DNA from: an uncultured Lachnospiraceae bacterium
GTDB lineage: Bacteria; Bacillota; Clostridia; Lachnospirales; Lachnospiraceae
Assembly: GCA_951800225.1 (NCBI GenBank)
Contig: CATOJX010000004.1
Location: 6,578-70,577, forward strand
Direction of reading: 5' to 3'
Length of the DNA stretch: 64,000 nt
Below the pieces are notes generated by a model, which was not told where the DNA came from, ran no database searches, and worked only from the letters and a program-made list of their open reading frames with translations. This document shows positions 1-64,000 of the stretch, piece after piece. Each line of letters begins with the position of its first letter. The stretch's first letter is position 1. The position numbers and the translations under genes were made by a program.

Positions 1-18
1 GGAAAGGGGAATATAAAA

Positions 19-1386
19 ATGTATGATGAAATGAACAATAATACAAACACATATAATTACTCTGATACCAACACAGAGAGCGGCTATATTCATTATGATT
101 CATCTTCGGCCATTAAGCAGCCGAAGAAAAAGAAAAAAGGCGGTTTTGGAAAGACGGTGGCCAAATGCGTGGTACTCGCTCTCGTATTTGGCAGCGTGTC
201 CGGCGCGGCTTTTATGGGGACGAATTATATAGGAAGGCAGGCGATGGGGACTGACGCGGGTGCGCAGGCATCTTCTTCCGGTTCAGAGTTGTATAAAGCG
301 GATGTGGCGCCTGGCACGACGACGGTGGCAAACAGCAGTTCGGACGTTTATGATGTATCCGATATCGTAAAGAACTGCATGCCGTCAGTGGTATCAATTA
401 CAAATGTAGGCACCACGGAGTTCCAGACATTTTTCGGCATGTATGAGCAGGAGAGCCAGTCCAGCGGTTCGGGGATTATTATCGGGAAGAACGATACGGA
501 GCTTCTGATTGTGACCAACAACCATGTGATTTCCAATGCCAAGGAGATAAGCGTGTATTTTAACTCTGACGGGGAGGACGCGGACGAGGACAATGTTTTT
601 TCTGCCAAGATTAAAGGCACGGATGTGAATAAAGACCTGGCGGTTATTTCTGTGGCGCTTGAAGATATTCCGCAGGAGACATTAGATATCGTCAAGATTG
701 CGACTATTGGCGATTCGGCCATGCTGGAGATTGGAGAGCCTGTAGTGGCCATCGGCAACGCTTACGGCTATGGACTATCTGTTACTTCCGGGATTGTCAG
801 CGCGCTGAACCGCGAGGTAAGCGTGCAGTCTGAAGGGCAGACCATTACAAATAAACTGATCCAGACCGATGCGGCGATCAATCCGGGTAACAGCGGCGGC
901 GCTCTGTTAAACAGCAGGGGAGAATTGATCGGCATTAATTCTGTGAAGTTTATTTCGGAAGACGTGGAGGGCATGGGCTATGCGATTCCTATCAGTGATG
1001 TAGAATCCATTATTGGTGATCTGATGAACAAAGTCATGCGTGACCAGGTGAAGGAAGTTGACAGAGGATACCTTGGCATCAATGGCGTGGATGTGACCTC
1101 CGATGTTTCTAAAAGCTATGGTATGCCCATCGGCGCATATGTCGATAAAGTAGTGGACGGCGCGGCTGCACAGAAGGCAGGGATACAAAAGGGCGATATT
1201 ATCACCAAGCTGGACGGTTCCAGCATCACCAGTTACAACCAGTTAAAAGAAGCGCTTTCCTATTACGCCGCGGGTGAGACGGTTCCAATCACAATTCAAA
1301 GACTGGACGGCCCGGAATATAAGGAAATCACGCTGGATATTACTTTAAGTACCAGCCTGCAGGCCGGAGTAAAAAGCGAAGAATAG
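19..1386 (+). CDS. htrA: HtrA/DegP-family trypsin-like serine protease with N-terminal membrane anchor and C-terminal PDZ domain
   Basis: Catalytic triad contexts TNNHVI, DLAVI and GNSGGAL are present. A hydrophobic segment follows a KKKKKGG stretch, and the C-terminal region is PDZ-like. RBS GGAAAGGGGA lies upstream. Confidence 0.9.
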   Translation: MYDEMNNNTNTYNYSDTNTESGYIHYDSSSAIKQPKKKKKGGFGKTVAKCVVLALVFGSVSGAAFMGTNYIGRQAMGTDAGAQASSSGSELYKADVAPGTTTVANSSSDVYDVSDIVKNCMPSVVSITNVGTTEFQTFFGMYEQESQSSGSGIIIGKNDTELLIVTNNHVISNAKEISVYFNSDGEDADEDNVFSAKIKGTDVNKDLAVISVALEDIPQETLDIVKIATIGDSAMLEIGEPVVAIGNAYGYGLSVTSGIVSALNREVSVQSEGQTITNKLIQTDAAINPGNSGGALLNSRGELIGINSVKFISEDVEGMGYAIPISDVESIIGDLMNKVMRDQVKEVDRGYLGINGVDVTSDVSKSYGMPIGAYVDKVVDGAAAQKAGIQKGDIITKLDGSSITSYNQLKEALSYYAAGETVPITIQRLDGPEYKEITLDITLSTSLQAGVKSEE

Positions 1387-1401
1387 ATATAAAATACAGA
1401 A

Positions 1402-1441
1402 AAGGGCTGTCTATGAAAAATGTGGCAGCCCTTACTTTTTA
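1402..1441 (+). terminator. Rho-independent terminator after htrA
   Basis: Stem AAGGGCTG (1402-1409) pairs with CAGCCCTT (1426-1433), followed by ACTTTTT. Confidence 0.6.
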
Positions 1442-1524
1442 ATAAAATCTTTACTTGTTCCTCTTAAGGCTGTATTATATAATTTATATAACAAAAGTAT
1501 CTTACATAAAAAAGGGGAATCTAT

Positions 1525-2925
1525 ATGGACATAGACAATAAGGAACAGGAAGTAGAAAAGGAGACAGAAGGCACGGATTACGAAGACGTATGTTTTGTAT
1601 GCCATCGCCCCCAGAGTAAAGCCGGAAAGATGATCCATCTGACCAAAGACATCTGTATCTGTCCGGAGTGTATGCAAAGAACCATGGATATGATGAGTAA
1701 AAGCGGGATGGATTACAGCAAGATGGACTTTTCTAAGATGCCCAATATTAGTATGATCAATTTGTCTGATCTGCAGAATATGATCCCCAGGCGTCAGAAA
1801 GTAAAGAAAAAAGCGCCGCAGACAGATAAAGAGCCAAGGAAGGCTTTTGACATTCGTTCTGTACCCGCGCCTCATAAGATCAAAGAAAGTCTGGACGAGT
1901 ATGTGATCGGACAGGAACAGGCAAAAAAAGTCATTTCAGTGGCGGTCTATAATCATTATAAACGCGTAGCGGCAGGTGCGGACGATATTGAGATCGAAAA
2001 ATCTAATATGCTGATGATTGGGCCTACAGGAAGCGGCAAGACCTACCTGGTGAAGACACTGGCAAGGCTTTTGGATGTGCCGTTGGCGATTGCGGACGCC
2101 ACTTCACTGACTGAGGCAGGTTATATTGGCGACGATATTGAAAGCGTACTTTCCAAACTTCTGGCTGCCGCCGATAATGACGTAGAAAAGGCAGAAAGAG
2201 GCATCGTTTTTATTGACGAGATCGATAAGATTGCCAAAAAAAGGAATACGAATCAGAGAGATGTAAGCGGCGAGTCTGTGCAGCAGGGAATGTTAAAGCT
2301 TTTGGAGGGCGCTGAAGTGGAGGTGCCTGTAGGCGCCAACAGCAAAAACGCCATGGTGCCTTTGGAGACGATCAATACAAAAAATATTTTGTTTATTTGC
2401 GGCGGCGCTTTTCCGGAGCTGGAGAATATTATTAAAGAACGTCTGAATAAACAGTCGTCTATCGGATTTTTTGCGGATCTTAAAGACAAGTACGATAATG
2501 ACAAAAATCTGCTTCGCCAGGTGACGGTTGAAGATATCCGCAATTTTGGAATGATCCCGGAGTTTATCGGAAGGCTTCCTATAATCTATACGCTGGATGC
2601 CCTGGATGAAGATATGATGGTCAGAGTCTTGAAAGAGCCGAAAAATGCTATCTTAAAACAGTATCAGAAACTTTTGGCTTTAGATGAAGTAAAACTTGAT
2701 TTTACAGAGGAAGCTCTGCGCGCCATTGCGAAAAAGGCTATGGAAAAGGATACAGGTGCCCGGGCGTTAAGAGCGATCATAGAAGATTTTATGCTGGATA
2801 TTATGTATGAGATTCCAAAAGATGAGAATATCGGACAAGTGACGATTACAGAAGATTATATCGAACACAGAGGAGGCCCTATGATTACCATGCGGGGCAT
2901 TCCGATGCTTTCGATGCAGGGGTAG
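1525..2925 (+). CDS. clpX: ATP-dependent Clp protease ATP-binding subunit ClpX
   Basis: N-terminal Cys4 zinc module (CFVC...CICPEC), Walker A GPTGSGKT, Walker B FIDEID and a sensor region. It has a longer than usual acidic N-terminus and ZBD-AAA linker. Confidence 0.93.
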   Translation: MDIDNKEQEVEKETEGTDYEDVCFVCHRPQSKAGKMIHLTKDICICPECMQRTMDMMSKSGMDYSKMDFSKMPNISMINLSDLQNMIPRRQKVKKKAPQTDKEPRKAFDIRSVPAPHKIKESLDEYVIGQEQAKKVISVAVYNHYKRVAAGADDIEIEKSNMLMIGPTGSGKTYLVKTLARLLDVPLAIADATSLTEAGYIGDDIESVLSKLLAAADNDVEKAERGIVFIDEIDKIAKKRNTNQRDVSGESVQQGMLKLLEGAEVEVPVGANSKNAMVPLETINTKNILFICGGAFPELENIIKERLNKQSSIGFFADLKDKYDNDKNLLRQVTVEDIRNFGMIPEFIGRLPIIYTLDALDEDMMVRVLKEPKNAILKQYQKLLALDEVKLDFTEEALRAIAKKAMEKDTGARALRAIIEDFMLDIMYEIPKDENIGQVTITEDYIEHRGGPMITMRGIPMLSMQG

Positions 2926-2928
2926 AAG

Positions 2929-3396
2929 ATGAGACTTGGATGGCTGCAGCTTGCGCTTGGTCTGTTTCAGGCAGATCTGGCGGTGAAAGAGGAGATAGAG
3001 AGGAATCCGAAATTTGACCGGGAGCATGTTCTGTGGGACGGGAAAATTCGGGTGAAAAGGTTACATAATGACGGAATGGCTGGTGGAAAATGCAAAGGCC
3101 ATATGCCGGCATTAATTAAGGTCAGCGGTTGTATGACACTCGGATGCGCAGGAATGTTTTTCAGGCTTCTTGGAAAAGAGGGGCATACGGCACAAAAATT
3201 AGGCTGCGCGCTTCTGACAGGAGGAGCGCTTTCCAATCTGTATGACCGGTGCAGGAGGGGATATGTGGTAGATTATATCAGTTTTGGGACGCCGTTAAAG
3301 AAGCTGAACAATCTGGTGTTTAATCTGTCCGACTTTTTTATACTGACAGGAGCGTTTCTGATATGTTTGGGCCGGACAGACCGTACAGAAGAGTGA
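2929..3396 (+). CDS. Lipoprotein signal peptidase (signal peptidase II, LspA)-like membrane protein
   Basis: LspA-like motifs are present: HNDGMAGG (compare N.GaAF), SNLYDR...VVDYISF and FNLSDFFI. Both catalytic Asp contexts are retained. The N-terminal half is atypical. Confidence 0.6.
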   Translation: MRLGWLQLALGLFQADLAVKEEIERNPKFDREHVLWDGKIRVKRLHNDGMAGGKCKGHMPALIKVSGCMTLGCAGMFFRLLGKEGHTAQKLGCALLTGGALSNLYDRCRRGYVVDYISFGTPLKKLNNLVFNLSDFFILTGAFLICLGRTDRTEE

Positions 3397-4466
3397 CGGG
3401 CAACCGGTTTTTTTCAGGGATGCTTGGACTGGCGATAATGCTTCAAATACTGGCCAGATATGTACCGGGATTCGCGGAAGGGTACGCCAGATATGTTTAT
3501 CCGGTGATTCTAAGAGGATTGGGAGGCATAAGCAATCTGGTTCCTTTTGCATTGGATGAGGCATTGATTTATATTCTGATTCTGCTTATAGTCGGGTATC
3601 TTGCAGCAGGTATCCGGCATATGATGAAGATGCAGGAAACAGTGAAAGAGTGGTCGGTAAAAACAATCCAAAGACTTATAAAAGCCGGGATTTTATGGTT
3701 CTTTTTATTTACGGTCAACTGCGGTGTGAATTATCACAGGGCGACATTTTCTGAACTGGCTGAGATTCCGGTGGAACTTTCTACGGTTGAGGAGCTGGAA
3801 GGGCTTTGCCTGTGGCTGACAGAGAAGATTGAGAAAACTGCGCCCCGGATCAGGACGGAGGAAAACGGTCTGTGCGCAATGCCTGATCAGATGCGGGAAA
3901 AGACCAGACAGGCTATGACAGAGCTTGGAAATACATATCCGCAGCTGGCGGGCTGGTATCCCAAGGCGAAGCCGGTATTTACCTGGCGGGTATTGTCTAT
4001 GGAGGCTTTAGAGGGTGTTTCAGGTCCTTATACGATGGAAGCCAATTACAATCCGGATATTCCGGCGCATAATCAGCCGGCGGTACTTTGCCATGAATTG
4101 TCCCACTTAAAAGGCTTTATGAGAGAAGACGAGGCTAATTATATTGCCTATCTTGCCTGTACCGGTTCCGAGGATGCTAATCTTAAATACAGCGGACTTT
4201 TGCTTGCCTACACGCACAGTATCAACGCATTGTATCGCGCGGACCGGGAACGGTTTTCGGATGTAAGAAAAAGGCTGTGTGAGCAGGCGGAGAGAGACTA
4301 TGCTTATCATAGAGAATACTGGAAGCAGTTCGAAGGTCCGGTGGCCAAAGTCTCTGATAAAGTGAACAATGCCTACTTAAAGGCAAACGCACAGAAAGAG
4401 GGCAGCAGAAGCTATGGGCGTATGGTAGATCTGCTGCTTGGAGAATACCGGCGTAGGGAAGATTAA
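3363..4466 (+). CDS. DUF3810-family membrane protein with HExxH zinc-metallopeptidase-like motif
   Basis: N-terminal TM segments, then HELSHLKGFMREDEANYIAY, which is typical of DUF3810. The start overlaps the 3' end of the preceding gene. AGGAG lies 10 nt upstream of the ATG at 3363; the start is uncertain. Confidence 0.65.
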   Translation: MFGPDRPYRRVTGNRFFSGMLGLAIMLQILARYVPGFAEGYARYVYPVILRGLGGISNLVPFALDEALIYILILLIVGYLAAGIRHMMKMQETVKEWSVKTIQRLIKAGILWFFLFTVNCGVNYHRATFSELAEIPVELSTVEELEGLCLWLTEKIEKTAPRIRTEENGLCAMPDQMREKTRQAMTELGNTYPQLAGWYPKAKPVFTWRVLSMEALEGVSGPYTMEANYNPDIPAHNQPAVLCHELSHLKGFMREDEANYIAYLACTGSEDANLKYSGLLLAYTHSINALYRADRERFSDVRKRLCEQAERDYAYHREYWKQFEGPVAKVSDKVNNAYLKANAQKEGSRSYGRMVDLLLGEYRRRED

Positions 4467-4506
4467 TTAATCTTCCCGGTCGGGAAAGTTTTGCCCCGGC
4501 GCAGAA

Positions 4507-4947
4507 TTAATCGCTACCCTGGGCTTTATCAAGAGCAGTTTGGATGGCTCCCATCAGCATCAAAGAAGTATATTGGCTGTCTTCAGAGTAAGTAAGGTTT
4601 TCCAAAGACTGAGCCTTTATGATCTGTTCTGAAAGCGATTCTAAAGCAGGTTCCATCAAAGGATACATGGCAGATACCGTCTCATCTAACTGACGAAAAT
4701 GGATGGATGAGATATAATCTTTATCTACAGTGACGGCAATTTCCACAGGATGGCCTCCCAGGGTCATGGAAGCCGTGTATATGCCGGCCGTGTATTTGGA
4801 TGGAAGGTCTACGGCTGCGGCAGGCGCTTTGTCAGAGGAGAACATAAAGATCATCAGCAGGAGGAAAAGGATGCCCAGGGCGACGAAAATCCCCGTATAG
4901 ATCAGTTCCTTCATGTGGAAAACCCATATTTTTGTTTTGGCGCTCAT
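4507..4947 (-). CDS. Small membrane-anchored hypothetical protein (possibly a degenerate FMN-binding-like fold)
   Basis: Good RBS (AGGAG 7 nt upstream) and a single N-terminal TM helix. The extracytoplasmic domain has only weak resemblance to FMN_bind domains and lacks a clear flavinylation motif. Confidence 0.5.
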   Translation of the reverse strand: MSAKTKIWVFHMKELIYTGIFVALGILFLLLMIFMFSSDKAPAAAVDLPSKYTAGIYTASMTLGGHPVEIAVTVDKDYISSIHFRQLDETVSAMYPLMEPALESLSEQIIKAQSLENLTYSEDSQYTSLMLMGAIQTALDKAQGSD

Positions 4948-5176
4948 GGCGAAACTCCTGTATAGAAGATTCTTTGTTATAACTTATGTGGGTGTGGACG
5001 GATTTATGAGCGGCGGGGTGCCAAAAATTATTGAAAAACCTCTTTCTTTTTTTGCTGTTTTGCATTAGTATAGTATCATAGGTATCTAGCATCTAAAAAT
5101 CTTACGGTTTTTGGCGGATATTTCCGAGGGAGTATGTGCAATATCGCCAAAAGAATGTGCGTAAAGGAGAAAAAGT

Positions 5177-6262
5177 ATGATATCAAATCAGATACTCCAA
5201 AACACAATTGACGGATTGAAAGGGATTACCAGAATAGATCTTTGTATTCTGGATATTGAAGGGAAGGTGCTGGCTTCTACGGAGCGGGAATCTGGGAGCC
5301 ATGAGGATGAGGTTGTTGCCTTTACAGCGTCGCCTGCCGACAGCCAGGTAGTTCATGGCTATCAGTTTTTTAAAGTGTTTGATGAAAATCAGCTGGAATA
5401 TATACTGCTTGCGAAAGGGTCCAATGATGATGTGTATATGGTAGGGAAGATGGCGGCTTTTCAGCTTTCTTGTCTTCTGACTGCTTATAAGGAAAGGTTT
5501 GATAAGGACAATTTTATTAAAAATCTTCTGCTGGACAATCTTCTGCTGGTGGATATATATAACCGCGCCAAAAAGTTACATATAGCGACAGAAGTAAGGC
5601 GTGTAGTATTTATGATCGAGAGCAACAGGGAACAGGTAAATGCCGCTTTGGACAGCGTGCGCAATTATTGCGGGGCAAAGTCTAAAGATTTTATTACTGC
5701 TGTGGATGAAAAAAATGTCATTGTAGTCAAAGAACTGGAACCGGATGAAGGATACGACGAGATGATTGTTGCGGCCAAAGGTATGAGGGCGGCCGTCGTC
5801 CAAGGGGATGAGGATATTCATGTAGCCATCGGTACGATCGTAGGAGAGATTAAGGAAGTGTCTCGTTCTTACAAAGAGGCGAGGATGGCTTTGGATGTGG
5901 GACGGATCTTTTTCGGCGACAGAGAGATCATTGCATACAGTTCTCTTGGCATTGGCCGTTTGATCTATCAGCTGCCTATTCCTTTGTGTAAAATGTTCAT
6001 ACGCGAGATTTTTGACGGAAAATCTCCGGATGATTTTGACATGGAGACTTTGACGACGATCAATAAATTTTTTGAGAACAGTTTGAACGTATCCGAAACG
6101 TCCAGGCAGCTTTATATTCACAGAAATACCCTCGTGTACCGTCTGGATAAGCTGCAGAAGTCCACAGGGCTGGACCTTCGCATTTTCGAGGATGCTATTA
6201 CATTCAAGATTGCGTTGATGGTCGTAAAATATATGAAATATATGGAAACATTGGATTATTAA
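5177..6262 (+). CDS. PucR/CdaR-family transcriptional regulator
   Basis: C-terminal PucR-type HTH (SETSRQLYIHRNTLVYRLDKLQKSTGLDL). RBS AAAGGAGA. Confidence 0.8.
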   Translation: MISNQILQNTIDGLKGITRIDLCILDIEGKVLASTERESGSHEDEVVAFTASPADSQVVHGYQFFKVFDENQLEYILLAKGSNDDVYMVGKMAAFQLSCLLTAYKERFDKDNFIKNLLLDNLLLVDIYNRAKKLHIATEVRRVVFMIESNREQVNAALDSVRNYCGAKSKDFITAVDEKNVIVVKELEPDEGYDEMIVAAKGMRAAVVQGDEDIHVAIGTIVGEIKEVSRSYKEARMALDVGRIFFGDREIIAYSSLGIGRLIYQLPIPLCKMFIREIFDGKSPDDFDMETLTTINKFFENSLNVSETSRQLYIHRNTLVYRLDKLQKSTGLDLRIFEDAITFKIALMVVKYMKYMETLDY

Positions 6263-6284
6263 AATATATTATGGGAGGATATCC

Positions 6285-6965
6285 ATGATAAAACTGGATA
6301 ATGTTGTAAAATCTTATCAGAATGGCGTAGGCGCCATTAACGGGATAAGCCTGTTTATTGACAGGGGAGAGTTTGTCTTCATTGTCGGGGACAGCGGCTC
6401 CGGTAAGTCAACATTGATCAAATTGCTTTTAAAAGAACTGGAACCTACAGAAGGAACGATCCGTGTAAACGGTGTGAATCTCGCCCGCATGAAAAAGCGG
6501 GCGATTCCCAAGTATCGGCGTAAAATCGGTTGTGTGTTTCAAGACTTCCGACTTCTGAAGGACAGAAATGTATATGAGAATGTGGCTTTTGCCCAACGGG
6601 TTGTGGCTACGCCTACGAGGCAGATTAAAAAAGATGTGCCTGCCATGCTGTCTTTAGTGGGGTTGGCAGAAAAGTACAAATCCTTTCCCCGACAGCTTTC
6701 CGGCGGAGAGCAGCAGCGGGTGGCGCTGGCCCGTGCGCTGGTGAACAGCCCGGATATTTTGCTGGCGGACGAGCCTACGGGTAACCTGGACCCTAAAACC
6801 TCCAGAGAAATTATGAAGCTATTGGAAGAAATTAATGCCCGGGGTACGACGGTGCTTGTTGTGACCCACGATCAGGACATTGTCAATACGCTTAAAAAGA
6901 GAGTGATCCGCATGCAGAAGGGGATCATTGTCGGTGATAAAAAAGAAAGCGGGTATATTGGATGA
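6285..6965 (+). CDS. ftsE: Cell-division ABC transporter ATP-binding protein FtsE
   Basis: Walker A GDSGSGKS, signature LSGGEQQR and Walker B LLADEP. The stop overlaps the ftsX start (ATGA). Confidence 0.92.
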   Translation: MIKLDNVVKSYQNGVGAINGISLFIDRGEFVFIVGDSGSGKSTLIKLLLKELEPTEGTIRVNGVNLARMKKRAIPKYRRKIGCVFQDFRLLKDRNVYENVAFAQRVVATPTRQIKKDVPAMLSLVGLAEKYKSFPRQLSGGEQQRVALARALVNSPDILLADEPTGNLDPKTSREIMKLLEEINARGTTVLVVTHDQDIVNTLKKRVIRMQKGIIVGDKKESGYIG

Positions 6966-7870
6966 GATTAAGTACGATTGGATACTGCCTGCAGCAGGGG
7001 TTTAAGAACATCTGGCGGAATAAATTATTTTCTCTTGCTTCTACGGCGACAATGGCTGCCTGTATCTTTATGTTTGGAGTTTTTTTCTGTATGGTACAGA
7101 ATTTTCAGCATATTTTAAGGGAAGTAGAAGAAGGCGTAGGCGTTACTGTTTTTTTTGAAGAGGATACATCGGAGGACGAGATCCGGGAGATCGGCGAGCA
7201 GATGCGTTCAAGAGCGGAGATTCGGGAGATTGTTTTTGTGTCTGCGGAGACAACCTGGGAAGAATATAAGAAGATTTATTTTTCGGAAGCACCCGAACTT
7301 GCAGACGGTTTTGCTTCCGATAATCCTTTAGCGAACCATGCGCACCTGGAAATTTACATGAAAGATGTGGCGCAGCAGCAGGATTTGGTGGATTATCTGT
7401 CTTCCATCGAACAGGTAAGAAAGATTAACAGGTCGGATAAGGTGGCGGATATGCTGACCGGATTCAACCGTTTAGTCAGTTATGTGTCCGTGGCTGTGAT
7501 CGGGCTTTTGCTGGCGGTGGCTGTCTTTTTGATCAGCAATACGGTGGCGATCGGCATTTCGGTCCGAAAGGAAGAGATCGGTATTATGCGATTAATCGGG
7601 GCGAAAAATTCTTTTATAAAAGCGCCCTTTTTGATTGAGGGTATCATTATCGGCCTGATTGGGGCGGCAATTCCGTTGACGGTTTTGTATTATCTTTATA
7701 ATCGGCTGATTCTTTATATGGCTGAAAAGTTTGATATGCTTACGGGTGTGCTGGATTTTCTTCAGGTCAATGAACTGTTTCGTGTCCTGGCGCCGGTGGG
7801 ACTGATTCTTGGAGTCGGCATCGGACTGTTCGGCAGTGTGTTTACGATTCAAAGGCATCTGAAAGTGTAG
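6962..7870 (+). CDS. ftsX: Cell-division permease-like protein FtsX
   Basis: FtsX topology: TM1, a large extracytoplasmic loop, then three C-terminal TM helices. It is translationally coupled to ftsE. Confidence 0.9.
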   Translation: MRLSTIGYCLQQGFKNIWRNKLFSLASTATMAACIFMFGVFFCMVQNFQHILREVEEGVGVTVFFEEDTSEDEIREIGEQMRSRAEIREIVFVSAETTWEEYKKIYFSEAPELADGFASDNPLANHAHLEIYMKDVAQQQDLVDYLSSIEQVRKINRSDKVADMLTGFNRLVSYVSVAVIGLLLAVAVFLISNTVAIGISVRKEEIGIMRLIGAKNSFIKAPFLIEGIIIGLIGAAIPLTVLYYLYNRLILYMAEKFDMLTGVLDFLQVNELFRVLAPVGLILGVGIGLFGSVFTIQRHLKV

Positions 7871-7888
7871 CGGGGGATAAAGAAATCT

Positions 7889-9118
7889 ATGAAAAGACGC
7901 AAGTTTCGGCCTTTTCTTGTATGGATACTTTTAATAGCCGTGTTCCTGTCCGGGATAGACGGCCAGTTTGTCGTATGGGCCAAAAAGAGCGTTTCTGACC
8001 TGGAGGAAGAGATAGACGAGCTGGAAGGGAAAAGACAAGATACATTAGATGAGATACAGTCACTGAAATCAGATATCGATTCTGTGGAACAGAGGATTCA
8101 AAGTCTGAAAGAGGCAAGTAGTAATTTACAAGCCTATATCGATCAGTTGGACCGTCAGGTGAATTCCCTTTCTTCCCAGATTTCCGAGATGGAAAAGAAG
8201 ATCGAGGAGAAGAATCAGGAGATAGAAGCCAAAAAAGAAGAACTGGCACAGGCAGAGGCCCGGTTGGACGAACAATATGAGATGATGAAAAAAAGAATCT
8301 GCTATATGTATGAAAATGGAGGCCAGTCTTTTCTTGACCTTTTGTTGACATCAGGGAGTGTGGCGGATATGTTAAATAGGGCAGAGTATGCGATGAATAT
8401 TTCAGCCTATGATCGGCAGATGATGGAGAATTTGAAGCAGTCCAGAAATTTGATTGCAGAATATAAGGCGGCTCTGGAGGCGGAACAGGAGGAACAAAAG
8501 GAGCTTTTAGAAAAGCTTCAATCTCAGAAGGAGGCGGTGAATCGGGCGATGAGCGCCAAAACGCAGGAAATCATTTCTTATCAGGCGCAGATTGGTACTG
8601 CTTCAGGAGATCAGGAGGAATATGAACGCCAGCTGGCGGAACAGGAGAAATTGTTAGATCAGGTCGAGCAGCAAATTGCGTATGCGGCTGCCGCGAAAGC
8701 TGCTGCGGAAGATGGAGACGGCGGCGCGTCCGGGTTTATGTGGCCCTGTCCGGCCAGCCATCGGATCACAAGCTATTTTGGCCCCAGGTCAGCGCCTGTT
8801 CCAGGCGCGTCTACAAATCATAAAGGAATTGATATAGGAGCGCCCAGCGGTTCCGACATTGTGGCGGCTGCATCCGGTCGTGTGACTACGGCTGCTTATA
8901 GCGGCTCCGCGGGTAATTATGTGGTTGTTTCCCATGGAAATGGGGTATCGACGGTATATATGCATGCATCGGCGCTATATGTGTCCGAAGGGGAGAAGGT
9001 TGAACAGGGGCATAAGATTGCCGCTGTAGGTTCCACAGGCTTTTCCACAGGGCCGCATCTGCATTTTGGCGTGATTGTGTATGGCAATTATGTAAATCCT
9101 TTGAATTATGTTCATTGA
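7889..9118 (+). CDS. Secreted coiled-coil protein with C-terminal M23 (LytM) peptidoglycan endopeptidase domain
   Basis: Signal/anchor sequence and about 250 aa of heptad-rich coiled coil. The M23 motifs NHKGIDIG (HxxxD) and GPHLHFGV (HxH) are intact. Confidence 0.88.
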   Translation: MKRRKFRPFLVWILLIAVFLSGIDGQFVVWAKKSVSDLEEEIDELEGKRQDTLDEIQSLKSDIDSVEQRIQSLKEASSNLQAYIDQLDRQVNSLSSQISEMEKKIEEKNQEIEAKKEELAQAEARLDEQYEMMKKRICYMYENGGQSFLDLLLTSGSVADMLNRAEYAMNISAYDRQMMENLKQSRNLIAEYKAALEAEQEEQKELLEKLQSQKEAVNRAMSAKTQEIISYQAQIGTASGDQEEYERQLAEQEKLLDQVEQQIAYAAAAKAAAEDGDGGASGFMWPCPASHRITSYFGPRSAPVPGASTNHKGIDIGAPSGSDIVAAASGRVTTAAYSGSAGNYVVVSHGNGVSTVYMHASALYVSEGEKVEQGHKIAAVGSTGFSTGPHLHFGVIVYGNYVNPLNYVH

Positions 9119-9159
9119 TCCTTAATACAATGGAAGGAAGAGAAAAGGAGAGACAGCAA

Positions 9160-10344
9160 ATGGAAGACAGCAGTAAAAAGCATTCTTTTGGAAAAGGGCT
9201 TGTGGCAGGCATGGTAGCAGCCGCGATCATATTCGGTCTGACTGGCCGCGTGGGACAATTTATCTCTTCCCGATTAGGGGGACGCGGCGCACAGGAGGAA
9301 AGGATAGACGCCAAGTTAGATGAGCTGGACCAGTATATCGATCAGTATTATCTGTTTGATTATGAGGAAGAGAATCTGGAAAGCGGAATCTATAAAGGTC
9401 TGATGGCGGGATTGGGAGATATCTATACAGGGTATTATACGCCGGAAGAGTACGCCAGTTTTATGGAGACATCCAATGGTGCTTACAGCGGGATTGGAGC
9501 TATGCTAAGACAGGACTATAGGAACGGAATTATCGCGGTCTATCGAGTGTTTGACGGTTCGCCTGCGGCAGAGGCCGGGATAGAAGAAGGAAATATTCTT
9601 TATACTGTGAAAGGTGAGGAAGTGACAGGGAAGGATCTGTCGCTTGTAGTGACAGACCTAAAAGGGGAAGAAGGTTCCACGGTGGATATAAGTATTCTGA
9701 AAGATCCGTCGGATCCGGCATCGGAGGTGGCGCTTACTTTAACCCGCAGGCATATTGAGGTGCCGACGGTAGAATTTCAGATGATTGATCAGGAGATCGG
9801 TTATATTGCCATTACAGAATTTGACGATGTGACGGATGATCAGTTTATGGCGGCATTGGACGCGTTGGAGGCGCAGGGAATGAAAGACCTGGTGATTGAC
9901 CTTCGAAATAATGGCGGAGGTTTAGTGGATGTGACCTGTGCGATTTTGGACCGATTGCTTCCGGAAGGTCTGATTGTATATACGGAAGATAAATATGGGA
10001 ACCGTCAGGAAGAAAAGTCTGATGCAGAACATTATTTTTCGGGCGGCATGGCAGTGCTGGTTAATGGCAATAGCGCCAGTGCGTCAGAGATTTTTGCCGG
10101 AGCCATCAAGGATTATGGTGTTGGCGTGCTGGTAGGAACTCAGACCTTTGGCAAAGGGATTGTCCAGAGCCTCTTTCCTTTAAGCGACGGTTCGGCGGTT
10201 AAGATCACCGTATCCAGATATTATACACCTAAAGGAAATAATATTCATGAAGTGGGGATTACGCCCGATGTGATTCTTGAATATGACGAGGATGCAGAAG
10301 AAGACAATCAGCTTATGAAAGCGCTGGAAATTTTAAGCAAGTGA
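9160..10344 (+). CDS. ctpA: S41-family carboxy-terminal processing peptidase (CtpA-like) with PDZ domain
   Basis: S41 motifs GNSASASE (Ser) and TFGKG (Lys), plus an N-terminal TM helix. The ATG at 9160 has AAGGAG 9 nt upstream; the ORF-track start at 9115 is a TTG overlapping the upstream stop. Confidence 0.88.
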   Translation: MEDSSKKHSFGKGLVAGMVAAAIIFGLTGRVGQFISSRLGGRGAQEERIDAKLDELDQYIDQYYLFDYEEENLESGIYKGLMAGLGDIYTGYYTPEEYASFMETSNGAYSGIGAMLRQDYRNGIIAVYRVFDGSPAAEAGIEEGNILYTVKGEEVTGKDLSLVVTDLKGEEGSTVDISILKDPSDPASEVALTLTRRHIEVPTVEFQMIDQEIGYIAITEFDDVTDDQFMAALDALEAQGMKDLVIDLRNNGGGLVDVTCAILDRLLPEGLIVYTEDKYGNRQEEKSDAEHYFSGGMAVLVNGNSASASEIFAGAIKDYGVGVLVGTQTFGKGIVQSLFPLSDGSAVKITVSRYYTPKGNNIHEVGITPDVILEYDEDAEEDNQLMKALEILSK

Positions 10345-10356
10345 AATAAATTGAAA

Positions 10357-10382
10357 GATTGCATATAAAAATGATTGCATAT
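10357..10382 (+). repeat. Two direct copies of GATTGCATAT upstream of gdhA
   Basis: Copies lie at 10357-10366 and 10373-10382. The second contains a -35-like TTGCAT placed 17 nt from TAAAAT (10398-10403). Confidence 0.5.
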
Positions 10383-10431
10383 CCAGGAAAATAGTTATAA
10401 AATGTTACTGTTGCAAATGGAAAATTTATAA

Positions 10432-11784
<1,353 letters not shown>

Positions 11785-11820
11785 TGTTGATGTTTTGGTG
11801 CTTTTAGCATGTATATACAC

Positions 11821-11860
11821 AAAAAAAGAGGATACCGTGAAGATGCGGTATCCTTTTTGT
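11821..11860. terminator. Bidirectional rho-independent terminator between convergent gdhA and glnN
   Basis: An A-tract, the stem AGGATACCG (11829-11837) pairing with CGGTATCCT (11846-11854), then a T-tract. Confidence 0.65.
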
Positions 11861-11872
11861 ATGAAGTCGGAA

Positions 11873-13984
11873 TCAAATTTCAAACATCAGATCCCCATAG
11901 GACGGCATAGGCCATACTTCTTTGTCTACCAACATTTCCAACGTATCGATGGGACGGCGCAGCGCGCCCATAGCAGGCAGGACAAAATTGTGGTAATAAT
12001 GTGCTTTGGTTTCGTTATCTTCAATTGTGGTTGCTTCTTTGGAAACTTCGCGTAAAATTTCCACAGCACCCCGGGCTTCTTTTAAAAGTGTGCTGATATC
12101 TTTTAAAAGATCTAACTGAACCGTAGCATCCACACCGATACTGTTCATTGACTGTACGATGCCGGACAAGGTGCCGGTATAGCCGATTACGGCTGGGATA
12201 ATCTGTTTCACAGCCATATCGATCATAGTCAGTGCTTCGATGTTGACAGCTTTATTGTAAGTTTCATATTTAATCTCGGCACGGGAGTGGAGCTCTGTCT
12301 CTGTAAAGACACCGAAACGCTCAAACATACGAATGGATTTCTCTGTCACTAGCGCAGGTATTGCGTCAATCATAGAGCGCAGATTGGGAAGTCCTCTTCT
12401 CTTGGCTTCTTCCACCCACTCTTCTGAATAGCCGTTACCGCCAAAAATGATCTTTCTGTGTTCAGCAATATACTGTATGGTCAGGTCATGGAGCGCCGTG
12501 TCAAAATCTTCCGCCTTTTCTAAGACATCACAGGCTTCCGCAAATGCTTCCGCTACGATGGTATTGATGACGACTGTGGAAGGCGCGATGGAGTCCCTGG
12601 AGCCTACCATACGAAACTCAAATTTGTTGTTAGTGAACGCAAAGGGGGATGTGCGATTGCGGTCCGTGGCATCTTTGATCACATCCGGCAAAGTCTTCAC
12701 GCCTGTGTGAAGCTTTCCGCCTTTGATACTGTGCGTAGCATTGCCGGTGCTTAAAAGCTGTTCTAGCACGTCGTCTAGCTGTTCTCCCAAGAAGACAGAA
12801 ATAATTGCCGGCGGCGCTTCATGATCACCTAAACGGTGGTCGTTGCCCACATTGGCAGCAGATTCCCGCAAAAGATCCGCATGCGTGTCTACTGCTTTTA
12901 AAATACAGGCCAGGATTAGAAGAAACTGTCGGTTTTCATGGGGTCTTTTGCCCGGATCCAACAGGTTGATGCCGTCGTCGGTAGTCAAAGACCAGTTGTT
13001 GTGTTTGCCGGAACCGTTGACGCCTGCAAAAGGCTTTTCGTGCAGCAGACATACCAGTCCCTGTCGGACGGCGATTCTTTTTAAAGTCTGCATCATAATC
13101 TGATTATGGTCTGCCGCCACGTTGGCCTCGGCATAGATGGGCGCCAGCTCGTGTTGGGCCGGAGCCACTTCGTTATGCTGGGTTTTGGCGGGGACCCCCA
13201 TTTTCCACAGCTCTTCGTTAACCTGGTGCATAAAAGCGCCGACCCTTTGGCGGATTGTTCCAAAATAATGGTCGTCTAACTCCTGCCCTTTGGGCGGCAT
13301 GGCGCCAAACAGGGTGCGTCCGGTGTAGATCAGGTCTTTCCTTTGCAGATATTTCTGTCGGTCGATCAAGAAATATTCCTGTTCCGCTCCGATGGAAGGC
13401 GTTACCTTTTTAGATGTGGTGTTTCCAAACAGTTTAAGAACACGAAGCGCCTGCTGCTGAATGGCTTCCATGGAACGAAGAAGGGGTGTCTTCTGGTCCA
13501 GAGCTTCTCCGGTAAAAGAGCAGAAAGCGGTAGGGATGCACAGGATGGCGCCCGCCGCGTCTTCGCGCACAAAAGCGGGAGAGGTGCAGTCCCAGGTGGT
13601 ATAGCCTCTGGCTTCAAAAGTGGCGCGAAGGCCGCCGGAGGGGAAGGAAGAAGCATCCGGCTCTCCCTTGATCAAATCTTTTCCGGAAAATTCCATCAGG
13701 ACTGAACCGTCTTCTTTAGGGGGTGTTAAGAAAGAGTCATGCTTTTCGGCGGTGACACCGGTCAGTGGCTGAAACCAGTGGGTGTAATGGGTTGCGCCTT
13801 TTTCGATGGCCCATTTTTTGATGGCGGCCGCTACCACGTCCGCGATGGCGGGATCCAGATCTTTCCTGCCTTCGATCGTTTTGCGAAGTTCATAATAGAT
13901 GGTCTTCGGGAGATACTGACGCATGGCTTTGTCATTAAATACGTTGGTTCCGAAGAGTTCTATAATTGAAGAGGTATTTTCCAT
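11873..13984 (-). CDS. glnN: Type III glutamine synthetase (GlnN)
   Basis: At 703 aa it has the characteristic GSIII length, and its N-terminus (FGTNVFND...MRQYLPK) matches. Conserved GS catalytic region with ...[11 protein letters not shown].... Confidence 0.9.
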
Positions 13985-13993
13985 AAATGATCC

Positions 13994-14038
13994 TTTCTTT
14001 AAGATACGGGTTAAAAAATTTCCATTTCTTTAAGATAC
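13994..14038 (-). repeat. Perfect 14-bp direct repeat in the glnN 5' leader
   Basis: Plus-strand TTTCTTTAAGATAC occurs at 13994-14007 and 14025-14038 (GTATCTTAAAGAAA on the glnN strand). The proximal copy abuts or overlaps the glnN RBS (AAAGGA). Confidence 0.8.
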
Positions 14039-14083
14039 AATATCCTGCGAAAAAGTACAATAGAAAATGAAAAAAGTTTATGA

Positions 14084-14112
14084 TTGTATTCTTTGTATAA
14101 ATTTCCTATAAT
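14084..14112 (+). promoter_or_regulatory. Sigma-A-type promoter for hydF
   Basis: TTGTAT (14084-14089), a 17-nt spacer, then TATAAT (14107-14112). Confidence 0.45.
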
Positions 14113-14158
14113 ATAGCTATGACATAGAGAGTTTATCAGAGAATAGGAGATGCAGCAT

Positions 14159-15364
14159 ATGGGATTAAATGATACACCTCTGGCAAATCGAACACATATC
14201 GGTTTTTTTGGAAGAAGAAACGCGGGAAAGTCCAGTGTGGTAAACGGAGTAACTGGGCAGGAACTGGCTGTGGTTTCTGATACCAAAGGAACCACGACGG
14301 ATCCGGTATCCAAGACGATGGAGCTTCTGCCTTTGGGACCGGTGGTGATCATTGATACTCCTGGATATGATGACGAGGGAAATCTGGGAGAAAAACGGAT
14401 CAAAAAAACAAAACAGGTACTAAATAAAACGGACATTGCAGTGCTGGTGCTGGATGTCACGGTGGGGAAGGGAGCCTGTGAGGATGAACTGATCCGCCTG
14501 TTCAAAGACAAAGACATACCTTATCTTCTGGTCTACAATAAATCGGACCTTTTAGATCAGTCTCCGCAGGCAGGCAAAGACGAGATCTATGTGAGCGCTC
14601 TGGAAGGGAAAGGTATGTGGGAGCTAAAGGAGCGGATCGGCGCGCTGGCGCCTAAAGAAGGCGCAGGGGTACGGCTGGTGGCAGATCTGATCGGACCGAA
14701 AGATTTTGTGGTACTGGTGACGCCCATTGATTCGGCCGCACCCAAAGGCCGTATGATTTTGCCTCAGCAGCAGGCTATTCGGGATGTGCTGGACGCAGAT
14801 GCCACAGCCATTGTCGTGAAAGAGTCCGAATTAAAAGAGACATTTGCTTCTCTGGGGAAAAAGCCTGCTTTGGTGGTGACGGACAGTCAGGCCTTCGGGC
14901 GTGTGTCCCGGGATACGCCGGAAGATATTCCGCTTACGTCCTTTTCCATCTTGATGGCACGATATAAAGGGATTCTGGATTTTACGGTTCCGGGGGCGGC
15001 GGCCATCGACCGGTTAAAAGACCAGGATACGGTTCTGATCGCGGAAGGCTGCACACACCATCGTCAGTGCGGGGATATCGGGACGATGAAATTACCGGCC
15101 TGGCTTAAGAAGCATACAAGAAAAGAGCTGTCTTTTGCGTTTTGCTCAGGTACGGAATTTCCCGAGGAGCTTTCATCGTACGCGCTGGTATTGCACTGCG
15201 GCGGCTGTATGCTGAATGAGAGAGAAGTCCGTTACCGGATGAAGTGCGCCAGGGATCAGAGTGTTCCCATGACGAATTACGGTGTGGCCATTGCCCATAT
15301 GCATGGCATTTTGAAGCGAAGTATATCCATGTTTCCTCATCTTTTGGAAGCATTTTCGGATTGA
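14159..15364 (+). CDS. hydF: [FeFe]-hydrogenase maturation GTPase HydF
   Basis: GTPase motifs GRRNAGKSS, DTPG and NKSD. C-terminal FeS-ligand motifs are CTHH and HCGGC. The ATG at 14159 is better spaced from GGAG than the one at 14150. Confidence 0.88.
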   Translation: MGLNDTPLANRTHIGFFGRRNAGKSSVVNGVTGQELAVVSDTKGTTTDPVSKTMELLPLGPVVIIDTPGYDDEGNLGEKRIKKTKQVLNKTDIAVLVLDVTVGKGACEDELIRLFKDKDIPYLLVYNKSDLLDQSPQAGKDEIYVSALEGKGMWELKERIGALAPKEGAGVRLVADLIGPKDFVVLVTPIDSAAPKGRMILPQQQAIRDVLDADATAIVVKESELKETFASLGKKPALVVTDSQAFGRVSRDTPEDIPLTSFSILMARYKGILDFTVPGAAAIDRLKDQDTVLIAEGCTHHRQCGDIGTMKLPAWLKKHTRKELSFAFCSGTEFPEELSSYALVLHCGGCMLNEREVRYRMKCARDQSVPMTNYGVAIAHMHGILKRSISMFPHLLEAFSD

Positions 15365-15374
15365 GAGGTGAAGG

Positions 15375-15800
15375 ATGAAGATTTCTACAAGGGGCAGATA
15401 CGCCCTTCGGATCATGCTGGATCTCGCATTGTCGGATTCGGGTCGTCCGGTCCGGGTCAAAGAGATCGCCAGGCGGCAGGAGATATCGGAAAAGTATATG
15501 GAACAGATCATATCTGTTTTAAATAAGGCAGGATATGTGCGCAGCATCCGGGGTCCACAGGGTGGATATTTCCTGGCGAAAAAACCGGAGGAATATACAG
15601 TTGGCATGATTCTGCGTTTGACAGAGGGAAGTATGTCGCCGGTGGAGTGTTTAGAATATGAGGATCACTGTATGAGACAGGAAAAATGTGTGACCTTTCT
15701 TTTGTGGAAAAAGCTGGATGAAGCCATACGAAGCGTGATTGACGAGGTGACGTTAGAAGACTTGATCAGTTGGAGCAGAGGACAGGATTATTCCATTTGA
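15375..15800 (+). CDS. Rrf2-family (IscR/CymR-like) transcriptional regulator
   Basis: N-terminal MKISTRGRYALRIMLDLA wHTH. A three-Cys cluster CLEYEDHCMRQEKC (C-x6-C-x5-C) is consistent with an FeS-binding Rrf2 regulator. Confidence 0.88.
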   Translation: MKISTRGRYALRIMLDLALSDSGRPVRVKEIARRQEISEKYMEQIISVLNKAGYVRSIRGPQGGYFLAKKPEEYTVGMILRLTEGSMSPVECLEYEDHCMRQEKCVTFLLWKKLDEAIRSVIDEVTLEDLISWSRGQDYSI

Positions 15801-15820
15801 AACCTTTAGAAAGGCTTGCT

Positions 15821-16408
15821 ATGGCGAAGAAAAATCAAAAAAAGACCAAAAGCAAAATTGTATCCGCCGCATGGAGGCTGTTTTATGAGCAGGGGTACGA
15901 AGATACGACTATTGAGGAAATTGTGGAGGAATCCGGAACTTCCAAGGGCTCCTTTTATCATTATTTTGAAGGAAAAGACGCGCTTCTTGGTTCTTTGGCC
16001 TATATTATGGATGAAAAGTATGAGGAATTAGAACCAACCCTTGCAAAGGATATGGATAGCTATGAGACGCTTCTGTACTTAAGCCATGAACTTCTAACCA
16101 TGATAGAAGAATCTATTAATATGGATCTTTTGGCAAGACTTTATTCTACACAGCTCGTAACGAGAGGGGATAAGCCGCTTTTAGACCACGGACGTACTTA
16201 CTACAGGCTGTTAAGAAAGGTTATCTCCCAGGGACGTGAACGGGGCGAACTGACGAAAAAGATGAGCGTCAGCGAAATGGTGCATTATTATGCCATGTGC
16301 GAGCGCGCTCTGCTTTATGAGTGGTGCCTGCGTAAGGGAGAATATTCTCTTTCGGAGGAAGCTGCAAGAAAACTGCCTATGATGATCGGGAGTCTTCGGT
16401 TAGACTAA
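15821..16408 (+). CDS. TetR/AcrR-family transcriptional regulator
   Basis: TetR_N HTH: IVSAAWRLFYEQGYEDTTIEEIVEESGTSKGSFYHYF. The start is assigned to the ATG at 15821 (MAKKNQKK). Confidence 0.88.
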   Translation: MAKKNQKKTKSKIVSAAWRLFYEQGYEDTTIEEIVEESGTSKGSFYHYFEGKDALLGSLAYIMDEKYEELEPTLAKDMDSYETLLYLSHELLTMIEESINMDLLARLYSTQLVTRGDKPLLDHGRTYYRLLRKVISQGRERGELTKKMSVSEMVHYYAMCERALLYEWCLRKGEYSLSEEAARKLPMMIGSLRLD

Positions 16409-16410
16409 AA

Positions 16411-16426
16411 ATAGAATAGATTCTAT
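16411..16426. promoter_or_regulatory. Palindrome ATAGAAT-AG-ATTCTAT just upstream of the putP promoter (candidate operator)
   Basis: 7-bp inverted arms lie at 16411-16417 and 16420-16426, 14 nt upstream of the -35 element and immediately downstream of the TetR gene. Confidence 0.35.
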
Positions 16427-16439
16427 ACTTTACTCTGTA

Positions 16440-16468
16440 TTGTATCCTGTTCTCATTTGTGCTAAAAT
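16440..16468 (+). promoter_or_regulatory. Sigma-A-type promoter with extended -10 for putP
   Basis: TTGTAT (16440-16445), a 17-nt spacer, then TGc-TAAAAT (16460-16468). Confidence 0.5.
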
Positions 16469-16534
16469 GCAAAAATAGTGCAAAAAATAAGCTGTTTTTT
16501 GCAGAATATAAATAGAATGAGAGGGAGAATAAAA

Positions 16535-18064
16535 ATGGTATCTACTAAATTACTGATGCTTTTGGCCATTGTCATCTACTTGATTGTGGTGGTAGGAATC
16601 GGCGTGGTCCTGGCAAAGAAAAACCGTACGACAGAAGACTTTTACCTGGGAGGCCGTAAATTAGGTCCTTTTGTTACCGCTATGAGTGCGGAAGCGTCGG
16701 ATATGAGCAGCTGGCTTTTGATGGGACTTCCGGGTGTGGCATATGTGACCGGTCTGGCGGATGCCGCGTGGACGGCTATTGGGCTTGCCATCGGCACTTA
16801 TATTAACTGGCTGGTAGTGGCGAAAAGGTTGCGCCATTATACCCGTGAGGCGGGCAATGCAACCACGCTTCCTTTGTTTTTTTCAAACCGTTACAGAGAT
16901 GAGAAAAAGTTTTTGTCGGTCATAGCGGCGGTATTGATCATTATATTTTTCGTGCCGTATACAGCCTCCGGTTTTGCTGCCTGCGGAAAACTTTTTTCCA
17001 GTTTATTTGGATGGGATTACCTGCCGGCTATGATGATCAGTGCTGTCGTTATTGTTGCCTATACGACTCTCGGCGGCTTTTTGGCAGCGAGTACATCCGA
17101 CTTTTTACAGAGTATTATTATGACTGTTGCGATTTTGGTGGTATTTGGTTTTGGCATCAATAATGTGGGTAGTTTTGGAGCGATTATTGACAATGCCCGC
17201 TCCATGGGGGGATATTTCAGTTTGACGCAGATCTATGATCCGGCTACGGGTACAGCTGCTCCTTATGGCGCGTTGACGATCGCATCCATGCTTGCTTGGG
17301 GGCTTGGATATTTTGGTATGCCTCATGTGCTGCTGCGCTTTATGGCTATTGAAGATGCAAAGAAACTGACACTTTCAAGGCGTGTGGCGTCTGTCTGGGT
17401 GGTAATCTCCATGGCTGTGGCGATCTTTATCGGTGTGATCGGAAACGCCATGACAAGTGTAGGTTCTATTCCGGTGCTGGAAGACTCCGAGACGATTATT
17501 ATAACCATTGCGGATCTTATTTCTCAGCATGGCGCATTGGCGGCTCTTGTGGCAGGCGTAATCCTGGCAGGCATCCTGGCGGCTACCATGTCTACAGCGG
17601 ACTCCCAGCTTCTTGCCGCGTCCTCCAGCGCTTCTCAGAATATTTTAAAAGAAGTGTTTGTAAAGGATATGGATGAGAAGACAGGAATGCTTACGGCCCG
17701 GATTACCGTGTTGGTTATCGCGGTGGTCGGTGTATTTATTGCAAGAGATTCCAACAGCTCTGTATTCCAGATCGTATCCTTTGCCTGGGCAGGTTTTGGC
17801 GCTTCTTTCGGGCCTCTTGTGCTGATGGCTTTGTTTTGGAAGCGTTCCAACAAACAGGGCGCATTGTGGGGAATGTTAAGCGGCGGTGTTATGGTATTCA
17901 TATGGAAATTTCTGGTACGCCCTATGGGCGGAGTTCTGGGTATTTATGAATTGCTGCCGGCTTTCCTGGTAGGGCTTGCCGTTCATGTGGCAGTGAGTCT
18001 CGCGACGGCAGAACCGTCTAAAGAGATCCAGGACGAATTTGACCGGGTAGCGGCAATGAAATAA
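16535..18064 (+). CDS. putP: Sodium:proline symporter (SSS family)
   Basis: GGRKLGPFVTAMSAEASDMSSWLLMGLPG closely matches the PutP signature. About 13 TM helices. RBS GAGAGGGAGA precedes the ATG at 16535. Confidence 0.88.
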   Translation: MVSTKLLMLLAIVIYLIVVVGIGVVLAKKNRTTEDFYLGGRKLGPFVTAMSAEASDMSSWLLMGLPGVAYVTGLADAAWTAIGLAIGTYINWLVVAKRLRHYTREAGNATTLPLFFSNRYRDEKKFLSVIAAVLIIIFFVPYTASGFAACGKLFSSLFGWDYLPAMMISAVVIVAYTTLGGFLAASTSDFLQSIIMTVAILVVFGFGINNVGSFGAIIDNARSMGGYFSLTQIYDPATGTAAPYGALTIASMLAWGLGYFGMPHVLLRFMAIEDAKKLTLSRRVASVWVVISMAVAIFIGVIGNAMTSVGSIPVLEDSETIIITIADLISQHGALAALVAGVILAGILAATMSTADSQLLAASSSASQNILKEVFVKDMDEKTGMLTARITVLVIAVVGVFIARDSNSSVFQIVSFAWAGFGASFGPLVLMALFWKRSNKQGALWGMLSGGVMVFIWKFLVRPMGGVLGIYELLPAFLVGLAVHVAVSLATAEPSKEIQDEFDRVAAMK

Positions 18065-18070
18065 AAAGCA

Positions 18071-18106
18071 GGGAGGGACAAAGTATCCCTCCCATATCTG
18101 TTTTTA
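18071..18106 (+). terminator. Possible terminator after putP
   Basis: Stem GGGAGGGA (18071-18078) pairs with TCCCTCCC (18086-18093). The T-run (18101-18105) starts 7 nt after the stem, so this is a weak call. Confidence 0.4.
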
Positions 18107-18177
18107 GGGCATTTCCTTTTTGCGCATATAGTGGTATACTGTTATAGGAAAAGGCGGAAGGAAAGGTATGGTGCAAG

Positions 18178-21100
18178 ATGGAAAAGGAACTGGTATACCA
18201 GATATTAGGACTCCGCGAACTGACGGATGAGCGGAGCATAAAAGCGGCTTATATGCAAAAACTAAAGGGAACAAACCCCGAAGATGATCCGGAAGGCTTC
18301 CGGAAACTCCGGGAGGCTTATGAGCAGGCACTTGAGCTGCTGCGCAGATCAGAAGAAGAAAAAGAAGAACAACCGAAGACGGAAAAAGATATTTGGATCG
18401 ACAAAGTAGATAAAGTATATAAAGATTTCCGAAGCAGAGGGAATGCGGAAGCGTGGAAGGCGCTTTTCGAGGATGAGTATTGCCAAAGCCTGGATACTTC
18501 TTTGGAAGCGAGGGATGCCATACTTAGATATTTGATGTCCTGCTTCTATTTGCCCAGAGAGGTCTGGAAGAGTCTGGATGACGAATTCCAGATCATGGAA
18601 GATTATGACAATCTAAAAGAACATTATCCTGAAGACTTTCTGGAATATATCAGACATTATATACAGTATGACTATTATGTGAATTTTGACAGGATGCGCT
18701 TAAGAGACGATACATTGTCTGTGGAGGATACGAATGTAGACGAATATATCCGAACTTATCAGGATTTAAGAGGACTGTGCGACCAGGAGGAGTGGAAGCA
18801 GGCGGAGGAAAAGCTTTCGGATATAGCTGCTTACGGCGTCTGGTATCCCTGGGAGGATGCGGAGCGTGTGCGTGTGCTGGAGGCAAAAGGAGAACTTGAG
18901 CAGGCGGATACTTTGGCGCAAAAACTCATTGCAGACTGGCCCGAGGATCAATACCTTCTCCTTCGGGCAGCGAATGTGAAATGGACGCTGGGGGATAAGG
19001 AAGAGGCTTTTGCACTGTGGAGCCGGTCGCCGGACAACCATGATGCCAGGATCGGGTTGATTAAATATTATCTGGAAAATGAAGAAACCGCAGAAAAAGC
19101 AAAAGATATGGCGCTGGATATATGGGAGCAGGATGGTTCCGGCCAGCGGGTTGACGAATATATTAAGCGCGCCAACGAACTTTTACTGCGTCAATATGGG
19201 CGCAAGCTGACAGAACTGGAAGACGGACCAGATAAAGACGCGGTTCTTCTGGAGATTGCTTGGTGTAAATATCAGGACCGGGAGATGGAAGAATCACTCC
19301 GCATCCTGGATGATATGAATCCGGCAGATGATATTTATTACAGTTATCACAATCTGAAAGGTCGTGTACTGGCGGCTTTGGGGAAAAATAAAGAAGCAGT
19401 ACCAGAGCTGAGGATCTGGCTGTCCATGATCCTGGAGACTGTAGACGACGGAAGTGAAGAGTCGCAGAAACGGCTGCGCAGAAAAGGGACTGCCTATTTG
19501 ATGTTGGGCTTTTGTTTGACAAAGACCGAAGAATACGACGAAGCAGTGGAAATGCTTAAGAGAGCAGAAGAAGAGATCACCGACCTGTCGGAAAAATTCG
19601 GAGCCATGAATACCCTGGCAGAAACATATCTTAGCATGGAAGAGTATGAGCGTGCGGTGGATAAATGTGATCAGATCATAGCCGGGGAAAGCGGCTATTA
19701 TCCGGCCTATGTAAACCGCCAGAAGGCATATTTTGAGATGCAGAAATCCCAGGGAGTAGTGGATGACTACTACCGGGCGGTGGAGATCTATCCAGGGTAT
19801 TATATGCCATATCTGCTGGCGGCCAAAGTGTTTTTCTTCTGCCGTCAGTATGAGGACGCGAAAGGCGTCCTTGCGCGCGCTACGGAGAATGGAGTGGAGT
19901 TCAGCGACGAGATGAAGCTGTTCCAAGTGAAGATTCTTCGGAACCTGGCGCAAAGCGAGCAGGAGCGGGAAGAACCCATGGGCATTGTCCAGGAACTCAA
20001 AAAGTCCGTGAATCCGGAAGAGACGGATCTGGAGGATTCATCGGAGATTGAATATGAGACGGCACTTCTGTATTGGGACAACGGCCAGTTGGATACAGCT
20101 CTTAAGCATCTGGGTATGGCAATCCGTCAAAATCCTTCCAGGGGACAATATTTTATGGTAAAAGGCGATCTGCTCCGTCAGAAAGATCAGTATAAAGAGG
20201 CGCTTTCGGCCTATCAGACAGCCAAAGAGGATTATGAGGGGACTGCCGTATATTATTATGGAGTCGGCTGCTGTTATGAGGGTATGGGAGACAGTGAGAC
20301 GGCGCTTTCGCATTTTATGAAAGCGGCGGAGCAGGATGCCGGATATCGGGACGTGAATGAGAAAATTTCGGATATTTATATGGAGAGATACAAGACAGGG
20401 TATGATCCGGAAGATTTCTCCAGAGCCATGGTCTATATAAAACATGAGATAGAAAACTGGGAAGGCTGTTATATACTGGTTCATCGGGGACTTATGTATA
20501 TGGAAGTCATGCAGCTTGAAAAAGCCATAGAAGACTTTGAAAAAGCGCTGACTTATCAGCCGGACGACTGGGCTGCTTATAATAATATGGGCTACTGCTA
20601 TAAGCATAAAGGCGACTACAAAAAAAGTATTGAAATGTATGAAAAGTCTTTGGCGGCTCTAAAGCAAAGAAATGATAAGCGTGTGCTTCCCTACAGCAAT
20701 ATGGCGGATTGTTACGAGATTTTAGGAGAATATGAGCGCGCGGTGGATTGCTATGAGAAGGACCTTGAGTGGTATCCGGACCGCATTTCCTTTTATCAGG
20801 AGATCGGGGATATGTATTTTTACATGGGAAATTATCAAAAGGCGATCAAAACCTATGAGACAGCAGGTTCCAAATGGCAGAATAAAGAATATCTGATAAA
20901 AATCGGCGACGCCCTGTTTGCCCAGGGAAAATTTCTTCGGGCCAAAGGGAATTATAAAAAGGCGATGCAGACGGCGGATATTAAAGGGGATGCTTATTAC
21001 AGATACAATGATTATGCGGAGCGTCTGATAACCCAATATTTTGATTATAAAGGAGCCATTGCGATCCTTCAGAAAGCGAACCAGGGTCTTTCAAAAGCAG

Positions 21101-21552
21101 GCTGGAGTGCGTCTAGGAATGCGCATGGGACAAACGAACGGTTCCAGGCCAGGGCGTACTACCTGTCCGGAAATCTAAAAGAGGCAGCAGAACACGCAAA
21201 AAAGGCGCTGGATCTGTATCTTGCGGATGCCTATTCAGAGGAAGCATATCTGGAATATCCGGCCAGCCGTCCGCTGCATTTGTCAAGGATCGGGGAATGT
21301 TATCTGTATATGGGCCAGGCGGAGAAAGCATACGAGTTGTTTGGGCAGATGGGAGACGGCTATCGGTGCGAGCATTGCCGCTTTTCAGAATGTTATGAAA
21401 AATATCGAAACCTCGGACTATATTATGTAGGCCTTGGGGGGAAATATAAACGGGACGCTTTAGAAAATTATGAAAAAGCTTTAAACATCAGCGCGCACGA
21501 TTTGGAATTGAAAGAAATGGTCAAAAAACTTCGTAAGGAGACGGGAAAATAG
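18178..21552 (+). CDS. Large (1124 aa) TPR-repeat protein with N-terminal J-like domain lacking the HPD motif
   Basis: The N-terminus VYQILGL...IKAAYMQKLKGTNPEDDPEGFRKLREAYEQA aligns to J-domain helices I-III, but NPE replaces HPD. The remainder is many TPR-like repeats (Y/W/A-rich 34-mers). A C-terminal Cys cluster CEHCRFSEC is present. Confidence 0.8.
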   Translation: MEKELVYQILGLRELTDERSIKAAYMQKLKGTNPEDDPEGFRKLREAYEQALELLRRSEEEKEEQPKTEKDIWIDKVDKVYKDFRSRGNAEAWKALFEDEYCQSLDTSLEARDAILRYLMSCFYLPREVWKSLDDEFQIMEDYDNLKEHYPEDFLEYIRHYIQYDYYVNFDRMRLRDDTLSVEDTNVDEYIRTYQDLRGLCDQEEWKQAEEKLSDIAAYGVWYPWEDAERVRVLEAKGELEQADTLAQKLIADWPEDQYLLLRAANVKWTLGDKEEAFALWSRSPDNHDARIGLIKYYLENEETAEKAKDMALDIWEQDGSGQRVDEYIKRANELLLRQYGRKLTELEDGPDKDAVLLEIAWCKYQDREMEESLRILDDMNPADDIYYSYHNLKGRVLAALGKNKEAVPELRIWLSMILETVDDGSEESQKRLRRKGTAYLMLGFCLTKTEEYDEAVEMLKRAEEEITDLSEKFGAMNTLAETYLSMEEYERAVDKCDQIIAGESGYYPAYVNRQKAYFEMQKSQGVVDDYYRAVEIYPGYYMPYLLAAKVFFFCRQYEDAKGVLARATENGVEFSDEMKLFQVKILRNLAQSEQEREEPMGIVQELKKSVNPEETDLEDSSEIEYETALLYWDNGQLDTALKHLGMAIRQNPSRGQYFMVKGDLLRQKDQYKEALSAYQTAKEDYEGTAVYYYGVGCCYEGMGDSETALSHFMKAAEQDAGYRDVNEKISDIYMERYKTGYDPEDFSRAMVYIKHEIENWEGCYILVHRGLMYMEVMQLEKAIEDFEKALTYQPDDWAAYNNMGYCYKHKGDYKKSIEMYEKSLAALKQRNDKRVLPYSNMADCYEILGEYERAVDCYEKDLEWYPDRISFYQEIGDMYFYMGNYQKAIKTYETAGSKWQNKEYLIKIGDALFAQGKFLRAKGNYKKAMQTADIKGDAYYRYNDYAERLITQYFDYKGAIAILQKANQGLSKAGWSASRNAHGTNERFQARAYYLSGNLKEAAEHAKKALDLYLADAYSEEAYLEYPASRPLHLSRIGECYLYMGQAEKAYELFGQMGDGYRCEHCRFSECYEKYRNLGLYYVGLGGKYKRDALENYEKALNISAHDLELKEMVKKLRKETGK

Positions 21553-23247
21553 ATGATAGTAGGAATTGATCTTGGGACAACGAACAGCCTTGTGGCATAT
21601 TATACAGAAGACGGGCCAAAGATTATCCCCAATCGGCTTGGAAAATCCATGACTCCGTCGGTAGTTGGTATCGATGAAGAAGGACAAATCTATGTGGGCG
21701 AATCGGCGATAGAACAAATGCTGCTTCATCCTGACAGAGGCGCCTCTTTGTTTAAACGGAGCATGGGCAGCAATCGTAAATTTACGCTGGGTAATAAGTC
21801 GTTTACGGCAGAAGAACTTTCTTCTTTTGTTCTGCGTTTTCTAAAAGAAGACGCGGAGGCCTACTTGGGGGAGCCGGTGACGGAGGCTGTGATCAGCGTA
21901 CCTGCTTACTTTAACGACGCCAGAAGACGTGCCACTAAGAGGGCCGGGGAACTGGCGGGGCTAAAGGTAGAGCGTATTATCAGCGAACCCACGGCAGCGG
22001 CAATTGCTTATGGTCTGTGGCAGCAAAAGGGACAGGCCAGATTTCTTGTGTTTGATTTGGGCGGCGGCACATTTGATGTATCAATACTGGAGCTTTATGA
22101 TACAATACTGGAAGTACATGCAGTGGCGGGAGACAATTTTCTTGGAGGAGAAGATTTTACAGCCGTATTGGAGAAGATGTTTTATGAGGAATTTCCCCAG
22201 ATTGACCGGTTTTCTCTGAATGAAAAGATTTGTGCTCACATAAGGAAGCAGGCGGAGTTGTGCAAGATGGGGTTTGGTCAGTCCCGCACATCTGTTATGA
22301 AATGCAATGTCAAAGGAGAAGAATATACATTCACAGTGGAGCTTTCTGATTATGAGGAGGCCTGTGAAGAACTTCTGGACAGAATACGCCAACCGGTCAA
22401 GAGGAGTTTAAAAGATGCTCATATCCGTTTGTCAGATATTGATAAGGTGGTTCTGGTAGGCGGTGCCACTAAATCTCCGGTGATCCGTAAATTCGCGGGT
22501 AAATTGTTCCATATGCTGCCGGATACCAACGTGAACCCTGACGAAACCGTAGCATTAGGAGCAGCGATTCAGGCTGCTATGAAAGAGCGAAAAGACAGTG
22601 TCCGTGAGGTGATCTTAACGGATGTCTGCCCCTTTACCCTGGGTACGGAGGTGGTCAGGGAATACGCAGAACACCGGTTTGAAGACGGCGTGTTTCTGCC
22701 GATTATAGAGAGGAACACGGTGATTCCTGCCAGTCGTACGGAACGTCTGTATACGGTAAGGGATAATCAGACCAAAATACGGGTTCATATTCTTCAAGGA
22801 GAAAGCCGGTTTGCCTCTAATAATCTGTCTTTGGGTGAGCTTTTTATTGATGTGCCAGCAGGTAAAGCAGGGGAAGAAGCGGTGGATGTTACCTATACTT
22901 ATGATATTAACTCGATCCTGGAGGTAGAGATTAAATCTGTCTCAGACGGTAAAAAAGTGCGTCAGGTGTTCAAAGATCAGGGACTTGACATGAGTGAAGA
23001 AGAGATAGAAGAGCGTTTGGAGACATTGTCTTACCTGAAGATTCATCCCAGGGAAAAGGAGGAGAATAAATTCCTGCTGCTTCGGGGAGAGCGGATCTAT
23101 GAGGAAAGCCTGGGAATTAAACGTACACAGGCAGAGCGTGTTCTCAGAAATTTTGAGCATGCGCTGGATTCTTATGATGCAGATCGGATCGCGGAGACAA
23201 AGCAGGAGTTGATTGAATTTCTGGAAAAACATGATGAATGGGAGTAG
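21553..23247 (+). CDS. Hsp70-family ATPase, short HscC-type paralog
   Basis: IDLGTTNS, DLGGGTFDVS and VLVGGATKSP motifs are intact. At 564 aa it lacks the long DnaK C-terminal lid tail. The start codon directly abuts the upstream stop. Confidence 0.88.
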   Translation: MIVGIDLGTTNSLVAYYTEDGPKIIPNRLGKSMTPSVVGIDEEGQIYVGESAIEQMLLHPDRGASLFKRSMGSNRKFTLGNKSFTAEELSSFVLRFLKEDAEAYLGEPVTEAVISVPAYFNDARRRATKRAGELAGLKVERIISEPTAAAIAYGLWQQKGQARFLVFDLGGGTFDVSILELYDTILEVHAVAGDNFLGGEDFTAVLEKMFYEEFPQIDRFSLNEKICAHIRKQAELCKMGFGQSRTSVMKCNVKGEEYTFTVELSDYEEACEELLDRIRQPVKRSLKDAHIRLSDIDKVVLVGGATKSPVIRKFAGKLFHMLPDTNVNPDETVALGAAIQAAMKERKDSVREVILTDVCPFTLGTEVVREYAEHRFEDGVFLPIIERNTVIPASRTERLYTVRDNQTKIRVHILQGESRFASNNLSLGELFIDVPAGKAGEEAVDVTYTYDINSILEVEIKSVSDGKKVRQVFKDQGLDMSEEEIEERLETLSYLKIHPREKEENKFLLLRGERIYEESLGIKRTQAERVLRNFEHALDSYDADRIAETKQELIEFLEKHDEWE

Positions 23248-23251
23248 GGAC

Positions 23252-24421
23252 ATGGATTTGCAGCAGATGCTTTATACCATGTGGGAAGCAGGTCCTTATA
23301 AAGTTGTCATAAGCAATCCTGTTTTTAAGGCGGAATCCAGCTTTGATAAGCTGGTGATGAACCGCCTTGAGACAGGTTGGCAGGTGGAAAAATACACGAG
23401 GACACAGGTGTTTCATGAGAATCTGTCCGTAGAAGAAGCTTTTACATTTCTTTTGGAAGCCATGCAGGGCGGTTTCAGACAGTGTAACGCCTGGGATGAA
23501 AGTAAAGAATATACAATTCGCATATCCAAAGGAGGAAAGATTTTCTGTCAGAAGAAAAATACGATCAAAGCCCCGAAGGCAAAAACTTCTCATGATCGTA
23601 AAAAAAATTACATATTACAGGAAGGGATGGTAATTCCGCCTCTTAAGGATATGGGTATTTTTACCGCAGAGGGGAAAGTCGTCCGCTCTATGTACGACAA
23701 GTACAAACAGATCAATCGATTTGTGGAGCTGATAGAAGATGAGATTGATTGCCTTCCCAAAGATAGAACGATTCATGTGATTGATTTTGGATGTGGTAAA
23801 TCTTATCTGACTTTTATTCTTTATTATTACCTTACAGAAGTAAAATCCATGGATGTGTATATGGTAGGGCTGGATCTGAAAGCTGATGTCATTGAAAACT
23901 GCAACCGCGCGGCAGAAAAATATGGTTATAAAAAACTCCATTTTGAGCTGGGGGACATTTGCGGGTATGAGGTTTCCTGTCCTGTGGATATGGTGATTTC
24001 TCTTCACGCCTGTGATACGGCTACGGATTATGCCCTTTATAACGCGGTCCGATGGAAGGCGAAGCTGATCTTTTCAGTTCCCTGTTGCCAGCATGAGCTG
24101 AACCGTCAGATGGCGAGTGCAGAGTATGCTCTGATGACCCGCTACGGTATTGTAAAAGAGCGCATGGCAGCTTTGCTGACAGACGCTATACGCGGAAATT
24201 TGCTGACGGAGTGCGGGTATAAGACACAGCTTTTAGAATTTGTCGATCTTTCCCATACGCCCAAAAACATACTGATCCGGGCGGTGCGGACCGTGCTTCC
24301 CAGGTCGGTCAGAACAAAAGCCCGCCAGGAAGTTGAGTCTGTAAAACGGCAGTTTGGCTTCCGGCCTAAACTGGACGAACTGCTTGCCGGGGATATAAGA
24401 GAGGAGCATATTTATGGATAA
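23252..24421 (+). CDS. Class I SAM-dependent methyltransferase (unknown substrate)
   Basis: Motif I VIDFGCGKSYLT, an acidic loop GLDLK, and post-I/II motifs. The ATG at 23252 lies 4 nt after the Hsp70 stop. Confidence 0.75.
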   Translation: MDLQQMLYTMWEAGPYKVVISNPVFKAESSFDKLVMNRLETGWQVEKYTRTQVFHENLSVEEAFTFLLEAMQGGFRQCNAWDESKEYTIRISKGGKIFCQKKNTIKAPKAKTSHDRKKNYILQEGMVIPPLKDMGIFTAEGKVVRSMYDKYKQINRFVELIEDEIDCLPKDRTIHVIDFGCGKSYLTFILYYYLTEVKSMDVYMVGLDLKADVIENCNRAAEKYGYKKLHFELGDICGYEVSCPVDMVISLHACDTATDYALYNAVRWKAKLIFSVPCCQHELNRQMASAEYALMTRYGIVKERMAALLTDAIRGNLLTECGYKTQLLEFVDLSHTPKNILIRAVRTVLPRSVRTKARQEVESVKRQFGFRPKLDELLAGDIREEHIYG

Positions 24422-25331
24422 AATTTTAATTATTGATGACAGTGCTGTGCAGGCAAAATTTGTGAGAAATATTTTGCAGGAAGAGTATGATGTGACGGTA
24501 TGTCAGACGGCGGAAAAGGGACTTCAATACGCAAGGACAGGAGCGTATTCTCTGATTCTTTTAGATGTGATCATGCCGGGAATGAATGGTTTTAGTTTGT
24601 TAAAAGAACTCCAGGAAACAGCGCTTACCAGACATTTTCCGGTAATTCTGATTACCAGCCTTGACGATACGGAGAATGAAGAGCGGGGGCTTATATTAGG
24701 GGCGGTGGATTACATTACCAAACCATTCAATCCAACGATCGTAAAAGCAAGAGTCAATACGCACATTCGGTTGTTTAATTATCAGATGCGCTACAGGGAG
24801 CAGGCGATGTTAGATGAGCTGACCGGTGTCGCCAACCGGAGAAGCTATGAAAACAACAGTCGGATGAAGTGGCAGGAGGCCATCCGTTTTGAGGTTTCTT
24901 TTTCGGTCTGCATGATTGATGTGGATAAATTCAAAGTGTACAATGACACGTTCGGACATCCTGCGGGAGATAAGGTGCTGGCTTCGGTGGCTAAAACCGT
25001 ATCTTCTTATTTGAAACGTGCCACTGACTTTTTCGCCCGCTACGGAGGGGAAGAGTTTGTCGTGATTTTCTTAAATAACAGCCCTCGGGGTGCTTATGAA
25101 TTTATGAAAAGAATTCGTCAGGCAGTGGAAAGTCTACATATCCCTCATAATCCTTCGGTGTCTGAGTGGGTCACGATCAGCGTCGGCGGGTTTACCTGTT
25201 TTCCAAAAGAAGGGGATTCTTACGAGAGTTGCCTGAAAATTGCGGATAATATGCTGTATGAGGCAAAAGGAACCGGCAGAAATATGGTAGTGTGGTCTAA
25301 TGAAAAAAAGGAAAAGTGGAGGGAAAAATAA
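24414..25331 (+). CDS. Response regulator receiver-GGDEF diguanylate cyclase
   Basis: REC domain (DD...D in LILLDVIMPGMNG, and K in ITKP). GGDEF domain with an intact GGEEF and an RxxD I-site (RATD) 5 residues upstream. The start overlaps the upstream stop by 8 nt. Confidence 0.9.
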   Translation: MDKILIIDDSAVQAKFVRNILQEEYDVTVCQTAEKGLQYARTGAYSLILLDVIMPGMNGFSLLKELQETALTRHFPVILITSLDDTENEERGLILGAVDYITKPFNPTIVKARVNTHIRLFNYQMRYREQAMLDELTGVANRRSYENNSRMKWQEAIRFEVSFSVCMIDVDKFKVYNDTFGHPAGDKVLASVAKTVSSYLKRATDFFARYGGEEFVVIFLNNSPRGAYEFMKRIRQAVESLHIPHNPSVSEWVTISVGGFTCFPKEGDSYESCLKIADNMLYEAKGTGRNMVVWSNEKKEKWREK

Positions 25332-25335
25332 AGAT

Positions 25336-25378
25336 CGGGCATCTGTTCCTGACAGTCAGGGGCAGATGCCCGGTTTTT
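25336..25378. terminator. Bidirectional terminator between the GGDEF gene and pyrG
   Basis: A 10-bp stem CGGGCATCTG (25336-25345) pairs with CAGATGCCCG (25363-25372), with an inner palindrome CCTGAC-A-GTCAGG. T-runs lie on both sides. Confidence 0.7.
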
Positions 25379-25394
25379 CCCGCAAAGTATTGAC

Positions 25395-26996
25395 TTATTT
25401 GTAAGATAAAGCCGCGCCTACAAAGCCTTTGAATAAAGGATGCGGTCTGTTGGGCCTGGATTTAAGTTCCGGATGCGCCTGGGTGGCGATAAAAAACGGA
25501 TGGTCTTTTAATTCGATCATTTCTACGATTCGCCCATCGGGTGAGAGTCCGGATAAGACCATGCCATGCTCGGCGAGAACGGCGCGGTAATCGTTATTCA
25601 CTTCATAACGATGTCTGTGGCGTTCGTGGATCAGTTCTTCCCCGTATAAAGCGTAGGCTTTGCTGGAAACGGACAGGACGCAGGGGCAGGAACCAAGGCG
25701 CAGAGTTCCGCCGATATCTTCTACACCGTTCTGGTCCGGCATAAGCGCGATGACCGGATGAGGGGTGGATGGATTTAACTCAATACTGTGGGCGTCCTCT
25801 AAACCTGCCACATGGCGGGCATATTCTACAATTGCCAGCTGCATGCCAAGACATAGTCCCAAAAACGGCAGGTTATGTTCTCTTGCATACTGAATAGCGA
25901 TGATCTTCCCGTCTATACCCCGGTCGCCAAAGCCTCCCGGCACCAGGATGCCGCTTACGTCTTTGAACAGCGCTTCGGCATTTTCTGCCGTTACTAGTTC
26001 GGAGTCGATCCATTTGATATTGACTACCGCATGGTTGTCGATGCCGCCGTGCTTTAAGGCTTCTACAACAGAAATGTAGGCATCATGAAGTTGAATGTAT
26101 TTGCCCACAAGAGCCACGGTTACTTCCGTTACCGGGTTGCGCAGTTTATTGACCATTTCGGTCCAGTCATTTAAATTCGGTTCAGGACATGGAAGCTTTA
26201 GACATTCACAGGCCACTTGGGCCAGATGTTCTTCTTCCATGGCAAGCGGAGCCTCGTACAAGTATTCGACATCCAGGTTTTGCAGCACATGATTCTTGGG
26301 AACATTGCAAAAAAGGGCGATTTTATCCTTAATCCCCCGTTCCAGAGGATGTTCTGTCCTGCATACGATGATATCCGGCTGTATTCCCATACCCTGAAGT
26401 TCTTTGACGGAAGCCTGGGTTGGCTTGGTTTTCATCTCGCCGGAGGCTTTCAGATAGGGAATCAGCGTCACATGAATAATAATTGCGTTCTCATGGCCGA
26501 TTTCATGCTGGAACTGCCGTATGGCTTCCAGAAAAGGCTGGCTTTCAATATCGCCCACAGTGCCGCCGGTTTCTATGATCGCAATATGCATATCCTCTGA
26601 GGTGAAATTTCGGTAAAAACGGCCTTTGATCTCATTGGTAATATGGGGGATCACCTGTACAGTACCGCCGCCGTAGTCTCCCCGCCTTTCTTTCTGAAGT
26701 ACGGACCAATATACTTTGCCTGTGGTGACATTAGAGTTTTTATCCAGGCTTTCGTCGATAAAACGCTCATAATGACCTAAATCCAGATCCGTCTCCGCAC
26801 CATCGTCTGTGACGAATACCTCGCCGTGCTGTACCGGATTCATGGTTCCGGGATCTATGTTGATATAGGGATCGAATTTTTGCATGGTGACCTTGTAGCC
26901 GCGCGCTTTTAAAAGACGACCTAGAGAAGCTGCGGTGATTCCTTTTCCCAGACCGGACACCACTCCGCCTGTAACAAACACATATTTAACTGGCAT
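25395..26996 (-). CDS. pyrG: CTP synthase
   Basis: [10 protein letters not shown] near the N-terminus and the glutaminase motif GLCLGMQ. Length is 533 aa. Confidence 0.95.
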
Positions 26997-27190
26997 ATGT
27001 TGATTCCTCCCAAAGTAATATGACGTCAGTATATTTTTTCATTATAGCTTATGCGCTTTAAAAAATCCACCTAAAAACGTGTGAATTTTATATTTATTTT
27101 ATAAAAGAAGAAAAAAATTCGCGCGTCGTGTATTGATTTATAAATGAAGGTTCACTATAATAAGAAGTGCTACGCGCAAGGAGGAAAAAG

Positions 27191-29086
27191 ATGAGTAATA
27201 ATAACACTCCAGCAGGAAATGGAGATAAAAATCCAAAAAGTCCAATGAACCGGCAGAATGTTGTCATATTTTTGGTTTTTATGCTGGTAAGCTTTATGGT
27301 ACTTAGCTTTATACAGAACTCATTAAAAGATGCGAGCACAAAAGAAATTACTTATGATGCTTTTATTGAGATGCTGAATGAAGATAAGGTGGAAAAAGTA
27401 GAGGACACCGGGCTGACCTGGAAGATTACGCCGACGGATCAGCCTCTTGAAAATGTGGATATCACTTATTTTACAGGGAAAATGGACGATGACGAGCTGC
27501 TTCCCCTTCTGAAAGAAAAAGGAGTAGAGATTACACCGTATATCCAGGACACTATATCCGCCCTGGTCTGGCAGGTGGTCTGGAGTCTGCTTCCGCTTCT
27601 TTTAATCTGGGTGGCATTCGGATACTTAATGCGCCGCATGGGCGGTGGGGGCATGATGGGGGTCGGCAAAAGCAAAGCCAAAGTCTATATCGAAAAAGAG
27701 ACCGGCGTGACCTTCAAAGATGTGGCCGGGCAGGAAGAAGCCAAGGAGTCTTTGGTGGAGGTGGTGGATTTTCTCCACAATCCGGAACGCTATGTTGAGA
27801 TTGGAGCGAAGCTTCCCAAAGGCGCGCTGTTAGTGGGGCCGCCTGGTACAGGTAAGACGTTGTTGGCGAAAGCGGTGGCGGGGGAAGCCCATGTCCCCTT
27901 TTTTTCTCTGTCAGGTTCCGATTTTGTAGAAATGTTTGTGGGCGTGGGTGCTTCCCGTGTACGGGATCTTTTTGATGAAGCAAAGAAAAATGCGCCCTGC
28001 ATTATTTTTATCGACGAGATTGATGCGATCGGTAAGAGCCGTGACTCCCGTATGGGCGGCAATGATGAGCGGGAACAGACATTAAATCAGCTTTTGGCGG
28101 AGATGGATGGTTTCGAGAGCAGTAAAGCGTGTCTTGTATTGGCTGCAACAAACCGTCCCGAAGTGTTGGATCAGGCGCTTCTTCGTCCGGGCCGTTTTGA
28201 CAGGAGAATTATTGTGGAGCGACCGGATTTAAAAGGACGTGTGGATGTATTAAAAGTACATGCAAAAAATGTGCGTCTGGACGAGACCGTAGATTTGGAC
28301 GCTATTGCTCTGGCCACCAGCGGCGCTGTGGGTTCTGATTTGGCGAATATGATCAACGAGGCCGCTATCCTGGCCGTCAAGAACGGTCGGCAGGCCGTAT
28401 CCCAGAGGGATCTGTTCGAGGCGGTGGAAGTTGTGCTGATGGGCAAGGAGAAAAAAGACCGTATTTTAAGCGCGGAAGAGCGCAAAATAGTATCTTATCA
28501 TGAAGTAGGTCATGCACTTGTAAGCGCATTGCAAAAAGATGCGGAGCCGGTGCAGAAGATTACGATTGTTCCGCGTACCATGGGAGCTTTGGGCTATGTC
28601 ATGCATGTGCCGGAGGAAGAGAAGTACTTAAATACGCAAAAAGAGATTGAAGCCATGCTGGTGGGATATTTGGGAGGCCGTGCAGCGGAAGAATTGGTTT
28701 TTGAGACTGTAACCACTGGCGCCGCCAATGATATTCAGCAGGCTACCAAGCTGGCGAGAGCCATGGTCACCCAGTATGGTATGTCCAAAAAGTTCGGGCT
28801 TATGGGCCTGGAACAAAAAGAGAGTATGTATCTGAACACAGGTACTGTATTAAACTGCAGTGATGAGACAGCGGCGGATGTGGATTCCGAGGTCATGCGG
28901 ATTTTAAAAGAATCTTATGAAGAAGCCAAACGGCTTCTGTCTCAGAATCGGGATTGCCTGGATAAGATCGCGGAGTTCTTGATTGAGAAGGAAACAATCA
29001 CGGGCAAAGAGTTTATGGATATTTTCCGGAAGGTAAAGGATGGGGAAGAAGAATATCGGCAGGAAGAATTGATATTTGCCGAATAG
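27191..29086 (+). CDS. ftsH: ATP-dependent zinc metalloprotease FtsH
   Basis: Walker [12 protein letters not shown] region, HEVGHAL zinc motif and two N-terminal TM helices. AAGGAGG precedes the ATG at 27191. Confidence 0.95.
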
Positions 29087-29149
29087 GTAAAAGAAGGGGC
29101 TGTCTTCAGATCAGGAGACGGCCTTTCTGACGTGAGAGGAGGGAAGGAA

Positions 29150-30967
29150 ATGGCATTTGATATTGAAGAAGAGCTGAAAAAGCTGCCGGCAAAGCCAGGC
29201 GTATATTTGATGCATGACGAAAAAGATGCCATTATCTATGTAGGAAAGGCAATTTCTCTTAAAAACCGCGTGCGCCAGTATTTTCAGTCCAGCCGGAATA
29301 AAGGTGTGAAGATAGAGCAGATGGTAACCCATATCGCCAGGTTCGAGTATATTATCACGGATTCGGAATTAGAAGCCCTGGTGCTCGAATGCAATCTGAT
29401 CAAAGAACATCGCCCCAAATATAATACGATGCTGATGGATGACAAGACGTACCCCTTTATCAAAGTAACGGTACAGGAGGATTACCCCAGGGTACTTTTT
29501 TGTCGCCAGTTGCATAAGGATAAGGCAAAATATTTCGGGCCTTATACCAGCGCAGGAGCAGTAAAAGATACCATTGACTTGATCCATAAACTGTATGGGA
29601 TTCGTACCTGTAATAAGGCGCTGCCCAAGATGCAGGGAAAGGAACGTCCTTGTTTAAACTATCATATCCATCAATGCCCGGCGCCCTGTCAGGGGTATAT
29701 TACAAAAGAGGCTTATGGTGAGGCGGTCAAAAAGGCTCTGTCTTTTCTGAACGGGAATTATGCGCAAATCCTGGAGGAATTAGAAGACAAGATGCAGAGA
29801 GCTTCCGAAGAACTGGAGTTTGAAAAGGCCATTGAATACAGGGAACTTTTAGGCAGCGTGAGCAAGATTGCCCAGAAGCAGAAAATTACCAGCAGCGATA
29901 TGGAAGATAAAGATGTGGTTGCCATGGCTTCAGATAAAGAAGATGCAGTGGTACAGATCTTCTTTATCCGGGACGGACGTTTGATTGGAAGAGATCATTT
30001 CTGTCTTCATATAGCGGCGGACGATCAGCAAGAGCAGATTCTTGCCACTTTTATAAAACAATTTTATGCAGGGACCCCCTATATTCCGCGTCAGCTGATG
30101 ATTCAGCACGAGATCAGTGAAAAAGAAGTGATAGAAGAATGGTTAAGCAGTAGAAAAGGGCAGAAAGTGTATATACAGGTGCCTAAAAAAGGCCAGAAAG
30201 AAAAGCTGGTCGAACTGGCCGGGAAGAACGCACAGATGGTGCTGACCCAGGATAAAGAAAGGATCAGGCGGGAAGAAGGTCGCACTATTGGAGCAATGAA
30301 AGAGATTGCGAAGCTTCTGGGACTTAAGCAGATCGACCGGGTGGAGGCCTATGATATTTCCAATATCAGCGGTTTTCAGACTGTAGGCTCCATGGTGGTT
30401 TATGAGAAAGGCCGCCCTAAAAGATCTGATTACCGAAAGTTTCGGATCAGGGGCGTGCAGGGAGCGGACGACTATGCCAGTATGGAAGAGATGCTTACAA
30501 GAAGACTGTCTCATTATGAAAATTATCCCGATCTGATTATGATGGACGGAGGACGGGGCCAGGTGAATATTGCGCTCAAAGTTATGAATGCTGTTGGTGT
30601 CTATGTGCCGGTATGCGGTATGGTAAAAGACGACAGGCACCGGACAAGAGGTATATATTATAATAATACGGAACTGCCCATCGACAGAGACAGCGAAGGG
30701 TTCAGATTGGTAACAAGGATTCAGGATGAGGCCCATCGCTTTGCCATTGAATATCATCGTTCGCTAAGAAGTAAAGAACAGGTACATTCTGTGCTGGATG
30801 ATATACCCGGCATCGGGCCTGCCAGAAGGAAGGCTCTTATGAAAGGATTTCAGACATTAGATGAGATAAAAATGGCGGATGTGGACCGGCTTGCGTCTGT
30901 AGAAGGTATGAACCGCCGAGCGGCCGAGCAGGTTTTTGCATTCTTTCATATTGCTAACGATGAATAA
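29150..30967 (+). CDS. uvrC: Excinuclease ABC subunit C
   Basis: GIY-YIG (GVYLMHD...IIYVGKA), a UVR domain and a C-terminal (HhH)2. GGAGGGAAGGAA precedes the ATG at 29150. Confidence 0.93.
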
Positions 30968-31022
30968 AAATGGTATGATTAAGTAGCGACTTTTGCGGAA
31001 CTTTGATTAGGAGAATATATCA

Positions 31023-31952
31023 ATGCAGACAGTATCATTGAATAAAATGATTGAAAAACTGGAACTTAAGAATATAGTTCCTGAAGTGAGTACGGAAGGT
31101 ATTGAAATCATCAGCGCGGAGATCAACCGTCCGGCTTTGCAGCTGGCCGGATATTTTGAACATTTTTCCAGCGAACGGGTACAAATCATCGGTTATGTGG
31201 AATACAGCTATTTAAAAGGGCTGGATATGGAAGTTAAGATGAAAAATTATGAACGTTTTATGTCCAGCGAAATTCCCTGCGTAATCTACGCGTCAAAGAC
31301 GGAACCGGACGAACATATGATTGGGCTGGCCAAAAAGTATAAAAGGCCCCTTCTTGTGAGCGGGCGTACTACCTCTTCTCTGATGGCGGAGGTGATTCGC
31401 TGGCTGAATGTGGAGCTGGCGCCCTGTATCTCCATACATGGTGTGCTGGTGGATGTGTATGGCGAGGGCGTTTTGATAATGGGGGAGAGCGGTATCGGAA
31501 AGAGCGAGACGGCGCTGGAGCTTCTAAAAAGAGGTCATCGCCTGATTACTGATGATGTGGTGGAGATACGCAAAGTCAGTGATGATACCCTTGTGGGGAC
31601 TTCTCCGGAGATCACCAGACATTTTATTGAGCTTCGGGGAATCGGCATTATAGATGTGAAAACTTTGTACGGCGTTGAAAGCGTAAAAAAGACCCAGACC
31701 ATCAATATGGTCATTAAGCTCGAAGAATGGAACAAAGATAAAGAATATGACCGCCTGGGACTGAATGAGGAGTATACGGAGTTTCTTGGCAACAAGATTG
31801 TATGTTATTCTATCCCCATCCGCCCTGGCCGCAATCTGGCGGTCATTGTGGAATCTGCGGCGGTCAACCACAGGCAGAAGAATATGGGCTATAATGCGGC
31901 CCAGGAACTTTATCGCAGAGTGCAGGACAGCATCAACAGAAATAAACATTAA
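31023..31952 (+). CDS. hprK: HPr kinase/phosphorylase
   Basis: P-loop GESGIGKSE and the HprK signature region, in 309 aa. Confidence 0.93.
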   Translation: MQTVSLNKMIEKLELKNIVPEVSTEGIEIISAEINRPALQLAGYFEHFSSERVQIIGYVEYSYLKGLDMEVKMKNYERFMSSEIPCVIYASKTEPDEHMIGLAKKYKRPLLVSGRTTSSLMAEVIRWLNVELAPCISIHGVLVDVYGEGVLIMGESGIGKSETALELLKRGHRLITDDVVEIRKVSDDTLVGTSPEITRHFIELRGIGIIDVKTLYGVESVKKTQTINMVIKLEEWNKDKEYDRLGLNEEYTEFLGNKIVCYSIPIRPGRNLAVIVESAAVNHRQKNMGYNAAQELYRRVQDSINRNKH

Positions 31953-31979
31953 AATCAGCTAATAATTAGGAGGCAGCAA

Positions 31980-32918
31980 ATGAAAAAATATTGTTTTGGA
32001 ATTGATGTGGGCGGAACAACCGTTAAACTGGGCCTCTTTCAGACAGACGGACAGTTAATGGATAAGTGGGAAATACCGACCCGGACGGAGCAGGAAGGAT
32101 CGGCTATTCTGCCGGACATTGCCGCTTCGATGTTGGAAAAGCTTAAACAGGCAGGGATTGCTAAAGATGAGGTGGCCGGAGTCGGGATTGGGGTTCCGGG
32201 TCCCATCAATGAAAAAGGAATCGTGCCCCATACGGCGAATTTAGGGTGGGGGTACAAAGAAGTGACCCGCGAGCTTTCGGAGCTGACCGGTTTTGTCTGT
32301 AAAGGCGGCAATGACGCTAATGTGGCGGCCTTGGGCGAGATATGGAAAGGGGCAGCGGCGGGCAAAAGAAGCGGCGTGATGGTGACCCTTGGAACCGGTG
32401 TAGGTGGAGGCATCATTGTGGATGGCCGAATCGTGGCGGGCGCAACCGGCGCGGGCGGTGAGATTGGACATATTCATGTGGATGAGCGTATCCCTGGACA
32501 GTGCGGCTGCGGCAATCAGGGCTGCCTGGAGCAGGTGGCGTCTGCCAACGGGATTGTGCGTCTTGCAAAATGGATGTCTGAGGAAGAAAAGGCGGATACT
32601 TCCCTCAATTTGGATACCATGTCCGCCAAAGATATATGGGACGCGGTGAAAGAGGGGGATGCTTTTGCCTGCCAGGTAGCGGAGCGTTTTGGCAAGTATC
32701 TGGGGATTGCTCTTGGAAATGTTGCCAGTGTGGTCAACCCGGAAGTGTTTGTAATCGGCGGCGGCATGTCCAAAGCAGGCGAAGTAGTCCTGGATTATGT
32801 GAAAAAATATTTTGTAAAATACACTTTCCGTGGGTGTAAGGATACAGAATTTGTACTGGCGAGTCTCGGAAATGATGCGGGGATCTACGGGTGTGCCAGG
32901 CTTGTGATTGAAGAATAA
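31980..32918 (+). CDS. glcK: ROK-family glucokinase
   Basis: GIDVGGTT ATP-binding motif and ROK zinc motif CGCGNQGCLE. Confidence 0.9.
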   Translation: MKKYCFGIDVGGTTVKLGLFQTDGQLMDKWEIPTRTEQEGSAILPDIAASMLEKLKQAGIAKDEVAGVGIGVPGPINEKGIVPHTANLGWGYKEVTRELSELTGFVCKGGNDANVAALGEIWKGAAAGKRSGVMVTLGTGVGGGIIVDGRIVAGATGAGGEIGHIHVDERIPGQCGCGNQGCLEQVASANGIVRLAKWMSEEEKADTSLNLDTMSAKDIWDAVKEGDAFACQVAERFGKYLGIALGNVASVVNPEVFVIGGGMSKAGEVVLDYVKKYFVKYTFRGCKDTEFVLASLGNDAGIYGCARLVIEE

Positions 32919-32925
32919 GTGTTCT

Positions 32926-32973
32926 GAAAACAAAAGGCCAGGATGCGGGGGAGTTACAATCCCGCGTCCTGAC
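32926..32973 (-). terminator. Rho-independent terminator for typA (hairpin shared with convergent glcK)
   Basis: An 11-bp stem, 32941-32951 with 32963-32973 (one G-U pair). On the minus strand it is followed by GCCTTTTGTTTT. A second small hairpin CCGGC/GCCGG+TTTT at 32993-33015 may serve glcK. Confidence 0.55.
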
Positions 32974-33025
32974 CCTGACGGTTTTTCGTTCCGGCGTATG
33001 TTCTGCCGGTTTTCCCTTATTTATT

Positions 33026-34852
33026 TTATTTGTTTTGCATAGCGGCCCTTTTTCGCATGGTAGGGTCAAGTATTTTTTTGCGGATTCTTAAGTTTTTAGG
33101 TGTAATTTCCAAAAGTTCGTCTGTGTCGATAAACTCCAGGCACTGCTCAAGACTTAATACTTTCGGCGGTGTCAGTTTTAATGCCTCGTCGGCGCCGGAA
33201 GACCGGGTATTGGTAAGTTTTTTGGTCTTGCAAACATTGATCTCAATATCATCTGTTTTGGCGTTTTGTCCAACGACCATGCCGGAGTAAACTTTCTCGC
33301 CTGGCCCAATAAAAAGACTTCCTCGCTCCTGGGCATTAAACAAGCCGTAGGTGATGGATTCGCCGGACTCGAAAGCGATTAAAGATCCCTGTTTTCGGTA
33401 TTGGATATCACCTTTATAAGGTTCATAACCGTTGAAGATAGTATTTAAAACACCTGTTCCTTTAGTGTCGGTCATAAACTCGCCTCGATAACCGATCAGC
33501 CCCCGGGAGGGAATGGAAAATTCCATGCGGGTGGAGCCGGAATCATTGGTGTGCATATTCAGAAGTTCTCCTTTACGCTCTCCAAGCTTCTGGATCACAT
33601 TTCCTGCATATTCGTCATCCACATCAACGTAGGCTAATTCCATGGGTTCTGTCTTCTTTCCCTTTTCATCCATACGGTATAAAACTTCGGCTTTGCTAAC
33701 GGAAAATTCATAGCCTTCCCGGCGCATATTTTCAATCAGCACGGACAGGTGGAGTTCTCCACGACCGGAAACTTTGAAGCTGTCCGTATTATCCGTTTCT
33801 TCCACCCGAAGGCTCACGTCGGTATTCAGCTCCCGGAACAGACGGTCTCTTAGATGACGGGAAGTAACATACTTTCCTTCGGTGCCGGCTAAAGGACTAT
33901 CATTTACGTTAAACTGCATGGCGATGGTGGGTTCGGAAATCTTCTGGAAGGGAATGGCGTTTGGTACATCCGAAGAGCAGATGGTATCGCCGATATGGAG
34001 ATCGGCAATACCAGAGATTGCCACAATAGCTCCTACGGTGGCTTCCCCTACTTCCACCTTATTAAGACCGTCAAATTCAGAAAGTCTACTAATTTTCACT
34101 TTTTTTATTTTATCCGGTTCATGGTGGTTGACAATGACTGCTTCCTGGTTAATGCGAACGGTTCCGTTATCCACTTTTCCAACACCGATCCGGCCCACAT
34201 ATTCATTGTAGTCGATAGTACTTATAAGAATCTGTAAGGGCGCTTCCGGGTCGCCTTCGGGAGCTGGTATATAGTCCAGGATTGTATCGAATAAAGGTGT
34301 CATATCTTTCGCTTCATCTTTTAGATCAAGAGTCGCGTAGCCGCCTTTGGCGGAGGCGAACACAAAAGGACAGTCTAACTGTTCGTCGGAAGCATCCAGA
34401 TCCATCAAAAGCTCTAACACTTCGTCTATGACTTCTGAGGGTCGAGCTTCCGGTCTGTCAATCTTATTGATGCAGGCAATAACCGGAAGGTTCAGTTCCA
34501 ATGCTTTTTTCAGTACGAATTTGGTCTGGGGCATGGAACCCTCGAAAGCGTCTACTACGAGGATGACGCCGTTTACCATTTTAAGCACGCGTTCCACTTC
34601 CCCGCCGAAATCTGCATGGCCGGGAGTGTCAATGATATTGATCTTTACGCCTTTATAAAAGACGGCTGTATTTTTGGATAAAATGGTGATTCCGCGTTCT
34701 CTTTCAATATCATTGGAGTCCATGACGCGTTCTGCAACCTCCTGGTTGGCGCGGAAAACGCCGCTTTGCTTTAACAGTTCGTCTACCAGGGTCGTCTTAC
34801 CGTGGTCTACATGGGCGATGATTGCTATATTTCTTACATCTTCACGTTTCAT
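33026..34852 (-). CDS. typA: Translational GTPase TypA/BipA
   Basis: [14 protein letters not shown] and NKID motifs with EF-G-like domains. The start is assigned to MKREDVRN (ATG at 34852, GAGG upstream). Confidence 0.93.
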
Positions 34853-35058
34853 GATTAAAAACCTCATTATTTTTGTATGGATTGGATTTATATGTCTTAC
34901 AAAACTAATAGTGTATCATATTTTCCCAGGAAAACAAGTATTTTATTAAATTTGAATATTTTATATTTTTTTTGGAATATTTGGGAGAAACGCTGAATAT
35001 ATTTTATAGACAAAATACGAGAAGAGACACTTCGTCAAAGAGAAGGGAGAACAAAATT

Positions 35059-35685
35059 ATGTCAGATAAGATAATTGAAAACAACCAGGTGTCCATCGTA
35101 GGAGAGGTCGTGTCAGACTTTTCTTTCAGCCACGAAGTCTTTGGGGAAGGCTTCTATATGTTGAATGTATCGGTAAAACGGCTGAGTGATTCCTGCGACG
35201 TGATACCCTTGATGATTTCCGAGAGGCTGATCGACGTAAACGAGGATTACCGGGGGTTGTATATTCGCGCCGCCGGGCAGTTCCGGTCTTACAATCGCCA
35301 CGAGGAAAAAAAGAACAGGCTGGTGTTATCCGTGTTTGTAAGGGAATTGGAATTTATTGAAGAAGAAGTGGAGAATGCCAAGACCAACCAGATCTTTTTG
35401 GACGGCTTTATTTGTAAGATGCCGGTCTACAGAAAGACGCCTCTTGGCAGAGAAATCGCGGACATCCTTCTGGCGGTAAACCGGCCCTACGGAAAATCAG
35501 ATTATATTCCATGTATCTGTTGGGGAAGAAATGCCCGGTTTGCGTCTGGATTTGAGGTGGGCGGCCATACGCAGATCTGGGGCAGAATCCAGAGCCGCGA
35601 GTACATGAAAAAGATAGATGAGGAGGAAAGCGAGCGCAGAGTTGCCTATGAAGTATCCGTAAGTAAGCTGGAATATCTGGATTAA
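35059..35685 (+). CDS. Tandem OB-fold, SSB-like single-stranded DNA-binding protein
   Basis: Two OB-like halves (NQVSIVGEV... and NQIFLDGFI...). The motif DYIPCICWGRNA...GRIQSREY is typical of the clostridial SSB-like family. AGGGAG RBS precedes the ATG at 35059. Confidence 0.6.
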   Translation: MSDKIIENNQVSIVGEVVSDFSFSHEVFGEGFYMLNVSVKRLSDSCDVIPLMISERLIDVNEDYRGLYIRAAGQFRSYNRHEEKKNRLVLSVFVRELEFIEEEVENAKTNQIFLDGFICKMPVYRKTPLGREIADILLAVNRPYGKSDYIPCICWGRNARFASGFEVGGHTQIWGRIQSREYMKKIDEEESERRVAYEVSVSKLEYLD

Positions 35686-35771
35686 AACTTGCATTTCTTC
35701 CAAGGCTAGTGTAAGATAGACAAATACAGAGGATTTTTTTGTTTCATGTTCGGGAATGTGGGGATACTTCT

Positions 35772-36260
35772 ATGAATGGGATAACATTACAGGTTTATTT
35801 TGGAAGCGGTAAAGGTAAGACGACGGCAGCCATAGGGCAGGCGATCAAAGAAGCCAGCAAAGGCAGGTCGGTTTTTATCGTACAGTTTTTGAAAGGACGT
35901 CAGCCGGAGGAATTAAGTTTTGTAAAGCGGCTGGAGCCTGAGATCAAGCTGTTCCGTTTTCAACGCAGGGAGGCGGCTTTTGAGGACCTGGCCGTACAGG
36001 AACAGGAAGAAGAAATACTGAATATGAAAAGCGGTATGTGTTTTGCCAAGAAAGTGCTGGCTACCGGCGAGTGCGATGTACTGATATTGGACGAGATCCT
36101 GGGACTTTTGGAGCATGGGATTGTCAATCTGGAAGATATCCATGCGCTTCTTAAAGAAGCATCTGAAGGTACAGAGCTTATCTTTACAGGCATCCGGCTT
36201 TGCCCTGAGATTATGGAGTGGGCCGACGGCGTTTATCAGATATCTGCACTGAAAGAGTAA
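35772..36260 (+). CDS. Cob(I)yrinic acid a,c-diamide / cob(I)alamin adenosyltransferase (CobA/CobO/BtuR family)
   Basis: P-loop GSGKGKTTAAIGQA and LDE motif, about 160 aa. Confidence 0.75.
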   Translation: MNGITLQVYFGSGKGKTTAAIGQAIKEASKGRSVFIVQFLKGRQPEELSFVKRLEPEIKLFRFQRREAAFEDLAVQEQEEEILNMKSGMCFAKKVLATGECDVLILDEILGLLEHGIVNLEDIHALLKEASEGTELIFTGIRLCPEIMEWADGVYQISALKE

Positions 36261-36301
36261 GTATCCATATACTAAACAAAAGACTACCAGGAGGAGAAAT
36301 T

Positions 36302-37201
36302 ATGTCAATTTTTACAGGCGCAGGAGTTGCGATTGTCACTCCTATGACAGAGACAGGAGAAGTGAACTATCCAAAGCTTCATGAGCTTCTGGAGTATCAG
36401 ATTGCGAATGGAACAGACAGTATTATTATTTGCGGCACCACAGGGGAGGCGTCTACGCTGAGCCATGAGGAGCATCTTGAAGCGATCCGTTTTACAGTGG
36501 AAAAAGTGGCGCACAGGGTGCCGGTTGTTGCAGGTACGGGTTCTAATTGCACGGAGACTGCGGTCTATCTGTCTAAAGAGGCGGAAAAGTTCGGGGCGGA
36601 CGCGCTTTTGCTGGTAAGTCCCTATTACAACAAAGCAACCCAGAAGGGATTGATCTCCCATTTTACAAAGGTTGCCAATTCTGTGAAAATTCCGGTCATC
36701 CTGTATAACATACAAGGGCGTACGGGCGTCAATATCACGCCGGAAACCATTGCTTATCTTGCCCATAATGTGGAGAATATCGTTGCTGTAAAAGAAGCCA
36801 GCGGTAATATTTCCCAGGTGGCGAAGATTGCGCAGCTTGCGGGGGACGCGTTGGACATCTATTCCGGCAACGACGACCAGATTGTGCCGCTTCTGTCGCT
36901 GGGAGGAAAAGGCGTGATCTCAGTTCTTTCAAATATTGCGCCGAGAGAGACCCATGATATCGTGGCAAAGTTTATGGAAGGAGATGTGGCAGGCAGCCGC
37001 GAGCTTCAGCTAAAAGCTCTTCCGCTGATTGAAAGTCTTTTCTGTGAAGTGAATCCGATCCCGGTTAAAGAGGCCTTGAACATGCTGGGATGGGAGGCGG
37101 GTCCTCTTCGGATGCCGCTGACTCCTATGGAAGAAGAACATAAAGAAAAGCTTCGGCAAGCCATGAAGGATTTCGGCATCAAGGCAAAAGGAGAAAACTG
37201 A
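36302..37201 (+). CDS. dapA: 4-hydroxy-tetrahydrodipicolinate synthase
   Basis: Motifs GTTGE and the active-site Lys context AVKEASG. AGGAGGAG RBS precedes the ATG at 36302. Confidence 0.93.
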   Translation: MSIFTGAGVAIVTPMTETGEVNYPKLHELLEYQIANGTDSIIICGTTGEASTLSHEEHLEAIRFTVEKVAHRVPVVAGTGSNCTETAVYLSKEAEKFGADALLLVSPYYNKATQKGLISHFTKVANSVKIPVILYNIQGRTGVNITPETIAYLAHNVENIVAVKEASGNISQVAKIAQLAGDALDIYSGNDDQIVPLLSLGGKGVISVLSNIAPRETHDIVAKFMEGDVAGSRELQLKALPLIESLFCEVNPIPVKEALNMLGWEAGPLRMPLTPMEEEHKEKLRQAMKDFGIKAKGEN

Positions 37202-37965
37202 TGGTCAGGGCAATCATACATGGATGTAACGGCTATATGGGCCGTGTGATCAGCGATCTGATCAAAGAAGATACAGAAATCGAGGCAGTAGCAGGCATCG
37301 ATTTGTCAGACAATAAGGATAAGGATTATCCTGTATATACGAACCCACAGGACTGCCATGTGGAAGCAGATGTAATTATTGATTTTTCTTCCGCTAAAGC
37401 TGTGGACGGACTTTTGAAGTTCGGCGTGGAGAGAGGTATTCCCATGGTACTTTGCACGACAGGGCTTTCAGAGGAACAGTTAGAGGCGGTCAAAGAGGCC
37501 GGTACTAAAGTGGCTGTTTTAAAATCTGCCAACATGTCTTTAGGGGTAAATCTGCTTTTAAAACTTTTAAAAGACGCTGCGAAGGTTTTAGCTCCTGCGG
37601 GCTTTGACATGGAGATTGTGGAAAAGCATCATAACAGAAAGCTGGATGCGCCCAGCGGGACAGCTATAGCGCTTGCAGATTCTCTCAACGAGGCGTTGGA
37701 CGGATCGTATACCTATAAGTATGACAGAAGCACCCAGCGCCAGAAGAGGGATGAAAAAGAAATCGGCATCAGCGCTGTGCGCGGAGGCACCATCGTGGGA
37801 GACCACGACGTGATTTTCGCCGGAACAGATGAGGTCATTACTTTCAGCCACAGGGCTTACTCCCGGGCAATTTTCGGAAAAGGCGCCGTGCAGGCGGCTA
37901 AATTTCTGGCAGGGAAGCAGCCGGGATACTATGAAATGTCCGATGTTATAGAAGCGCAGGGTTAA
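37201..37965 (+). CDS. dapB: 4-hydroxy-tetrahydrodipicolinate reductase
   Basis: N-terminal NAD(P)-binding GCNGYMG and the motif E.HH..K.DAPSGTA. It overlaps the dapA stop by 1 nt (TGATG). Confidence 0.92.
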   Translation: MVRAIIHGCNGYMGRVISDLIKEDTEIEAVAGIDLSDNKDKDYPVYTNPQDCHVEADVIIDFSSAKAVDGLLKFGVERGIPMVLCTTGLSEEQLEAVKEAGTKVAVLKSANMSLGVNLLLKLLKDAAKVLAPAGFDMEIVEKHHNRKLDAPSGTAIALADSLNEALDGSYTYKYDRSTQRQKRDEKEIGISAVRGGTIVGDHDVIFAGTDEVITFSHRAYSRAIFGKGAVQAAKFLAGKQPGYYEMSDVIEAQG

Positions 37966-38076
37966 TCTTTATAAAATTAAAAAAAACAGAATAAATAAAA
38001 TGAAATTGTCCATATTAGTAACAGCAGGTCAAACACTGTTTTGCATCTTTAATTTTAATTAAAAGGAGAGACATTT

Positions 38077-38433
38077 ATGAAACAGTTAAAGAAGTATTGT
38101 ATTGGCATGCTGTTACTGGTGACACTGCTTTTTGTCACTGCATGTGGCAGCTCGAAGAACGACGTCGCCCCAGATGATACCGGAAACGGCACTGCAGCGG
38201 ATGGAACCGGCGAAGGGGATACAGGCGGCAATGGCACAAACATTGACGATATCCTTTTTGACACGGACGGGGACGGGGTCTATGACCATACGGATGTGGA
38301 TGGCGACGGTCTGTTAGAGCAGATCGGTCAGGATTCCGACGACGTGGTGGACGACCTGGTCAATGACGTGACCGGAGGAGATGGAATGGACGCGGACGGC
38401 GACGGCGTTGAAGACGACACAGTGGCACCGTAG
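38077..38433 (+). CDS. Small acidic lipoprotein with DxDxDG-type (calcium-binding-like) repeats
   Basis: Lipobox LLFVTAC. The mature part is Asp/Gly-rich with DTDGDGVYDHTDVDGDG and DADGDGVEDD. Confidence 0.7.
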   Translation: MKQLKKYCIGMLLLVTLLFVTACGSSKNDVAPDDTGNGTAADGTGEGDTGGNGTNIDDILFDTDGDGVYDHTDVDGDGLLEQIGQDSDDVVDDLVNDVTGGDGMDADGDGVEDDTVAP

Positions 38434-38446
38434 CAAAAGACCCAAA

Positions 38447-38476
38447 GGGCGCTGCGTATAGCAGCGCTCTTTTTTA
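38447..38476 (+). terminator. Rho-independent terminator after the lipoprotein gene
   Basis: Stem GGGCGCTGC (38447-38455) pairs with GCAGCGCTC (38461-38469) with one mismatch, followed by TTTTTT. Confidence 0.65.
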
Positions 38477-38503
38477 AAACGGCAGAAGAAGGGGTACATA
38501 CAG

Positions 38504-39292
38504 ATGGAGTTTCGTCCATGCATTGATATACATAACGGAAAAGTAAAACAGATCGTAGGGGGAACTCTGAGAGATGACAGCAATTTGGCGGAGGAAAATT
38601 TTGTTTCCGGGCAGGATGCGGCTTTTTATGCAGAACTTTATAAAAGGAATGGTATAAAGGGCGGCCATATTATCCTGCTGAACAAAGAAGGTTCCGAATA
38701 TTTTGAAGCGACCAGGCAGCAGGCATTGTTGGCTCTTGAGGCTTATCCGGGCGGCCTGCAGGTGGGCGGAGGCATTCGGGCGGATAATGCGCCGGGTTAT
38801 TTGGATGCGGGCGCCAGCCATGTGATTGTCACCTCTTATGTATTTAAAGACGGACAGATAAATTGGGATAATCTGTTGAAACTGAAAGCGGTTGTGGGAA
38901 AAGAGCGTCTGGTACTGGACGTGAGCTGCAGAAGAAAGGGAGACGACTATTATATCGTCACTGACCGCTGGCAGAGGTTTACGACGGTGAAGATATCCTT
39001 GTCTGTCCTGTCCGAACTGGCAGAACACTGCGGGGAATTTCTGGTGCATGCTGTGGATGTGGAAGGAAAAGCACGGGGCATCGAGGCGCCCCTGGCAGAG
39101 CTTCTGGGGAGCTGGGAAGGACTTCCTGTGGTTTATGCAGGAGGCGTGAGCAGCTATGAGGATCTGCGGCTTTTAAAGAAATTGGGAAAGGGTCGGCTGC
39201 ATGTGACGATCGGCAGCGCCCTGGATCTTTTCGGCGGCACCATGAATTATGAAAAAGTACTAAAATTTATTGCGGAACCGCCCGGAAAATGA
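38504..39292 (+). CDS. HisA-like ProFAR isomerase of the eukaryote-type (His6) subfamily, (beta/alpha)8 barrel
   Basis: MEFRPCIDIHNGKVKQIVGG... with LQVGGGIR and the terminal phosphate-binding GGV/GSAL motifs. It is not embedded in a his operon. Confidence 0.7.
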   Translation: MEFRPCIDIHNGKVKQIVGGTLRDDSNLAEENFVSGQDAAFYAELYKRNGIKGGHIILLNKEGSEYFEATRQQALLALEAYPGGLQVGGGIRADNAPGYLDAGASHVIVTSYVFKDGQINWDNLLKLKAVVGKERLVLDVSCRRKGDDYYIVTDRWQRFTTVKISLSVLSELAEHCGEFLVHAVDVEGKARGIEAPLAELLGSWEGLPVVYAGGVSSYEDLRLLKKLGKGRLHVTIGSALDLFGGTMNYEKVLKFIAEPPGK

Positions 39293-39328
39293 TATGATAT
39301 AAACAAAAAAGCAAAGGAGTGTGATTCT

Positions 39329-39853
39329 ATGCGTTACATCATCAGCGGAAAGAATATCGACATTACAGACGGACTGCGTTCAGCAGTGACGGAGAAGTTA
39401 GGAAAGCTGGAACGCTATTTTACTTCCGATACGGAAGTACATGTAACCCTGAGCGTGGAGAAAGAGCGTCAGAAGATTGAAGTGACGATTCCTGTCAAGG
39501 GAAACATTATCCGTTCGGAGCAGTCCAGCACTGATATGTATGTGTCGATTGATCTGGTGGAGGAAGTCATCGAGCGTCAGCTTCGCAAGTATAAGAATAA
39601 GCTGATTGCAAGACATCAGGGCGGCGGCAATTTCCAGAAAGAGTTTATGGAGAAAGATTCGGAAGATCAGGAAGTCAAAATCATCCGGACGAAGAAATTT
39701 GACATCAAGCCCATGTATCCGGAAGACGCCTGCGTACAGATGGAATTGCTGGGTCACAGTTTCTTCGCTTTTGTCAACGCGGAGACGGACGAGATCAATG
39801 TGGTTTATAAAAGAAAGGGAGGCACTTACGGTATTATGGAACCGGATTTATAA
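39329..39853 (+). CDS. hpf: Ribosome hibernation promoting factor, long form
   Basis: N-terminal S30AE/YfiA fold (GKNIDITDGLR...KLGKLERYF) plus the C-terminal dimerisation domain typical of long HPF. Confidence 0.9.
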   Translation: MRYIISGKNIDITDGLRSAVTEKLGKLERYFTSDTEVHVTLSVEKERQKIEVTIPVKGNIIRSEQSSTDMYVSIDLVEEVIERQLRKYKNKLIARHQGGGNFQKEFMEKDSEDQEVKIIRTKKFDIKPMYPEDACVQMELLGHSFFAFVNAETDEINVVYKRKGGTYGIMEPDL

Positions 39854-39897
39854 AAAAGCCTTGTCTTTTATGGTATTTTTGCGCATCGAAATGAAAA

Positions 39898-39929
39898 ATA
39901 CGGGATTTGGCATTTGCCAAATCCCGTAT
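39898..39929 (+). terminator. Strong hairpin after hpf (probable terminator, weak T-tract)
   Basis: Perfect 15-nt arms ATACGGGATTTGGCA (39898-39912) and TGCCAAATCCCGTAT (39915-39929). A TATAAT-like -10 for secA follows. Confidence 0.5.
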
Positions 39930-39977
39930 CTATGTTATAATGAGGTGCAATTAGTTTTCGATGGATAGGAGAGTAGC

Positions 39978-42542
39978 ATGAAGATATTTGACAAAATATT
40001 CGGAACTCACAGCGAACGGGAACTGAAACTGATCGATCCGACCATAGATAAGATCGAAAAGCTGCGGCCGAGTATCCAGGCTCTAAGCGATGAAGAACTT
40101 AGAGACAAGACAAGGCAGTACAAACAGAGGCTTGCGGATGGAGAGACTCTGGACGATCTGCTGGCGGAAGCTTTTGCCACGGTTCGCGAGGCGGCGAGGC
40201 GTGTGCTTGGTATGGAACATTACAGAGTGCAGCTGATCGGCGGGATGATACTCCATCAGGGCCGTATTGCGGAAATGCGCACCGGTGAAGGAAAGACCCT
40301 TGTATCCACACTTCCTGCGTATCTGAACGCCCTGGAAGGAAAAGGGGTACACATTGTTACGGTCAACGATTATCTGGCCGGACGTGATGCGGACTGGATG
40401 GGAAAGGTGCATGAGTTTCTGGGGCTGACCGTAGGCGTGGTGCTGAACAGTTCAACAAAAGAGGAGCGCCGGGCAGCATACAATTGTGATATTACCTATA
40501 TTACGAATAATGAACTTGGCTTTGACTATCTGCGCGACAATATGGTCATCTACAAAGAGCAGCTTGTCCAGCGGGAACTTCATTATGCCATCATTGACGA
40601 GATTGACTCGATTCTTATCGACGAAGCCCGCACGCCTCTGATTATCTCCGGGCAAAGCGGCAAATCCACGAAGCTGTACGAGCTGTGTGATTATGTGGCT
40701 CACACGCTGAAAAGAGGCGAGGCCAGCAAGGAATTTTCCAAGATGGATGCCATCATGGGAGAGGAAATCGAGGAGACGGGGGATTTTATTGTCAATGAGA
40801 AGGACAAGATCGTCCATCTGACAGCAGACGGTATTAAGAAAGTAGAACAGTATTTTAAGATCGAGAATCTGGCGGACCCGGAGAATCTGGAGATTCAGCA
40901 TAATATGGAACTGGCGCTTCGGGCCAACAATTTGATGTTCCGCGACCAGGATTATGTGGTAAAGGACGATCAGATCTTTATTGTTGACGAGTTTACCGGA
41001 CGTATCATGCCGGGACGTCGTTATTCAGACGGTTTGCATCAGGCCATCGAGGCGAAAGAGCATGTAAAAGTAAAAAGAGAGAGCAAAACCCTTGCGACTA
41101 TTACATTCCAGAACTTTTTTAATAAATACAAGAAAAAAAGCGGTATGACCGGTACGGCGCTGACGGAGGAAAAGGAGTTCCGCGCCATTTACGGTATGGA
41201 CGTCATCGAGATTCCCACCAACCGTCCCGTGGCCCGTAAGGACCTGCAGGACGCCGTGTACAAGACAAGAAAAGAGAAACTTTTTGCCGTCTGCAATGCC
41301 ATTGAAGCGGCTCATGCGAAAGGGCAGCCGGTTCTTGTGGGTACAATCACTATTGAGGCCTCGGAAGAGTTAAGCCGTTTACTTACCAAACGAGGCATCA
41401 AACATGAAGTGCTCAACGCTAAGTTTCATGAACGCGAGGCCGAGATTGTAGCATTAGCCGGGCAGCATGGGGCGGTTACCATCGCCACCAATATGGCAGG
41501 CCGTGGTACGGATATTCAGCTGGATGATGAGGCAAAGGCGGCGGGCGGCCTTAAAATCATCGGCACGGAGCGCCACGAAGCCAGACGTATCGATAACCAG
41601 TTAAGAGGACGTTCCGGACGTCAGGGCGATCCGGGTGAATCACGTTTTTATATTTCGCTGGAAGATGATTTGATGCGGCTGTTCGGTTCCGAGCGGCTTA
41701 TGGGAATGTTTAACGCCTTGGGCGTTCCGGAGAACGAAGAGATCGAACACAAGATGCTGAGCGATGCCATTGAGAAGGCGCAGATGAAGATCGAGCATAA
41801 CAACTTCGGCATCCGTAAAAATCTGTTGGAATACGATCAGGTCATGAACGAGCAGCGGGAAGTCATTTATGCAGAGCGCAGGAGAGTGTTAGACGGTGAG
41901 AGCATGCGGGATTCTATCTACAAGATGATTTCTGATGTGGTGGAGAATACGGTAGATACCTTTGTGGGAGATGATCAGGAGCCGGATGAATGGGATCTGA
42001 CCGGACTGAATGAATCGTTGACGCCCATTATTCCGGTGGAGCCTGTCAGTGTAGAAAGGCTAAACTGTAAGAATAAGGCGGAGATGAAGCATACTCTTAA
42101 GCAGGAAGCCACCAGGCTCTATGAAGCAAAAGAAGCAGAATTTCCTAATGCGGAACTGATTCGGGAGTTAGAGCGCGTGTTCCTATTGAAAGTCATTGAC
42201 CGTAAATGGATGAACCATATTGATGATATGGAACAACTAAGACAAGGAATCGGCCTGCAGGCTTATGGACAAAGAGATCCGCTGGTGGAATATAAAATGA
42301 GCGGTTATGAAATGTTCGACGCCATGACTTCCGGTATCCAGGAAGATACAGTCCGCCTTTTGATGCATGTAAAGATTGAGGAAAAAGCGGAACGGGAAGA
42401 AGTTGCTAAAGTAACTGGTACGAACAAAGACGATTCCGCAGTGAAAAAGCCCGTGCAGAGGGTGGAGAAAAAGGTATACCCCAACGATCCGTGCCCCTGC
42501 GGAAGCGGCAAAAAATACAAGCAGTGCTGCGGAAGAAAATAA
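39978..42542 (+). CDS. secA: Preprotein translocase ATPase SecA
   Basis: MRTGEGKT Walker A, DEAD-like [11 protein letters not shown] and the C-terminal zinc motif [14 protein letters not shown]. Confidence 0.96.
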
Positions 42543-42649
42543 AAACCAGCGAAGCCTGGACAACAGGCAGAGCGGATGCGAAGCAGAAGCTCTGGGTAAA
42601 AGCTGTTGGTAGGGCGGAGCGGAACTATAATAAGAAAGAGGGTGAGTTG

Positions 42650-43757
42650 GTGGTAGAACTGGATCAGTTTAAATATACATTGAACAGCTATGCACAACCA
42701 TTTACAGAACTGAGGGATTCACTTTGACCTTGCGGCAAAATCACTTCGGATCGAAGAATTAGAAAAAGAGATGGAAGCTCCTGGTTATTGGGATAATGTG
42801 GAGCGTTCTCAGGCAGGGATGAAGGAACTGAACAGTCTGAAAGAAGAAAAAGAGATATTTGAAAGTCTTAAAAGCCAGTATGAGGATATTGAAACTCTGC
42901 TGGAAATGGGATATGAAGAGAATGATGCGACGCTGATCCCCGAGATACAGGAAGAACTGGATGCGTTTGTCGAGCGCTTTGAATCCATAAGAATAAAAAC
43001 GCTGCTGTCCGGCGAATACGACAGGAATAATGCCATCTTAAAGCTCAACGCAGGAGCCGGTGGTACGGAAAGCTGCGACTGGGCGGGGATGCTTTATCGT
43101 ATGTATACCCGTTGGGCAGAGAGAAAAGGTTTTTCTGTGGAAGTTCTCGATTATCTGGATGGGGATGAGGCAGGCATTAAATCCGTAACCTTCCAGGTCA
43201 ACGGAGAGAACGCTTATGGCTATTTAAAGTCGGAAAAGGGCGTACACCGCCTGGTGCGTATTTCTCCTTTCAACGCCCAAGGAAAGAGACAGACTTCTTT
43301 CGTATCCCTGGATGTAATGCCGGATATTGAAGACGATATTGATATTGAGGTTAATCCTGACGAGCTGCGTGTGGATACTTATCGTTCCAGCGGCGCGGGC
43401 GGACAGCATATCAATAAAACTTCGTCGGCAATCCGGATTACCCATCTGCCCACGGGCATTGTGGTGCAGTGTCAAAACGAGCGTTCTCAGCATCAGAACA
43501 AAGATAAAGCCATGCAGATGTTGAAAGCAAAGCTGTATCTGTTGGAGCAGCAAAAGCAGGCGGAGAAGCTATCAGGAATCCGCGGCGAGGTCAGCGATAT
43601 CGCCTGGGGCAATCAAATACGTTCCTATGTCATGCAGCCGTACACTATGGTAAAAGATCACAGGACAAATGCTGAGGTCAGTAATGTGGACGGAGTGATG
43701 GACGGGAAAATCGACCCGTTTATCAATGCATATCTTAAATGGATCAACCTGACTTAG
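42650..43757 (+). CDS. prfB: Peptide chain release factor 2, expressed via programmed +1 ribosomal frameshift
   Basis: Frame A (about 42647/42650-42727) ends ...LRDSL-TGA at CTT TGA C. Frame +1 continues DLAAKSLRIEELEKEM.... The RF2-specific SPF and universal GGQ motifs are present. The start (TTG 42647 or GTG 42650) follows GAGGG. Confidence 0.93.
42712..42728 (+). promoter_or_regulatory. prfB autoregulatory +1 frameshift site (SD-like GAGGGA + CTT TGA C)
   Basis: The sequence GAGGGATTCACTTTGAC has an internal Shine-Dalgarno-like element 4 nt before the slippery CTT and the in-frame TGA followed by C. Confidence 0.9.
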
Positions 43758-43769
43758 GAGGAATAGACT

Positions 43770-44213
43770 ATGTCAGAGAAGAGCAAGTATTTTGTGCTGA
43801 AACAAAAGGCAGTGCCGGAGGTGCTGCTCAAAGTGGTGGAGGCAAAAAGGCTGCTAGAATCCAAACGGGCCGTGACGGTCCATGAAGCGACAGAAAAAGT
43901 CGGCATCAGCCGAAGTTCTTTTTATAAATACAAAGACGATATCTTCCCTTTTCATGACAATGCCAAAGGAAAGACCATCACCTTTGTACTTCAGATGGAG
44001 GACGAGCCTGGACTTTTGTCCATGGTGTTAAAGATTGTGGCGGAATTTAGCGCCAACATCCTGACCATCCATCAGAGCATTCCGATTAACGGCCTGGCCT
44101 CTCTGACCATGAGCATCGAAGTGCTGCCCACGACGGGGGACGCTTCCGCCATGATCGAAAAGATCGAGGAGCAGTCAGGTGTCCATTATTTAAAAATATT
44201 AGGCAGGGAGTAA
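43770..44213 (+). CDS. UPF0735-family ACT-domain protein (PheB-like)
   Basis: N-terminal HTH-like segment and a C-terminal ACT domain. This is the typical gene preceding hom in Clostridia. Confidence 0.8.
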   Translation: MSEKSKYFVLKQKAVPEVLLKVVEAKRLLESKRAVTVHEATEKVGISRSSFYKYKDDIFPFHDNAKGKTITFVLQMEDEPGLLSMVLKIVAEFSANILTIHQSIPINGLASLTMSIEVLPTTGDASAMIEKIEEQSGVHYLKILGRE

Positions 44214-44218
44214 TACCG

Positions 44219-45415
44219 ATGATAAAAGTAGCGATTATGGGATATGGGACCGTAGGGTCCGGTGTTTATGAAGTCATTAAAACAAATCAGAAAAGTATTG
44301 ATAAAAAGGTAGGGCAGGAGCTTCAGATCAAATATGTGCTGGACCTTAGGGAATTTCCGGGAGATCCTGTCATGGAAGTCCTCACGCATGATTTTGAAGA
44401 TATTATCGGCGATGAAGAAGTTAAGATTGTGGCGGAAGTTATGGGAGGACTGCATCCGGCCTATGAGTTTACGAAACGCTGCCTGGAAGCAGGCAAGAGC
44501 GTATGCACATCCAACAAAGAACTGGTGGCGGAACATGGCGCGGAACTGATTCAGCTTGCCAAAGAACATCAGGTCAATTATCTGTTTGAGGCCAGTGTGG
44601 GCGGCGGCATTCCGATTATCCGTCCGCTTAATTCTTCTTTGACCGCGGATGTGATCCTGGAGATCTCAGGCATATTAAACGGCACTACCAACTATATGCT
44701 GACCAAGATGGACCGGGAAGGGTTAGACTATATGGATGTGCTGAAAGAAGCGCAGCATAAAGGGTATGCGGAGCTGCATCCGGAAGCGGACGTGGAAGGA
44801 TGGGATGCCTGCAGAAAGATCGCGATCCTCACTTCGCTGGCCAGCGGGAATCAGGTGGATTTCGGAGATATTTATACAGAAGGAATTACAAAAGTTACAG
44901 CGGAAGATTTTGCTTATGCAAAGAAAATGAAGCGTTCCATCAAATTGCTGGCGATCAGCCGGAAAGTAGGAGATACTTACTGCGCTATGGTAAGCCCGGC
45001 TCTGATTCCAAGAGAGCACCCGCTTTATGTGGTCAACGATGTTTTTAACGCAGTATTTGTAAAAGGAAATATGCTTGGCAATTCCATGTTCTATGGAAGC
45101 GGCGCAGGCAAGCTGCCCACCGCCAGCGCAGTAGCCGGCGATATGGTGGATGCGGCCAGACATTTAGGAAAGATCATTACTTTGTTCTGGGAGCCGCAGA
45201 AGCTTACGTTGGCGCCTATGGGAGGAATGTCCAAGAGATTTTTTGTGCGTATGGAAGCAGGCGCTTCTCCCGAATCCATCTTCGGCGACGGAGAGCGTAT
45301 TGACGCAGGTATACCAGGGGAGACCGGATTTATCACGCCTGTGATGACGGAAGACGAATATGCCGCCAAAGCGGCAGGCGCGAAGATCATCAGTATGATC
45401 CGGGTGGAAGGATAG
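44219..45415 (+). CDS. hom: Homoserine dehydrogenase
   Basis: NAD-binding GYGTVGSG, catalytic region ...TSNKE...EASVGGGIPI..., and a C-terminal ACT-like domain. Confidence 0.92.
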   Translation: MIKVAIMGYGTVGSGVYEVIKTNQKSIDKKVGQELQIKYVLDLREFPGDPVMEVLTHDFEDIIGDEEVKIVAEVMGGLHPAYEFTKRCLEAGKSVCTSNKELVAEHGAELIQLAKEHQVNYLFEASVGGGIPIIRPLNSSLTADVILEISGILNGTTNYMLTKMDREGLDYMDVLKEAQHKGYAELHPEADVEGWDACRKIAILTSLASGNQVDFGDIYTEGITKVTAEDFAYAKKMKRSIKLLAISRKVGDTYCAMVSPALIPREHPLYVVNDVFNAVFVKGNMLGNSMFYGSGAGKLPTASAVAGDMVDAARHLGKIITLFWEPQKLTLAPMGGMSKRFFVRMEAGASPESIFGDGERIDAGIPGETGFITPVMTEDEYAAKAAGAKIISMIRVEG

Positions 45416-45430
45416 ACGGAGGAACAGAGT

Positions 45431-46036
45431 ATGGATATAGTATGTCTGGATTTAGAAGGAGTGCTTGTACCTGAGATCTGGATTGCTTTTGCGGAGGCGT
45501 CCGGTATTCCGGAATTAAAAAAAACAACCAGAGATGAGCCGGATTATGACAAGCTTATGAATTACAGGCTGCATATATTAAAGGAGCATGGACTTGGTTT
45601 AAGGCAGATTCAGGAAACGATAGAGAAAATCGATCCGCTTCCGGGGGCAAAAGAATTTTTAGATGAGCTGAGATCTTTCACGCAGGTGTTGATCTTAAGC
45701 GATACATTTACAGAGTTTGCGAAGCCTTTAATGAAAAAACTGGGCTGGCCGACCCTTTTTTGCAACAGCCTTACGGTGTCAGAGGCAGGAGAGATCACAG
45801 GATATAAGATGCGAATTGAAAACTCCAAATTAACCACCGTTAAAGCGCTGCAGTCTGCGGGCTTTGACACCATTGCCGCCGGTGACAGCTATAACGACCT
45901 GGGGATGATCCAGGCAGGAAAAGCAGGCTTTTTATTCCGAAGCACAGAACAGATTAAAAAGGATCATCCGGAACTTCCGGCGTATGAGACCTTCGAAGAA
46001 CTGATGGCGGCTATCAAAAAAGTGCTGGGGGAATAA
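45431..46036 (+). CDS. thrH: ThrH-type HAD phosphatase (phosphoserine phosphatase / phosphoserine:homoserine phosphotransferase)
   Basis: The N-terminus CLDLEGVLVPEIWIAFAE is, as I recall it, nearly identical to Pseudomonas aeruginosa ThrH. Also ILSDTF and AAGDSYND (HAD motifs). Confidence 0.82.
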   Translation: MDIVCLDLEGVLVPEIWIAFAEASGIPELKKTTRDEPDYDKLMNYRLHILKEHGLGLRQIQETIEKIDPLPGAKEFLDELRSFTQVLILSDTFTEFAKPLMKKLGWPTLFCNSLTVSEAGEITGYKMRIENSKLTTVKALQSAGFDTIAAGDSYNDLGMIQAGKAGFLFRSTEQIKKDHPELPAYETFEELMAAIKKVLGE

Positions 46037-46046
46037 AGAGAGAAAT

Positions 46047-48188
46047 ATGGATATTATACAAAAACTGACAGAAGAACTTCAGGTGAAAAAATGGCAGACA
46101 GAAGCTGCCGTACAGCTCATCGATGAAGGAAATACGATCCCTTTTATCTCCCGTTACCGTAAAGAGGTAACGGGAGCTTTAAATGATGAACAACTTCGTA
46201 CATTGGATGAAAGGCTTACTTATCTTCGTAACCTGGAGGAGAAAAAGGCGCAGGTGTTATCCAGTATCGAAGAACAGGGGAAACTTACCGAAGAACTGCG
46301 CACACAGATTGAAGAGGCGCAGACGCAGGTTGCAGTGGACGACTTATATCGCCCCTACCGGCCAAAACGCCGTACGCGGGCTACTATGGCAAAGGAGAAA
46401 GGGCTGGAGGGTCTGGCAGACATTCTTCGCCTTCAGATGACAGACCGGTCTATGGAAGAAGAGGCGAAAGCCTATGTGTCCGAAGAAAAGGGTGTTTCCT
46501 CTGTGGAAGAAGCATTGGCAGGCGCTATGGATATCGTTGCGGAGGCCGTTTCTGATGAAGCCGATTACCGTACTTATATCCGTGAGATTACGCTAAGAGA
46601 AGGGATGATCACTTCCGAAGCCAAAGACGAATCGCAGGAATCCGTCTATGAGACGTACTATCATTTCAGTCAGCCTTTGCATAAAATGGCGGGGCACAGA
46701 ACGCTGGCGATGAATCGGGGAGAGGCGGAGAAGATATTGACCGTAAAGATCGAAGCGCCCCAGGATAAGATTTTGCGTTATCTGGAAAAACAGGTGATTG
46801 TAAAAAATAACCCTCATACGTCTGCGTTATTAAAAGAGACGGTTGCAGACAGTTATGCTCGATTGATCGCGCCGTCCATAGAGCGGGAGATACGCAATAT
46901 TCTCACGGAGGAGGCCGAAGAAGGTGCGATCCGTGTATTTGGAAAAAACTTAGAGCAGCTTTTGATGCAGCCGCCCATCGCCGGACAGACCGTTTTGGGA
47001 TGGGACCCGGCATTTCGCACAGGATGCAAGCTGGCGGTGGTAGACCCTACTGGAAAAGTGCTGGATACGGTGGTGATTTATCCCACCGCGCCCCAGAATA
47101 AAATAAAAGAGGCAAAAGCCACTCTGAAAAAACTGATTGAAACCTACAATATCACGCTGATTTCCCTTGGAAACGGAACCGCTTCCAGAGAGTCTGAGCA
47201 GGTCATCGTGGAATTGTTTAAAGAGATCCCTCAGAAAGTGCAGTATGTAATCGTAAGTGAAGCGGGCGCATCCGTATATTCCGCCAGTAAGCTGGCGACG
47301 GAAGAGTTTCCAGAGTTTGACGTGGGTCAAAGAAGCGCGGCATCCATTGCCAGAAGGCTTCAGGATCCGCTGGCGGAACTGGTGAAGATTGATCCTAAAG
47401 CCATCGGCGTAGGGCAGTATCAGCATGATATGAACCAGAAACGCTTAAGCGAGGCATTAGGCGGTGTGGTCGAAGATTCGGTGAACAAGGTCGGCGTGGA
47501 TTTAAACACCGCATCCGCCTCTCTGCTCTCCTATATTTCCGGTATCACAAAGACGCTGGCGAAAAATATTGTAGCCTACCGGGAGGCCAACGGAAGATTC
47601 CAAAACCGCAGGCAGCTTCTGAAAGTGCCTAAATTAGGCCCGAAAGCTTATGAACAGTGCGCCGGGTTCCTGCGCATCACAGGCGGCACAAATCCTCTGG
47701 ACGCTACAAGTGTGCATCCGGAAAGTTACGATGCGGCTTTGAAGCTTTTGGAACGACTGGGATATGCCCCAGAGGATATAAAAGGCGGCCTGAAAGGAAT
47801 CGGGAAAAAAGCCGGTCAGTTAAAAAAGCTGTCGGAAGAGCTGGGGGTCGGGGAACTGACTTTAAAAGATATGATACAAGAGCTGGAAAAGCCGGCCAGA
47901 GACCCCAGAGACGAAATGCCCCGTCCGGTACTTAGAAGCGACGTGCTGGATATCAAAGACCTGACGCCGGGCATGGTACTCAAAGGGACTGTCCGCAATA
48001 TCATAGATTTCGGCGCATTCGTGGATATCGGCGTCCACCAGGACGGCCTTGTCCATATTTCCCAGATGTGCGACCGGTATATCAAGCATCCGCTGGAAGT
48101 GGTGAAAGTCGGCGATGTGGTGGATGTGAAAGTGCTGAGCGTGGACGAAGGGAAGAAACGGATTGCGCTTACGATGAAAGGGGTATAG
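46047..48188 (+). CDS. tex: Tex-family transcription accessory protein with C-terminal S1 domain
   Basis: Tex N-terminal HTH, YqgF-like and HhH regions, and an S1 domain (GTVRNIIDFGAFVDIG). Confidence 0.93.
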   Translation: MDIIQKLTEELQVKKWQTEAAVQLIDEGNTIPFISRYRKEVTGALNDEQLRTLDERLTYLRNLEEKKAQVLSSIEEQGKLTEELRTQIEEAQTQVAVDDLYRPYRPKRRTRATMAKEKGLEGLADILRLQMTDRSMEEEAKAYVSEEKGVSSVEEALAGAMDIVAEAVSDEADYRTYIREITLREGMITSEAKDESQESVYETYYHFSQPLHKMAGHRTLAMNRGEAEKILTVKIEAPQDKILRYLEKQVIVKNNPHTSALLKETVADSYARLIAPSIEREIRNILTEEAEEGAIRVFGKNLEQLLMQPPIAGQTVLGWDPAFRTGCKLAVVDPTGKVLDTVVIYPTAPQNKIKEAKATLKKLIETYNITLISLGNGTASRESEQVIVELFKEIPQKVQYVIVSEAGASVYSASKLATEEFPEFDVGQRSAASIARRLQDPLAELVKIDPKAIGVGQYQHDMNQKRLSEALGGVVEDSVNKVGVDLNTASASLLSYISGITKTLAKNIVAYREANGRFQNRRQLLKVPKLGPKAYEQCAGFLRITGGTNPLDATSVHPESYDAALKLLERLGYAPEDIKGGLKGIGKKAGQLKKLSEELGVGELTLKDMIQELEKPARDPRDEMPRPVLRSDVLDIKDLTPGMVLKGTVRNIIDFGAFVDIGVHQDGLVHISQMCDRYIKHPLEVVKVGDVVDVKVLSVDEGKKRIALTMKGV

Positions 48189-48238
48189 CCTGGGAAGTTA
48201 AAACGGATATCGGATGAGAAATTTGCAGGCATTGATTT

Positions 48239-48283
48239 TGCAGCAAACAGGGGAAAGGATTATCTCATGTTTGCTGCATTTTT
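48239..48283 (+). terminator. Rho-independent terminator after tex; left edge of the accessory island
   Basis: A perfect 11-bp stem TGCAGCAAACA (48239-48249) pairs with TGTTTGCTGCA (48268-48278), followed by TTTTT. Confidence 0.7.
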
Positions 48284-48887
48284 AATGGTTGAAGTATTTT
48301 AACATCTGTACCAGCATATCATTTTCATCGGCGCTTCCCTGCTTGCCCCGTTTATCAAAAGCAAGAAATCCGGCAGCAGAATAGAAATCAAAAAGTTTTG
48401 GCTGGTTATTGCACTCTATGTATACGGTTTTCCCGCCAATCAGATATTCCACATCTAATACACGCTGCAGAGCTATAGAAAGCAGCTCGGACCCGGAAAT
48501 GTCAAGCGGAAGGTTTGGATTGAAGTTCCTGCCAAGCTGTGCGATCAATGGCATGGATACCATAAAACGCTTTAAAGAATTATCATATTGTGAAAACTTT
48601 GCGATTTTTTTCTGCAAGGTTTTACTCAGAAGTGTGCCTGCTACGGATACAAATTTGTTAGCAAGGGTGTAATACCCGACCAAGGCAGCATCGTTTTCAT
48701 TTTCTTTGAAAACAAGGAATGTGATGGCAATCCGCTGCCTAGCAAATTCAATCGCCTTATTCTGAATAAAATCTTCTACATCAAGATTAAGCGGACACAT
48801 AAATGTGGAGAGGACTGCTTTACATGAATCCTCTCCATATATCTTCATCATGTCTAATATATTTATTTGCTTTATGTGCTGCGTCAT
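48282..48887 (-). CDS. GNAT-fold acetyltransferase-like protein (possible TacT/AtaT-like toxin)
   Basis: The GNAT-like core MPLIAQLGRN...GSELLSIALQRV...GGKTVYIECNNQPKLFDFYSAAGFLAF resembles the acetyl-CoA-binding beta4-alpha3 and C-terminal FY..GF motifs. Its ATG overlaps the stop of the upstream small ORF (ATGA). Confidence 0.55.
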   Translation of the reverse strand: MTQHIKQINILDMMKIYGEDSCKAVLSTFMCPLNLDVEDFIQNKAIEFARQRIAITFLVFKENENDAALVGYYTLANKFVSVAGTLLSKTLQKKIAKFSQYDNSLKRFMVSMPLIAQLGRNFNPNLPLDISGSELLSIALQRVLDVEYLIGGKTVYIECNNQPKLFDFYSAAGFLAFDKRGKQGSADENDMLVQMLKYFNH

Positions 48888-49063
48888 TTTGCTAAAGCTC
48901 CTAACAGTTTTTTAATATCCTCGCCCTTTATATCTTCAGATTCAACATGGCGGAGAGGATAATTTCCCGCTGTTTCTGCAGCCCGTTCAAGAGCAGTGAT
49001 GAATGCTTCCGCTTTTTTTGTGTCATCGATAACAATATTGTGAAAAATACTTTCTGTTGCCAT
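48884..49063 (-). CDS. 59-aa small ORF, candidate antitoxin/partner of the GNAT-like protein (not in the supplied ORF track)
   Basis: My translation is MATESIFHNIVIDDTKKAEAFITALERAAETAGNYPLRHVESEDIKGEDIKKLLGALAK. The ATG at 49063 is preceded by AAGGAAGTGAG. Its TGA overlaps the downstream ATG. Confidence 0.55.
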   Translation of the reverse strand: MATESIFHNIVIDDTKKAEAFITALERAAETAGNYPLRHVESEDIKGEDIKKLLGALAK

Positions 49064-49092
49064 ATGCTCACTTCCTTCATACTTTTAGTATT

Positions 49093-49121
49093 ATTATACT
49101 CATATGGCAGAAAAATAGCAA
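49093..49121 (-). promoter_or_regulatory. Near-consensus sigma-A promoter for the small-ORF/GNAT operon
   Basis: On the minus strand: TTGCTA (49121-49116), a 17-nt spacer, then TATAAT (49098-49093). The -10 lies inside a 14-bp near-palindrome AGTATAATAATACT. Confidence 0.6.
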
Positions 49122-49180
49122 TGAAAATGTGTGAATATTTTATTACTTTTAAGTAACTTGTGAGTAAAAAGTTTACATCT

Positions 49181-50040
49181 TTAAGAAGCCAGCGAATCCT
49201 CATAGATTCCTGACTGTTCCTGCACTTCCTGAATTAATCGTGTTATGCGCAATTCCGGGTTTTGCCCCATAAATCGAAAAATATGTTTTCGCAGATACTG
49301 CATCATGGCGCCTTCCGATACCTTCCCTTTTGACGGGGTGCGCTGATAACGAATCTGTTCTGAGCAAAGCTTCCCTTCTATTCGGAGCGACAGACACTGG
49401 ATGGTTCCCATTGCAATGCAGGACAGGGCCATGTGCATCTCTATTGCCCGTACTGCCTGCATGATTTTTCTGTGTGCATGGTTGCTTCCCACCTGCGTCA
49501 GGGGTGACGGCTCTGTTTTTTTCTGGTAATAATCCAGCCGCGGCATGTGCCTTGGTTTCTGATACAGTCCCTGTCCCCACAGGAGATCAATACTGTAATA
49601 ACGCATGTTCTCTTTTTTTCCGTAAAGCAACATCTTTGTTTCCTTGAATTGTTCTTTATGGGACTCGAACAAGTCTTTCAGGTGGATGGCTTTTTTCCGG
49701 CCAGAACTGCCAGCCCGCCGAACATATGGCCGTGAATAAACTGAGGCTTTGCAGAGTTTTCAGATTCCTGGCAGAGCTTTTTCACTCTGGGCATGCGTTT
49801 CCCTTCTTTGGACTGCTTCACACCGTCCCCGACGAGGACATGGAAACAGTCTTCCTGATACAAAGGGAAGAACCGGAGAACTGTCTGAAACCAGCATTGC
49901 CGTATCTTGTCCAGAGACTAGGAGGAGGCACGGAAGAAATGAATCAGGGCCAGATCACGGATCACGGAAGTGACACCGAGTTTAGAGGAATGGAGCATCA
50001 AACCAATGGTAAGAATTGCAAACCAGCGAAATGCAGCCTT
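49181..50040 (-). pseudogene. Decayed transposase gene (at least three fragments; family not assigned)
   Basis: Fragment A is KAAFRWFAILTIGLMLHSSKLGVTSVIRDLALIHFFRASS. An in-frame TAG at 49917-49919 sits where a Trp would fit. Fragment B is SLDKIRQCWFQ...VLVGDGVKQSKEGKRMPRVKKLCQESENSAKPQFIHGHMFGG.... A frameshift near 49675 leads to the 163-aa fragment C. I identified no terminal inverted repeats. Confidence 0.6.
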
Positions 50041-50229
50041 TCACAGGATAACTCTTTCCGGTGGTTTGTGTCTTTCTTAAGTATTGGTAACTTAAAGATA
50101 CCACAAATTGCCATGAAAGGGTTATTCTTTTTTTATAAAACTTTTACTGTCCAGTATGTATAGTAAAATGCTTTACAAATGCTGCGATATAGGGTATGCT
50201 AATGTCATTATAAAGAAAGAGGTGACGTT

Positions 50230-50481
50230 ATGGCTCAAATTAGTTTGCGCATAGAGGATGATGTAAAGAAAAAGGCAGAGCAAGCTTGTGCTGACATTGG
50301 AATGTCTTTATCTACGGCTATAAATATTTATCTCAAAAAACTGGGAAGAGAGAAAAGGATACCGTTTGAAGTATCTGTTGATCCGTTTTATTCGCAGGAA
50401 AATATGGCCAGGCTTAAGGAATCTGTAGCACAAATGGAAGCTACAGGTGGGACGGTGCATGAGGTGGACTTTGATGATTAA
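50230..50481 (+). CDS. RelB/DinJ-family type II antitoxin
   Basis: MAQISLRIEDDVKKKAEQACADIGMSLSTAINIYLKKL is the characteristic RelB/DinJ ribbon-helix-helix N-terminus. RBS AAGAGGTGA. Confidence 0.85.
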   Translation: MAQISLRIEDDVKKKAEQACADIGMSLSTAINIYLKKLGREKRIPFEVSVDPFYSQENMARLKESVAQMEATGGTVHEVDFDD

Positions 50482-50605
50482 GCTAAGTGGCGATTTGGCA
50501 CCCTACTGGAGTTGGCGAATAGATGATGCAAACTGTATTGTTTATCGTATAGAAGATAATGTGATAAAGATTGTTCAATGTGGTTCTCATTATAGAGATA
50601 AGTAA
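50474..50605 (+). pseudogene. Internally deleted YoeB/Txe-family toxin (43 aa remnant)
   Basis: The ORF MIK-LSGDLAPYWSWRIDDANCIVYRIEDNVIKIVQCGSHYRDK overlaps the antitoxin stop (ATGATTAA). It retains the YoeB C-terminal half (WS.RI...VY...C.GHY) but lacks about 40 N-terminal residues. Confidence 0.7.
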
Positions 50606-50642
50606 AGATGGCGTTCATACGCAGGATGGAGGAAAATTAAGT

Positions 50643-52238
50643 ATGGCTGAAGGGAAAGATTTATTGCAGGTGTTGTGGAATGGCGCGGATGTACTTAGAG
50701 GAAAAATGGACGCAAATGAGTACAAGACGTATCTTTTAGGATTGATTTTCTATAAATATTTATCGGATTCCTATTTGGCAAAGGTGTATGATATCCTGGA
50801 AGATGAAAGCCCAAATAGCCTTGAAGAAGCGCAGCGTGTGTATGAAGAAGCAATGGATTCGGATGATGCTGAAGATTTATTGGCGGAGCTAAAGAAGTCC
50901 AAACATTATACGCTTGATCCCAACATGACTTATATAAGCATATTAAATATGGTAAAAAATAATTCATTTAACAGAGAGAAGCTGCAGGCGGCTTTTAACC
51001 GAATAGAGGAATCGGACGAGTTATTCAATGGCCTGTTTGCCGATGTGGATTTATATTCAAACCGGCTTGGTACCGGAGACCAGAATCAGAGCGCGACAAT
51101 TGCGGAAGTCATCAGGGTATTGGATGGCGTGGACATTATCCATACGGAGGGGGACGTCCTCGGTAATGCGTATGAGTATATGATCGGCCAATTTGCATCA
51201 GAAACAGGCAAAAAAGCCGGAGAATTTTATACACCCCATGGGCCGGCGCAGATTCTTTGCCGGATTGCCATATCCGGACAGGAAGAGAAAAAGGGGTTGC
51301 AGGTCTATGACCCATGTATGGGATCTGCTTCTTTGATGCTTGGCTGCAGGAATTATTCAAAAGAGCCTGACTACATTAAATACTATGGCCAGGAGCTGAT
51401 GCCGTCAACTTATAACCTGGCGCGTATGAACATGTTCCTGCACGGAGTCTTGCCCGAAAACCAGCACCTGCGCAATGGAGATACGCTTGATGCGGACTGG
51501 CCCACAGACGAAGAGACGGAGTTTGACGTCGTAACGATGAATCCGCCGTATTCTGCTAAATGGTCTGCCGCGGAAGGATTTAAGCAGGATGAAAGATTTA
51601 TGGATTACGGCGGGAAACTTGCCCCCAGGTCAAAAGCAGATTATGCCTTTTTGCTGCACGGTTTCTATCATTTAAAGCAGACGGGTACAATGGCGATTGT
51701 CCTTCCGCACGGTGTTTTATTCAGAGGCGCCGCAGAGGGAACCATCAGACAGACGCTTCTCGAAAACGGTTCCATATACGCAGTCATCGGGCTTCCTTCC
51801 AATATGTTTTATAATACATCCATTCCCACCTGCATTGTAGTGTTAAAAAAACACAGGGAAGGAAGAGACGTATTATTTATTGACGCTTCCAAACTGTATG
51901 AAAAAGAAAAGAAGCAGAATGTTATGCGGCAGGAACACATTGACAGAGTACTGGAATTATACCATGACAGGAAACCTGTGGATAAAGTGGCTTATCTTGC
52001 ATCTTTTGAAGATATAAAAAATAATGATTATAACTTGAATATCCCAAGGTATGTGGATACCAGTGAAGAAGAACCAGAAGTGGATCTTAAACAGCTTTCC
52101 GGCCGCATAAAGGAAACAAACAGGGCGATTAAGGCCGGAAATGATGCATTGTTGGAAATGCTTGGAGAACTGACTTTTGCAGATCCTGAAACGAAAGATG
52201 CCGTTGAAGAACTTATGAATGTCCTAAGGGAGGTTTGA
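50643..52238 (+). CDS. hsdM: Type I restriction-modification system, N6-adenine DNA methyltransferase subunit
   Basis: HsdM_N region (LWNGADVLRGKMDANEYKTYLLGLIFYKYLSD), motif I DPCMGSASLM and motif IV NPPY. GGAGGA RBS precedes the ATG at 50643. Confidence 0.93.
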   Translation: MAEGKDLLQVLWNGADVLRGKMDANEYKTYLLGLIFYKYLSDSYLAKVYDILEDESPNSLEEAQRVYEEAMDSDDAEDLLAELKKSKHYTLDPNMTYISILNMVKNNSFNREKLQAAFNRIEESDELFNGLFADVDLYSNRLGTGDQNQSATIAEVIRVLDGVDIIHTEGDVLGNAYEYMIGQFASETGKKAGEFYTPHGPAQILCRIAISGQEEKKGLQVYDPCMGSASLMLGCRNYSKEPDYIKYYGQELMPSTYNLARMNMFLHGVLPENQHLRNGDTLDADWPTDEETEFDVVTMNPPYSAKWSAAEGFKQDERFMDYGGKLAPRSKADYAFLLHGFYHLKQTGTMAIVLPHGVLFRGAAEGTIRQTLLENGSIYAVIGLPSNMFYNTSIPTCIVVLKKHREGRDVLFIDASKLYEKEKKQNVMRQEHIDRVLELYHDRKPVDKVAYLASFEDIKNNDYNLNIPRYVDTSEEEPEVDLKQLSGRIKETNRAIKAGNDALLEMLGELTFADPETKDAVEELMNVLREV

Positions 52239-53470
52239 TGATGGCAAATATACCAAAGATAAGATTTAAAGGGTTTACAGACGATTGGGAGCAGTGTAAG
52301 TTTAGTGAGTTTGTGAAAAATGTTGCAAAAAAGAATAAAGAAAATCTTGATTTAGAGCCTTATGCGGTGACAAATGACAGAGGTTTCATAGCACAGAAAG
52401 ATGCACATGATGACTTTGGATATATGAAAGATACTGATAGAAAAGCTTATAACATTGTTCCGCCAAATTCATTTGCATATAATCCAGCAAGAATTAATGT
52501 TGGTTCTTTGGGATATTATACAGGTGCTGAAAACGTAATAGTTAGCTCACTTTATGAGGTATTTCAGACAGAGGAATATATTGATGATAGATTCTTGTGG
52601 CATTGGTTGAAGTCAGACCATTTTCCGAAATGGATAGAAAAGCTACAAGAAGGAAGTGTAAGGTTATATTTTTATTTTGATAAACTTGTTCAGTGTCAAA
52701 TGATGATTCCGTTATTAGAAGAACAGAAACAAATTAGCACATATTTGGATAACTTAGATACTCTCATCACCCTTCATCAGCGTAAATGCGACGACACGAT
52801 AGAACTAAAGAAATATATGCTACAAAAAATGTTTCCGCAAAACGGAAAGAAAATTCCGGAGATACGATTTGCAGGATTTACGGATGATTGGGAACAGCGT
52901 AAACTGGAAGAGTTATATGCAACAATAGGAAATGCTTTTGTTGGGACAGCGACACCTTATTATGTAGAGGATGGTCATTTTTATCTTGAATCAAATAATG
53001 TGAAAGATGGACAGATAAATCGTAATACAGAAATATTTATAAATGATGAGTTTTACGAAAAACAAAGAGATAAGTGGTTACATGCAGGAGATATGGTTAT
53101 GGTTCAATCTGGACATGTAGGACATGCAACTGTAATACCTGATGAATTGGACAATACAGCAGCCCATGCGCTTATAATGTTTAAAAATCCGAAGGTCAAT
53201 ATTGAACCTTATTTTTTGAATTATCAGTATCAAACAAGTAAATCAAAAAAGAAAATTGACAATATTACGACAGGTAATACAATAAAACACATACTTGCAT
53301 CAGATATGCAAAAATTTGCTGTTGATGTGCCTTCTTATGAAGAACAAAGGGAAATTGCTACTTATTTTCGCCACCTCGACCACCTCATCACCCTCCACCA
53401 ACGTAAATGCAATGCATTAAAAGAAATAAAAAAGTATATGCTGCAAAACATGTTCCCACAGAAAGGATAG
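52238..53470 (+). CDS. hsdS: Type I restriction-modification system specificity subunit
   Basis: Two target-recognition domains are separated by duplicated conserved helices (LDTLITLHQRKCDD...KKYMLQKMFPQ and LDHLITLHQRKCNA...KKYMLQNMFPQ). Each TRD is preceded by IRF.GFTDDWEQ. It is coupled to the hsdM stop. Confidence 0.92.
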   Translation: MMANIPKIRFKGFTDDWEQCKFSEFVKNVAKKNKENLDLEPYAVTNDRGFIAQKDAHDDFGYMKDTDRKAYNIVPPNSFAYNPARINVGSLGYYTGAENVIVSSLYEVFQTEEYIDDRFLWHWLKSDHFPKWIEKLQEGSVRLYFYFDKLVQCQMMIPLLEEQKQISTYLDNLDTLITLHQRKCDDTIELKKYMLQKMFPQNGKKIPEIRFAGFTDDWEQRKLEELYATIGNAFVGTATPYYVEDGHFYLESNNVKDGQINRNTEIFINDEFYEKQRDKWLHAGDMVMVQSGHVGHATVIPDELDNTAAHALIMFKNPKVNIEPYFLNYQYQTSKSKKKIDNITTGNTIKHILASDMQKFAVDVPSYEEQREIATYFRHLDHLITLHQRKCNALKEIKKYMLQNMFPQKG

Positions 53471-53473
53471 ATT

Positions 53474-56431
53474 ATGGCTGAATTAGAATCTGTATTGGAA
53501 AAGCGGTTGATCGACCAGCTCTGCTGTGATGAGTCTCAATGGACCTACAGGCCTGATATCAGGACAGAGGATCAGCTGTGGGATAATTTTAAATATATTT
53601 TGGAACAAAACAATAAGGCAAAGCTGAATGATATTCCTCTAAGCGCTTCTGAATTTGCGAAGATTAAGAATGATTTATCCCATGCTTCGTTTTATGATGC
53701 GGGGAAATGGATGGTCGGGGAAAATGGTAAGGTATATGTCCATGTTCAGCGGGGGAATGAAACGCTGCATCTGGTAGTCATGAATCATGAGCATGTGGCA
53801 GGCGGTTCCAGTGTCTATGAGGTTATTAACCAATACCAGGCTTTTAAATCAGAGGATATCAAGAACGACAGAGACAGACGTTTTGACGTGACACTTCTTA
53901 TTAACGGGATTCCCTTGATACATATCGAACTTAAAAATAAAGAACATTCGTATATGGACGGATACCGTCAGATTAAAAAATATATTGCAGAAGGAAAATT
54001 CCACGGTATTTTCTCAAATGTACAGATGTTTGTTGTAAGCAATGCGGCGGATACAAAATATTTTTCTGCGGCAAGGGATACAGAATTAAATAAAAAGTTT
54101 ATCACCGGATGGCTGGATCGGGACAATCAGCCTGTCTGTGATTATATTGATTTTGCCAAGGCGGTTCTTAAGATACCGGAAGCGCATGAAATGGTTACAA
54201 GGTATATGGTGCTGGACAATGAGAAGAAAAAACTACTGATCCTCCGCCCATATCAGATTCATGCTATTGAAGCCATGCGGGAGGCCTCAAAGCAGGGAAA
54301 GTCCGGATTTATCTGGCATACAACGGGTTCCGGAAAAACGATGACTTCTTATAAGGCTACGAGAAATCTGTTGATGGATATTCCGGCAATTGAGAAAACA
54401 GTATTCCTCATCGACAGAAAAGATCTGGATGAGCAGACAAAGATGGCTTTCCAGTCCTATGCGGATTATGATACGATTGATGTGGATGATACGGATTATG
54501 TGGAGTCGCTTATAAAGAAGATGTCGGATGACAACCGGCAGATGATTGTAACGACCCGGCAGAAAATGCAGATCATGGTGAACCGGCGTCTGAAAGAAGG
54601 AACCAGAAAGTATGATAAGATAAAGTCCCTTAAAGTTGCGTTTGTCGTGGATGAATGTCATAGAGCAGTAACGCCGCAAACAAAGAGAACACTTGAAAAG
54701 TTTTTTTTAAATTCTTTATGGTATGGCTTTACGGGGACGCCTATTTTTGACGAAAACAGCTATGAGCAGAAAGGGGATCTGCCCCGGACTACAAAGCAGC
54801 TTTATGGAGAATGCTTGCATAGTTATACCATTAAAGAGGCGATCCACGATGAAGCGGTTCTGGGATTCATGGTGGAGAATCTGGGAGCTAAAAATGTAAG
54901 CTCTGACAATGAAGAAAATGTGTATGAAACAGAAGCACATATGCGAAAAGTGCTGGATGTTATTTTAAACCAGTCCTATGAGAAATTTGGTATGAGAAAC
55001 GGCAGGGGCAGGACGTATGAGGCTATATTGACGACGAGTTCAATTGTAAGGGCACAGAAGTATTATGATTTACTAAAGAAGGTGAAAGATGGCGATGATG
55101 AGTTAAAGATCAGTGAAAATGTACATAAGGCGGTTCCGGATTTCCCCAGGTTTGCCATAACATACTCATTGTCGGAAAATGAAGAAACATCCACGGTCAA
55201 TCAGGATAAGATGAAAAAATCGCTAAAAGATTATAACGATATGTTTGGGACCAGTTACAAAATAGAAGCAATTGATGCTTATAACAGTAATCTCAATGAC
55301 CGGCTGGCGAGAAAAGAAAAAAAGTACCTGGACCGGAATCAGCAGCTTGATTTGGTTATTGTTGTTGACAGGCTTTTGACCGGTTTTGATGCGCCGTGCC
55401 TTTCTGTTTTGTTTATGGACAGGCAGCCCATGGCTCCGCAGAATATCATCCAGGCATTTTCCCGTACTAACAGACTGTTCGATACAAATAAGCAGTATGG
55501 ACAGATTGTGACATTCCAGGCGCCCAAAGAATATAAAGAGGCAATCAATGAAGCACTCAGGCTGTATTCGCGAGGAGGCAGCGGGAATCCCATTGCAGAG
55601 GATTGGGATGATGTGATAAAATCTTTTTCCGTATCCTTGAAAGCGATCCGTAATCTGGCGCAGACAGCGGAAGACATAGCAGGGCTGTCACGAAAGCAGA
55701 AAAAGGCATTTGTTAATCTTTTCAGAGCCCTGGATCACGATTTTGCGCATCTGAAAGCATTTTCGGTATATGAACCTTCTGTGCTTAATGCGTTTGGCTT
55801 TTCCGAAGATGAGTATGAAGACTATGCCGCAATGTATAAAAATGTAATGGAAGAATTAAAAAAGCCGGATGATCATCCGGAACCGGACGAAGAACCTGTA
55901 TGGGACGATTATGATTTAGTAGCTTACAGCAAGCTGCGAATAGACTTTGAATATATTGTGGAATTGCTGCAAGGGTTTGTAGAATCCTTGGATCAGCCAG
56001 AAAACGGTCTTGATGCTGCCGAATTTGAGGCCAGGATAAAGGCCATCAGAGAAATCATAGACGAATTTGCTGCTGATAACCCCAGATTAAGTGCATTGCT
56101 TATGCAAATGGTAGATGAGATTGAAAAAGACCGGGAGAAATTTCTGGGACAGGATATTTCCGTTATCATCAATCAAATGCGTTATGCTGTTATCGACGAA
56201 GAAATTAAGAAATATGCCGAAAAATGGTATTCGGGGTTTGAAGATGTCAAATATGAAGTGTTTCATTACAGAAATGGAGAACTTGCAAATGAGAATAAGT
56301 TAAAGGACAGTGCGGATTATACAACTTATAAAAAAGAAAATAATGATGCTTTGTCTAAATTGAAATTCAGGAAAACAATGATTGATGAGTTTAAAAATGT
56401 GTTGATGCCAGAGATTGATTCATTCATATAG
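53474..56431 (+). CDS. hsdR: Type I restriction endonuclease/translocase subunit
   Basis: N-terminal nuclease motif D...ELK (RFDVTLLINGIPLIHIELKN), SF2 helicase Walker A TGSGKT, and DECH box VVDECHR. Confidence 0.93.
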   Translation: MAELESVLEKRLIDQLCCDESQWTYRPDIRTEDQLWDNFKYILEQNNKAKLNDIPLSASEFAKIKNDLSHASFYDAGKWMVGENGKVYVHVQRGNETLHLVVMNHEHVAGGSSVYEVINQYQAFKSEDIKNDRDRRFDVTLLINGIPLIHIELKNKEHSYMDGYRQIKKYIAEGKFHGIFSNVQMFVVSNAADTKYFSAARDTELNKKFITGWLDRDNQPVCDYIDFAKAVLKIPEAHEMVTRYMVLDNEKKKLLILRPYQIHAIEAMREASKQGKSGFIWHTTGSGKTMTSYKATRNLLMDIPAIEKTVFLIDRKDLDEQTKMAFQSYADYDTIDVDDTDYVESLIKKMSDDNRQMIVTTRQKMQIMVNRRLKEGTRKYDKIKSLKVAFVVDECHRAVTPQTKRTLEKFFLNSLWYGFTGTPIFDENSYEQKGDLPRTTKQLYGECLHSYTIKEAIHDEAVLGFMVENLGAKNVSSDNEENVYETEAHMRKVLDVILNQSYEKFGMRNGRGRTYEAILTTSSIVRAQKYYDLLKKVKDGDDELKISENVHKAVPDFPRFAITYSLSENEETSTVNQDKMKKSLKDYNDMFGTSYKIEAIDAYNSNLNDRLARKEKKYLDRNQQLDLVIVVDRLLTGFDAPCLSVLFMDRQPMAPQNIIQAFSRTNRLFDTNKQYGQIVTFQAPKEYKEAINEALRLYSRGGSGNPIAEDWDDVIKSFSVSLKAIRNLAQTAEDIAGLSRKQKKAFVNLFRALDHDFAHLKAFSVYEPSVLNAFGFSEDEYEDYAAMYKNVMEELKKPDDHPEPDEEPVWDDYDLVAYSKLRIDFEYIVELLQGFVESLDQPENGLDAAEFEARIKAIREIIDEFAADNPRLSALLMQMVDEIEKDREKFLGQDISVIINQMRYAVIDEEIKKYAEKWYSGFEDVKYEVFHYRNGELANENKLKDSADYTTYKKENNDALSKLKFRKTMIDEFKNVLMPEIDSFI

Positions 56432-56562
56432 CATATTCAAGATAGTTATCGATGAATTGGTACATAGATACCGTATATGTGCAGGATAGAAATGCATTTA
56501 TGAATTGTGACTTTCGTTAGTTTCATAGGCTACTCCTTTTTCTTTATATATAGAGCTAATAT

Positions 56563-57612
56563 TTACTCGCCAACTTCATTTCGAGGAATTAAATAACAAT
56601 TCCCAGATTTATCAGAGATGATGAAACGCTCCTCAGATGCTGAAAGCTGAATATCAGACGGGATAGGAAGTCGCACTTCCTCCATTTTGCTTATGGGTGG
56701 CTTAATGTATTTAACGATGTATTTTCCCATCTCCCTGCCGGCACGGTTTGTAAGCATATTCCACGCATCTTCACCTATTGCGTATCGACCGCCTTCTTCA
56801 ACATATTTTGCTTTGAGCCGGTCTAAAAGCGGGGATGGTGTTGGATCGAATACTATCAGAACAGGGATCAGTCCAGCTCTGTGAGCTTCATAGGGGAAAC
56901 TCATTTCCTCGCTAAATCGTCCTTGCCCACTGGCTGCGATTGTTACACGCAACTTCAACTCATAAGCTTCTCTGGATTACTCGATATAACAATCAATTTG
57001 ACGCCCTTCCTTTGTCGGATTGCCATTATCATCAATGCGCTTAACAGGGGAATATTTGTGAGACATTGGCTCGCCGCCAAGACAGCTTGCTAAAATCGGC
57101 TCAAACAAATACCCTGTTTCCTGCGCACTGCGGTTATCAATGTCATATATAAGCTTTCGCCAACTCATCCATGAAAACAAAAGCGCATCTTCACAATTCC
57201 CGTATTCCAGTAAACATCTCGGTCCTATTTGCTCAGTCAACGGGAACGGTTGAGTTTTTAGGATGTTATAGAACTTAAATCGTCTGCGCCAAAGTTCGGA
57301 CAGATTTTTCAAATAAAGATACATAATATTTTCTGTATTAGTGGCACCAGAAAGTTGCAGATAGTTTATAGCGTCTTCCACTGTCACATCAGGCAACTCT
57401 GCAACCTTTTCCGGGGTAATTGTATAAAAACTTTCTTTGGCAAGTTGACAAAACGGCTCGGAAAACCAATCCGGTTCATTCTCAAAAATATCCAGATAAG
57501 CGATATGGATAAGTAGAACAACATCTTTTGGTTCTATTTCAACCATAGCAACACCAGAACCATGCTGTGAAAATGTTTTATAGAAAACTCGTTGTTGACG
57601 AGATACTGGCAT
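56563..57612 (-). pseudogene. Type II restriction endonuclease candidate interrupted by a single in-frame TAA
   Basis: The 211-aa and 131-aa ORFs are in the same frame, separated only by TAA (56977-56979) plus 6 codons: ...GRQIDCYIE*SREAYELKLRVT.... The stop falls inside a D-x11-E-L-K (PD-(D/E)xK-like) motif. The start ATG lies 4 nt after the methyltransferase stop. Confidence 0.65.
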
Positions 57613-57615
57613 ATT

Positions 57616-58827
57616 TTATACCTCCATTCGCATTTGTTCGTATTCGTGTATTTGTAACGAGCTTAGCATTTTGCAAGTTTTTTGCAAGGCAGGACTTTTA
57701 GCAGATGCTTTAGTTACATCAAATTTTGCTAATGAAGGAGGCTCTTCATTAGGCGTGTTTCTATCACACATAATAATTTGTTTTGCCATTTGTTCAGCAA
57801 ATACAGGCGGGATAGCGTTTCCAATTTGAAGCATTTTCTGTGCATCCGTTCCGCAAAACAAGAAAGAATCTGGGAAGGTTTGCACTCTGGCGCATTCTCG
57901 AATTGTAAGTGTCCTGTTTTGCGTCGGATGGACAAATTCTGATGGTGCAGCACTCGTTATTGTCAAGCAAGGCTCATTGTAAGACAAGCGCTTCAATCCA
58001 GAGGGCGCACCACCCCTTTTTTCGGAAGGTGTTCCATCACATACTCTTCTTGATGCTCTACGCTTGAATGAATCGTGTTGCAAATGTTCTGGCAAGTCTT
58101 TCATCGACTGCCCAATTTTCAATGCAGAAATTCGCTCTAACTGTATTCCGCTTTCAACCTTTCTTATATGGTCAAGCTTGGGAATATCGTGTGTTTCCAA
58201 ATCACCTATTGCATCCCGCAAGGTAAATGACGAGTATTTATATATCGCCCCTGACGCCCTTTCAATTGGATCAGGAAATTCAAATTTTTTTCCTTCTCGA
58301 TTACCGACAATAATGACTCGTTTTCTTCTTTGCGGTACAGCGTATTCTTGCATATATATTTTTTTCAAGCTAACTGTATATCCAAGACTAATCATCTTTT
58401 TTATACATTCAACAACATAAATTCCAGAAGCAGTTGTTAATATTCCTTCCACATTTTCCATCATAAACCATCGTGGATAGAACACTTCTAGTGCTTGTGC
58501 ATAGTTTTGTACCAATTTGTTGCGAGAATCATCCCAAAAACGATTTCCTGCTGTTGTGAATCCTTGACAGGGTGGTCCCCCAATAATTAAATCCAATTCT
58601 CCACGCTGCAACCCCAACTGATTTCTCAGTTGCAAGAAATTACAAGATTCCAAATCGACATTCTGGCAGATATTTGCGCCAAAGTTCATGTTGTAGGTAG
58701 CGATTGCAGCATCTGCATTTTCAAAGGCAGCAAGAATTTCAATACCAGCATTTTTGAAGCCTAATGAGCACCCACCGGCACCTGCAAATAGGCTAATTGC
58801 CCTCCATTGTTTTTTCCATGTATTCAT
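57616..58827 (-). CDS. DNA (cytosine-5)-methyltransferase
   Basis: Motif I FAGAGG, IV GGPPCQGFT, VI ENV, VIII QRRKR and X GNAIPP are all present. Confidence 0.93.
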   Translation of the reverse strand: MNTWKKQWRAISLFAGAGGCSLGFKNAGIEILAAFENADAAIATYNMNFGANICQNVDLESCNFLQLRNQLGLQRGELDLIIGGPPCQGFTTAGNRFWDDSRNKLVQNYAQALEVFYPRWFMMENVEGILTTASGIYVVECIKKMISLGYTVSLKKIYMQEYAVPQRRKRVIIVGNREGKKFEFPDPIERASGAIYKYSSFTLRDAIGDLETHDIPKLDHIRKVESGIQLERISALKIGQSMKDLPEHLQHDSFKRRASRRVCDGTPSEKRGGAPSGLKRLSYNEPCLTITSAAPSEFVHPTQNRTLTIRECARVQTFPDSFLFCGTDAQKMLQIGNAIPPVFAEQMAKQIIMCDRNTPNEEPPSLAKFDVTKASAKSPALQKTCKMLSSLQIHEYEQMRMEV

Positions 58828-58998
58828 CGGCTTTGGTCTCCATTATTTTTTCTTTAAGTTGCATTTTTATTGTACTACAAAGCCCGGTAAAATTCCAGCC
58901 CTGATGTAATGCGACAAAAGATTTGCACATACCAGCAGGATATGTTAAGATTTCATTACTGAAAAGCGCAATATTATTAAAGTTGGAGGAATCCGTCG

Positions 58999-60004
58999 GT
59001 GGCAAGGACGATTGGGATCGAGAAACAGGATTTTGAGAAAATCATAGTAAACAATAACTTCTATGTGGACAAAACCATGTTTATAAAAGAATGATGGGAA
59101 AATGAGGATGACGTGACCTTGATTACCCGTCCGCGCCGTTTTGGCAAGACCTTGCTTATGAGTATGACAGAGCGCTTCTTTTTTTGCGGAATATGCCGAC
59201 GGCGGTTCTTTATATGAAGGCCTTTTCATCTGGCAGGAGGAGAAGTTCCGTAACCTGCAGGGAACCTATCCGGTTATTTCTCTGAATTTCGCGGATGTAA
59301 AGGAAACATCTTTTTTGCAGGCGAGGAGGAAAGTATGCAGAACCCTCCGGTTTTTGTATGACAAGTATCGGTTTTTGCTGGATGAATACGATACGCCATT
59401 GCAGGAAGCATATGTACATGGGTACTGGGAAGAAATGGTATCCTTTATGGGAAGTCTTTTTAACTCTACGTTTAAAACCAATCCTTATCTGGAACGGGCG
59501 ATTCTGACAGGTATTACCCGTATCAGTAAAGAATCCATCTTTTCGGATCTGAATAATCTGGATAAACAGGTATTTGCAGCGTATTGGGCGAATACCAGCA
59601 GCAATGAGCTGGTGGGAAAACTGATTCGGGAAGGAAGTCCGGATATAAAGATGGTCATGGAAGACCTCCTGAAAGGAGGCTCTTATCATACATGTCTGGA
59701 TGAGCAGGTTGTTTTTTGCCAGCTTGACCGGAAAGAAAGCGCTGTATGGAGCCTTCTGCTGGCAGGCGGTTATTTGCGGGTGGAGCGCTTTTTTATGAAT
59801 ATGGAACGCGGGAGAGAAGAATATGATCTCGTCCTGACAAATAAAGAAGTCCGTATCATGTTTGCACAGATGATCGAAAACTGGTTTCTGGAATATACGC
59901 CGGCTTATAACGGGTTTGTAAAAGCGCTGTTAAAAGGAATCGCGCCGGAACGGATTCGTAAGTATGGTTTTGCCTTTGAAGGAAAACGGGTTATGATTGG
60001 GTAA
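58999..60004 (+). pseudogene. Decayed AAA-ATPase-like / PDDEXK_9-family gene
   Basis: GTG-ARTIGIEKQDFEKIIVNNNFYVDKTMFIKE, then TGA, then WENEDDVTLITRPRRFGKTL. A frameshift follows in a T-run, then AEYADGGSLYEGLFIWQEE...LLDEYDTPLQEAY...ILTGITRISKESIFSDLNNL. Internal segments, including the nuclease core, appear to be deleted. Confidence 0.7.
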
Positions 60005-60042
60005 ATTTTACTGAAACACTACATGGGAGGTGAGGCGCAGCC

Positions 60043-61041
60043 ATGCCATTTATCATGATCAGGGACGATATTGTGAATGTCCGGGCGGATGCGTTGGTGA
60101 ATCCAGCCAACGAGACGTTGTCACAGGGCAGCGGAAGCAGCCGGGCGATCTATCTGGCAGCCGGGGAAGAGAAGCTTACAAAAGCCTGTAAAAAGATCGG
60201 GCGCTGCGGCCTTGGAAAAGCAGTGATTACAGAGGGTTTTGACCTGCAAGCCAAATATATTATCCATGCGGTAGGGCCGGTATGGAGGAACGGCCTGCAC
60301 AGAGAGAAAAAGCATCTGTACAGCGCTTACAAAGAGGCGTTGCTTCTGGCAGAAACTTACCACCTGGAATCCATCGCCTTCCCTCTTCTGTCTTCCGGCA
60401 ACTATGGCTATCCGAAAGATAAAGCGCTAAAAGTTGCCGTCCGTGCGATCCGCGATTTCCTGGCAGAACATGATATGACCGTCTATCTGGTATTGTATGA
60501 TCGGAGTGCGGTGGCTGTGAGTAGGCGGTTGTTTATGTCTTTAAAAGAGTACATAGATGATCATTATGTCCGGAGTAAAGACGAAAGCTACAAAAGAGAA
60601 CCGCCGCTTACACAAAGAGTTTTTCCGGAAGCTCAAAGCGCGTGTCTTTCTATGGCGGATATGCCTGTTTCCAGAAGTCTGGACGATCTGATGGGCCATA
60701 TGGGCGAGACATTTTCCCAGATGCTTTTCCGGCTGATTGACGAGCGGAAACTTAAGGATTCTTATGTATATAAAAAGGCCAATATTGACCGCAGGCATTT
60801 TTCAAAAATACGAAATGATACACAATATGCACCCAACAAAAAGACGGTGCTGGCCTTTTGCATCGCGCTGGAACTTTCTTTGGATGAGACAAAAGACCTT
60901 CTGATGCGGGCAGGCTTCGCCCTTTCTGACTGCTCAAAGTTTGACGTGATTCTCTGTTATTTTATAGAGAACCGGAAATATGATATTTTTGAGATTAACG
61001 AAATGCTTTTTGCCTATGATCAGCCGCTGTTAGGAAGTTGA
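60043..61041 (+). CDS. Macro domain (MacroD/YmdB-like ADP-ribose binding/hydrolase) fused to a C-terminal Xre-like HTH domain
   Basis: Macro motifs VNPAN, GSGSS, YIIHAVGPVW and SIAFPLLSSGNYGYP. The C-terminal about 110 aa (FSQMLFRLIDERKLKDSYVYKKANIDRRHFSKIRND...TVLAFCIALELSLDETKDLL) is HTH-like. RBS GGGAGGTGAGG. Confidence 0.8.
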   Translation: MPFIMIRDDIVNVRADALVNPANETLSQGSGSSRAIYLAAGEEKLTKACKKIGRCGLGKAVITEGFDLQAKYIIHAVGPVWRNGLHREKKHLYSAYKEALLLAETYHLESIAFPLLSSGNYGYPKDKALKVAVRAIRDFLAEHDMTVYLVLYDRSAVAVSRRLFMSLKEYIDDHYVRSKDESYKREPPLTQRVFPEAQSACLSMADMPVSRSLDDLMGHMGETFSQMLFRLIDERKLKDSYVYKKANIDRRHFSKIRNDTQYAPNKKTVLAFCIALELSLDETKDLLMRAGFALSDCSKFDVILCYFIENRKYDIFEINEMLFAYDQPLLGS

Positions 61042-61125
61042 AAAATGTCCCCTGCCAGGAGACCAGAATCGTTGCCGGATCGCCTATACTGCTTTCATAA
61101 TAAAGATGAAAGGCAGGATACAACG

Positions 61126-61794
61126 ATGAAAAAAGGATTGACGGAACTGGTATTTATTCTGGACAGAAGCGGCTCCATGGCAGGGCTGGAAAGCGACACT
61201 ATAGGCGGATTTAACAGTATGATCAAAAAACAGCGGAAGCAAAAAGGGCAGGCCAATGTCACCACAGTGCTTTTTGACGATCAATATGATCTGATTCATG
61301 ACCGTCTTGCCATAGAATGTATAAAGCCTCTTACAGATCAGGAGTACTATGTGCGCGGCTGCACGGCTCTTCTGGACGCGGTGGGGAAGACCATCCGCAG
61401 GATGAAGAAGATTCAGAAAGCGCTTCCGGAATTTGAACGCGCTGAGAAAGTGATCTTTGTGATCACCACCGATGGACTGGAAAACGCCAGCAAAGCATAT
61501 GGATATGCCAAAGTCCGCCACATAATTGAACGGCGGAAGGCGCGTGACCAGTGGGAATTTCTGTTCCTTGGGGCCAACATGGACGCCGTATCGGAAGCAA
61601 AGAAGTTCGGGATAGCCGCTGACCGTTCAGTAACCTTTCAAAACGACAGCCAGGGAGTCGCTACGAACTACCATGTGGTCGGGCAGACTTTAAGCTTTAT
61701 GCGCGCAGCGCCTTGCATGGCGCAGATGGACGGAAGCTGGAAAAAAGAGATTGAGGAAGACTTTAAAAAGCGGAAAAAACAGGTATCAGGGTAA
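61126..61794 (+). CDS. Small cytoplasmic von Willebrand factor type A (vWA) domain protein
   Basis: A complete MIDAS motif: DRSGSM, T in GCTALLDA, and D in TTDGLEN. There is no signal peptide. An alternative upstream ATG at 61045 has an AGGAAG RBS. Confidence 0.8.
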   Translation: MKKGLTELVFILDRSGSMAGLESDTIGGFNSMIKKQRKQKGQANVTTVLFDDQYDLIHDRLAIECIKPLTDQEYYVRGCTALLDAVGKTIRRMKKIQKALPEFERAEKVIFVITTDGLENASKAYGYAKVRHIIERRKARDQWEFLFLGANMDAVSEAKKFGIAADRSVTFQNDSQGVATNYHVVGQTLSFMRAAPCMAQMDGSWKKEIEEDFKKRKKQVSG

Positions 61795-61802
61795 GCTGTG
61801 GG

Positions 61803-63077
61803 CTAATCAATTTTGCTGTGTACCTCGATCCTGCAGGTATGCTTTCGTGTTTTTTTACTGTAGTTTATGTCCACGAGTAAAAGGTTACCATGATAGTTTT
61901 CAAGGCTTTGGCAGTATTCTTTTCTTTTGATCTGCTGTAAAGCACTGTCGGCGCTTTTGTTCCATTTTAATTCGACCAGAAGCGCCGGTTTATCTAAAAA
62001 GCGTTTTCTCGGAAGAAAAACCAGATTAAAGTGTCGGCGGAGTTTTTAAGGGCTTTGGATATCTCTCCCCAGTCAGAAACGGATATGGCGTTGACATATT
62101 CCGCGCGGATTTCATTATTGGGGATGGATGCACATTTATTGTCATAATCGTATCCCAGATATCCCAGATGAATCAGGAGCGTCAGAACATCATTTTCGGT
62201 TCGGAAAGTGGCCATGTCATTTGTAAAACTTTCTGTGTTGACTGGTATGGCTTCTCCGGCAATCATGCTTAGAATATCATCTTTAAGTCCTTCAAAATTC
62301 ATATCGATATAGACCTGCAGTGCTTCAAAGGTCTCCGTCTGATTCCAGTAATTTCCGATCTTTCCAAACTGCAGGCAGCTCACAACAGAGCGGGGATTAT
62401 AGACGGATGGCTCTTCTTTAAATGAATATCCGACGTACCAGCTCTTGATCTCGTCCATGTCTGCTTTATATTTTTTGCACAATGCAGTTACTTCCCGGGC
62501 TGTAAATCCCACATAGGAGGCCAGAGGCCCCGGATTGATCATGGAAAATTCGTCGAACATATTTAGAGCAGAGTGGGTTCCGTACTTTTTGACCGGTAAT
62601 ATGCCGGTCATATATGCCAGATGAATATATCCTTTGTCTTTCAGCAAATCCCGCAGAAAATCCAGATAAAATTCCTGGGCATCTTTGTCCTGTTTGTATT
62701 CCCGGATGATGCAGTCCCATTCATCTATAATAATCACAAAAGGACGTTTTGTATTCTCATAGATATCCTGCATGGATTCGGCCAGATCGGTGTCATCAAA
62801 GTAATACGCATCAGGATATTGCCTTTTCAGGTCACGAAGGACAAGATTTTTGATACGGAGGATTAATTCCGTGATATTGCTGCTCCTGGTCAGAAATTCC
62901 TGTATATTCAGAAAGATTGTGTCATACTGATTCAGGTATTTTTCGAAATCTTTATCAAGGGCAATCCGGTGTGGAGAACAGAGTTGGTATAGCGGATCAG
63001 CCCTGTTTTATCCACATAGACGGCGGAATTGATTGCTTCCTGAAATTTGCTGTTGTCCGGATTTAGATAGATGCCCA
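61803..63077 (-). pseudogene. Second decayed AAA-ATPase-like / PDDEXK_9-family gene (different subfamily, opposite orientation)
   Basis: The N-terminus MGIYLNPDNSKFQEAINSAVYVDKTGLIRYTNSVL is followed by loss of the P-loop segment and a frame change. Next comes a 259+ aa middle ORF (IIIDEWD...). A frameshift near 62000 precedes the C-terminal nuclease part ...PALLVELKWNKSADSALQQIK...LLLVDINY.... Confidence 0.7.
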
Positions 63078-63163
63078 TTGCCTTCTCCTTTTAACTTTAT
63101 ACCTTGATACTAGCATAAGCCACAGGATCTTTCAAGCAGGGAATCCAGGCTAGCAGGCAATGT

Positions 63164-63192
63164 TTGTAAAAGCCGTAAAGTGGTGCTATAAT
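63164..63192 (+). promoter_or_regulatory. Near-consensus sigma-A promoter for the thioesterase gene
   Basis: TTGTAA (63164-63169), a 17-nt spacer ending in TGc, then TATAAT (63187-63192). Confidence 0.55.
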
Positions 63193-63262
63193 AATACAAC
63201 ATCAAAAAAGGGGTTCGCCATGGCATCAGCATGAGTGACTCCTGAAGACGGAGGAATTACAC

Positions 63263-63679
63263 ATGATCTATATACATCAGACGCAATACTATGAGACTGA
63301 CCAGATGGGAATTATTCATCATTCCAACTATATCCGCTGGATGGAAGAAGCGAGGGTGGCTTATATGGAAGAGCTGGGATTCCCCTATGAGACGGTGGAG
63401 GAAGCGGGATTTATAAGCCCGGTGCTGAGCGTCCAGTGCGAGTACAAAGCCATGACGCATTTTGGAGACCGCGTCTGTATCGAAGTGCGGCTGACTTCAT
63501 TTAAAGGAGTAAAATATGAAGTCTCTTATGTGATGACCAACGAAAAAACCCGGAAGGTGTGCGCGGTCGGCTCTACGAAGCACTGTTATCTTAGAAAAGA
63601 TGGCCATCCGGCCAATATTAAAAAAGAATATCCGGCGCTGTATGAACGGAGTATGCGCGCTTTGGAGGAAGACCGTTGA
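63263..63679 (+). CDS. Acyl-CoA thioesterase, 4HBT/YbgC hot-dog family
   Basis: YYETDQMGIIHHSNYIRWMEEAR is the typical 4HBT catalytic Asp/His region. Length is 138 aa. Confidence 0.85.
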   Translation: MIYIHQTQYYETDQMGIIHHSNYIRWMEEARVAYMEELGFPYETVEEAGFISPVLSVQCEYKAMTHFGDRVCIEVRLTSFKGVKYEVSYVMTNEKTRKVCAVGSTKHCYLRKDGHPANIKKEYPALYERSMRALEEDR

Positions 63680-64000
63680 AGCAGGAGCGTTACCATCTGT
63701 TGGATGGGTTAAGAGGGGTTACATTGATCAGCATGATTTTATACCATGGTATGTTTGACCTGGTGGAATTGTATGGCGTGCAGGTACACTGGTTCTGGGA
63801 TACGCCGGGGTATGTGTGGCAGCAGAGCATCTGCTGGACCTTTATCCTTTTGTCAGGTTTTTGCTGGCAATTGGGAAGTACACAGATGAAAAGAGGACTT
63901 ACGATTTTCGGATGCGGGGCGGTCATTACAGCGGTGACCTGTCTGTTTATGCCTTCGGAGCGGATTTTGTTTGGCATTTTGACATTTACCGGCAGTGCCA
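63676..64000 (+). CDS. DUF1624 (heparan-alpha-glucosaminide N-acetyltransferase-like) membrane protein, 5' partial (runs off the window)
   Basis: An open frame from TTG 63676 encodes KQERYHLLDGLRGVTLISMILYHGMFDLV.... The R...LD.LRG...I.M...H motif is typical of DUF1624. It overlaps the upstream stop (TTGA). Confidence 0.65.
   Translation, partial: MKQERYHLLDGLRGVTLISMILYHGMFDLVELYGVQVHWFWDTPGYVWQQSICWTFILLSGFCWQLGSTQMKRGLTIFGCGAVITAVTCLFMPSERILFGILTFTGSA

Follow-up and report, generated by a model that had tools for sequence, protein, structure and literature searches.

The locus lies on a Lachnospiraceae chromosome, within the 64-kb stretch of DNA that was analysed (here called the window), and consists of four same-strand open reading frames that span positions 18178 to 25331 on the plus strand. 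The first gene (18178 to 21552) encodes a soluble J-TPR co-chaperone of 1,124 aa, in which an N-terminal J-domain precedes an all-helical TPR solenoid. It is followed by genes for an HscC-type Hsp70 (21553 to 23247; 564 aa), a SAM-dependent methyltransferase (23252 to 24421; 389 aa when counted from the ATG at 23252, the mechanical ORF list beginning at a TTG at 23213) and a single-REC GGDEF diguanylate cyclase (24414 to 25331; 305 aa). The junctions read from the sequence are 0 nt (TAG at 21550 to 21552, ATG at 21553), +4 nt (TAG at 23245 to 23247, GGAC, ATG at 23252) and −8 nt (ATG at 24414, overlapping the TAA at 24419 to 24421), and a purine-rich ribosome-binding site precedes all four starts. 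These spacings match the initial annotation, which had described four ORFs packed with zero or negative spacers, and profile searches likewise recovered its domain calls, with matches to TPR families, HSP70, Methyltransf_32, and Response_reg plus GGDEF.

The cluster is enclosed between two terminators, both strong hairpins. At its 5′ boundary, the sodium:solute symporter gene that lies upstream ends in a bidirectional hairpin terminator at 18071 to 18093 (stem of 8 to 10 bp with 6 G-C pairs; T-runs on either strand). The terminator that the initial annotation placed after 25331 is genuine: a 23-bp hairpin with a U-run at 25330 to 25378 has a folding energy of −37.3 kcal/mol (z = −8.4 versus shuffles) and acts as a bidirectional intrinsic terminator common to the convergent CTP synthase gene. 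A simple terminator scan missed this hairpin; the only terminator-like matches that it listed within the cluster were weak (5 pairs) and fell in the J-TPR gene, and such matches were in total not more numerous than in shuffles. A candidate extended −10 promoter element, TGgTATACT, was read by eye on the plus strand at 18132 to 18140, 38 nt upstream of the start codon, and went unlisted by a consensus promoter scan because it has no good −35 element. Judging from spacing and terminators, all four genes are probably cotranscribed in this genome. The flanking genes identified by profile search are housekeeping in character (HydF, Rrf2, TetR, the symporter, pyrG, ftsH and uvrC) and their synteny is conserved; we saw no defence-island context, and PADLOC returned only marginal partial matches, among which a generic methyltransferase region scored best (8e-7). 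A search for the CIRCE operator found none. The claim that no grpE, dnaJ or hrcA lies nearby holds for dnaJ across the 64-kb window, which contains neither a dnaJ homologue nor a second Hsp70, and for grpE and hrcA it extends as far as the ORFs scanned, among which neither family had a match.

By its sequence, the window Hsp70 is of the HscC type and not DnaK. It matches Pfam HSP70 at 430 bits and aligns with Escherichia coli HscC at 447 bits and 44% identity over its full length, versus 318 bits and 35% identity for DnaK and 240 bits and 34% identity for HscA, and it falls below the NCBIfam cut-offs for both DnaK (440 versus 648 bits) and HscA. The reported hallmarks of HscC are a length of 550 to 580 aa, a deletion in lobe I of the NBD that corresponds to DnaK residues 76 to 101, an insertion in SBDβ loop L1,2 and a short C-terminal tail (PMC8215388). 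In our alignment all of these are present in the window protein: it has 564 aa (556 in E. coli HscC), the lobe I deletion, an L1,2 insertion of 9 residues (EYAEHRFED) versus 4 in E. coli HscC, and a short acidic tail that ends in KHDEWE. The view that this is a short Hsp70 paralogue distinct from the housekeeping DnaK is upheld by both scores and indels. It nonetheless keeps the ATPase, allosteric and J-triad contact residues of the DnaK-DnaJ-GrpE system, from which it differs in its 35% identity, its HscC-type indels and a setting that lacks dnaJ and CIRCE. The 77 HscCs whose partner has an NPE J-domain (see below) all keep the residues that in DnaK contact the HPD motif (R167, Q378, L391 and P419), as well as the catalytic and allosteric residues D8, K70, P143, D148, E171 and T199.

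The protein encoded upstream can be divided into three regions. Its J-like domain (aa 1 to 60; 18178 to 18357, plus strand) scores 23.5 bits to Pfam DnaJ (PF00226) and so does not reach the gathering cut-off of 27.8 bits, but it is 46% identical to the J-domain of E. coli DjlB and 34% identical to that of DjlC (BLASTP E = 2e-10), aligns with DjlB/DjlC in hhalign at 98% probability over residues 6 to 99 only, and has in common with them the signature PE.DP.GF..LR.AYE.AL. On this sequence evidence the J-domain is of the DjlB/DjlC type, so that the J-like/TPR giant that the initial annotation placed first in the cluster, and its analogy with E. coli HscC-DjlC, the closest system known, both stand. 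A family-specific helical region follows (aa 61 to 350; 18358 to 19227, plus strand), for which the AlphaFold2 model is all-alpha (pLDDT 85). In orthologues at 52 to 61% identity (P0391 to P0397) and in the upstream partner genes of loci L002 to L005, precomputed matches to PF27158 (DjlB_C_2nd) fall in this region; the window protein itself has no match to PF27158 in the local Pfam copy, which may or may not hold that model. The remaining ∼770 aa (19228 to 21549, plus strand) form a TPR array, presumably a partner- or client-binding scaffold, that matches several Pfam TPR families (TPR_1 at 1.7e-41) and, in Foldseek, the TPR scaffolds of APC/C, OGT and Ski3. We found no transmembrane segment in the protein, the maximum 19-residue hydropathy being 1.05 (versus 2.39 in DjlB and 1.99 in DjlC) and the C terminus being TPR. 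Matches to aa 1 to 350 at E ≤ 1e-30 come from at least 263 clusters (50% identity), and we found no description of this family in the literature searched.

DjlB and DjlC are known to pair exclusively with HscC (PMC8215388, PMC13254874), and the window pair resembles that system in the Hsp70 subfamily, in the type of J-domain with a non-HPD triad ending in E, and in the adjacency of J-protein and Hsp70 genes; orthologues of the J-TPR partner also match DjlB_C_2nd. The differences are nonetheless considerable. DjlB (YbeS) and DjlC (YbeV) are ∼480-aa tail-anchored membrane proteins with an HPE triad, whereas the protein described here is soluble, 1,124 aa long and carries NPE followed by ∼1,050 residues of TPR solenoid; the E. 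coli genes are divergent or separate, whereas the J-TPR and HscC genes are translationally coupled; and the Sel1-repeat proteins YbeQ and YbeT are encoded by separate genes in E. coli, whereas the J-TPR protein carries repeats and J-domain in one chain. The eukaryotic co-chaperones DNAJC3/p58IPK and DNAJC7 likewise combine TPR repeats and a J-domain in one protein. Their J-domain is C-terminal and has HPD, their repeats are far fewer and they work with canonical Hsp70s, and we found no sequence relationship between them and the J-TPR protein beyond generic domains. J-proteins that contain TPR repeats have been recognised as a class of architecture (PMC10410713).

To assess conservation we used a set of 159 loci, made up of 80 species representatives and 79 more distant metagenomic loci, the latter being those that carry HPE-type J-proteins. 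The J-TPR gene lies directly upstream of the Hsp70 gene in 78 of the 80 species, with junctions that range from a 4-nt overlap to a gap of about 200 nt, and the Hsp70 is without an adjacent J-TPR gene in the other 2. A same-strand Hsp70 adjoins the J-protein at 48 of the 79 distant loci, and for all 48 of these Hsp70s the score to HscC exceeds those to DnaK and HscA. An Hsp70 within 6 kb is missing for some distant J-TPR relatives, and in one MAG the two genes are fused in frame.

The two downstream genes have far narrower distributions. The methyltransferase matches PF13679 (Methyltransf_32) at 144.9 bits against a threshold of 27, has a SAM motif (VIDFGCGKSYL) that is invariant in 31 homologues, and is modelled by AlphaFold2 with a Rossmann fold (pLDDT 83); we also detected weak similarity to Trm13 and a β-rich N-terminal domain. 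Foldseek returned only generic class I methyltransferases with low TM-scores (about 0.3), and among the longest alignments are those with RumA and RlmCD, which act on rRNA, a very weak hint of an RNA rather than a protein substrate. In 19 of the 20 species of one genus-level clade the gene comes directly after that for the Hsp70, in the same orientation, and it is still found downstream at two loci (L007 and L008) where another gene has been inserted after the Hsp70. The family is present at exactly 19 of the 159 loci, all in this clade and all with Hsp70s at least 84% identical, and is missing at the other 61 genome loci, 59 of which keep the pair, and at all 79 metagenomic loci.

The cyclase matches GGDEF at 148 bits and Response_reg at 87 bits and looks catalytically competent from its motifs, with GGEEF at aa 211, an I-site of sequence RATD five residues before it, the DD pair, D51 and K103. 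It resembles single-REC diguanylate cyclases of the WspR/PleD/DgcR type in combining REC and GGDEF, in its GGEEF active site and RxxD I-site, and in a phospho-acceptor pocket that is intact. It differs from them in falling below every NCBIfam equivalog cut-off (226 versus 474 bits for PleD, 180 versus 500 bits for DgcR), in having no cognate kinase found in the window, and in a chaperone link confined to this species; the remark that no kinase lies nearby is borne out in that no histidine kinase occurs among the large ORFs scanned. A GGDEF gene adjoins the cluster at only 1 of the 159 loci, that of the nearest relative (L006; 98% Hsp70 identity), which is also the only compared locus with all four genes together; close relatives have a different gene between the methyltransferase and pyrG, and no distant metagenomic locus has a cyclase. 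A genuine functional association of the methyltransferase and cyclase in this lineage would likewise be compatible with their close junctions (a 4-nt spacer and an 8-nt overlap).

In our interpretation the locus encodes a chaperone system of two genes, HscC and J-TPR, that varies on a pair already known, and the other two genes are lineage-specific passengers; we assign this reading a probability of roughly 70%. The initial annotation had instead proposed a chaperone-gated signalling or surveillance module, in which HscC/J-TPR would sense, the methyltransferase would mark and the REC-GGDEF protein would convert the signal into c-di-GMP. The close junctions and the lack of a convincing internal terminator suggest one transcript, and a seemingly competent cyclase with no histidine kinase among the ORFs scanned would suit such a role. 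However, co-conservation of the four genes, which that annotation had proposed as a check, does not extend beyond close relatives, only the HscC and J-TPR pair being conserved; with the methyltransferase in 19 and the cyclase in 1 of 80 species loci, neither at the 79 distant loci, another gene in the position of the cyclase in close relatives, no meaningful PADLOC match and a housekeeping, syntenic context, the module fails on its own terms. We reject it as highly improbable, the passengers being confined to one clade (methyltransferase) or to the nearest relative (cyclase). The methyltransferase alone could be a true third component in its clade, methylating HscC, J-TPR or a client by analogy with the eukaryotic Hsp70 lysine methyltransferases, and its near-constant position after the Hsp70, maintained even across an insertion, is consistent with this. 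Yet synteny within one genus is expected from descent alone, nearly all genome loci outside the clade keep the pair without it, and the RumA/RlmCD alignments hint, if very weakly, at RNA; we consider this role quite unlikely. Under the two-gene reading, translational coupling of the HscC and J-TPR genes means that both proteins are made together. The TPR solenoid would bind a specific client or partner complex, the J-domain would dock on the NBD-linker-SBDβ interface of ATP-bound HscC and trigger hydrolysis, and HscC would clamp the client brought by the scaffold, a GrpE-type exchange factor not being expected to be needed, as for HscC generally. The methyltransferase would have joined the 3′ end of the pair in the ancestor of one genus-level clade and the cyclase in this species lineage only, where relatives carry another gene, and both are probably cotranscribed with the pair here while lying outside the conserved machine.

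The one point of real interest is that loss of the J-domain histidine is itself conserved. In place of HPD, the window protein has N33-P34-E35 (encoded at 18274 to 18282), within a stretch, NPEDDPEGF..LR.AYE, that is invariant in 78 species orthologues, none of which has the HPE of DjlB/DjlC. Across 150 family representatives the triads are NPE (131), HPE (18) and SPE (1), and HPD occurs in none of them. Replacement of the HPD histidine, for example by Gln, abolishes ATPase stimulation in every system tested, and HPE is the only tolerated variant reported (PMC13254874, PMC8215388), so the NPE domain may not stimulate HscC at all. It could then be a degenerate domain, and the TPR giant, instead of activating HscC as a classical co-chaperone does, might tether or regulate it by keeping it on a scaffold or by inhibiting it; the subthreshold Pfam score and the absence of HPD from the family representatives would also suit this view. 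This we think unlikely: no part of the protein is more conserved than the triad region, which stays invariant across the 78 species while the rest drops to about 30% identity, a pattern that argues for selection on the J-domain; 18 family representatives keep the HPE of functional DjlC; conservation is complete at the Hsp70 residues that accommodate the triad; and the hydrogen bond from His33 to the linker backbone might still be supplied by the side chain of Asn. A fully functional NPE J-domain, by which a large family of soluble, ∼1,100-aa J-TPR proteins would drive HscC-type Hsp70s without the "essential" histidine, is a possibility that we entertain only tentatively, and weaker still is its extension to a methyltransferase that, within this genus, would act on the chaperone or its client.

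The negative outcome for the four-gene arrangement indicates that tight gene packing at this locus is no mark of a conserved functional module. Of the three types of bacterial Hsp70, HscC is the one about which least is understood, even in E. coli, and in the Lachnospiraceae, which are abundant gut bacteria, it is nearly always paired, and translationally coupled, with a giant soluble TPR scaffold bearing a J-domain like that of DjlB/DjlC. This pairing suggests that HscC acts at a defined protein complex rather than at the membrane, and the scaffold could serve as bait for finding HscC clients. The invariance of NPE bears on whether non-HPD "J-like" domains are evolutionary accidents or selected variants. 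If the NPE domain is functional, nature would offer here an exception to a rule that no J-domain tested has broken, in a family that would escape J-domain censuses based on the Pfam threshold or HPD/HPE, and the domain would provide a handle on the cellular job of HscC.

The four genes form a tightly packed block on the plus strand, comprising the J-TPR gene (18178-21552, 1124 aa), the Hsp70 gene (21553-23247, 564 aa), the methyltransferase gene (23252-24421, 389 aa), and the REC-GGDEF gene (24414-25331, 305 aa). The positions and junctions in the initial annotation agree with direct reading of the sequence: the TAG of the J-TPR gene abuts the Hsp70 ATG at 21553 with zero spacer, 4 nt separate the Hsp70 gene from the methyltransferase ATG at 23252, and the REC-GGDEF ATG at 24414 gives an 8-nt overlap with the methyltransferase stop. 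Pfam likewise yields the expected TPR, HSP70, Methyltransf_32, and Response_reg plus GGDEF domains. The terminator claimed after 25331 was recovered as a 23-bp hairpin followed by a U-run (dG -37.3 kcal/mol, z = -8.4), which a simple terminator scan did not pick up. Terminator-like matches inside the block were weak, 5-pair, and all within the J-TPR gene, and their total in the scan was not above that in shuffles. Upstream, a hairpin terminator (18071-18093) closes the symporter gene, and a candidate extended -10 element (TGgTATACT, 18132-18140) was identified by eye only. The methyltransferase and REC-GGDEF genes probably share a transcript with the chaperone pair in the source organism.

Across species, the conserved unit is the J-TPR gene together with the Hsp70 gene. 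A scan covering a single genome from each GTDB species gave 80 loci (Hsp70 identity 72-98%) from Lachnospiraceae, Hungatella, Lachnoclostridium, and others; we then searched these loci, first with the four window proteins and afterwards with the GGDEF domain and a profile of the methyltransferase. Hungatella hathewayi DSM 13479 is a tractable relative in which the pair occurs. The J-TPR gene lies directly 5' of Hsp70 in 78 of these; the exceptions, L042 and L083, carry unrelated genes in that place (a SipL/LysM sporulation gene in the region L042:503-4012, and a histidine kinase and OmpR-type response regulator directly 5' of Hsp70 in the region L083:7800-11695). A methyltransferase is found 3' of Hsp70 in exactly 19 of the 80 loci, all within a clade in which Hsp70 is at least 84% identical and of which one further member lacks it. 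REC-GGDEF occurs 3' of the cluster in a single locus of the 80, L006 (98% Hsp70 identity), which is probably from the same species as the window or a sister species. The window's nearest other relatives have, between the methyltransferase and pyrG, a different gene without a homologue anywhere in the window, and the remaining species have heterogeneous genes 3' of the pair.

A second scan, with distant family members carrying an HPE triad as queries, returned 79 metagenomic loci. A same-strand Hsp70 adjoins the J-protein in 48 of them, and for all 48 of these Hsp70s HscC outscores both DnaK and HscA; no methyltransferase or cyclase was detected in any of the 79. The order in the distant pairs (L102-L166) is Hsp70 then J-protein in 40 of 48, the reverse of the window, with a median gap of 46 nt, and many J-proteins of the reversed pairs align with the query over the J-domain only. 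Other loci (L090, L093, L095-L101, and L119) encode HPE-type J-TPR relatives of about 900-1,100 aa, with 22-25% identity to the query and no Hsp70 within 6 kb, so pairing is not universal across the wider family. An uncultured Lachnoclostridium (L022:3069-9995) has a duplicated co-chaperone gene, with tandem J-TPR genes (3069-6596 and 6600-9995) before Hsp70. In a Lachnospiraceae MAG (L026:7889-11692), a J(NPE)-TPR gene shortened to about 685 aa continues in frame, without an intervening stop codon, into that of the HscC-type Hsp70; the combined open reading frame of 1267 aa is either a natural fusion, which would support a physical partnership, or an artefact of assembly or deletion.

The window Hsp70 is an ordinary member of the HscC group. 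Its alignment with E. coli HscC is full-length (44% identity, 447 bits), compared with 35% and 318 bits for DnaK and 34% and 240 bits for HscA, and falls under the NCBI model cut-offs for both DnaK and HscA. The hallmarks of HscC are a length of 550-580 residues, a deletion matching DnaK 76-101, an insertion in SBDbeta L1,2, and a short acidic tail (PMC8215388), and the window protein shows all four. Its database relatives are many, close, and from Lachnospiraceae, bearing the NCBI name "molecular chaperone HscC" (the top 120 matches are close relatives only), and a PDB sequence search found no solved HscC structure. The best score to HscC, the sub-threshold DnaK score, and the HscC-defining features uphold the earlier assignment to a non-housekeeping, HscC-type Hsp70. 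Its ATPase motifs are intact as described, with catalytic and allosteric residues kept in all 77 Hsp70s partnered with an NPE-type J-protein, as are the DnaK HPD-contact residues R167, Q378, L391, and P419 (77/77). The window contains no DnaJ homologue, in keeping with the initial annotation, and no second Hsp70; no CIRCE/HrcA operator was found in it, and no Rfam family matched between 16 and 28 kb.

The exclusive J-partners known for HscC are DjlB and DjlC, which carry the textbook tolerated HPE triad (PMC8215388, PMC13254874, PMC10410713). The J-like domain of the window protein scores 23.5 bits against Pfam DnaJ, under the 27.8 cut-off, and is 46% identical to the J-domain of E. coli DjlB and 34% to that of DjlC. 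It carries their signature ".PE.DP.GF..LR.AYE.AL", hhalign places residues 6-99 with DjlB/DjlC at 98% probability, and precomputed Pfam annotation puts the new family PF27158 (DjlB_C_2nd) just after the J-domain in orthologues of the window protein. Unlike DjlB and DjlC, the window protein is a giant soluble protein of 1124 aa without a transmembrane tail, its J-domain has NPE rather than HPE, and an all-helical TPR-type solenoid follows that domain. Everything beyond the J-domain reads as such a solenoid, a prediction to which both the all-helical AlphaFold2 model of residues 1-450 (pLDDT 85) and the Pfam TPR matches on the rest point. Foldseek with this model returned only generic TPR scaffolds as closest matches, a PDB sequence search gave only weak J-domain matches, and a protein-database search with the N-terminus gave 7 fragments only. 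Between the window and loci L006-L085, J-TPR identities of 93, 62, 51, and 36% accompany Hsp70 identities of 98, 89, 85, and 75%; the J-TPR protein evolves much faster than its partner, with its length steady at about 1,110-1,150 aa. In E. coli K-12 (L001:1571-9394), the hscC neighbourhood twice shows a DUF1266 gene with a J-protein gene after it (ybeR-djlB and ybeU-djlC), and a Sel1-repeat gene (ybeQ and ybeT) lies near each of these pairs, indicating that TPR-like repeats accompany HscC J-proteins there too, as separate genes.

The window J-domain has N33-P34-E35 in place of HPD, and the surrounding motif "NPEDDPEGF(K/R).LR.AYE" is essentially invariant in 78 of 78 species orthologues. Conservation is highest in the J-domain, the remainder of the protein falling to about 30% identity, and we infer that this domain is under selection. 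An exhaustive search with residues 1-350 recovered 2,781 cluster representatives with E <= 1e-3, of which 263 reached E <= 1e-30; proteins of about 1,100 aa make up the majority. Of the 150 best matches, 131 have an NPE triad, 18 have HPE, 1 has SPE, and none has HPD. We found no mention of an NPE J-domain in the literature searched. At the position of DnaK N170, which adjoins J-contact residue R167, 77 of 77 NPE-partnered Hsp70s have Ser, and the 41 HPE-partnered ones have Asn in 32 cases and Ser in 9. The pattern is suggestive, but Hsp70 residues co-varying with the N/H state of the partner were dropped as evidence because phylogeny confounds every discriminating column.

The two downstream genes are less constant. 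In the methyltransferase, a Methyltransf_32 protein whose SAM motif is conserved, a beta-rich domain of about 105 aa occupies the N-terminus. Foldseek on its AlphaFold2 model yielded nothing more specific than generic class I methyltransferases, at a TM of about 0.3, the longest alignments including the rRNA methyltransferases RumA and RlmCD; any hint from these matches would be of an RNA rather than a protein substrate. A PDB sequence search gave no close relative, and the top 120 protein-database matches were close relatives only. With GGEEF, an RxxD I-site, and a phospho-acceptor pocket that is intact, the REC-GGDEF protein has the appearance of a competent diguanylate cyclase with a single REC domain; it matched no named equivalog model. 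Scanning of the large window ORFs turned up no histidine kinase, consistent with the reported lack of a nearby kinase. Horizontal acquisition of the cyclase gene was considered, but neither its GC content (0.44, versus 0.46-0.47 in the J-TPR and Hsp70 genes) nor its GC3 is distinctive.

The block sits among housekeeping genes, with hydF, Rrf2 and TetR regulators, and a sodium:solute symporter upstream and pyrG (convergent), ftsH, and uvrC downstream. A defence role was rejected: PADLOC models gave no credible match, synteny with core genes is kept around the block, and the sole defence-like island of the window lies 25 kb away. That island contains type I restriction-modification genes (hsdM 50571-52238, hsdS 52235-53470, and hsdR 53474-56431) beside a Dcm-type C5 cytosine methylase on the minus strand (57616-58827). 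These genes, at 50571-58827, are in low-GC DNA (0.36-0.42, versus about 0.46-0.48 across the remaining window) that is probably an acquired defence island unconnected with the four-gene block.

We favor, with a probability of roughly 0.7, a two-gene HscC/J-TPR chaperone system in which the other two genes are lineage-specific passengers. The TPR solenoid would select a client or partner complex and the J-domain would trigger HscC hydrolysis. The phyletic pattern of the methyltransferase and REC-GGDEF genes shows that they were later additions, joined to an older pair of genes on its 3' side. The initial annotation instead proposed a single chaperone-gated signalling or surveillance module, to be abandoned if the four genes were not co-conserved outside close relatives; with the cyclase in 1 of 80 loci, the methyltransferase in 19 of 80, and neither in the 79 distant loci, that proposal is refuted on its own terms, and we regard one signalling module as very improbable. 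Another rival, in which the methyltransferase genuinely belongs to the system as its third member within the source genus, is somewhat less improbable, but the gene is absent from the other species loci and from all 79 distant ones.

A more serious alternative, which we still consider unlikely, is that the NPE domain does not stimulate ATPase activity and that the giant protein serves instead as a tether or regulator. Substitution of the HPD histidine is reported to abolish stimulation in every system tested (PMC8215388, PMC13254874), which speaks for this alternative; against it, the triad region is invariant in 78 species and the HPD-contact residues are kept in 77 of 77 Hsp70s. Judging from these sequences, the NPE J-domain probably still acts on HscC.

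HscC with DjlC is an already known system. Relative to the descriptions we found, three features are new: a DjlB/DjlC-type J-domain fused to a soluble TPR scaffold of giant size, the extent of the J-TPR family, and a J-domain histidine whose loss is conserved. For chaperone research, the NPE J-TPR family is a modest yet real lead.

Follow-up and report, generated by a model that had tools for sequence, protein, structure and literature searches.

The window (a 64,000-nucleotide stretch of contig CATOJX010000004.1 from an uncultured Lachnospiraceae bacterium) contains two consecutive genes, here called gene A and gene B, with a leader between them that carries an inverted repeat and a predicted promoter. 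The locus comprises:

60043..61041, + strand: gene A, encoding a macro domain, a linker and a Cro/C1-type HTH (332 aa; from the ORF, Pfam and AF2)
60043..60567, + strand: macro domain, residues 1 to ~175 (Pfam, structure matches and conserved residues)
60544..60570, + strand: helix motif EYIDDHYV, residues 168-176 (conservation)
60580..60681, + strand: disordered linker, residues 180-213 (pLDDT below 50)
60712..61014, + strand: C-terminal DNA-binding domain (AF2, weak profile matches and covariation with the box)
61046..61064, + strand: operator box TGTCCCCTGCCAGGAGACC, a lineage variant of the consensus TGTCGC-N7-GCGACC
61068..61127, + strand: leader hairpin (folding and pairing probability)
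61085..61090, + strand: predicted -10 box TATACT of the gene B promoter, exactly 20 nt after the operator box
61126..61794, + strand: gene B, whose 222-aa cytoplasmic product has one vWA domain, complete in its MIDAS, and a basic tail at the C-terminus (from homologues and AF2)

Both open reading frames, and with them the macro/HTH fusion and the small vWA protein described in the initial annotation, are borne out by the ORFs, Pfam and AF2. Gene A begins with an ATG, with the ribosome-binding site GGGAGGTGAGG upstream. Its macro domain matches Pfam PF01661 (E 7e-35, residues 19-132, 119.9 bits against a cut-off of 22), and the AF2 model of the whole protein has a pLDDT of 82. The best solved relatives of the macro domain are DR_2288, PARP14 macro1/2, YmdB and MacroD2, with YmdB and MacroD2 matched by Foldseek at E 1e-14 to 1e-15 and a TM of 0.89 to the target. 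The description of this domain as a catalytically competent MacroD was nevertheless overstated for the clade of the window, in which the Asp/His pair is replaced by Ser33/Tyr37. The MacroD loop, N-x6-GG[VLI]D followed by His, here reads N23-x5-G-S-G-S-S-R-A-I-Y, and because the loop Asp is a Ser and the following His a Tyr, the domain is not a textbook MacroD. Across 78 species the catalytic-loop pair is D/H in 36, C/F in 31 and S/Y in 11. Little or no variation is seen at the residues expected to contact ADP-ribose (D16, N20, N23, G29, G31, S117 and G119), and the domain, with its ADP-ribose-binding residues kept, is predicted to bind this ligand. Gene A thus shares the macro fold and the adenine- and diphosphate-binding residues with MacroD/YmdB and DarG, whereas its clade lacks the catalytic Asp/His pair and the domain is fused to a DNA-binding domain. 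A DarTG-like reading was rejected, as DarT or any other transferase partner is absent.

In the helix motif EYIDDHYV, residues Y170, I171, D172 and Y175 are invariant, and macro-less paralogues of factor A carry a similar motif at their N-terminus. The following linker varies in length, reaching ~250 aa in relatives (alignment; P0006, P0069), and a long, variable and disordered segment of this kind speaks against the macro domain and the HTH being tightly coupled by allostery. Some homologues align over no more than 55% of gene A; they were considered as new fusions and rejected, since their architecture is unchanged apart from a longer linker. Similarly, P0002 (553 aa) was rejected as an A+B fusion, as it carries the macro half twice in tandem, probably through an assembly error.

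The C-terminal domain is modelled by AF2 as five helices at residues 224-289 and two more at 299-324, with a pLDDT of ~90, and its recognition-helix region reads ANIDRRHFSKIRN. The HTH falls below the Pfam cut-off (HTH_26, E 1e-3, 19.6 bits against 22). HTH_26, HTH_3 and HTH_19 match 13, 9 and 8 of 13 members, all weakly and below the gathering score, and a PDB sequence search with the domain returned nothing significant. Grouped at 50% identity, the HTH-domain family comprises 6615 clusters, and the domain is C-terminal throughout. Homologues of gene A fall into at least 8000 clusters at 90% identity and occur in at least 600 GTDB species.

For gene B, a gap of 4-84 nt and a protein of 223-250 aa had been proposed. 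The ORF 61045-61794 is present, but homologues are 219-225 aa long and span 87-88% of its length, and in homologous loci gene B begins ~80 nt past gene A. From these lengths and this spacing, the true start is the ATG at 61126; the 84 nt gap is therefore retained, with a protein of 222 aa, and the longer start at 61045, which falls inside the operator box, is dropped. The vWA assignment by profile lies below the Pfam cut-offs (VWA_2, E 6e-3), and a PDB sequence search gave nothing significant. The AF2 model (pLDDT 91), however, is matched by Foldseek to the integrin I-domain, ITIH1, C2a and BatB at E 1e-8 to 5e-7, so that the vWA fold is confirmed by predicted structure. With D13-x-S15-x-S17, T80 and D116 invariant in 25 homologues, the earlier proposal of a cytoplasmic vWA protein with a complete MIDAS agrees with both fold and residues. 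Like the proteins of MoxR-vWA and TerY systems, the gene B product is cytoplasmic and consists of one vWA domain whose MIDAS is intact, but it is far smaller, and a MoxR-vWA reading was rejected because the partner gene is absent.

Clustering at 90% identity sorts the gene B homologues into at least 8000 groups, and with 65-75% identity across families the protein is slowly evolving. It matches phrog_7371 (E 1e-54), the proteins most closely related to it come from phages and have no assigned function, and relatives occur in 217 phage records and are common in lytic phages. A search of the neighbourhood of phage-type gene B found no conserved partner; in phage PV036457.1 an HD-domain gene lies downstream of gene B.

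The two genes form a conserved pair, as the co-occurrence check proposed in the initial annotation reveals: gene B lies less than 400 nt downstream of gene A in 55 of the 77 species loci, and within ~4 kb in ~12 more. No third gene is conserved beside them across the species loci. Neither a DarT-like nor a MoxR-like partner occurs in any locus examined, as had been noted for the window, and no AAA+ MoxR or other NTPase lies beside the vWA gene in 78 loci. We likewise found no ART or sirtuin near the pair, and no kinase or phosphatase gene adjoining gene B. An ADP-ribosylglycohydrolase (ARH) directly follows gene B in 5 of 78 species loci, though not in the window. In the window and in a sister species the pair adjoins type I R-M and PDDEXK_9 genes; on its right flank the sister species has GH3, ABC-transporter and GH94 sugar genes. 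When 148 flanking genes were compared across 37 species, a given Pfam family turned up 3 times at most and a given PADLOC family twice at most. Given these heterogeneous flanks and the lack of a third conserved gene, the defence-island setting of the window is not a family trait. The suggested defence-island association is not supported as a property of the pair: in addition to the mixed flanks and the slow evolution of gene B, neither protein matches any family of PADLOC-DB 2.0 at E 0.01. The pair is also found on gut phage- or ICE-like elements. No inverted repeats were found flanking the A-B cassette, and hence there is no sign of a composite transposon.

The leader between the genes holds a further conserved element. 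The window box, TGTCCC-N7-GAGACC, departs once per half-site from the inverted-repeat consensus of the family, with the recognition helix unchanged, and the same variant is kept in the sister species. The box occurs in one copy per 20 kb locus, about 60-100 nt upstream of gene B, and a scan of the window yielded no further copies beyond chance. When other genes displace gene B from gene A, the box moves with gene B; it is absent from phage-type gene B without gene A. At an offset of 20 nt from the box, TAnnnT is present in 57 of 58 leaders, compared with at most 9 at any other offset. With the box 20 nt upstream of the predicted -10 element, we infer from this conservation that it is centred near -42 of the gene B promoter. 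The same geometry is familiar from lambda cI at OR2/PRM, where a dimer with a Cro/C1-type HTH sits on a palindrome of 17-19 bp whose centre is at -42, a position from which it can both occlude a -35 region and contact sigma. Factor A is homologous to cI in HTH class alone, and neither cooperativity nor a divergent promoter is evident.

Across loci, the specificity of the box covaries with the recognition helix of gene A. Ninety-nine GCGAC boxes pair with an IDR[KR] recognition helix, and the TTGAC half-sites found in at least 5 loci (L089-L091, L096, L108, L115) pair with ISRQ, ISKQ or MSRQ. The transcription control postulated earlier is thereby supported by a conserved operator that tracks gene B and covaries with the recognition helix of A.

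Downstream of the box is a predicted hairpin, one arm of which lies at or upstream of the -10 box while the other holds the start codon of gene B and its Shine-Dalgarno sequence (61110-61118). In the window it has a folding energy of -16 kcal/mol (z -2.6), and the Shine-Dalgarno pairing probability falls from 0.75 in the long form to 0.06 in the short one; across family leaders the median z is -3.5, with values of 0.74 for the read-through form and 0.27 for the promoter-initiated form. The arm sequences vary between clades, and terminator-like hairpins are seen instead in 5 loci. With the inhibitory arm upstream of the internal promoter, read-through transcripts from gene A are predicted to be silenced. 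We note that this argument is partly circular, since taking away the 5' arm must free the Shine-Dalgarno sequence. A terminator between the two genes was considered and rejected, as neither the real sequence nor a scan gave one on the + strand in the window.

Of 114 boxes from a metagenome scan that started from the box rather than from the genes, 73 have gene B as the next gene and 6 an ADP-ribosylglycohydrolase; in L259, one of the latter, the order is macro-HTH, box, ARH. For 64 of 108 boxes a gene with the HTH domain of A ends no more than 400 nt upstream, and for 77 of 108 such a gene is in the locus. Macro-less paralogues precede the box and gene B in 15 cases, compared with 25 for the form with the macro domain, so control of gene B does not depend on that domain. 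The box also heads operons 4-5 kb upstream of gene A. In L014 it heads a PRPP-synthetase-like/NamPT-like/NadE operon in which gene A comes last. Other boxes precede GH16/fn3, Sel1-like and Zn-ribbon genes, which have no evident link to ADP-ribose. On a metagenome contig without gene B (L212), one box-linked gene encodes an AAA+ ATPase. The ADP-ribose theme of the initial annotation thus finds support in the ARH genes behind the box, the box-headed NAD-salvage operon and the conserved ADP-ribose-contacting residues.

We consider it reasonably probable that A is a macrodomain one-component transcription factor and that gene B is its main target via the box, a reading built on the architecture, synteny, box-promoter geometry, box-HTH covariation and regulon membership seen in the compared sequences. 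The identity of the ligand, the direction of control and the biochemical role of gene B are what we infer beyond these. The Cro/C1-type HTH of A most likely binds the TGTCGC-N7-GCGACC inverted repeat, probably as a dimer, while the macro domain would bind ADP-ribose or an ADP-ribosylated ligand, which part of the family may also hydrolyse. Gene B expression would in this way be tied to the ADP-ribosylation or NAD-cleavage state of the cell. With its Shine-Dalgarno sequence paired by the A-B spacer hairpin, read-through transcripts from gene A would be untranslatable, so that gene B would need its own promoter. Its product may act as a MIDAS-containing vWA adaptor for a protein or ligand in an ADP-ribosylglycohydrolase pathway, a placement based on the fact that such genes replace or follow gene B behind the same box elsewhere.

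Two described systems come close to this arrangement. NrtR is a one-component regulator combining an ADP-ribose-binding, enzyme-like domain with a DNA-binding domain (Rodionov et al. 2008, PMC2330246); it controls the NAD-salvage genes prs, nadV and nadE, and ADP-ribose releases it from palindromic operators (PMC2330246). Factor A would follow the same one-component logic, and the L014 operon, with Prs-like, NamPT-like and NadE genes and ending in A, recalls the NrtR targets. In contrast to NrtR, however, the sensor is a macro domain rather than a Nudix domain, the DNA-binding part is a Cro/C1-type HTH with two further helices rather than a winged helix, and a long disordered linker joins the domains. 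The main target of A is the vWA gene and not NAD biosynthesis; an operator before NAD genes, as in NrtR, was seen in one locus, L014, most boxes preceding gene B, and A is known from sequence comparison. The ARG-centric systems, predicted to counter ADP-ribosylation by viruses, combine a sensor-HTH, a vWA 'peptide-binding chaperone' and an ADP-ribosylglycohydrolase (Iyer et al. 2022, PMC9503650, section 3.8), with optional HD or other phosphatases and Macro, and no linked ADP-ribosyltransferase (PMC9503650). Their sensors are Nudix-HTH or WYL-HTH proteins, and they are described from actinobacteria, planctomycetes and proteobacteria (Iyer, Burroughs, Anantharaman, Aravind, PMC9503650). The A-B pair similarly joins a sensor-HTH to a vWA protein in the absence of a linked transferase, with ARH following or replacing gene B at the box and with the HD-domain gene after gene B in phage PV036457.1. 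It differs in its core of macro-HTH plus vWA in Bacillota, in which the ARG is facultative (5/78 loci), and in having an operator and promoter defined by conservation.

The setting of the window, next to type I R-M and PDDEXK_9 genes in both this genome and the sister species, invites a reading as an anti-phage or conflict cassette, in which the macro domain would reverse or sense ADP-ribosylation by an invader and B would be an effector or chaperone. In its favour, the pair occurs on gut phage- or ICE-like contigs, relatives of B are common in lytic phages (217 phage records; B itself matches phrog_7371), ARH is a co-target of the box, and analogous ARG/vWA/sensor-HTH neighbourhoods have been predicted to act against viral ADP-ribosylation (PMC9503650). 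We nevertheless regard it as unlikely, considering the lack of a PADLOC match for A or B, the mixed flanks in 37 species with no recurring defence family, and the absence of toxin, nuclease and NTPase partners alike. Furthermore, the pair is very widespread, with one A-B pair per 20 kb locus, and the 65-75% identity of B across families is unlike that of fast-evolving defence genes. Quite improbable, in our view, is a DNA-damage or metabolism module in which A would regulate B and nearby repair genes upon damage and B would serve in DNA transactions. A Y-family polymerase and YolD do separate A from B in L023 and L097-type elements, and they follow B in L037; a Tag glycosylase separates the genes in Acutalibacteraceae, MutT-like NUDIX genes adjoin in 5 loci, and phage-type B sits among polymerase, recombinase, exonuclease, RNR and ThyA genes. 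Such repair neighbours are found in a minority of loci, however, mostly of one mobile-element lineage, and a repair gene is absent from most loci. LexA-type logic is not evident either, and the box-first scan recovered ARH and NAD-related genes but no repair genes.

The repeat could also act at the RNA level, as a hairpin in the A-B intercistronic leader that serves as a protein- or ligand-binding riboregulator, uses the hairpin further downstream (Shine-Dalgarno-sequestering or terminator) as expression platform, and leaves the HTH of A irrelevant. It is a potential 5 bp hairpin right past the upstream stop codon, a change from GTCGC/GCGAC to GTCAA/TTGAC would keep pairing, and the downstream arms covary, with swaps between Shine-Dalgarno sequestration and terminators as in riboswitches. 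We find this very hard to reconcile with a stem whose sequence is invariant in 99 loci, and with the GTCCC/GAGAC of the window and sister species, which breaks pairing (C against A) and yet is conserved. The 20 nt to TAnnnT are fixed whether TAnnnT lies in a loop, an arm or a terminator stem, the repeat also heads the operons 4-5 kb upstream of A, and half-site changes follow changes in the HTH recognition helix. An Rfam search of the window, moreover, gave no match at the gathering threshold. Overall, the evidence points to A-B being an unstudied ADP-ribose/NAD-linked response circuit and not a classical toxin-type defence system.

A wider joint reading, which we hold to be rather doubtful as a whole, would extend transcriptional control by A to its relatives. 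The HTH family would be one of Firmicute one-component regulators, 6615 clusters in all, sharing the same -42 operator, and the macro form would be both ancestral and commonest within it; as a transcription factor gated by a macrodomain, it would be the first of its kind. Beyond being a target, the vWA protein would bind, in a MIDAS-dependent manner, either the conserved acidic EYIDDHYV/linker segment of the factor or ADP-ribosylated clients. This binding would close a feedback loop that reports stress from ADP-ribosylation or NAD cleavage, and phages would have taken up the vWA protein on its own in order to disturb the loop. This large HTH-domain family of Firmicute regulators appears not to have been studied before.

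ADP-ribosylation is read and erased mainly by macrodomains, and to our knowledge no macrodomain-gated bacterial transcription factor has been characterised; literature searches returned nothing on macrodomain-gated factors, DR_2288, macro-HTH proteins or phage vWA anti-defence proteins. Among Bacillota of gut and soil the A-B module is very common, spanning hundreds of Firmicute species, and could reveal how Firmicutes sense ADP-ribose or NAD cleavage arising from phage attack, toxins or stress. It would also open a first functional approach to a family of small vWA proteins that are encoded by many lytic phages as well, and the predicted operator, promoter and regulon of the module are now defined in testable form. 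The leader design, with an arm upstream of the promoter, may interest studies of operon architecture more widely. Finally, assembled contigs from three low-depth metatranscriptomes (depths 2-4) cover gene B alone, a weak hint of its expression.

The best-supported reading of the pair is that A, the macro-domain/HTH gene, encodes a one-component transcription factor with a defined operator at a dedicated promoter (P_B) of B, the vWA gene 3' of it, and that the macro domain would supply an ADP-ribose-linked input or activity. A would work like the Nudix-related transcriptional regulator NrtR, yet it is no member of the NrtR family. ADP-ribosylglycohydrolase (ARG)/vWA/sensor-HTH systems have been predicted (PMC9503650); A–B is similar to these, but the sensor, the constant core and the host phylum differ. 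Searches of the accessible literature turned up no account of the pair, of its operator or of the factor family.

Features of the window around the pair
57616-58827, minus strand: Dcm-type (cytosine-5 methyltransferase-like) gene
59315-60004, plus strand: AAA-ATPase_like (PF09820)/PDDEXK_9 fragment, 5'-truncated, by profile match, flanking A–B
60043-61041, plus strand: gene A, ORF of 332 aa, ATG start preceded by GGGAGGTGAGG
61045-61794, same strand as A: second ORF in its long form, by ORF call
61046-61064, plus strand: operator variant TGTCCCCTGCCAGGAGACC, by motif match, followed by 20 nt and then TATACT
about 61068-61127, plus strand: leader hairpin, predicted fold, -16 kcal/mol, z -2.6
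61085-61090, plus strand: predicted -10 TATACT, 20 nt after the operator variant
61126-61794, plus strand: gene B with revised start, 222 aa, from homologue lengths and gene starts elsewhere
61994-62773, minus strand: AAA-ATPase_like (PF09820)/PDDEXK_9 fragment, 5'-truncated, by profile match, flanking A–B

The initial annotation described a macro/HTH gene followed by a vWA gene, and this observation holds: both ORFs are present, the macro domain matches PF01661 (E 7e-35, Pfam profile search), and the model of B has a vWA fold (pLDDT 91) with a complete MIDAS. Of the two starts considered for B, we retain the one leaving an 84-nt gap after A (61126, 222 aa) and not the longer ORF from 61045, because B homologues are 219–225 aa long, spanning 87–88% of the long ORF, and the called gene begins about 80 nt past A in other genomes.

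The macro domain of A leads into a short helix with the conserved motif EYIDDHYV and then into a disordered linker, which measures about 30 aa in the window but reaches about 250 aa in the family protein P0069; the chain ends in a highly conserved domain of 120 aa. For this C-terminal domain a structure model predicts a bundle of five helices and two more helices, and Cro/C1-type HTH models match it weakly but consistently in 13 of 13 members tested. The nearest solved relatives of the macro domain are DR_2288, PARP14, YmdB and MacroD2. Across 78 species its ADP-ribose-contacting positions are invariant or nearly so, while the MacroD Asp/His position pair reads D/H in 36, C/F in 31 and S/Y in 11; from this pattern we take predicted ADP-ribose binding, not hydrolysis by the classical MacroD mechanism, to be the conserved property. 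The domain had been called an apparently catalytically competent MacroD-type domain, of which the macro domain stands and the Asp/His pair does not, the corresponding loop in the window being GSGSSRAIY. Since viral and PARP14 macrodomains without this Asp still hydrolyse, the window's macro domain may have hydrolase activity despite the missing residue. One predicted protein, P0002 (553 aa), carries the macro half of A duplicated in tandem and was set aside as most likely an assembly artefact.

The structural neighbours of B are integrin I-domains, ITIH1 and BatB, and its MIDAS residues D13-x-S15-x-S17, T80 and D116 are invariant; vWA sequence profiles by themselves stay below threshold. We infer the biochemical role of B from its MIDAS and its company with ADP-ribosylglycohydrolase (ARH) only. 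PADLOC returned no match for A or B.

When the A–B spacers are aligned, the inverted repeat TGTCGC-N7-GCGACC stands out immediately past the stop codon of the upstream gene. In its strict form the motif is found essentially a single time in each 20 kb locus, and it accompanies B, not A: it keeps its place 60–100 nt before B even at loci where insertions displace B or where B precedes A. TAnnnT lies exactly 20 nt past GCGACC in 57 of 58 leaders, and at any other offset in at most 9. With TAnnnT as the -10 element, the repeat would cover about -50 to -34, with its centre near -42, and no recognisable -35 element is found in the promoter of B. The candidate P_B thereby resembles lambda PRM, an activator-dependent promoter, in its -42 centre and missing -35; repression would be just as compatible with an operator that overlaps the -35 region. 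A sister species (A 92% identical) has the same operator variant as the window, though the spacer sequence differs. Three metatranscriptomes of low depth have contigs over B only, which hints weakly at a separate promoter for B.

Four lines of comparative evidence support the assignment of this box to the HTH of A, namely presence and absence, box-first sampling, covariation, and operons ending in A. In IMG/VR, B genes at least 49% identical to that of the window mostly occur with A and the box, and the box is kept with A 3.5–4.5 kb away (L097, L104–L106, L109, L111 and L112); the box is missing from about 50 phage-type B genes without A in the locus (34–54% identity, many no longer than about 193 aa). 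Metagenomes were also searched for box-N20-TATAAT without reference to A. Of the 108 boxes for which the upstream sequence reached 500 nt or more, 64 have a gene with A's C-terminal domain on the same strand that ends no more than 400 nt before the box, and 77 have such a gene anywhere in the locus. The 99 standard boxes (GCGAC) occur with a recognition helix beginning IDR[KR], and at loci with a TTGAC half-site (L089–L091, L096, L108 and L115) this helix begins ISRQ, ISKQ or MSRQ. In three species without B, box-N20-TATAAT lies 4–5 kb upstream of A and heads an operon that ends in A.

Queried alone, the C-terminal domain yields 6615 clusters at 50% identity, in which it is always C-terminal. 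The factor exists in macro-fused, degenerate-macro and macro-less (120–230 aa) forms, the latter two retaining an N-terminal helix resembling EYIDDHYV (e.g., VGKYIDKYYI). Because macro-less forms also precede the box and B (15 cases vs 25 with macro), the macro domain is, as far as gene arrangements indicate, a frequent input or activity module that is not needed for control of B. In P0243, P0248, P0294, P0310, P0314 and P0317 the N-terminus MPF..I..DI is kept and the macro domain is decayed or almost deleted, which points to an ancestral macro-HTH protein whose macro module was lost repeatedly. P0261 (399 aa) and P0387 (373 aa) carry the helix-motif/linker/HTH unit in two tandem copies and would represent a single-chain “dimer” form of the factor.

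Where at least 400 nt of sequence follow the box (114 boxes), the next gene is B in 73 cases and ARH in 6. Locus L259 has the order macro-HTH, box, ARH, and ARH directly follows B in five species loci (PF03747, E 2e-73 and 7e-38). At locus L014 (6000-11080) the box is followed by a 175-aa ORF, by PRPP-synthetase-like and NamPT-like genes, by NadE and finally by A, which looks like a NAD-salvage operon autoregulated by the macro-HTH factor; NrtR regulons resemble this arrangement (PMC2330246). Other genes behind the box encode TerY-like vWA, AAA+ ATPase, Sel1-like, Zn-ribbon, DUF1963-like, GH16/fn3 and a recurrent 168-aa protein, and some of these may be chance matches. In L009 (5124-10993) and L011 (5120-10993) the operator-promoter heads genes for a 537-aa protein, an fn3 protein and a GH16/fn3 glycoside hydrolase, then the macro-HTH gene, a regulon member with no evident ADP-ribose link.

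From box to ATG, the leaders are more stable than dinucleotide shuffles (median z -3.5), and the Shine-Dalgarno (SD) sequence of B has a mean pairing probability of 0.74, or 0.27 if the transcript begins just after TAnnnT. Its pairing partner varies by clade (TTATCCT/AGGATAA, CCTCTCTTT/AAAGAGAGG, ATCCTCCTG/CAGGAGGAT). At five loci (L017, L023, L051, L052 and L078) the SD-sequestering helix is replaced by a terminator-like hairpin with a long stem, an inner AAGGT...ACC hairpin and a U-run, its 5' arm overlapping the -10. Read-through from the upstream gene would be silenced, and only transcripts from P_B would be translated. We give lower weight to the conserved repeat being an RNA-only element: the offset of 20 is kept whether TAnnnT sits in a hairpin loop, an arm or a terminator stem, and this fixed offset, regardless of RNA-structure position, argues for TAnnnT as a -10 element.

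A pure defence cassette is likewise given lower weight as an explanation of A–B. Farther upstream, the window has an hsdR gene of a type I R-M system in addition to the Dcm-type methylase gene, and the sister species has hsdM, hsdS and hsdR at the corresponding place (left flank hsdMSR, Uma2 and PDDEXK_9 genes; right flank GH3, ABC-transporter and GH94 sugar genes). Among 148 flanking genes of 37 loci there are at most three occurrences per Pfam family and two per PADLOC family, and all-against-all clustering of 1306 neighbouring ORFs gave no third conserved gene. The homologue sets comprise at least 8000 clusters at 90% identity for each protein, and the Bacillota species in GTDB that carry A number at least 600, among them members of Lachnospiraceae, Oscillospiraceae, Acutalibacteraceae, Syntrophomonadaceae, Peptococcaceae, Acetobacterium, several Bacillaceae genera and one Veillonellaceae MAG. 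The synteny check that had been proposed across genomes bears the pair out: of the 77 loci long enough to show it, 55 have B <400 nt downstream of A, and about 12 others have it no farther than about 4 kb from A. The pair is syntenic and its defence-island setting is local, no family trait; of the initial interpretation, regulatory coupling and the ADP-ribose theme are upheld and the defence-island association is not. A DNA-damage module also receives lower weight. The pair is present in IMG/VR contigs of 50–70 kb, and in these and one GTDB MAG a Y-family polymerase lies between A and B, beside a YolD-like protein and a 500–510 aa protein (65% identical, L097 vs L023) that has no Pfam match.

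Inserted cassette between A and B (500–510 aa protein, Y-family polymerase, YolD-like)
L097: 2417-5899
L023: 11066-15062

Because these IMG/VR contigs carry a relaxase (MobA/VirD2 in the L097 type) and HsdM, the L097-type “viral” contigs may be ICE- or IME-like, not phages. The pair is also part of PV036457.1, the complete genome of a gut phage, in which B is followed by an HD-domain gene.

We note several features of the surroundings. No inverted DNA repeat was detected around the pair and its flanking fragments. Two ORFs of 131 and 211 aa without a Pfam match (56563-57612, minus strand), directly downstream of the Dcm-type gene, may represent the restriction enzyme that goes with it, possibly in split form. 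In the sister species a full-length AAA-ATPase_like/PDDEXK_9 copy of 562 aa and small fragments are present, on the left side only. Acutalibacteraceae-type loci (L039, L065, L075, L033, L041, L070 and L078) have an ArsC/Spx-like gene between A and B, some also a Tag glycosylase and a small TIGR04076-like gene; the operator is still just upstream of B.

Stand-alone relatives of B are present in 217 phage records, which cover Streptomyces, Microbacterium and Pseudomonas phages as well as jumbo phages; these relatives lie among replication and nucleotide-metabolism genes, and no fixed partner was found in their neighbourhoods. The shorter stand-alone vWA (about 193 aa; L116–L168 and phage records H3–H25) is a common gene product of lytic and jumbo phages, and its neighbours often include genes for ribonucleotide reductase, thymidylate synthase, a ligase-like protein or a polymerase.
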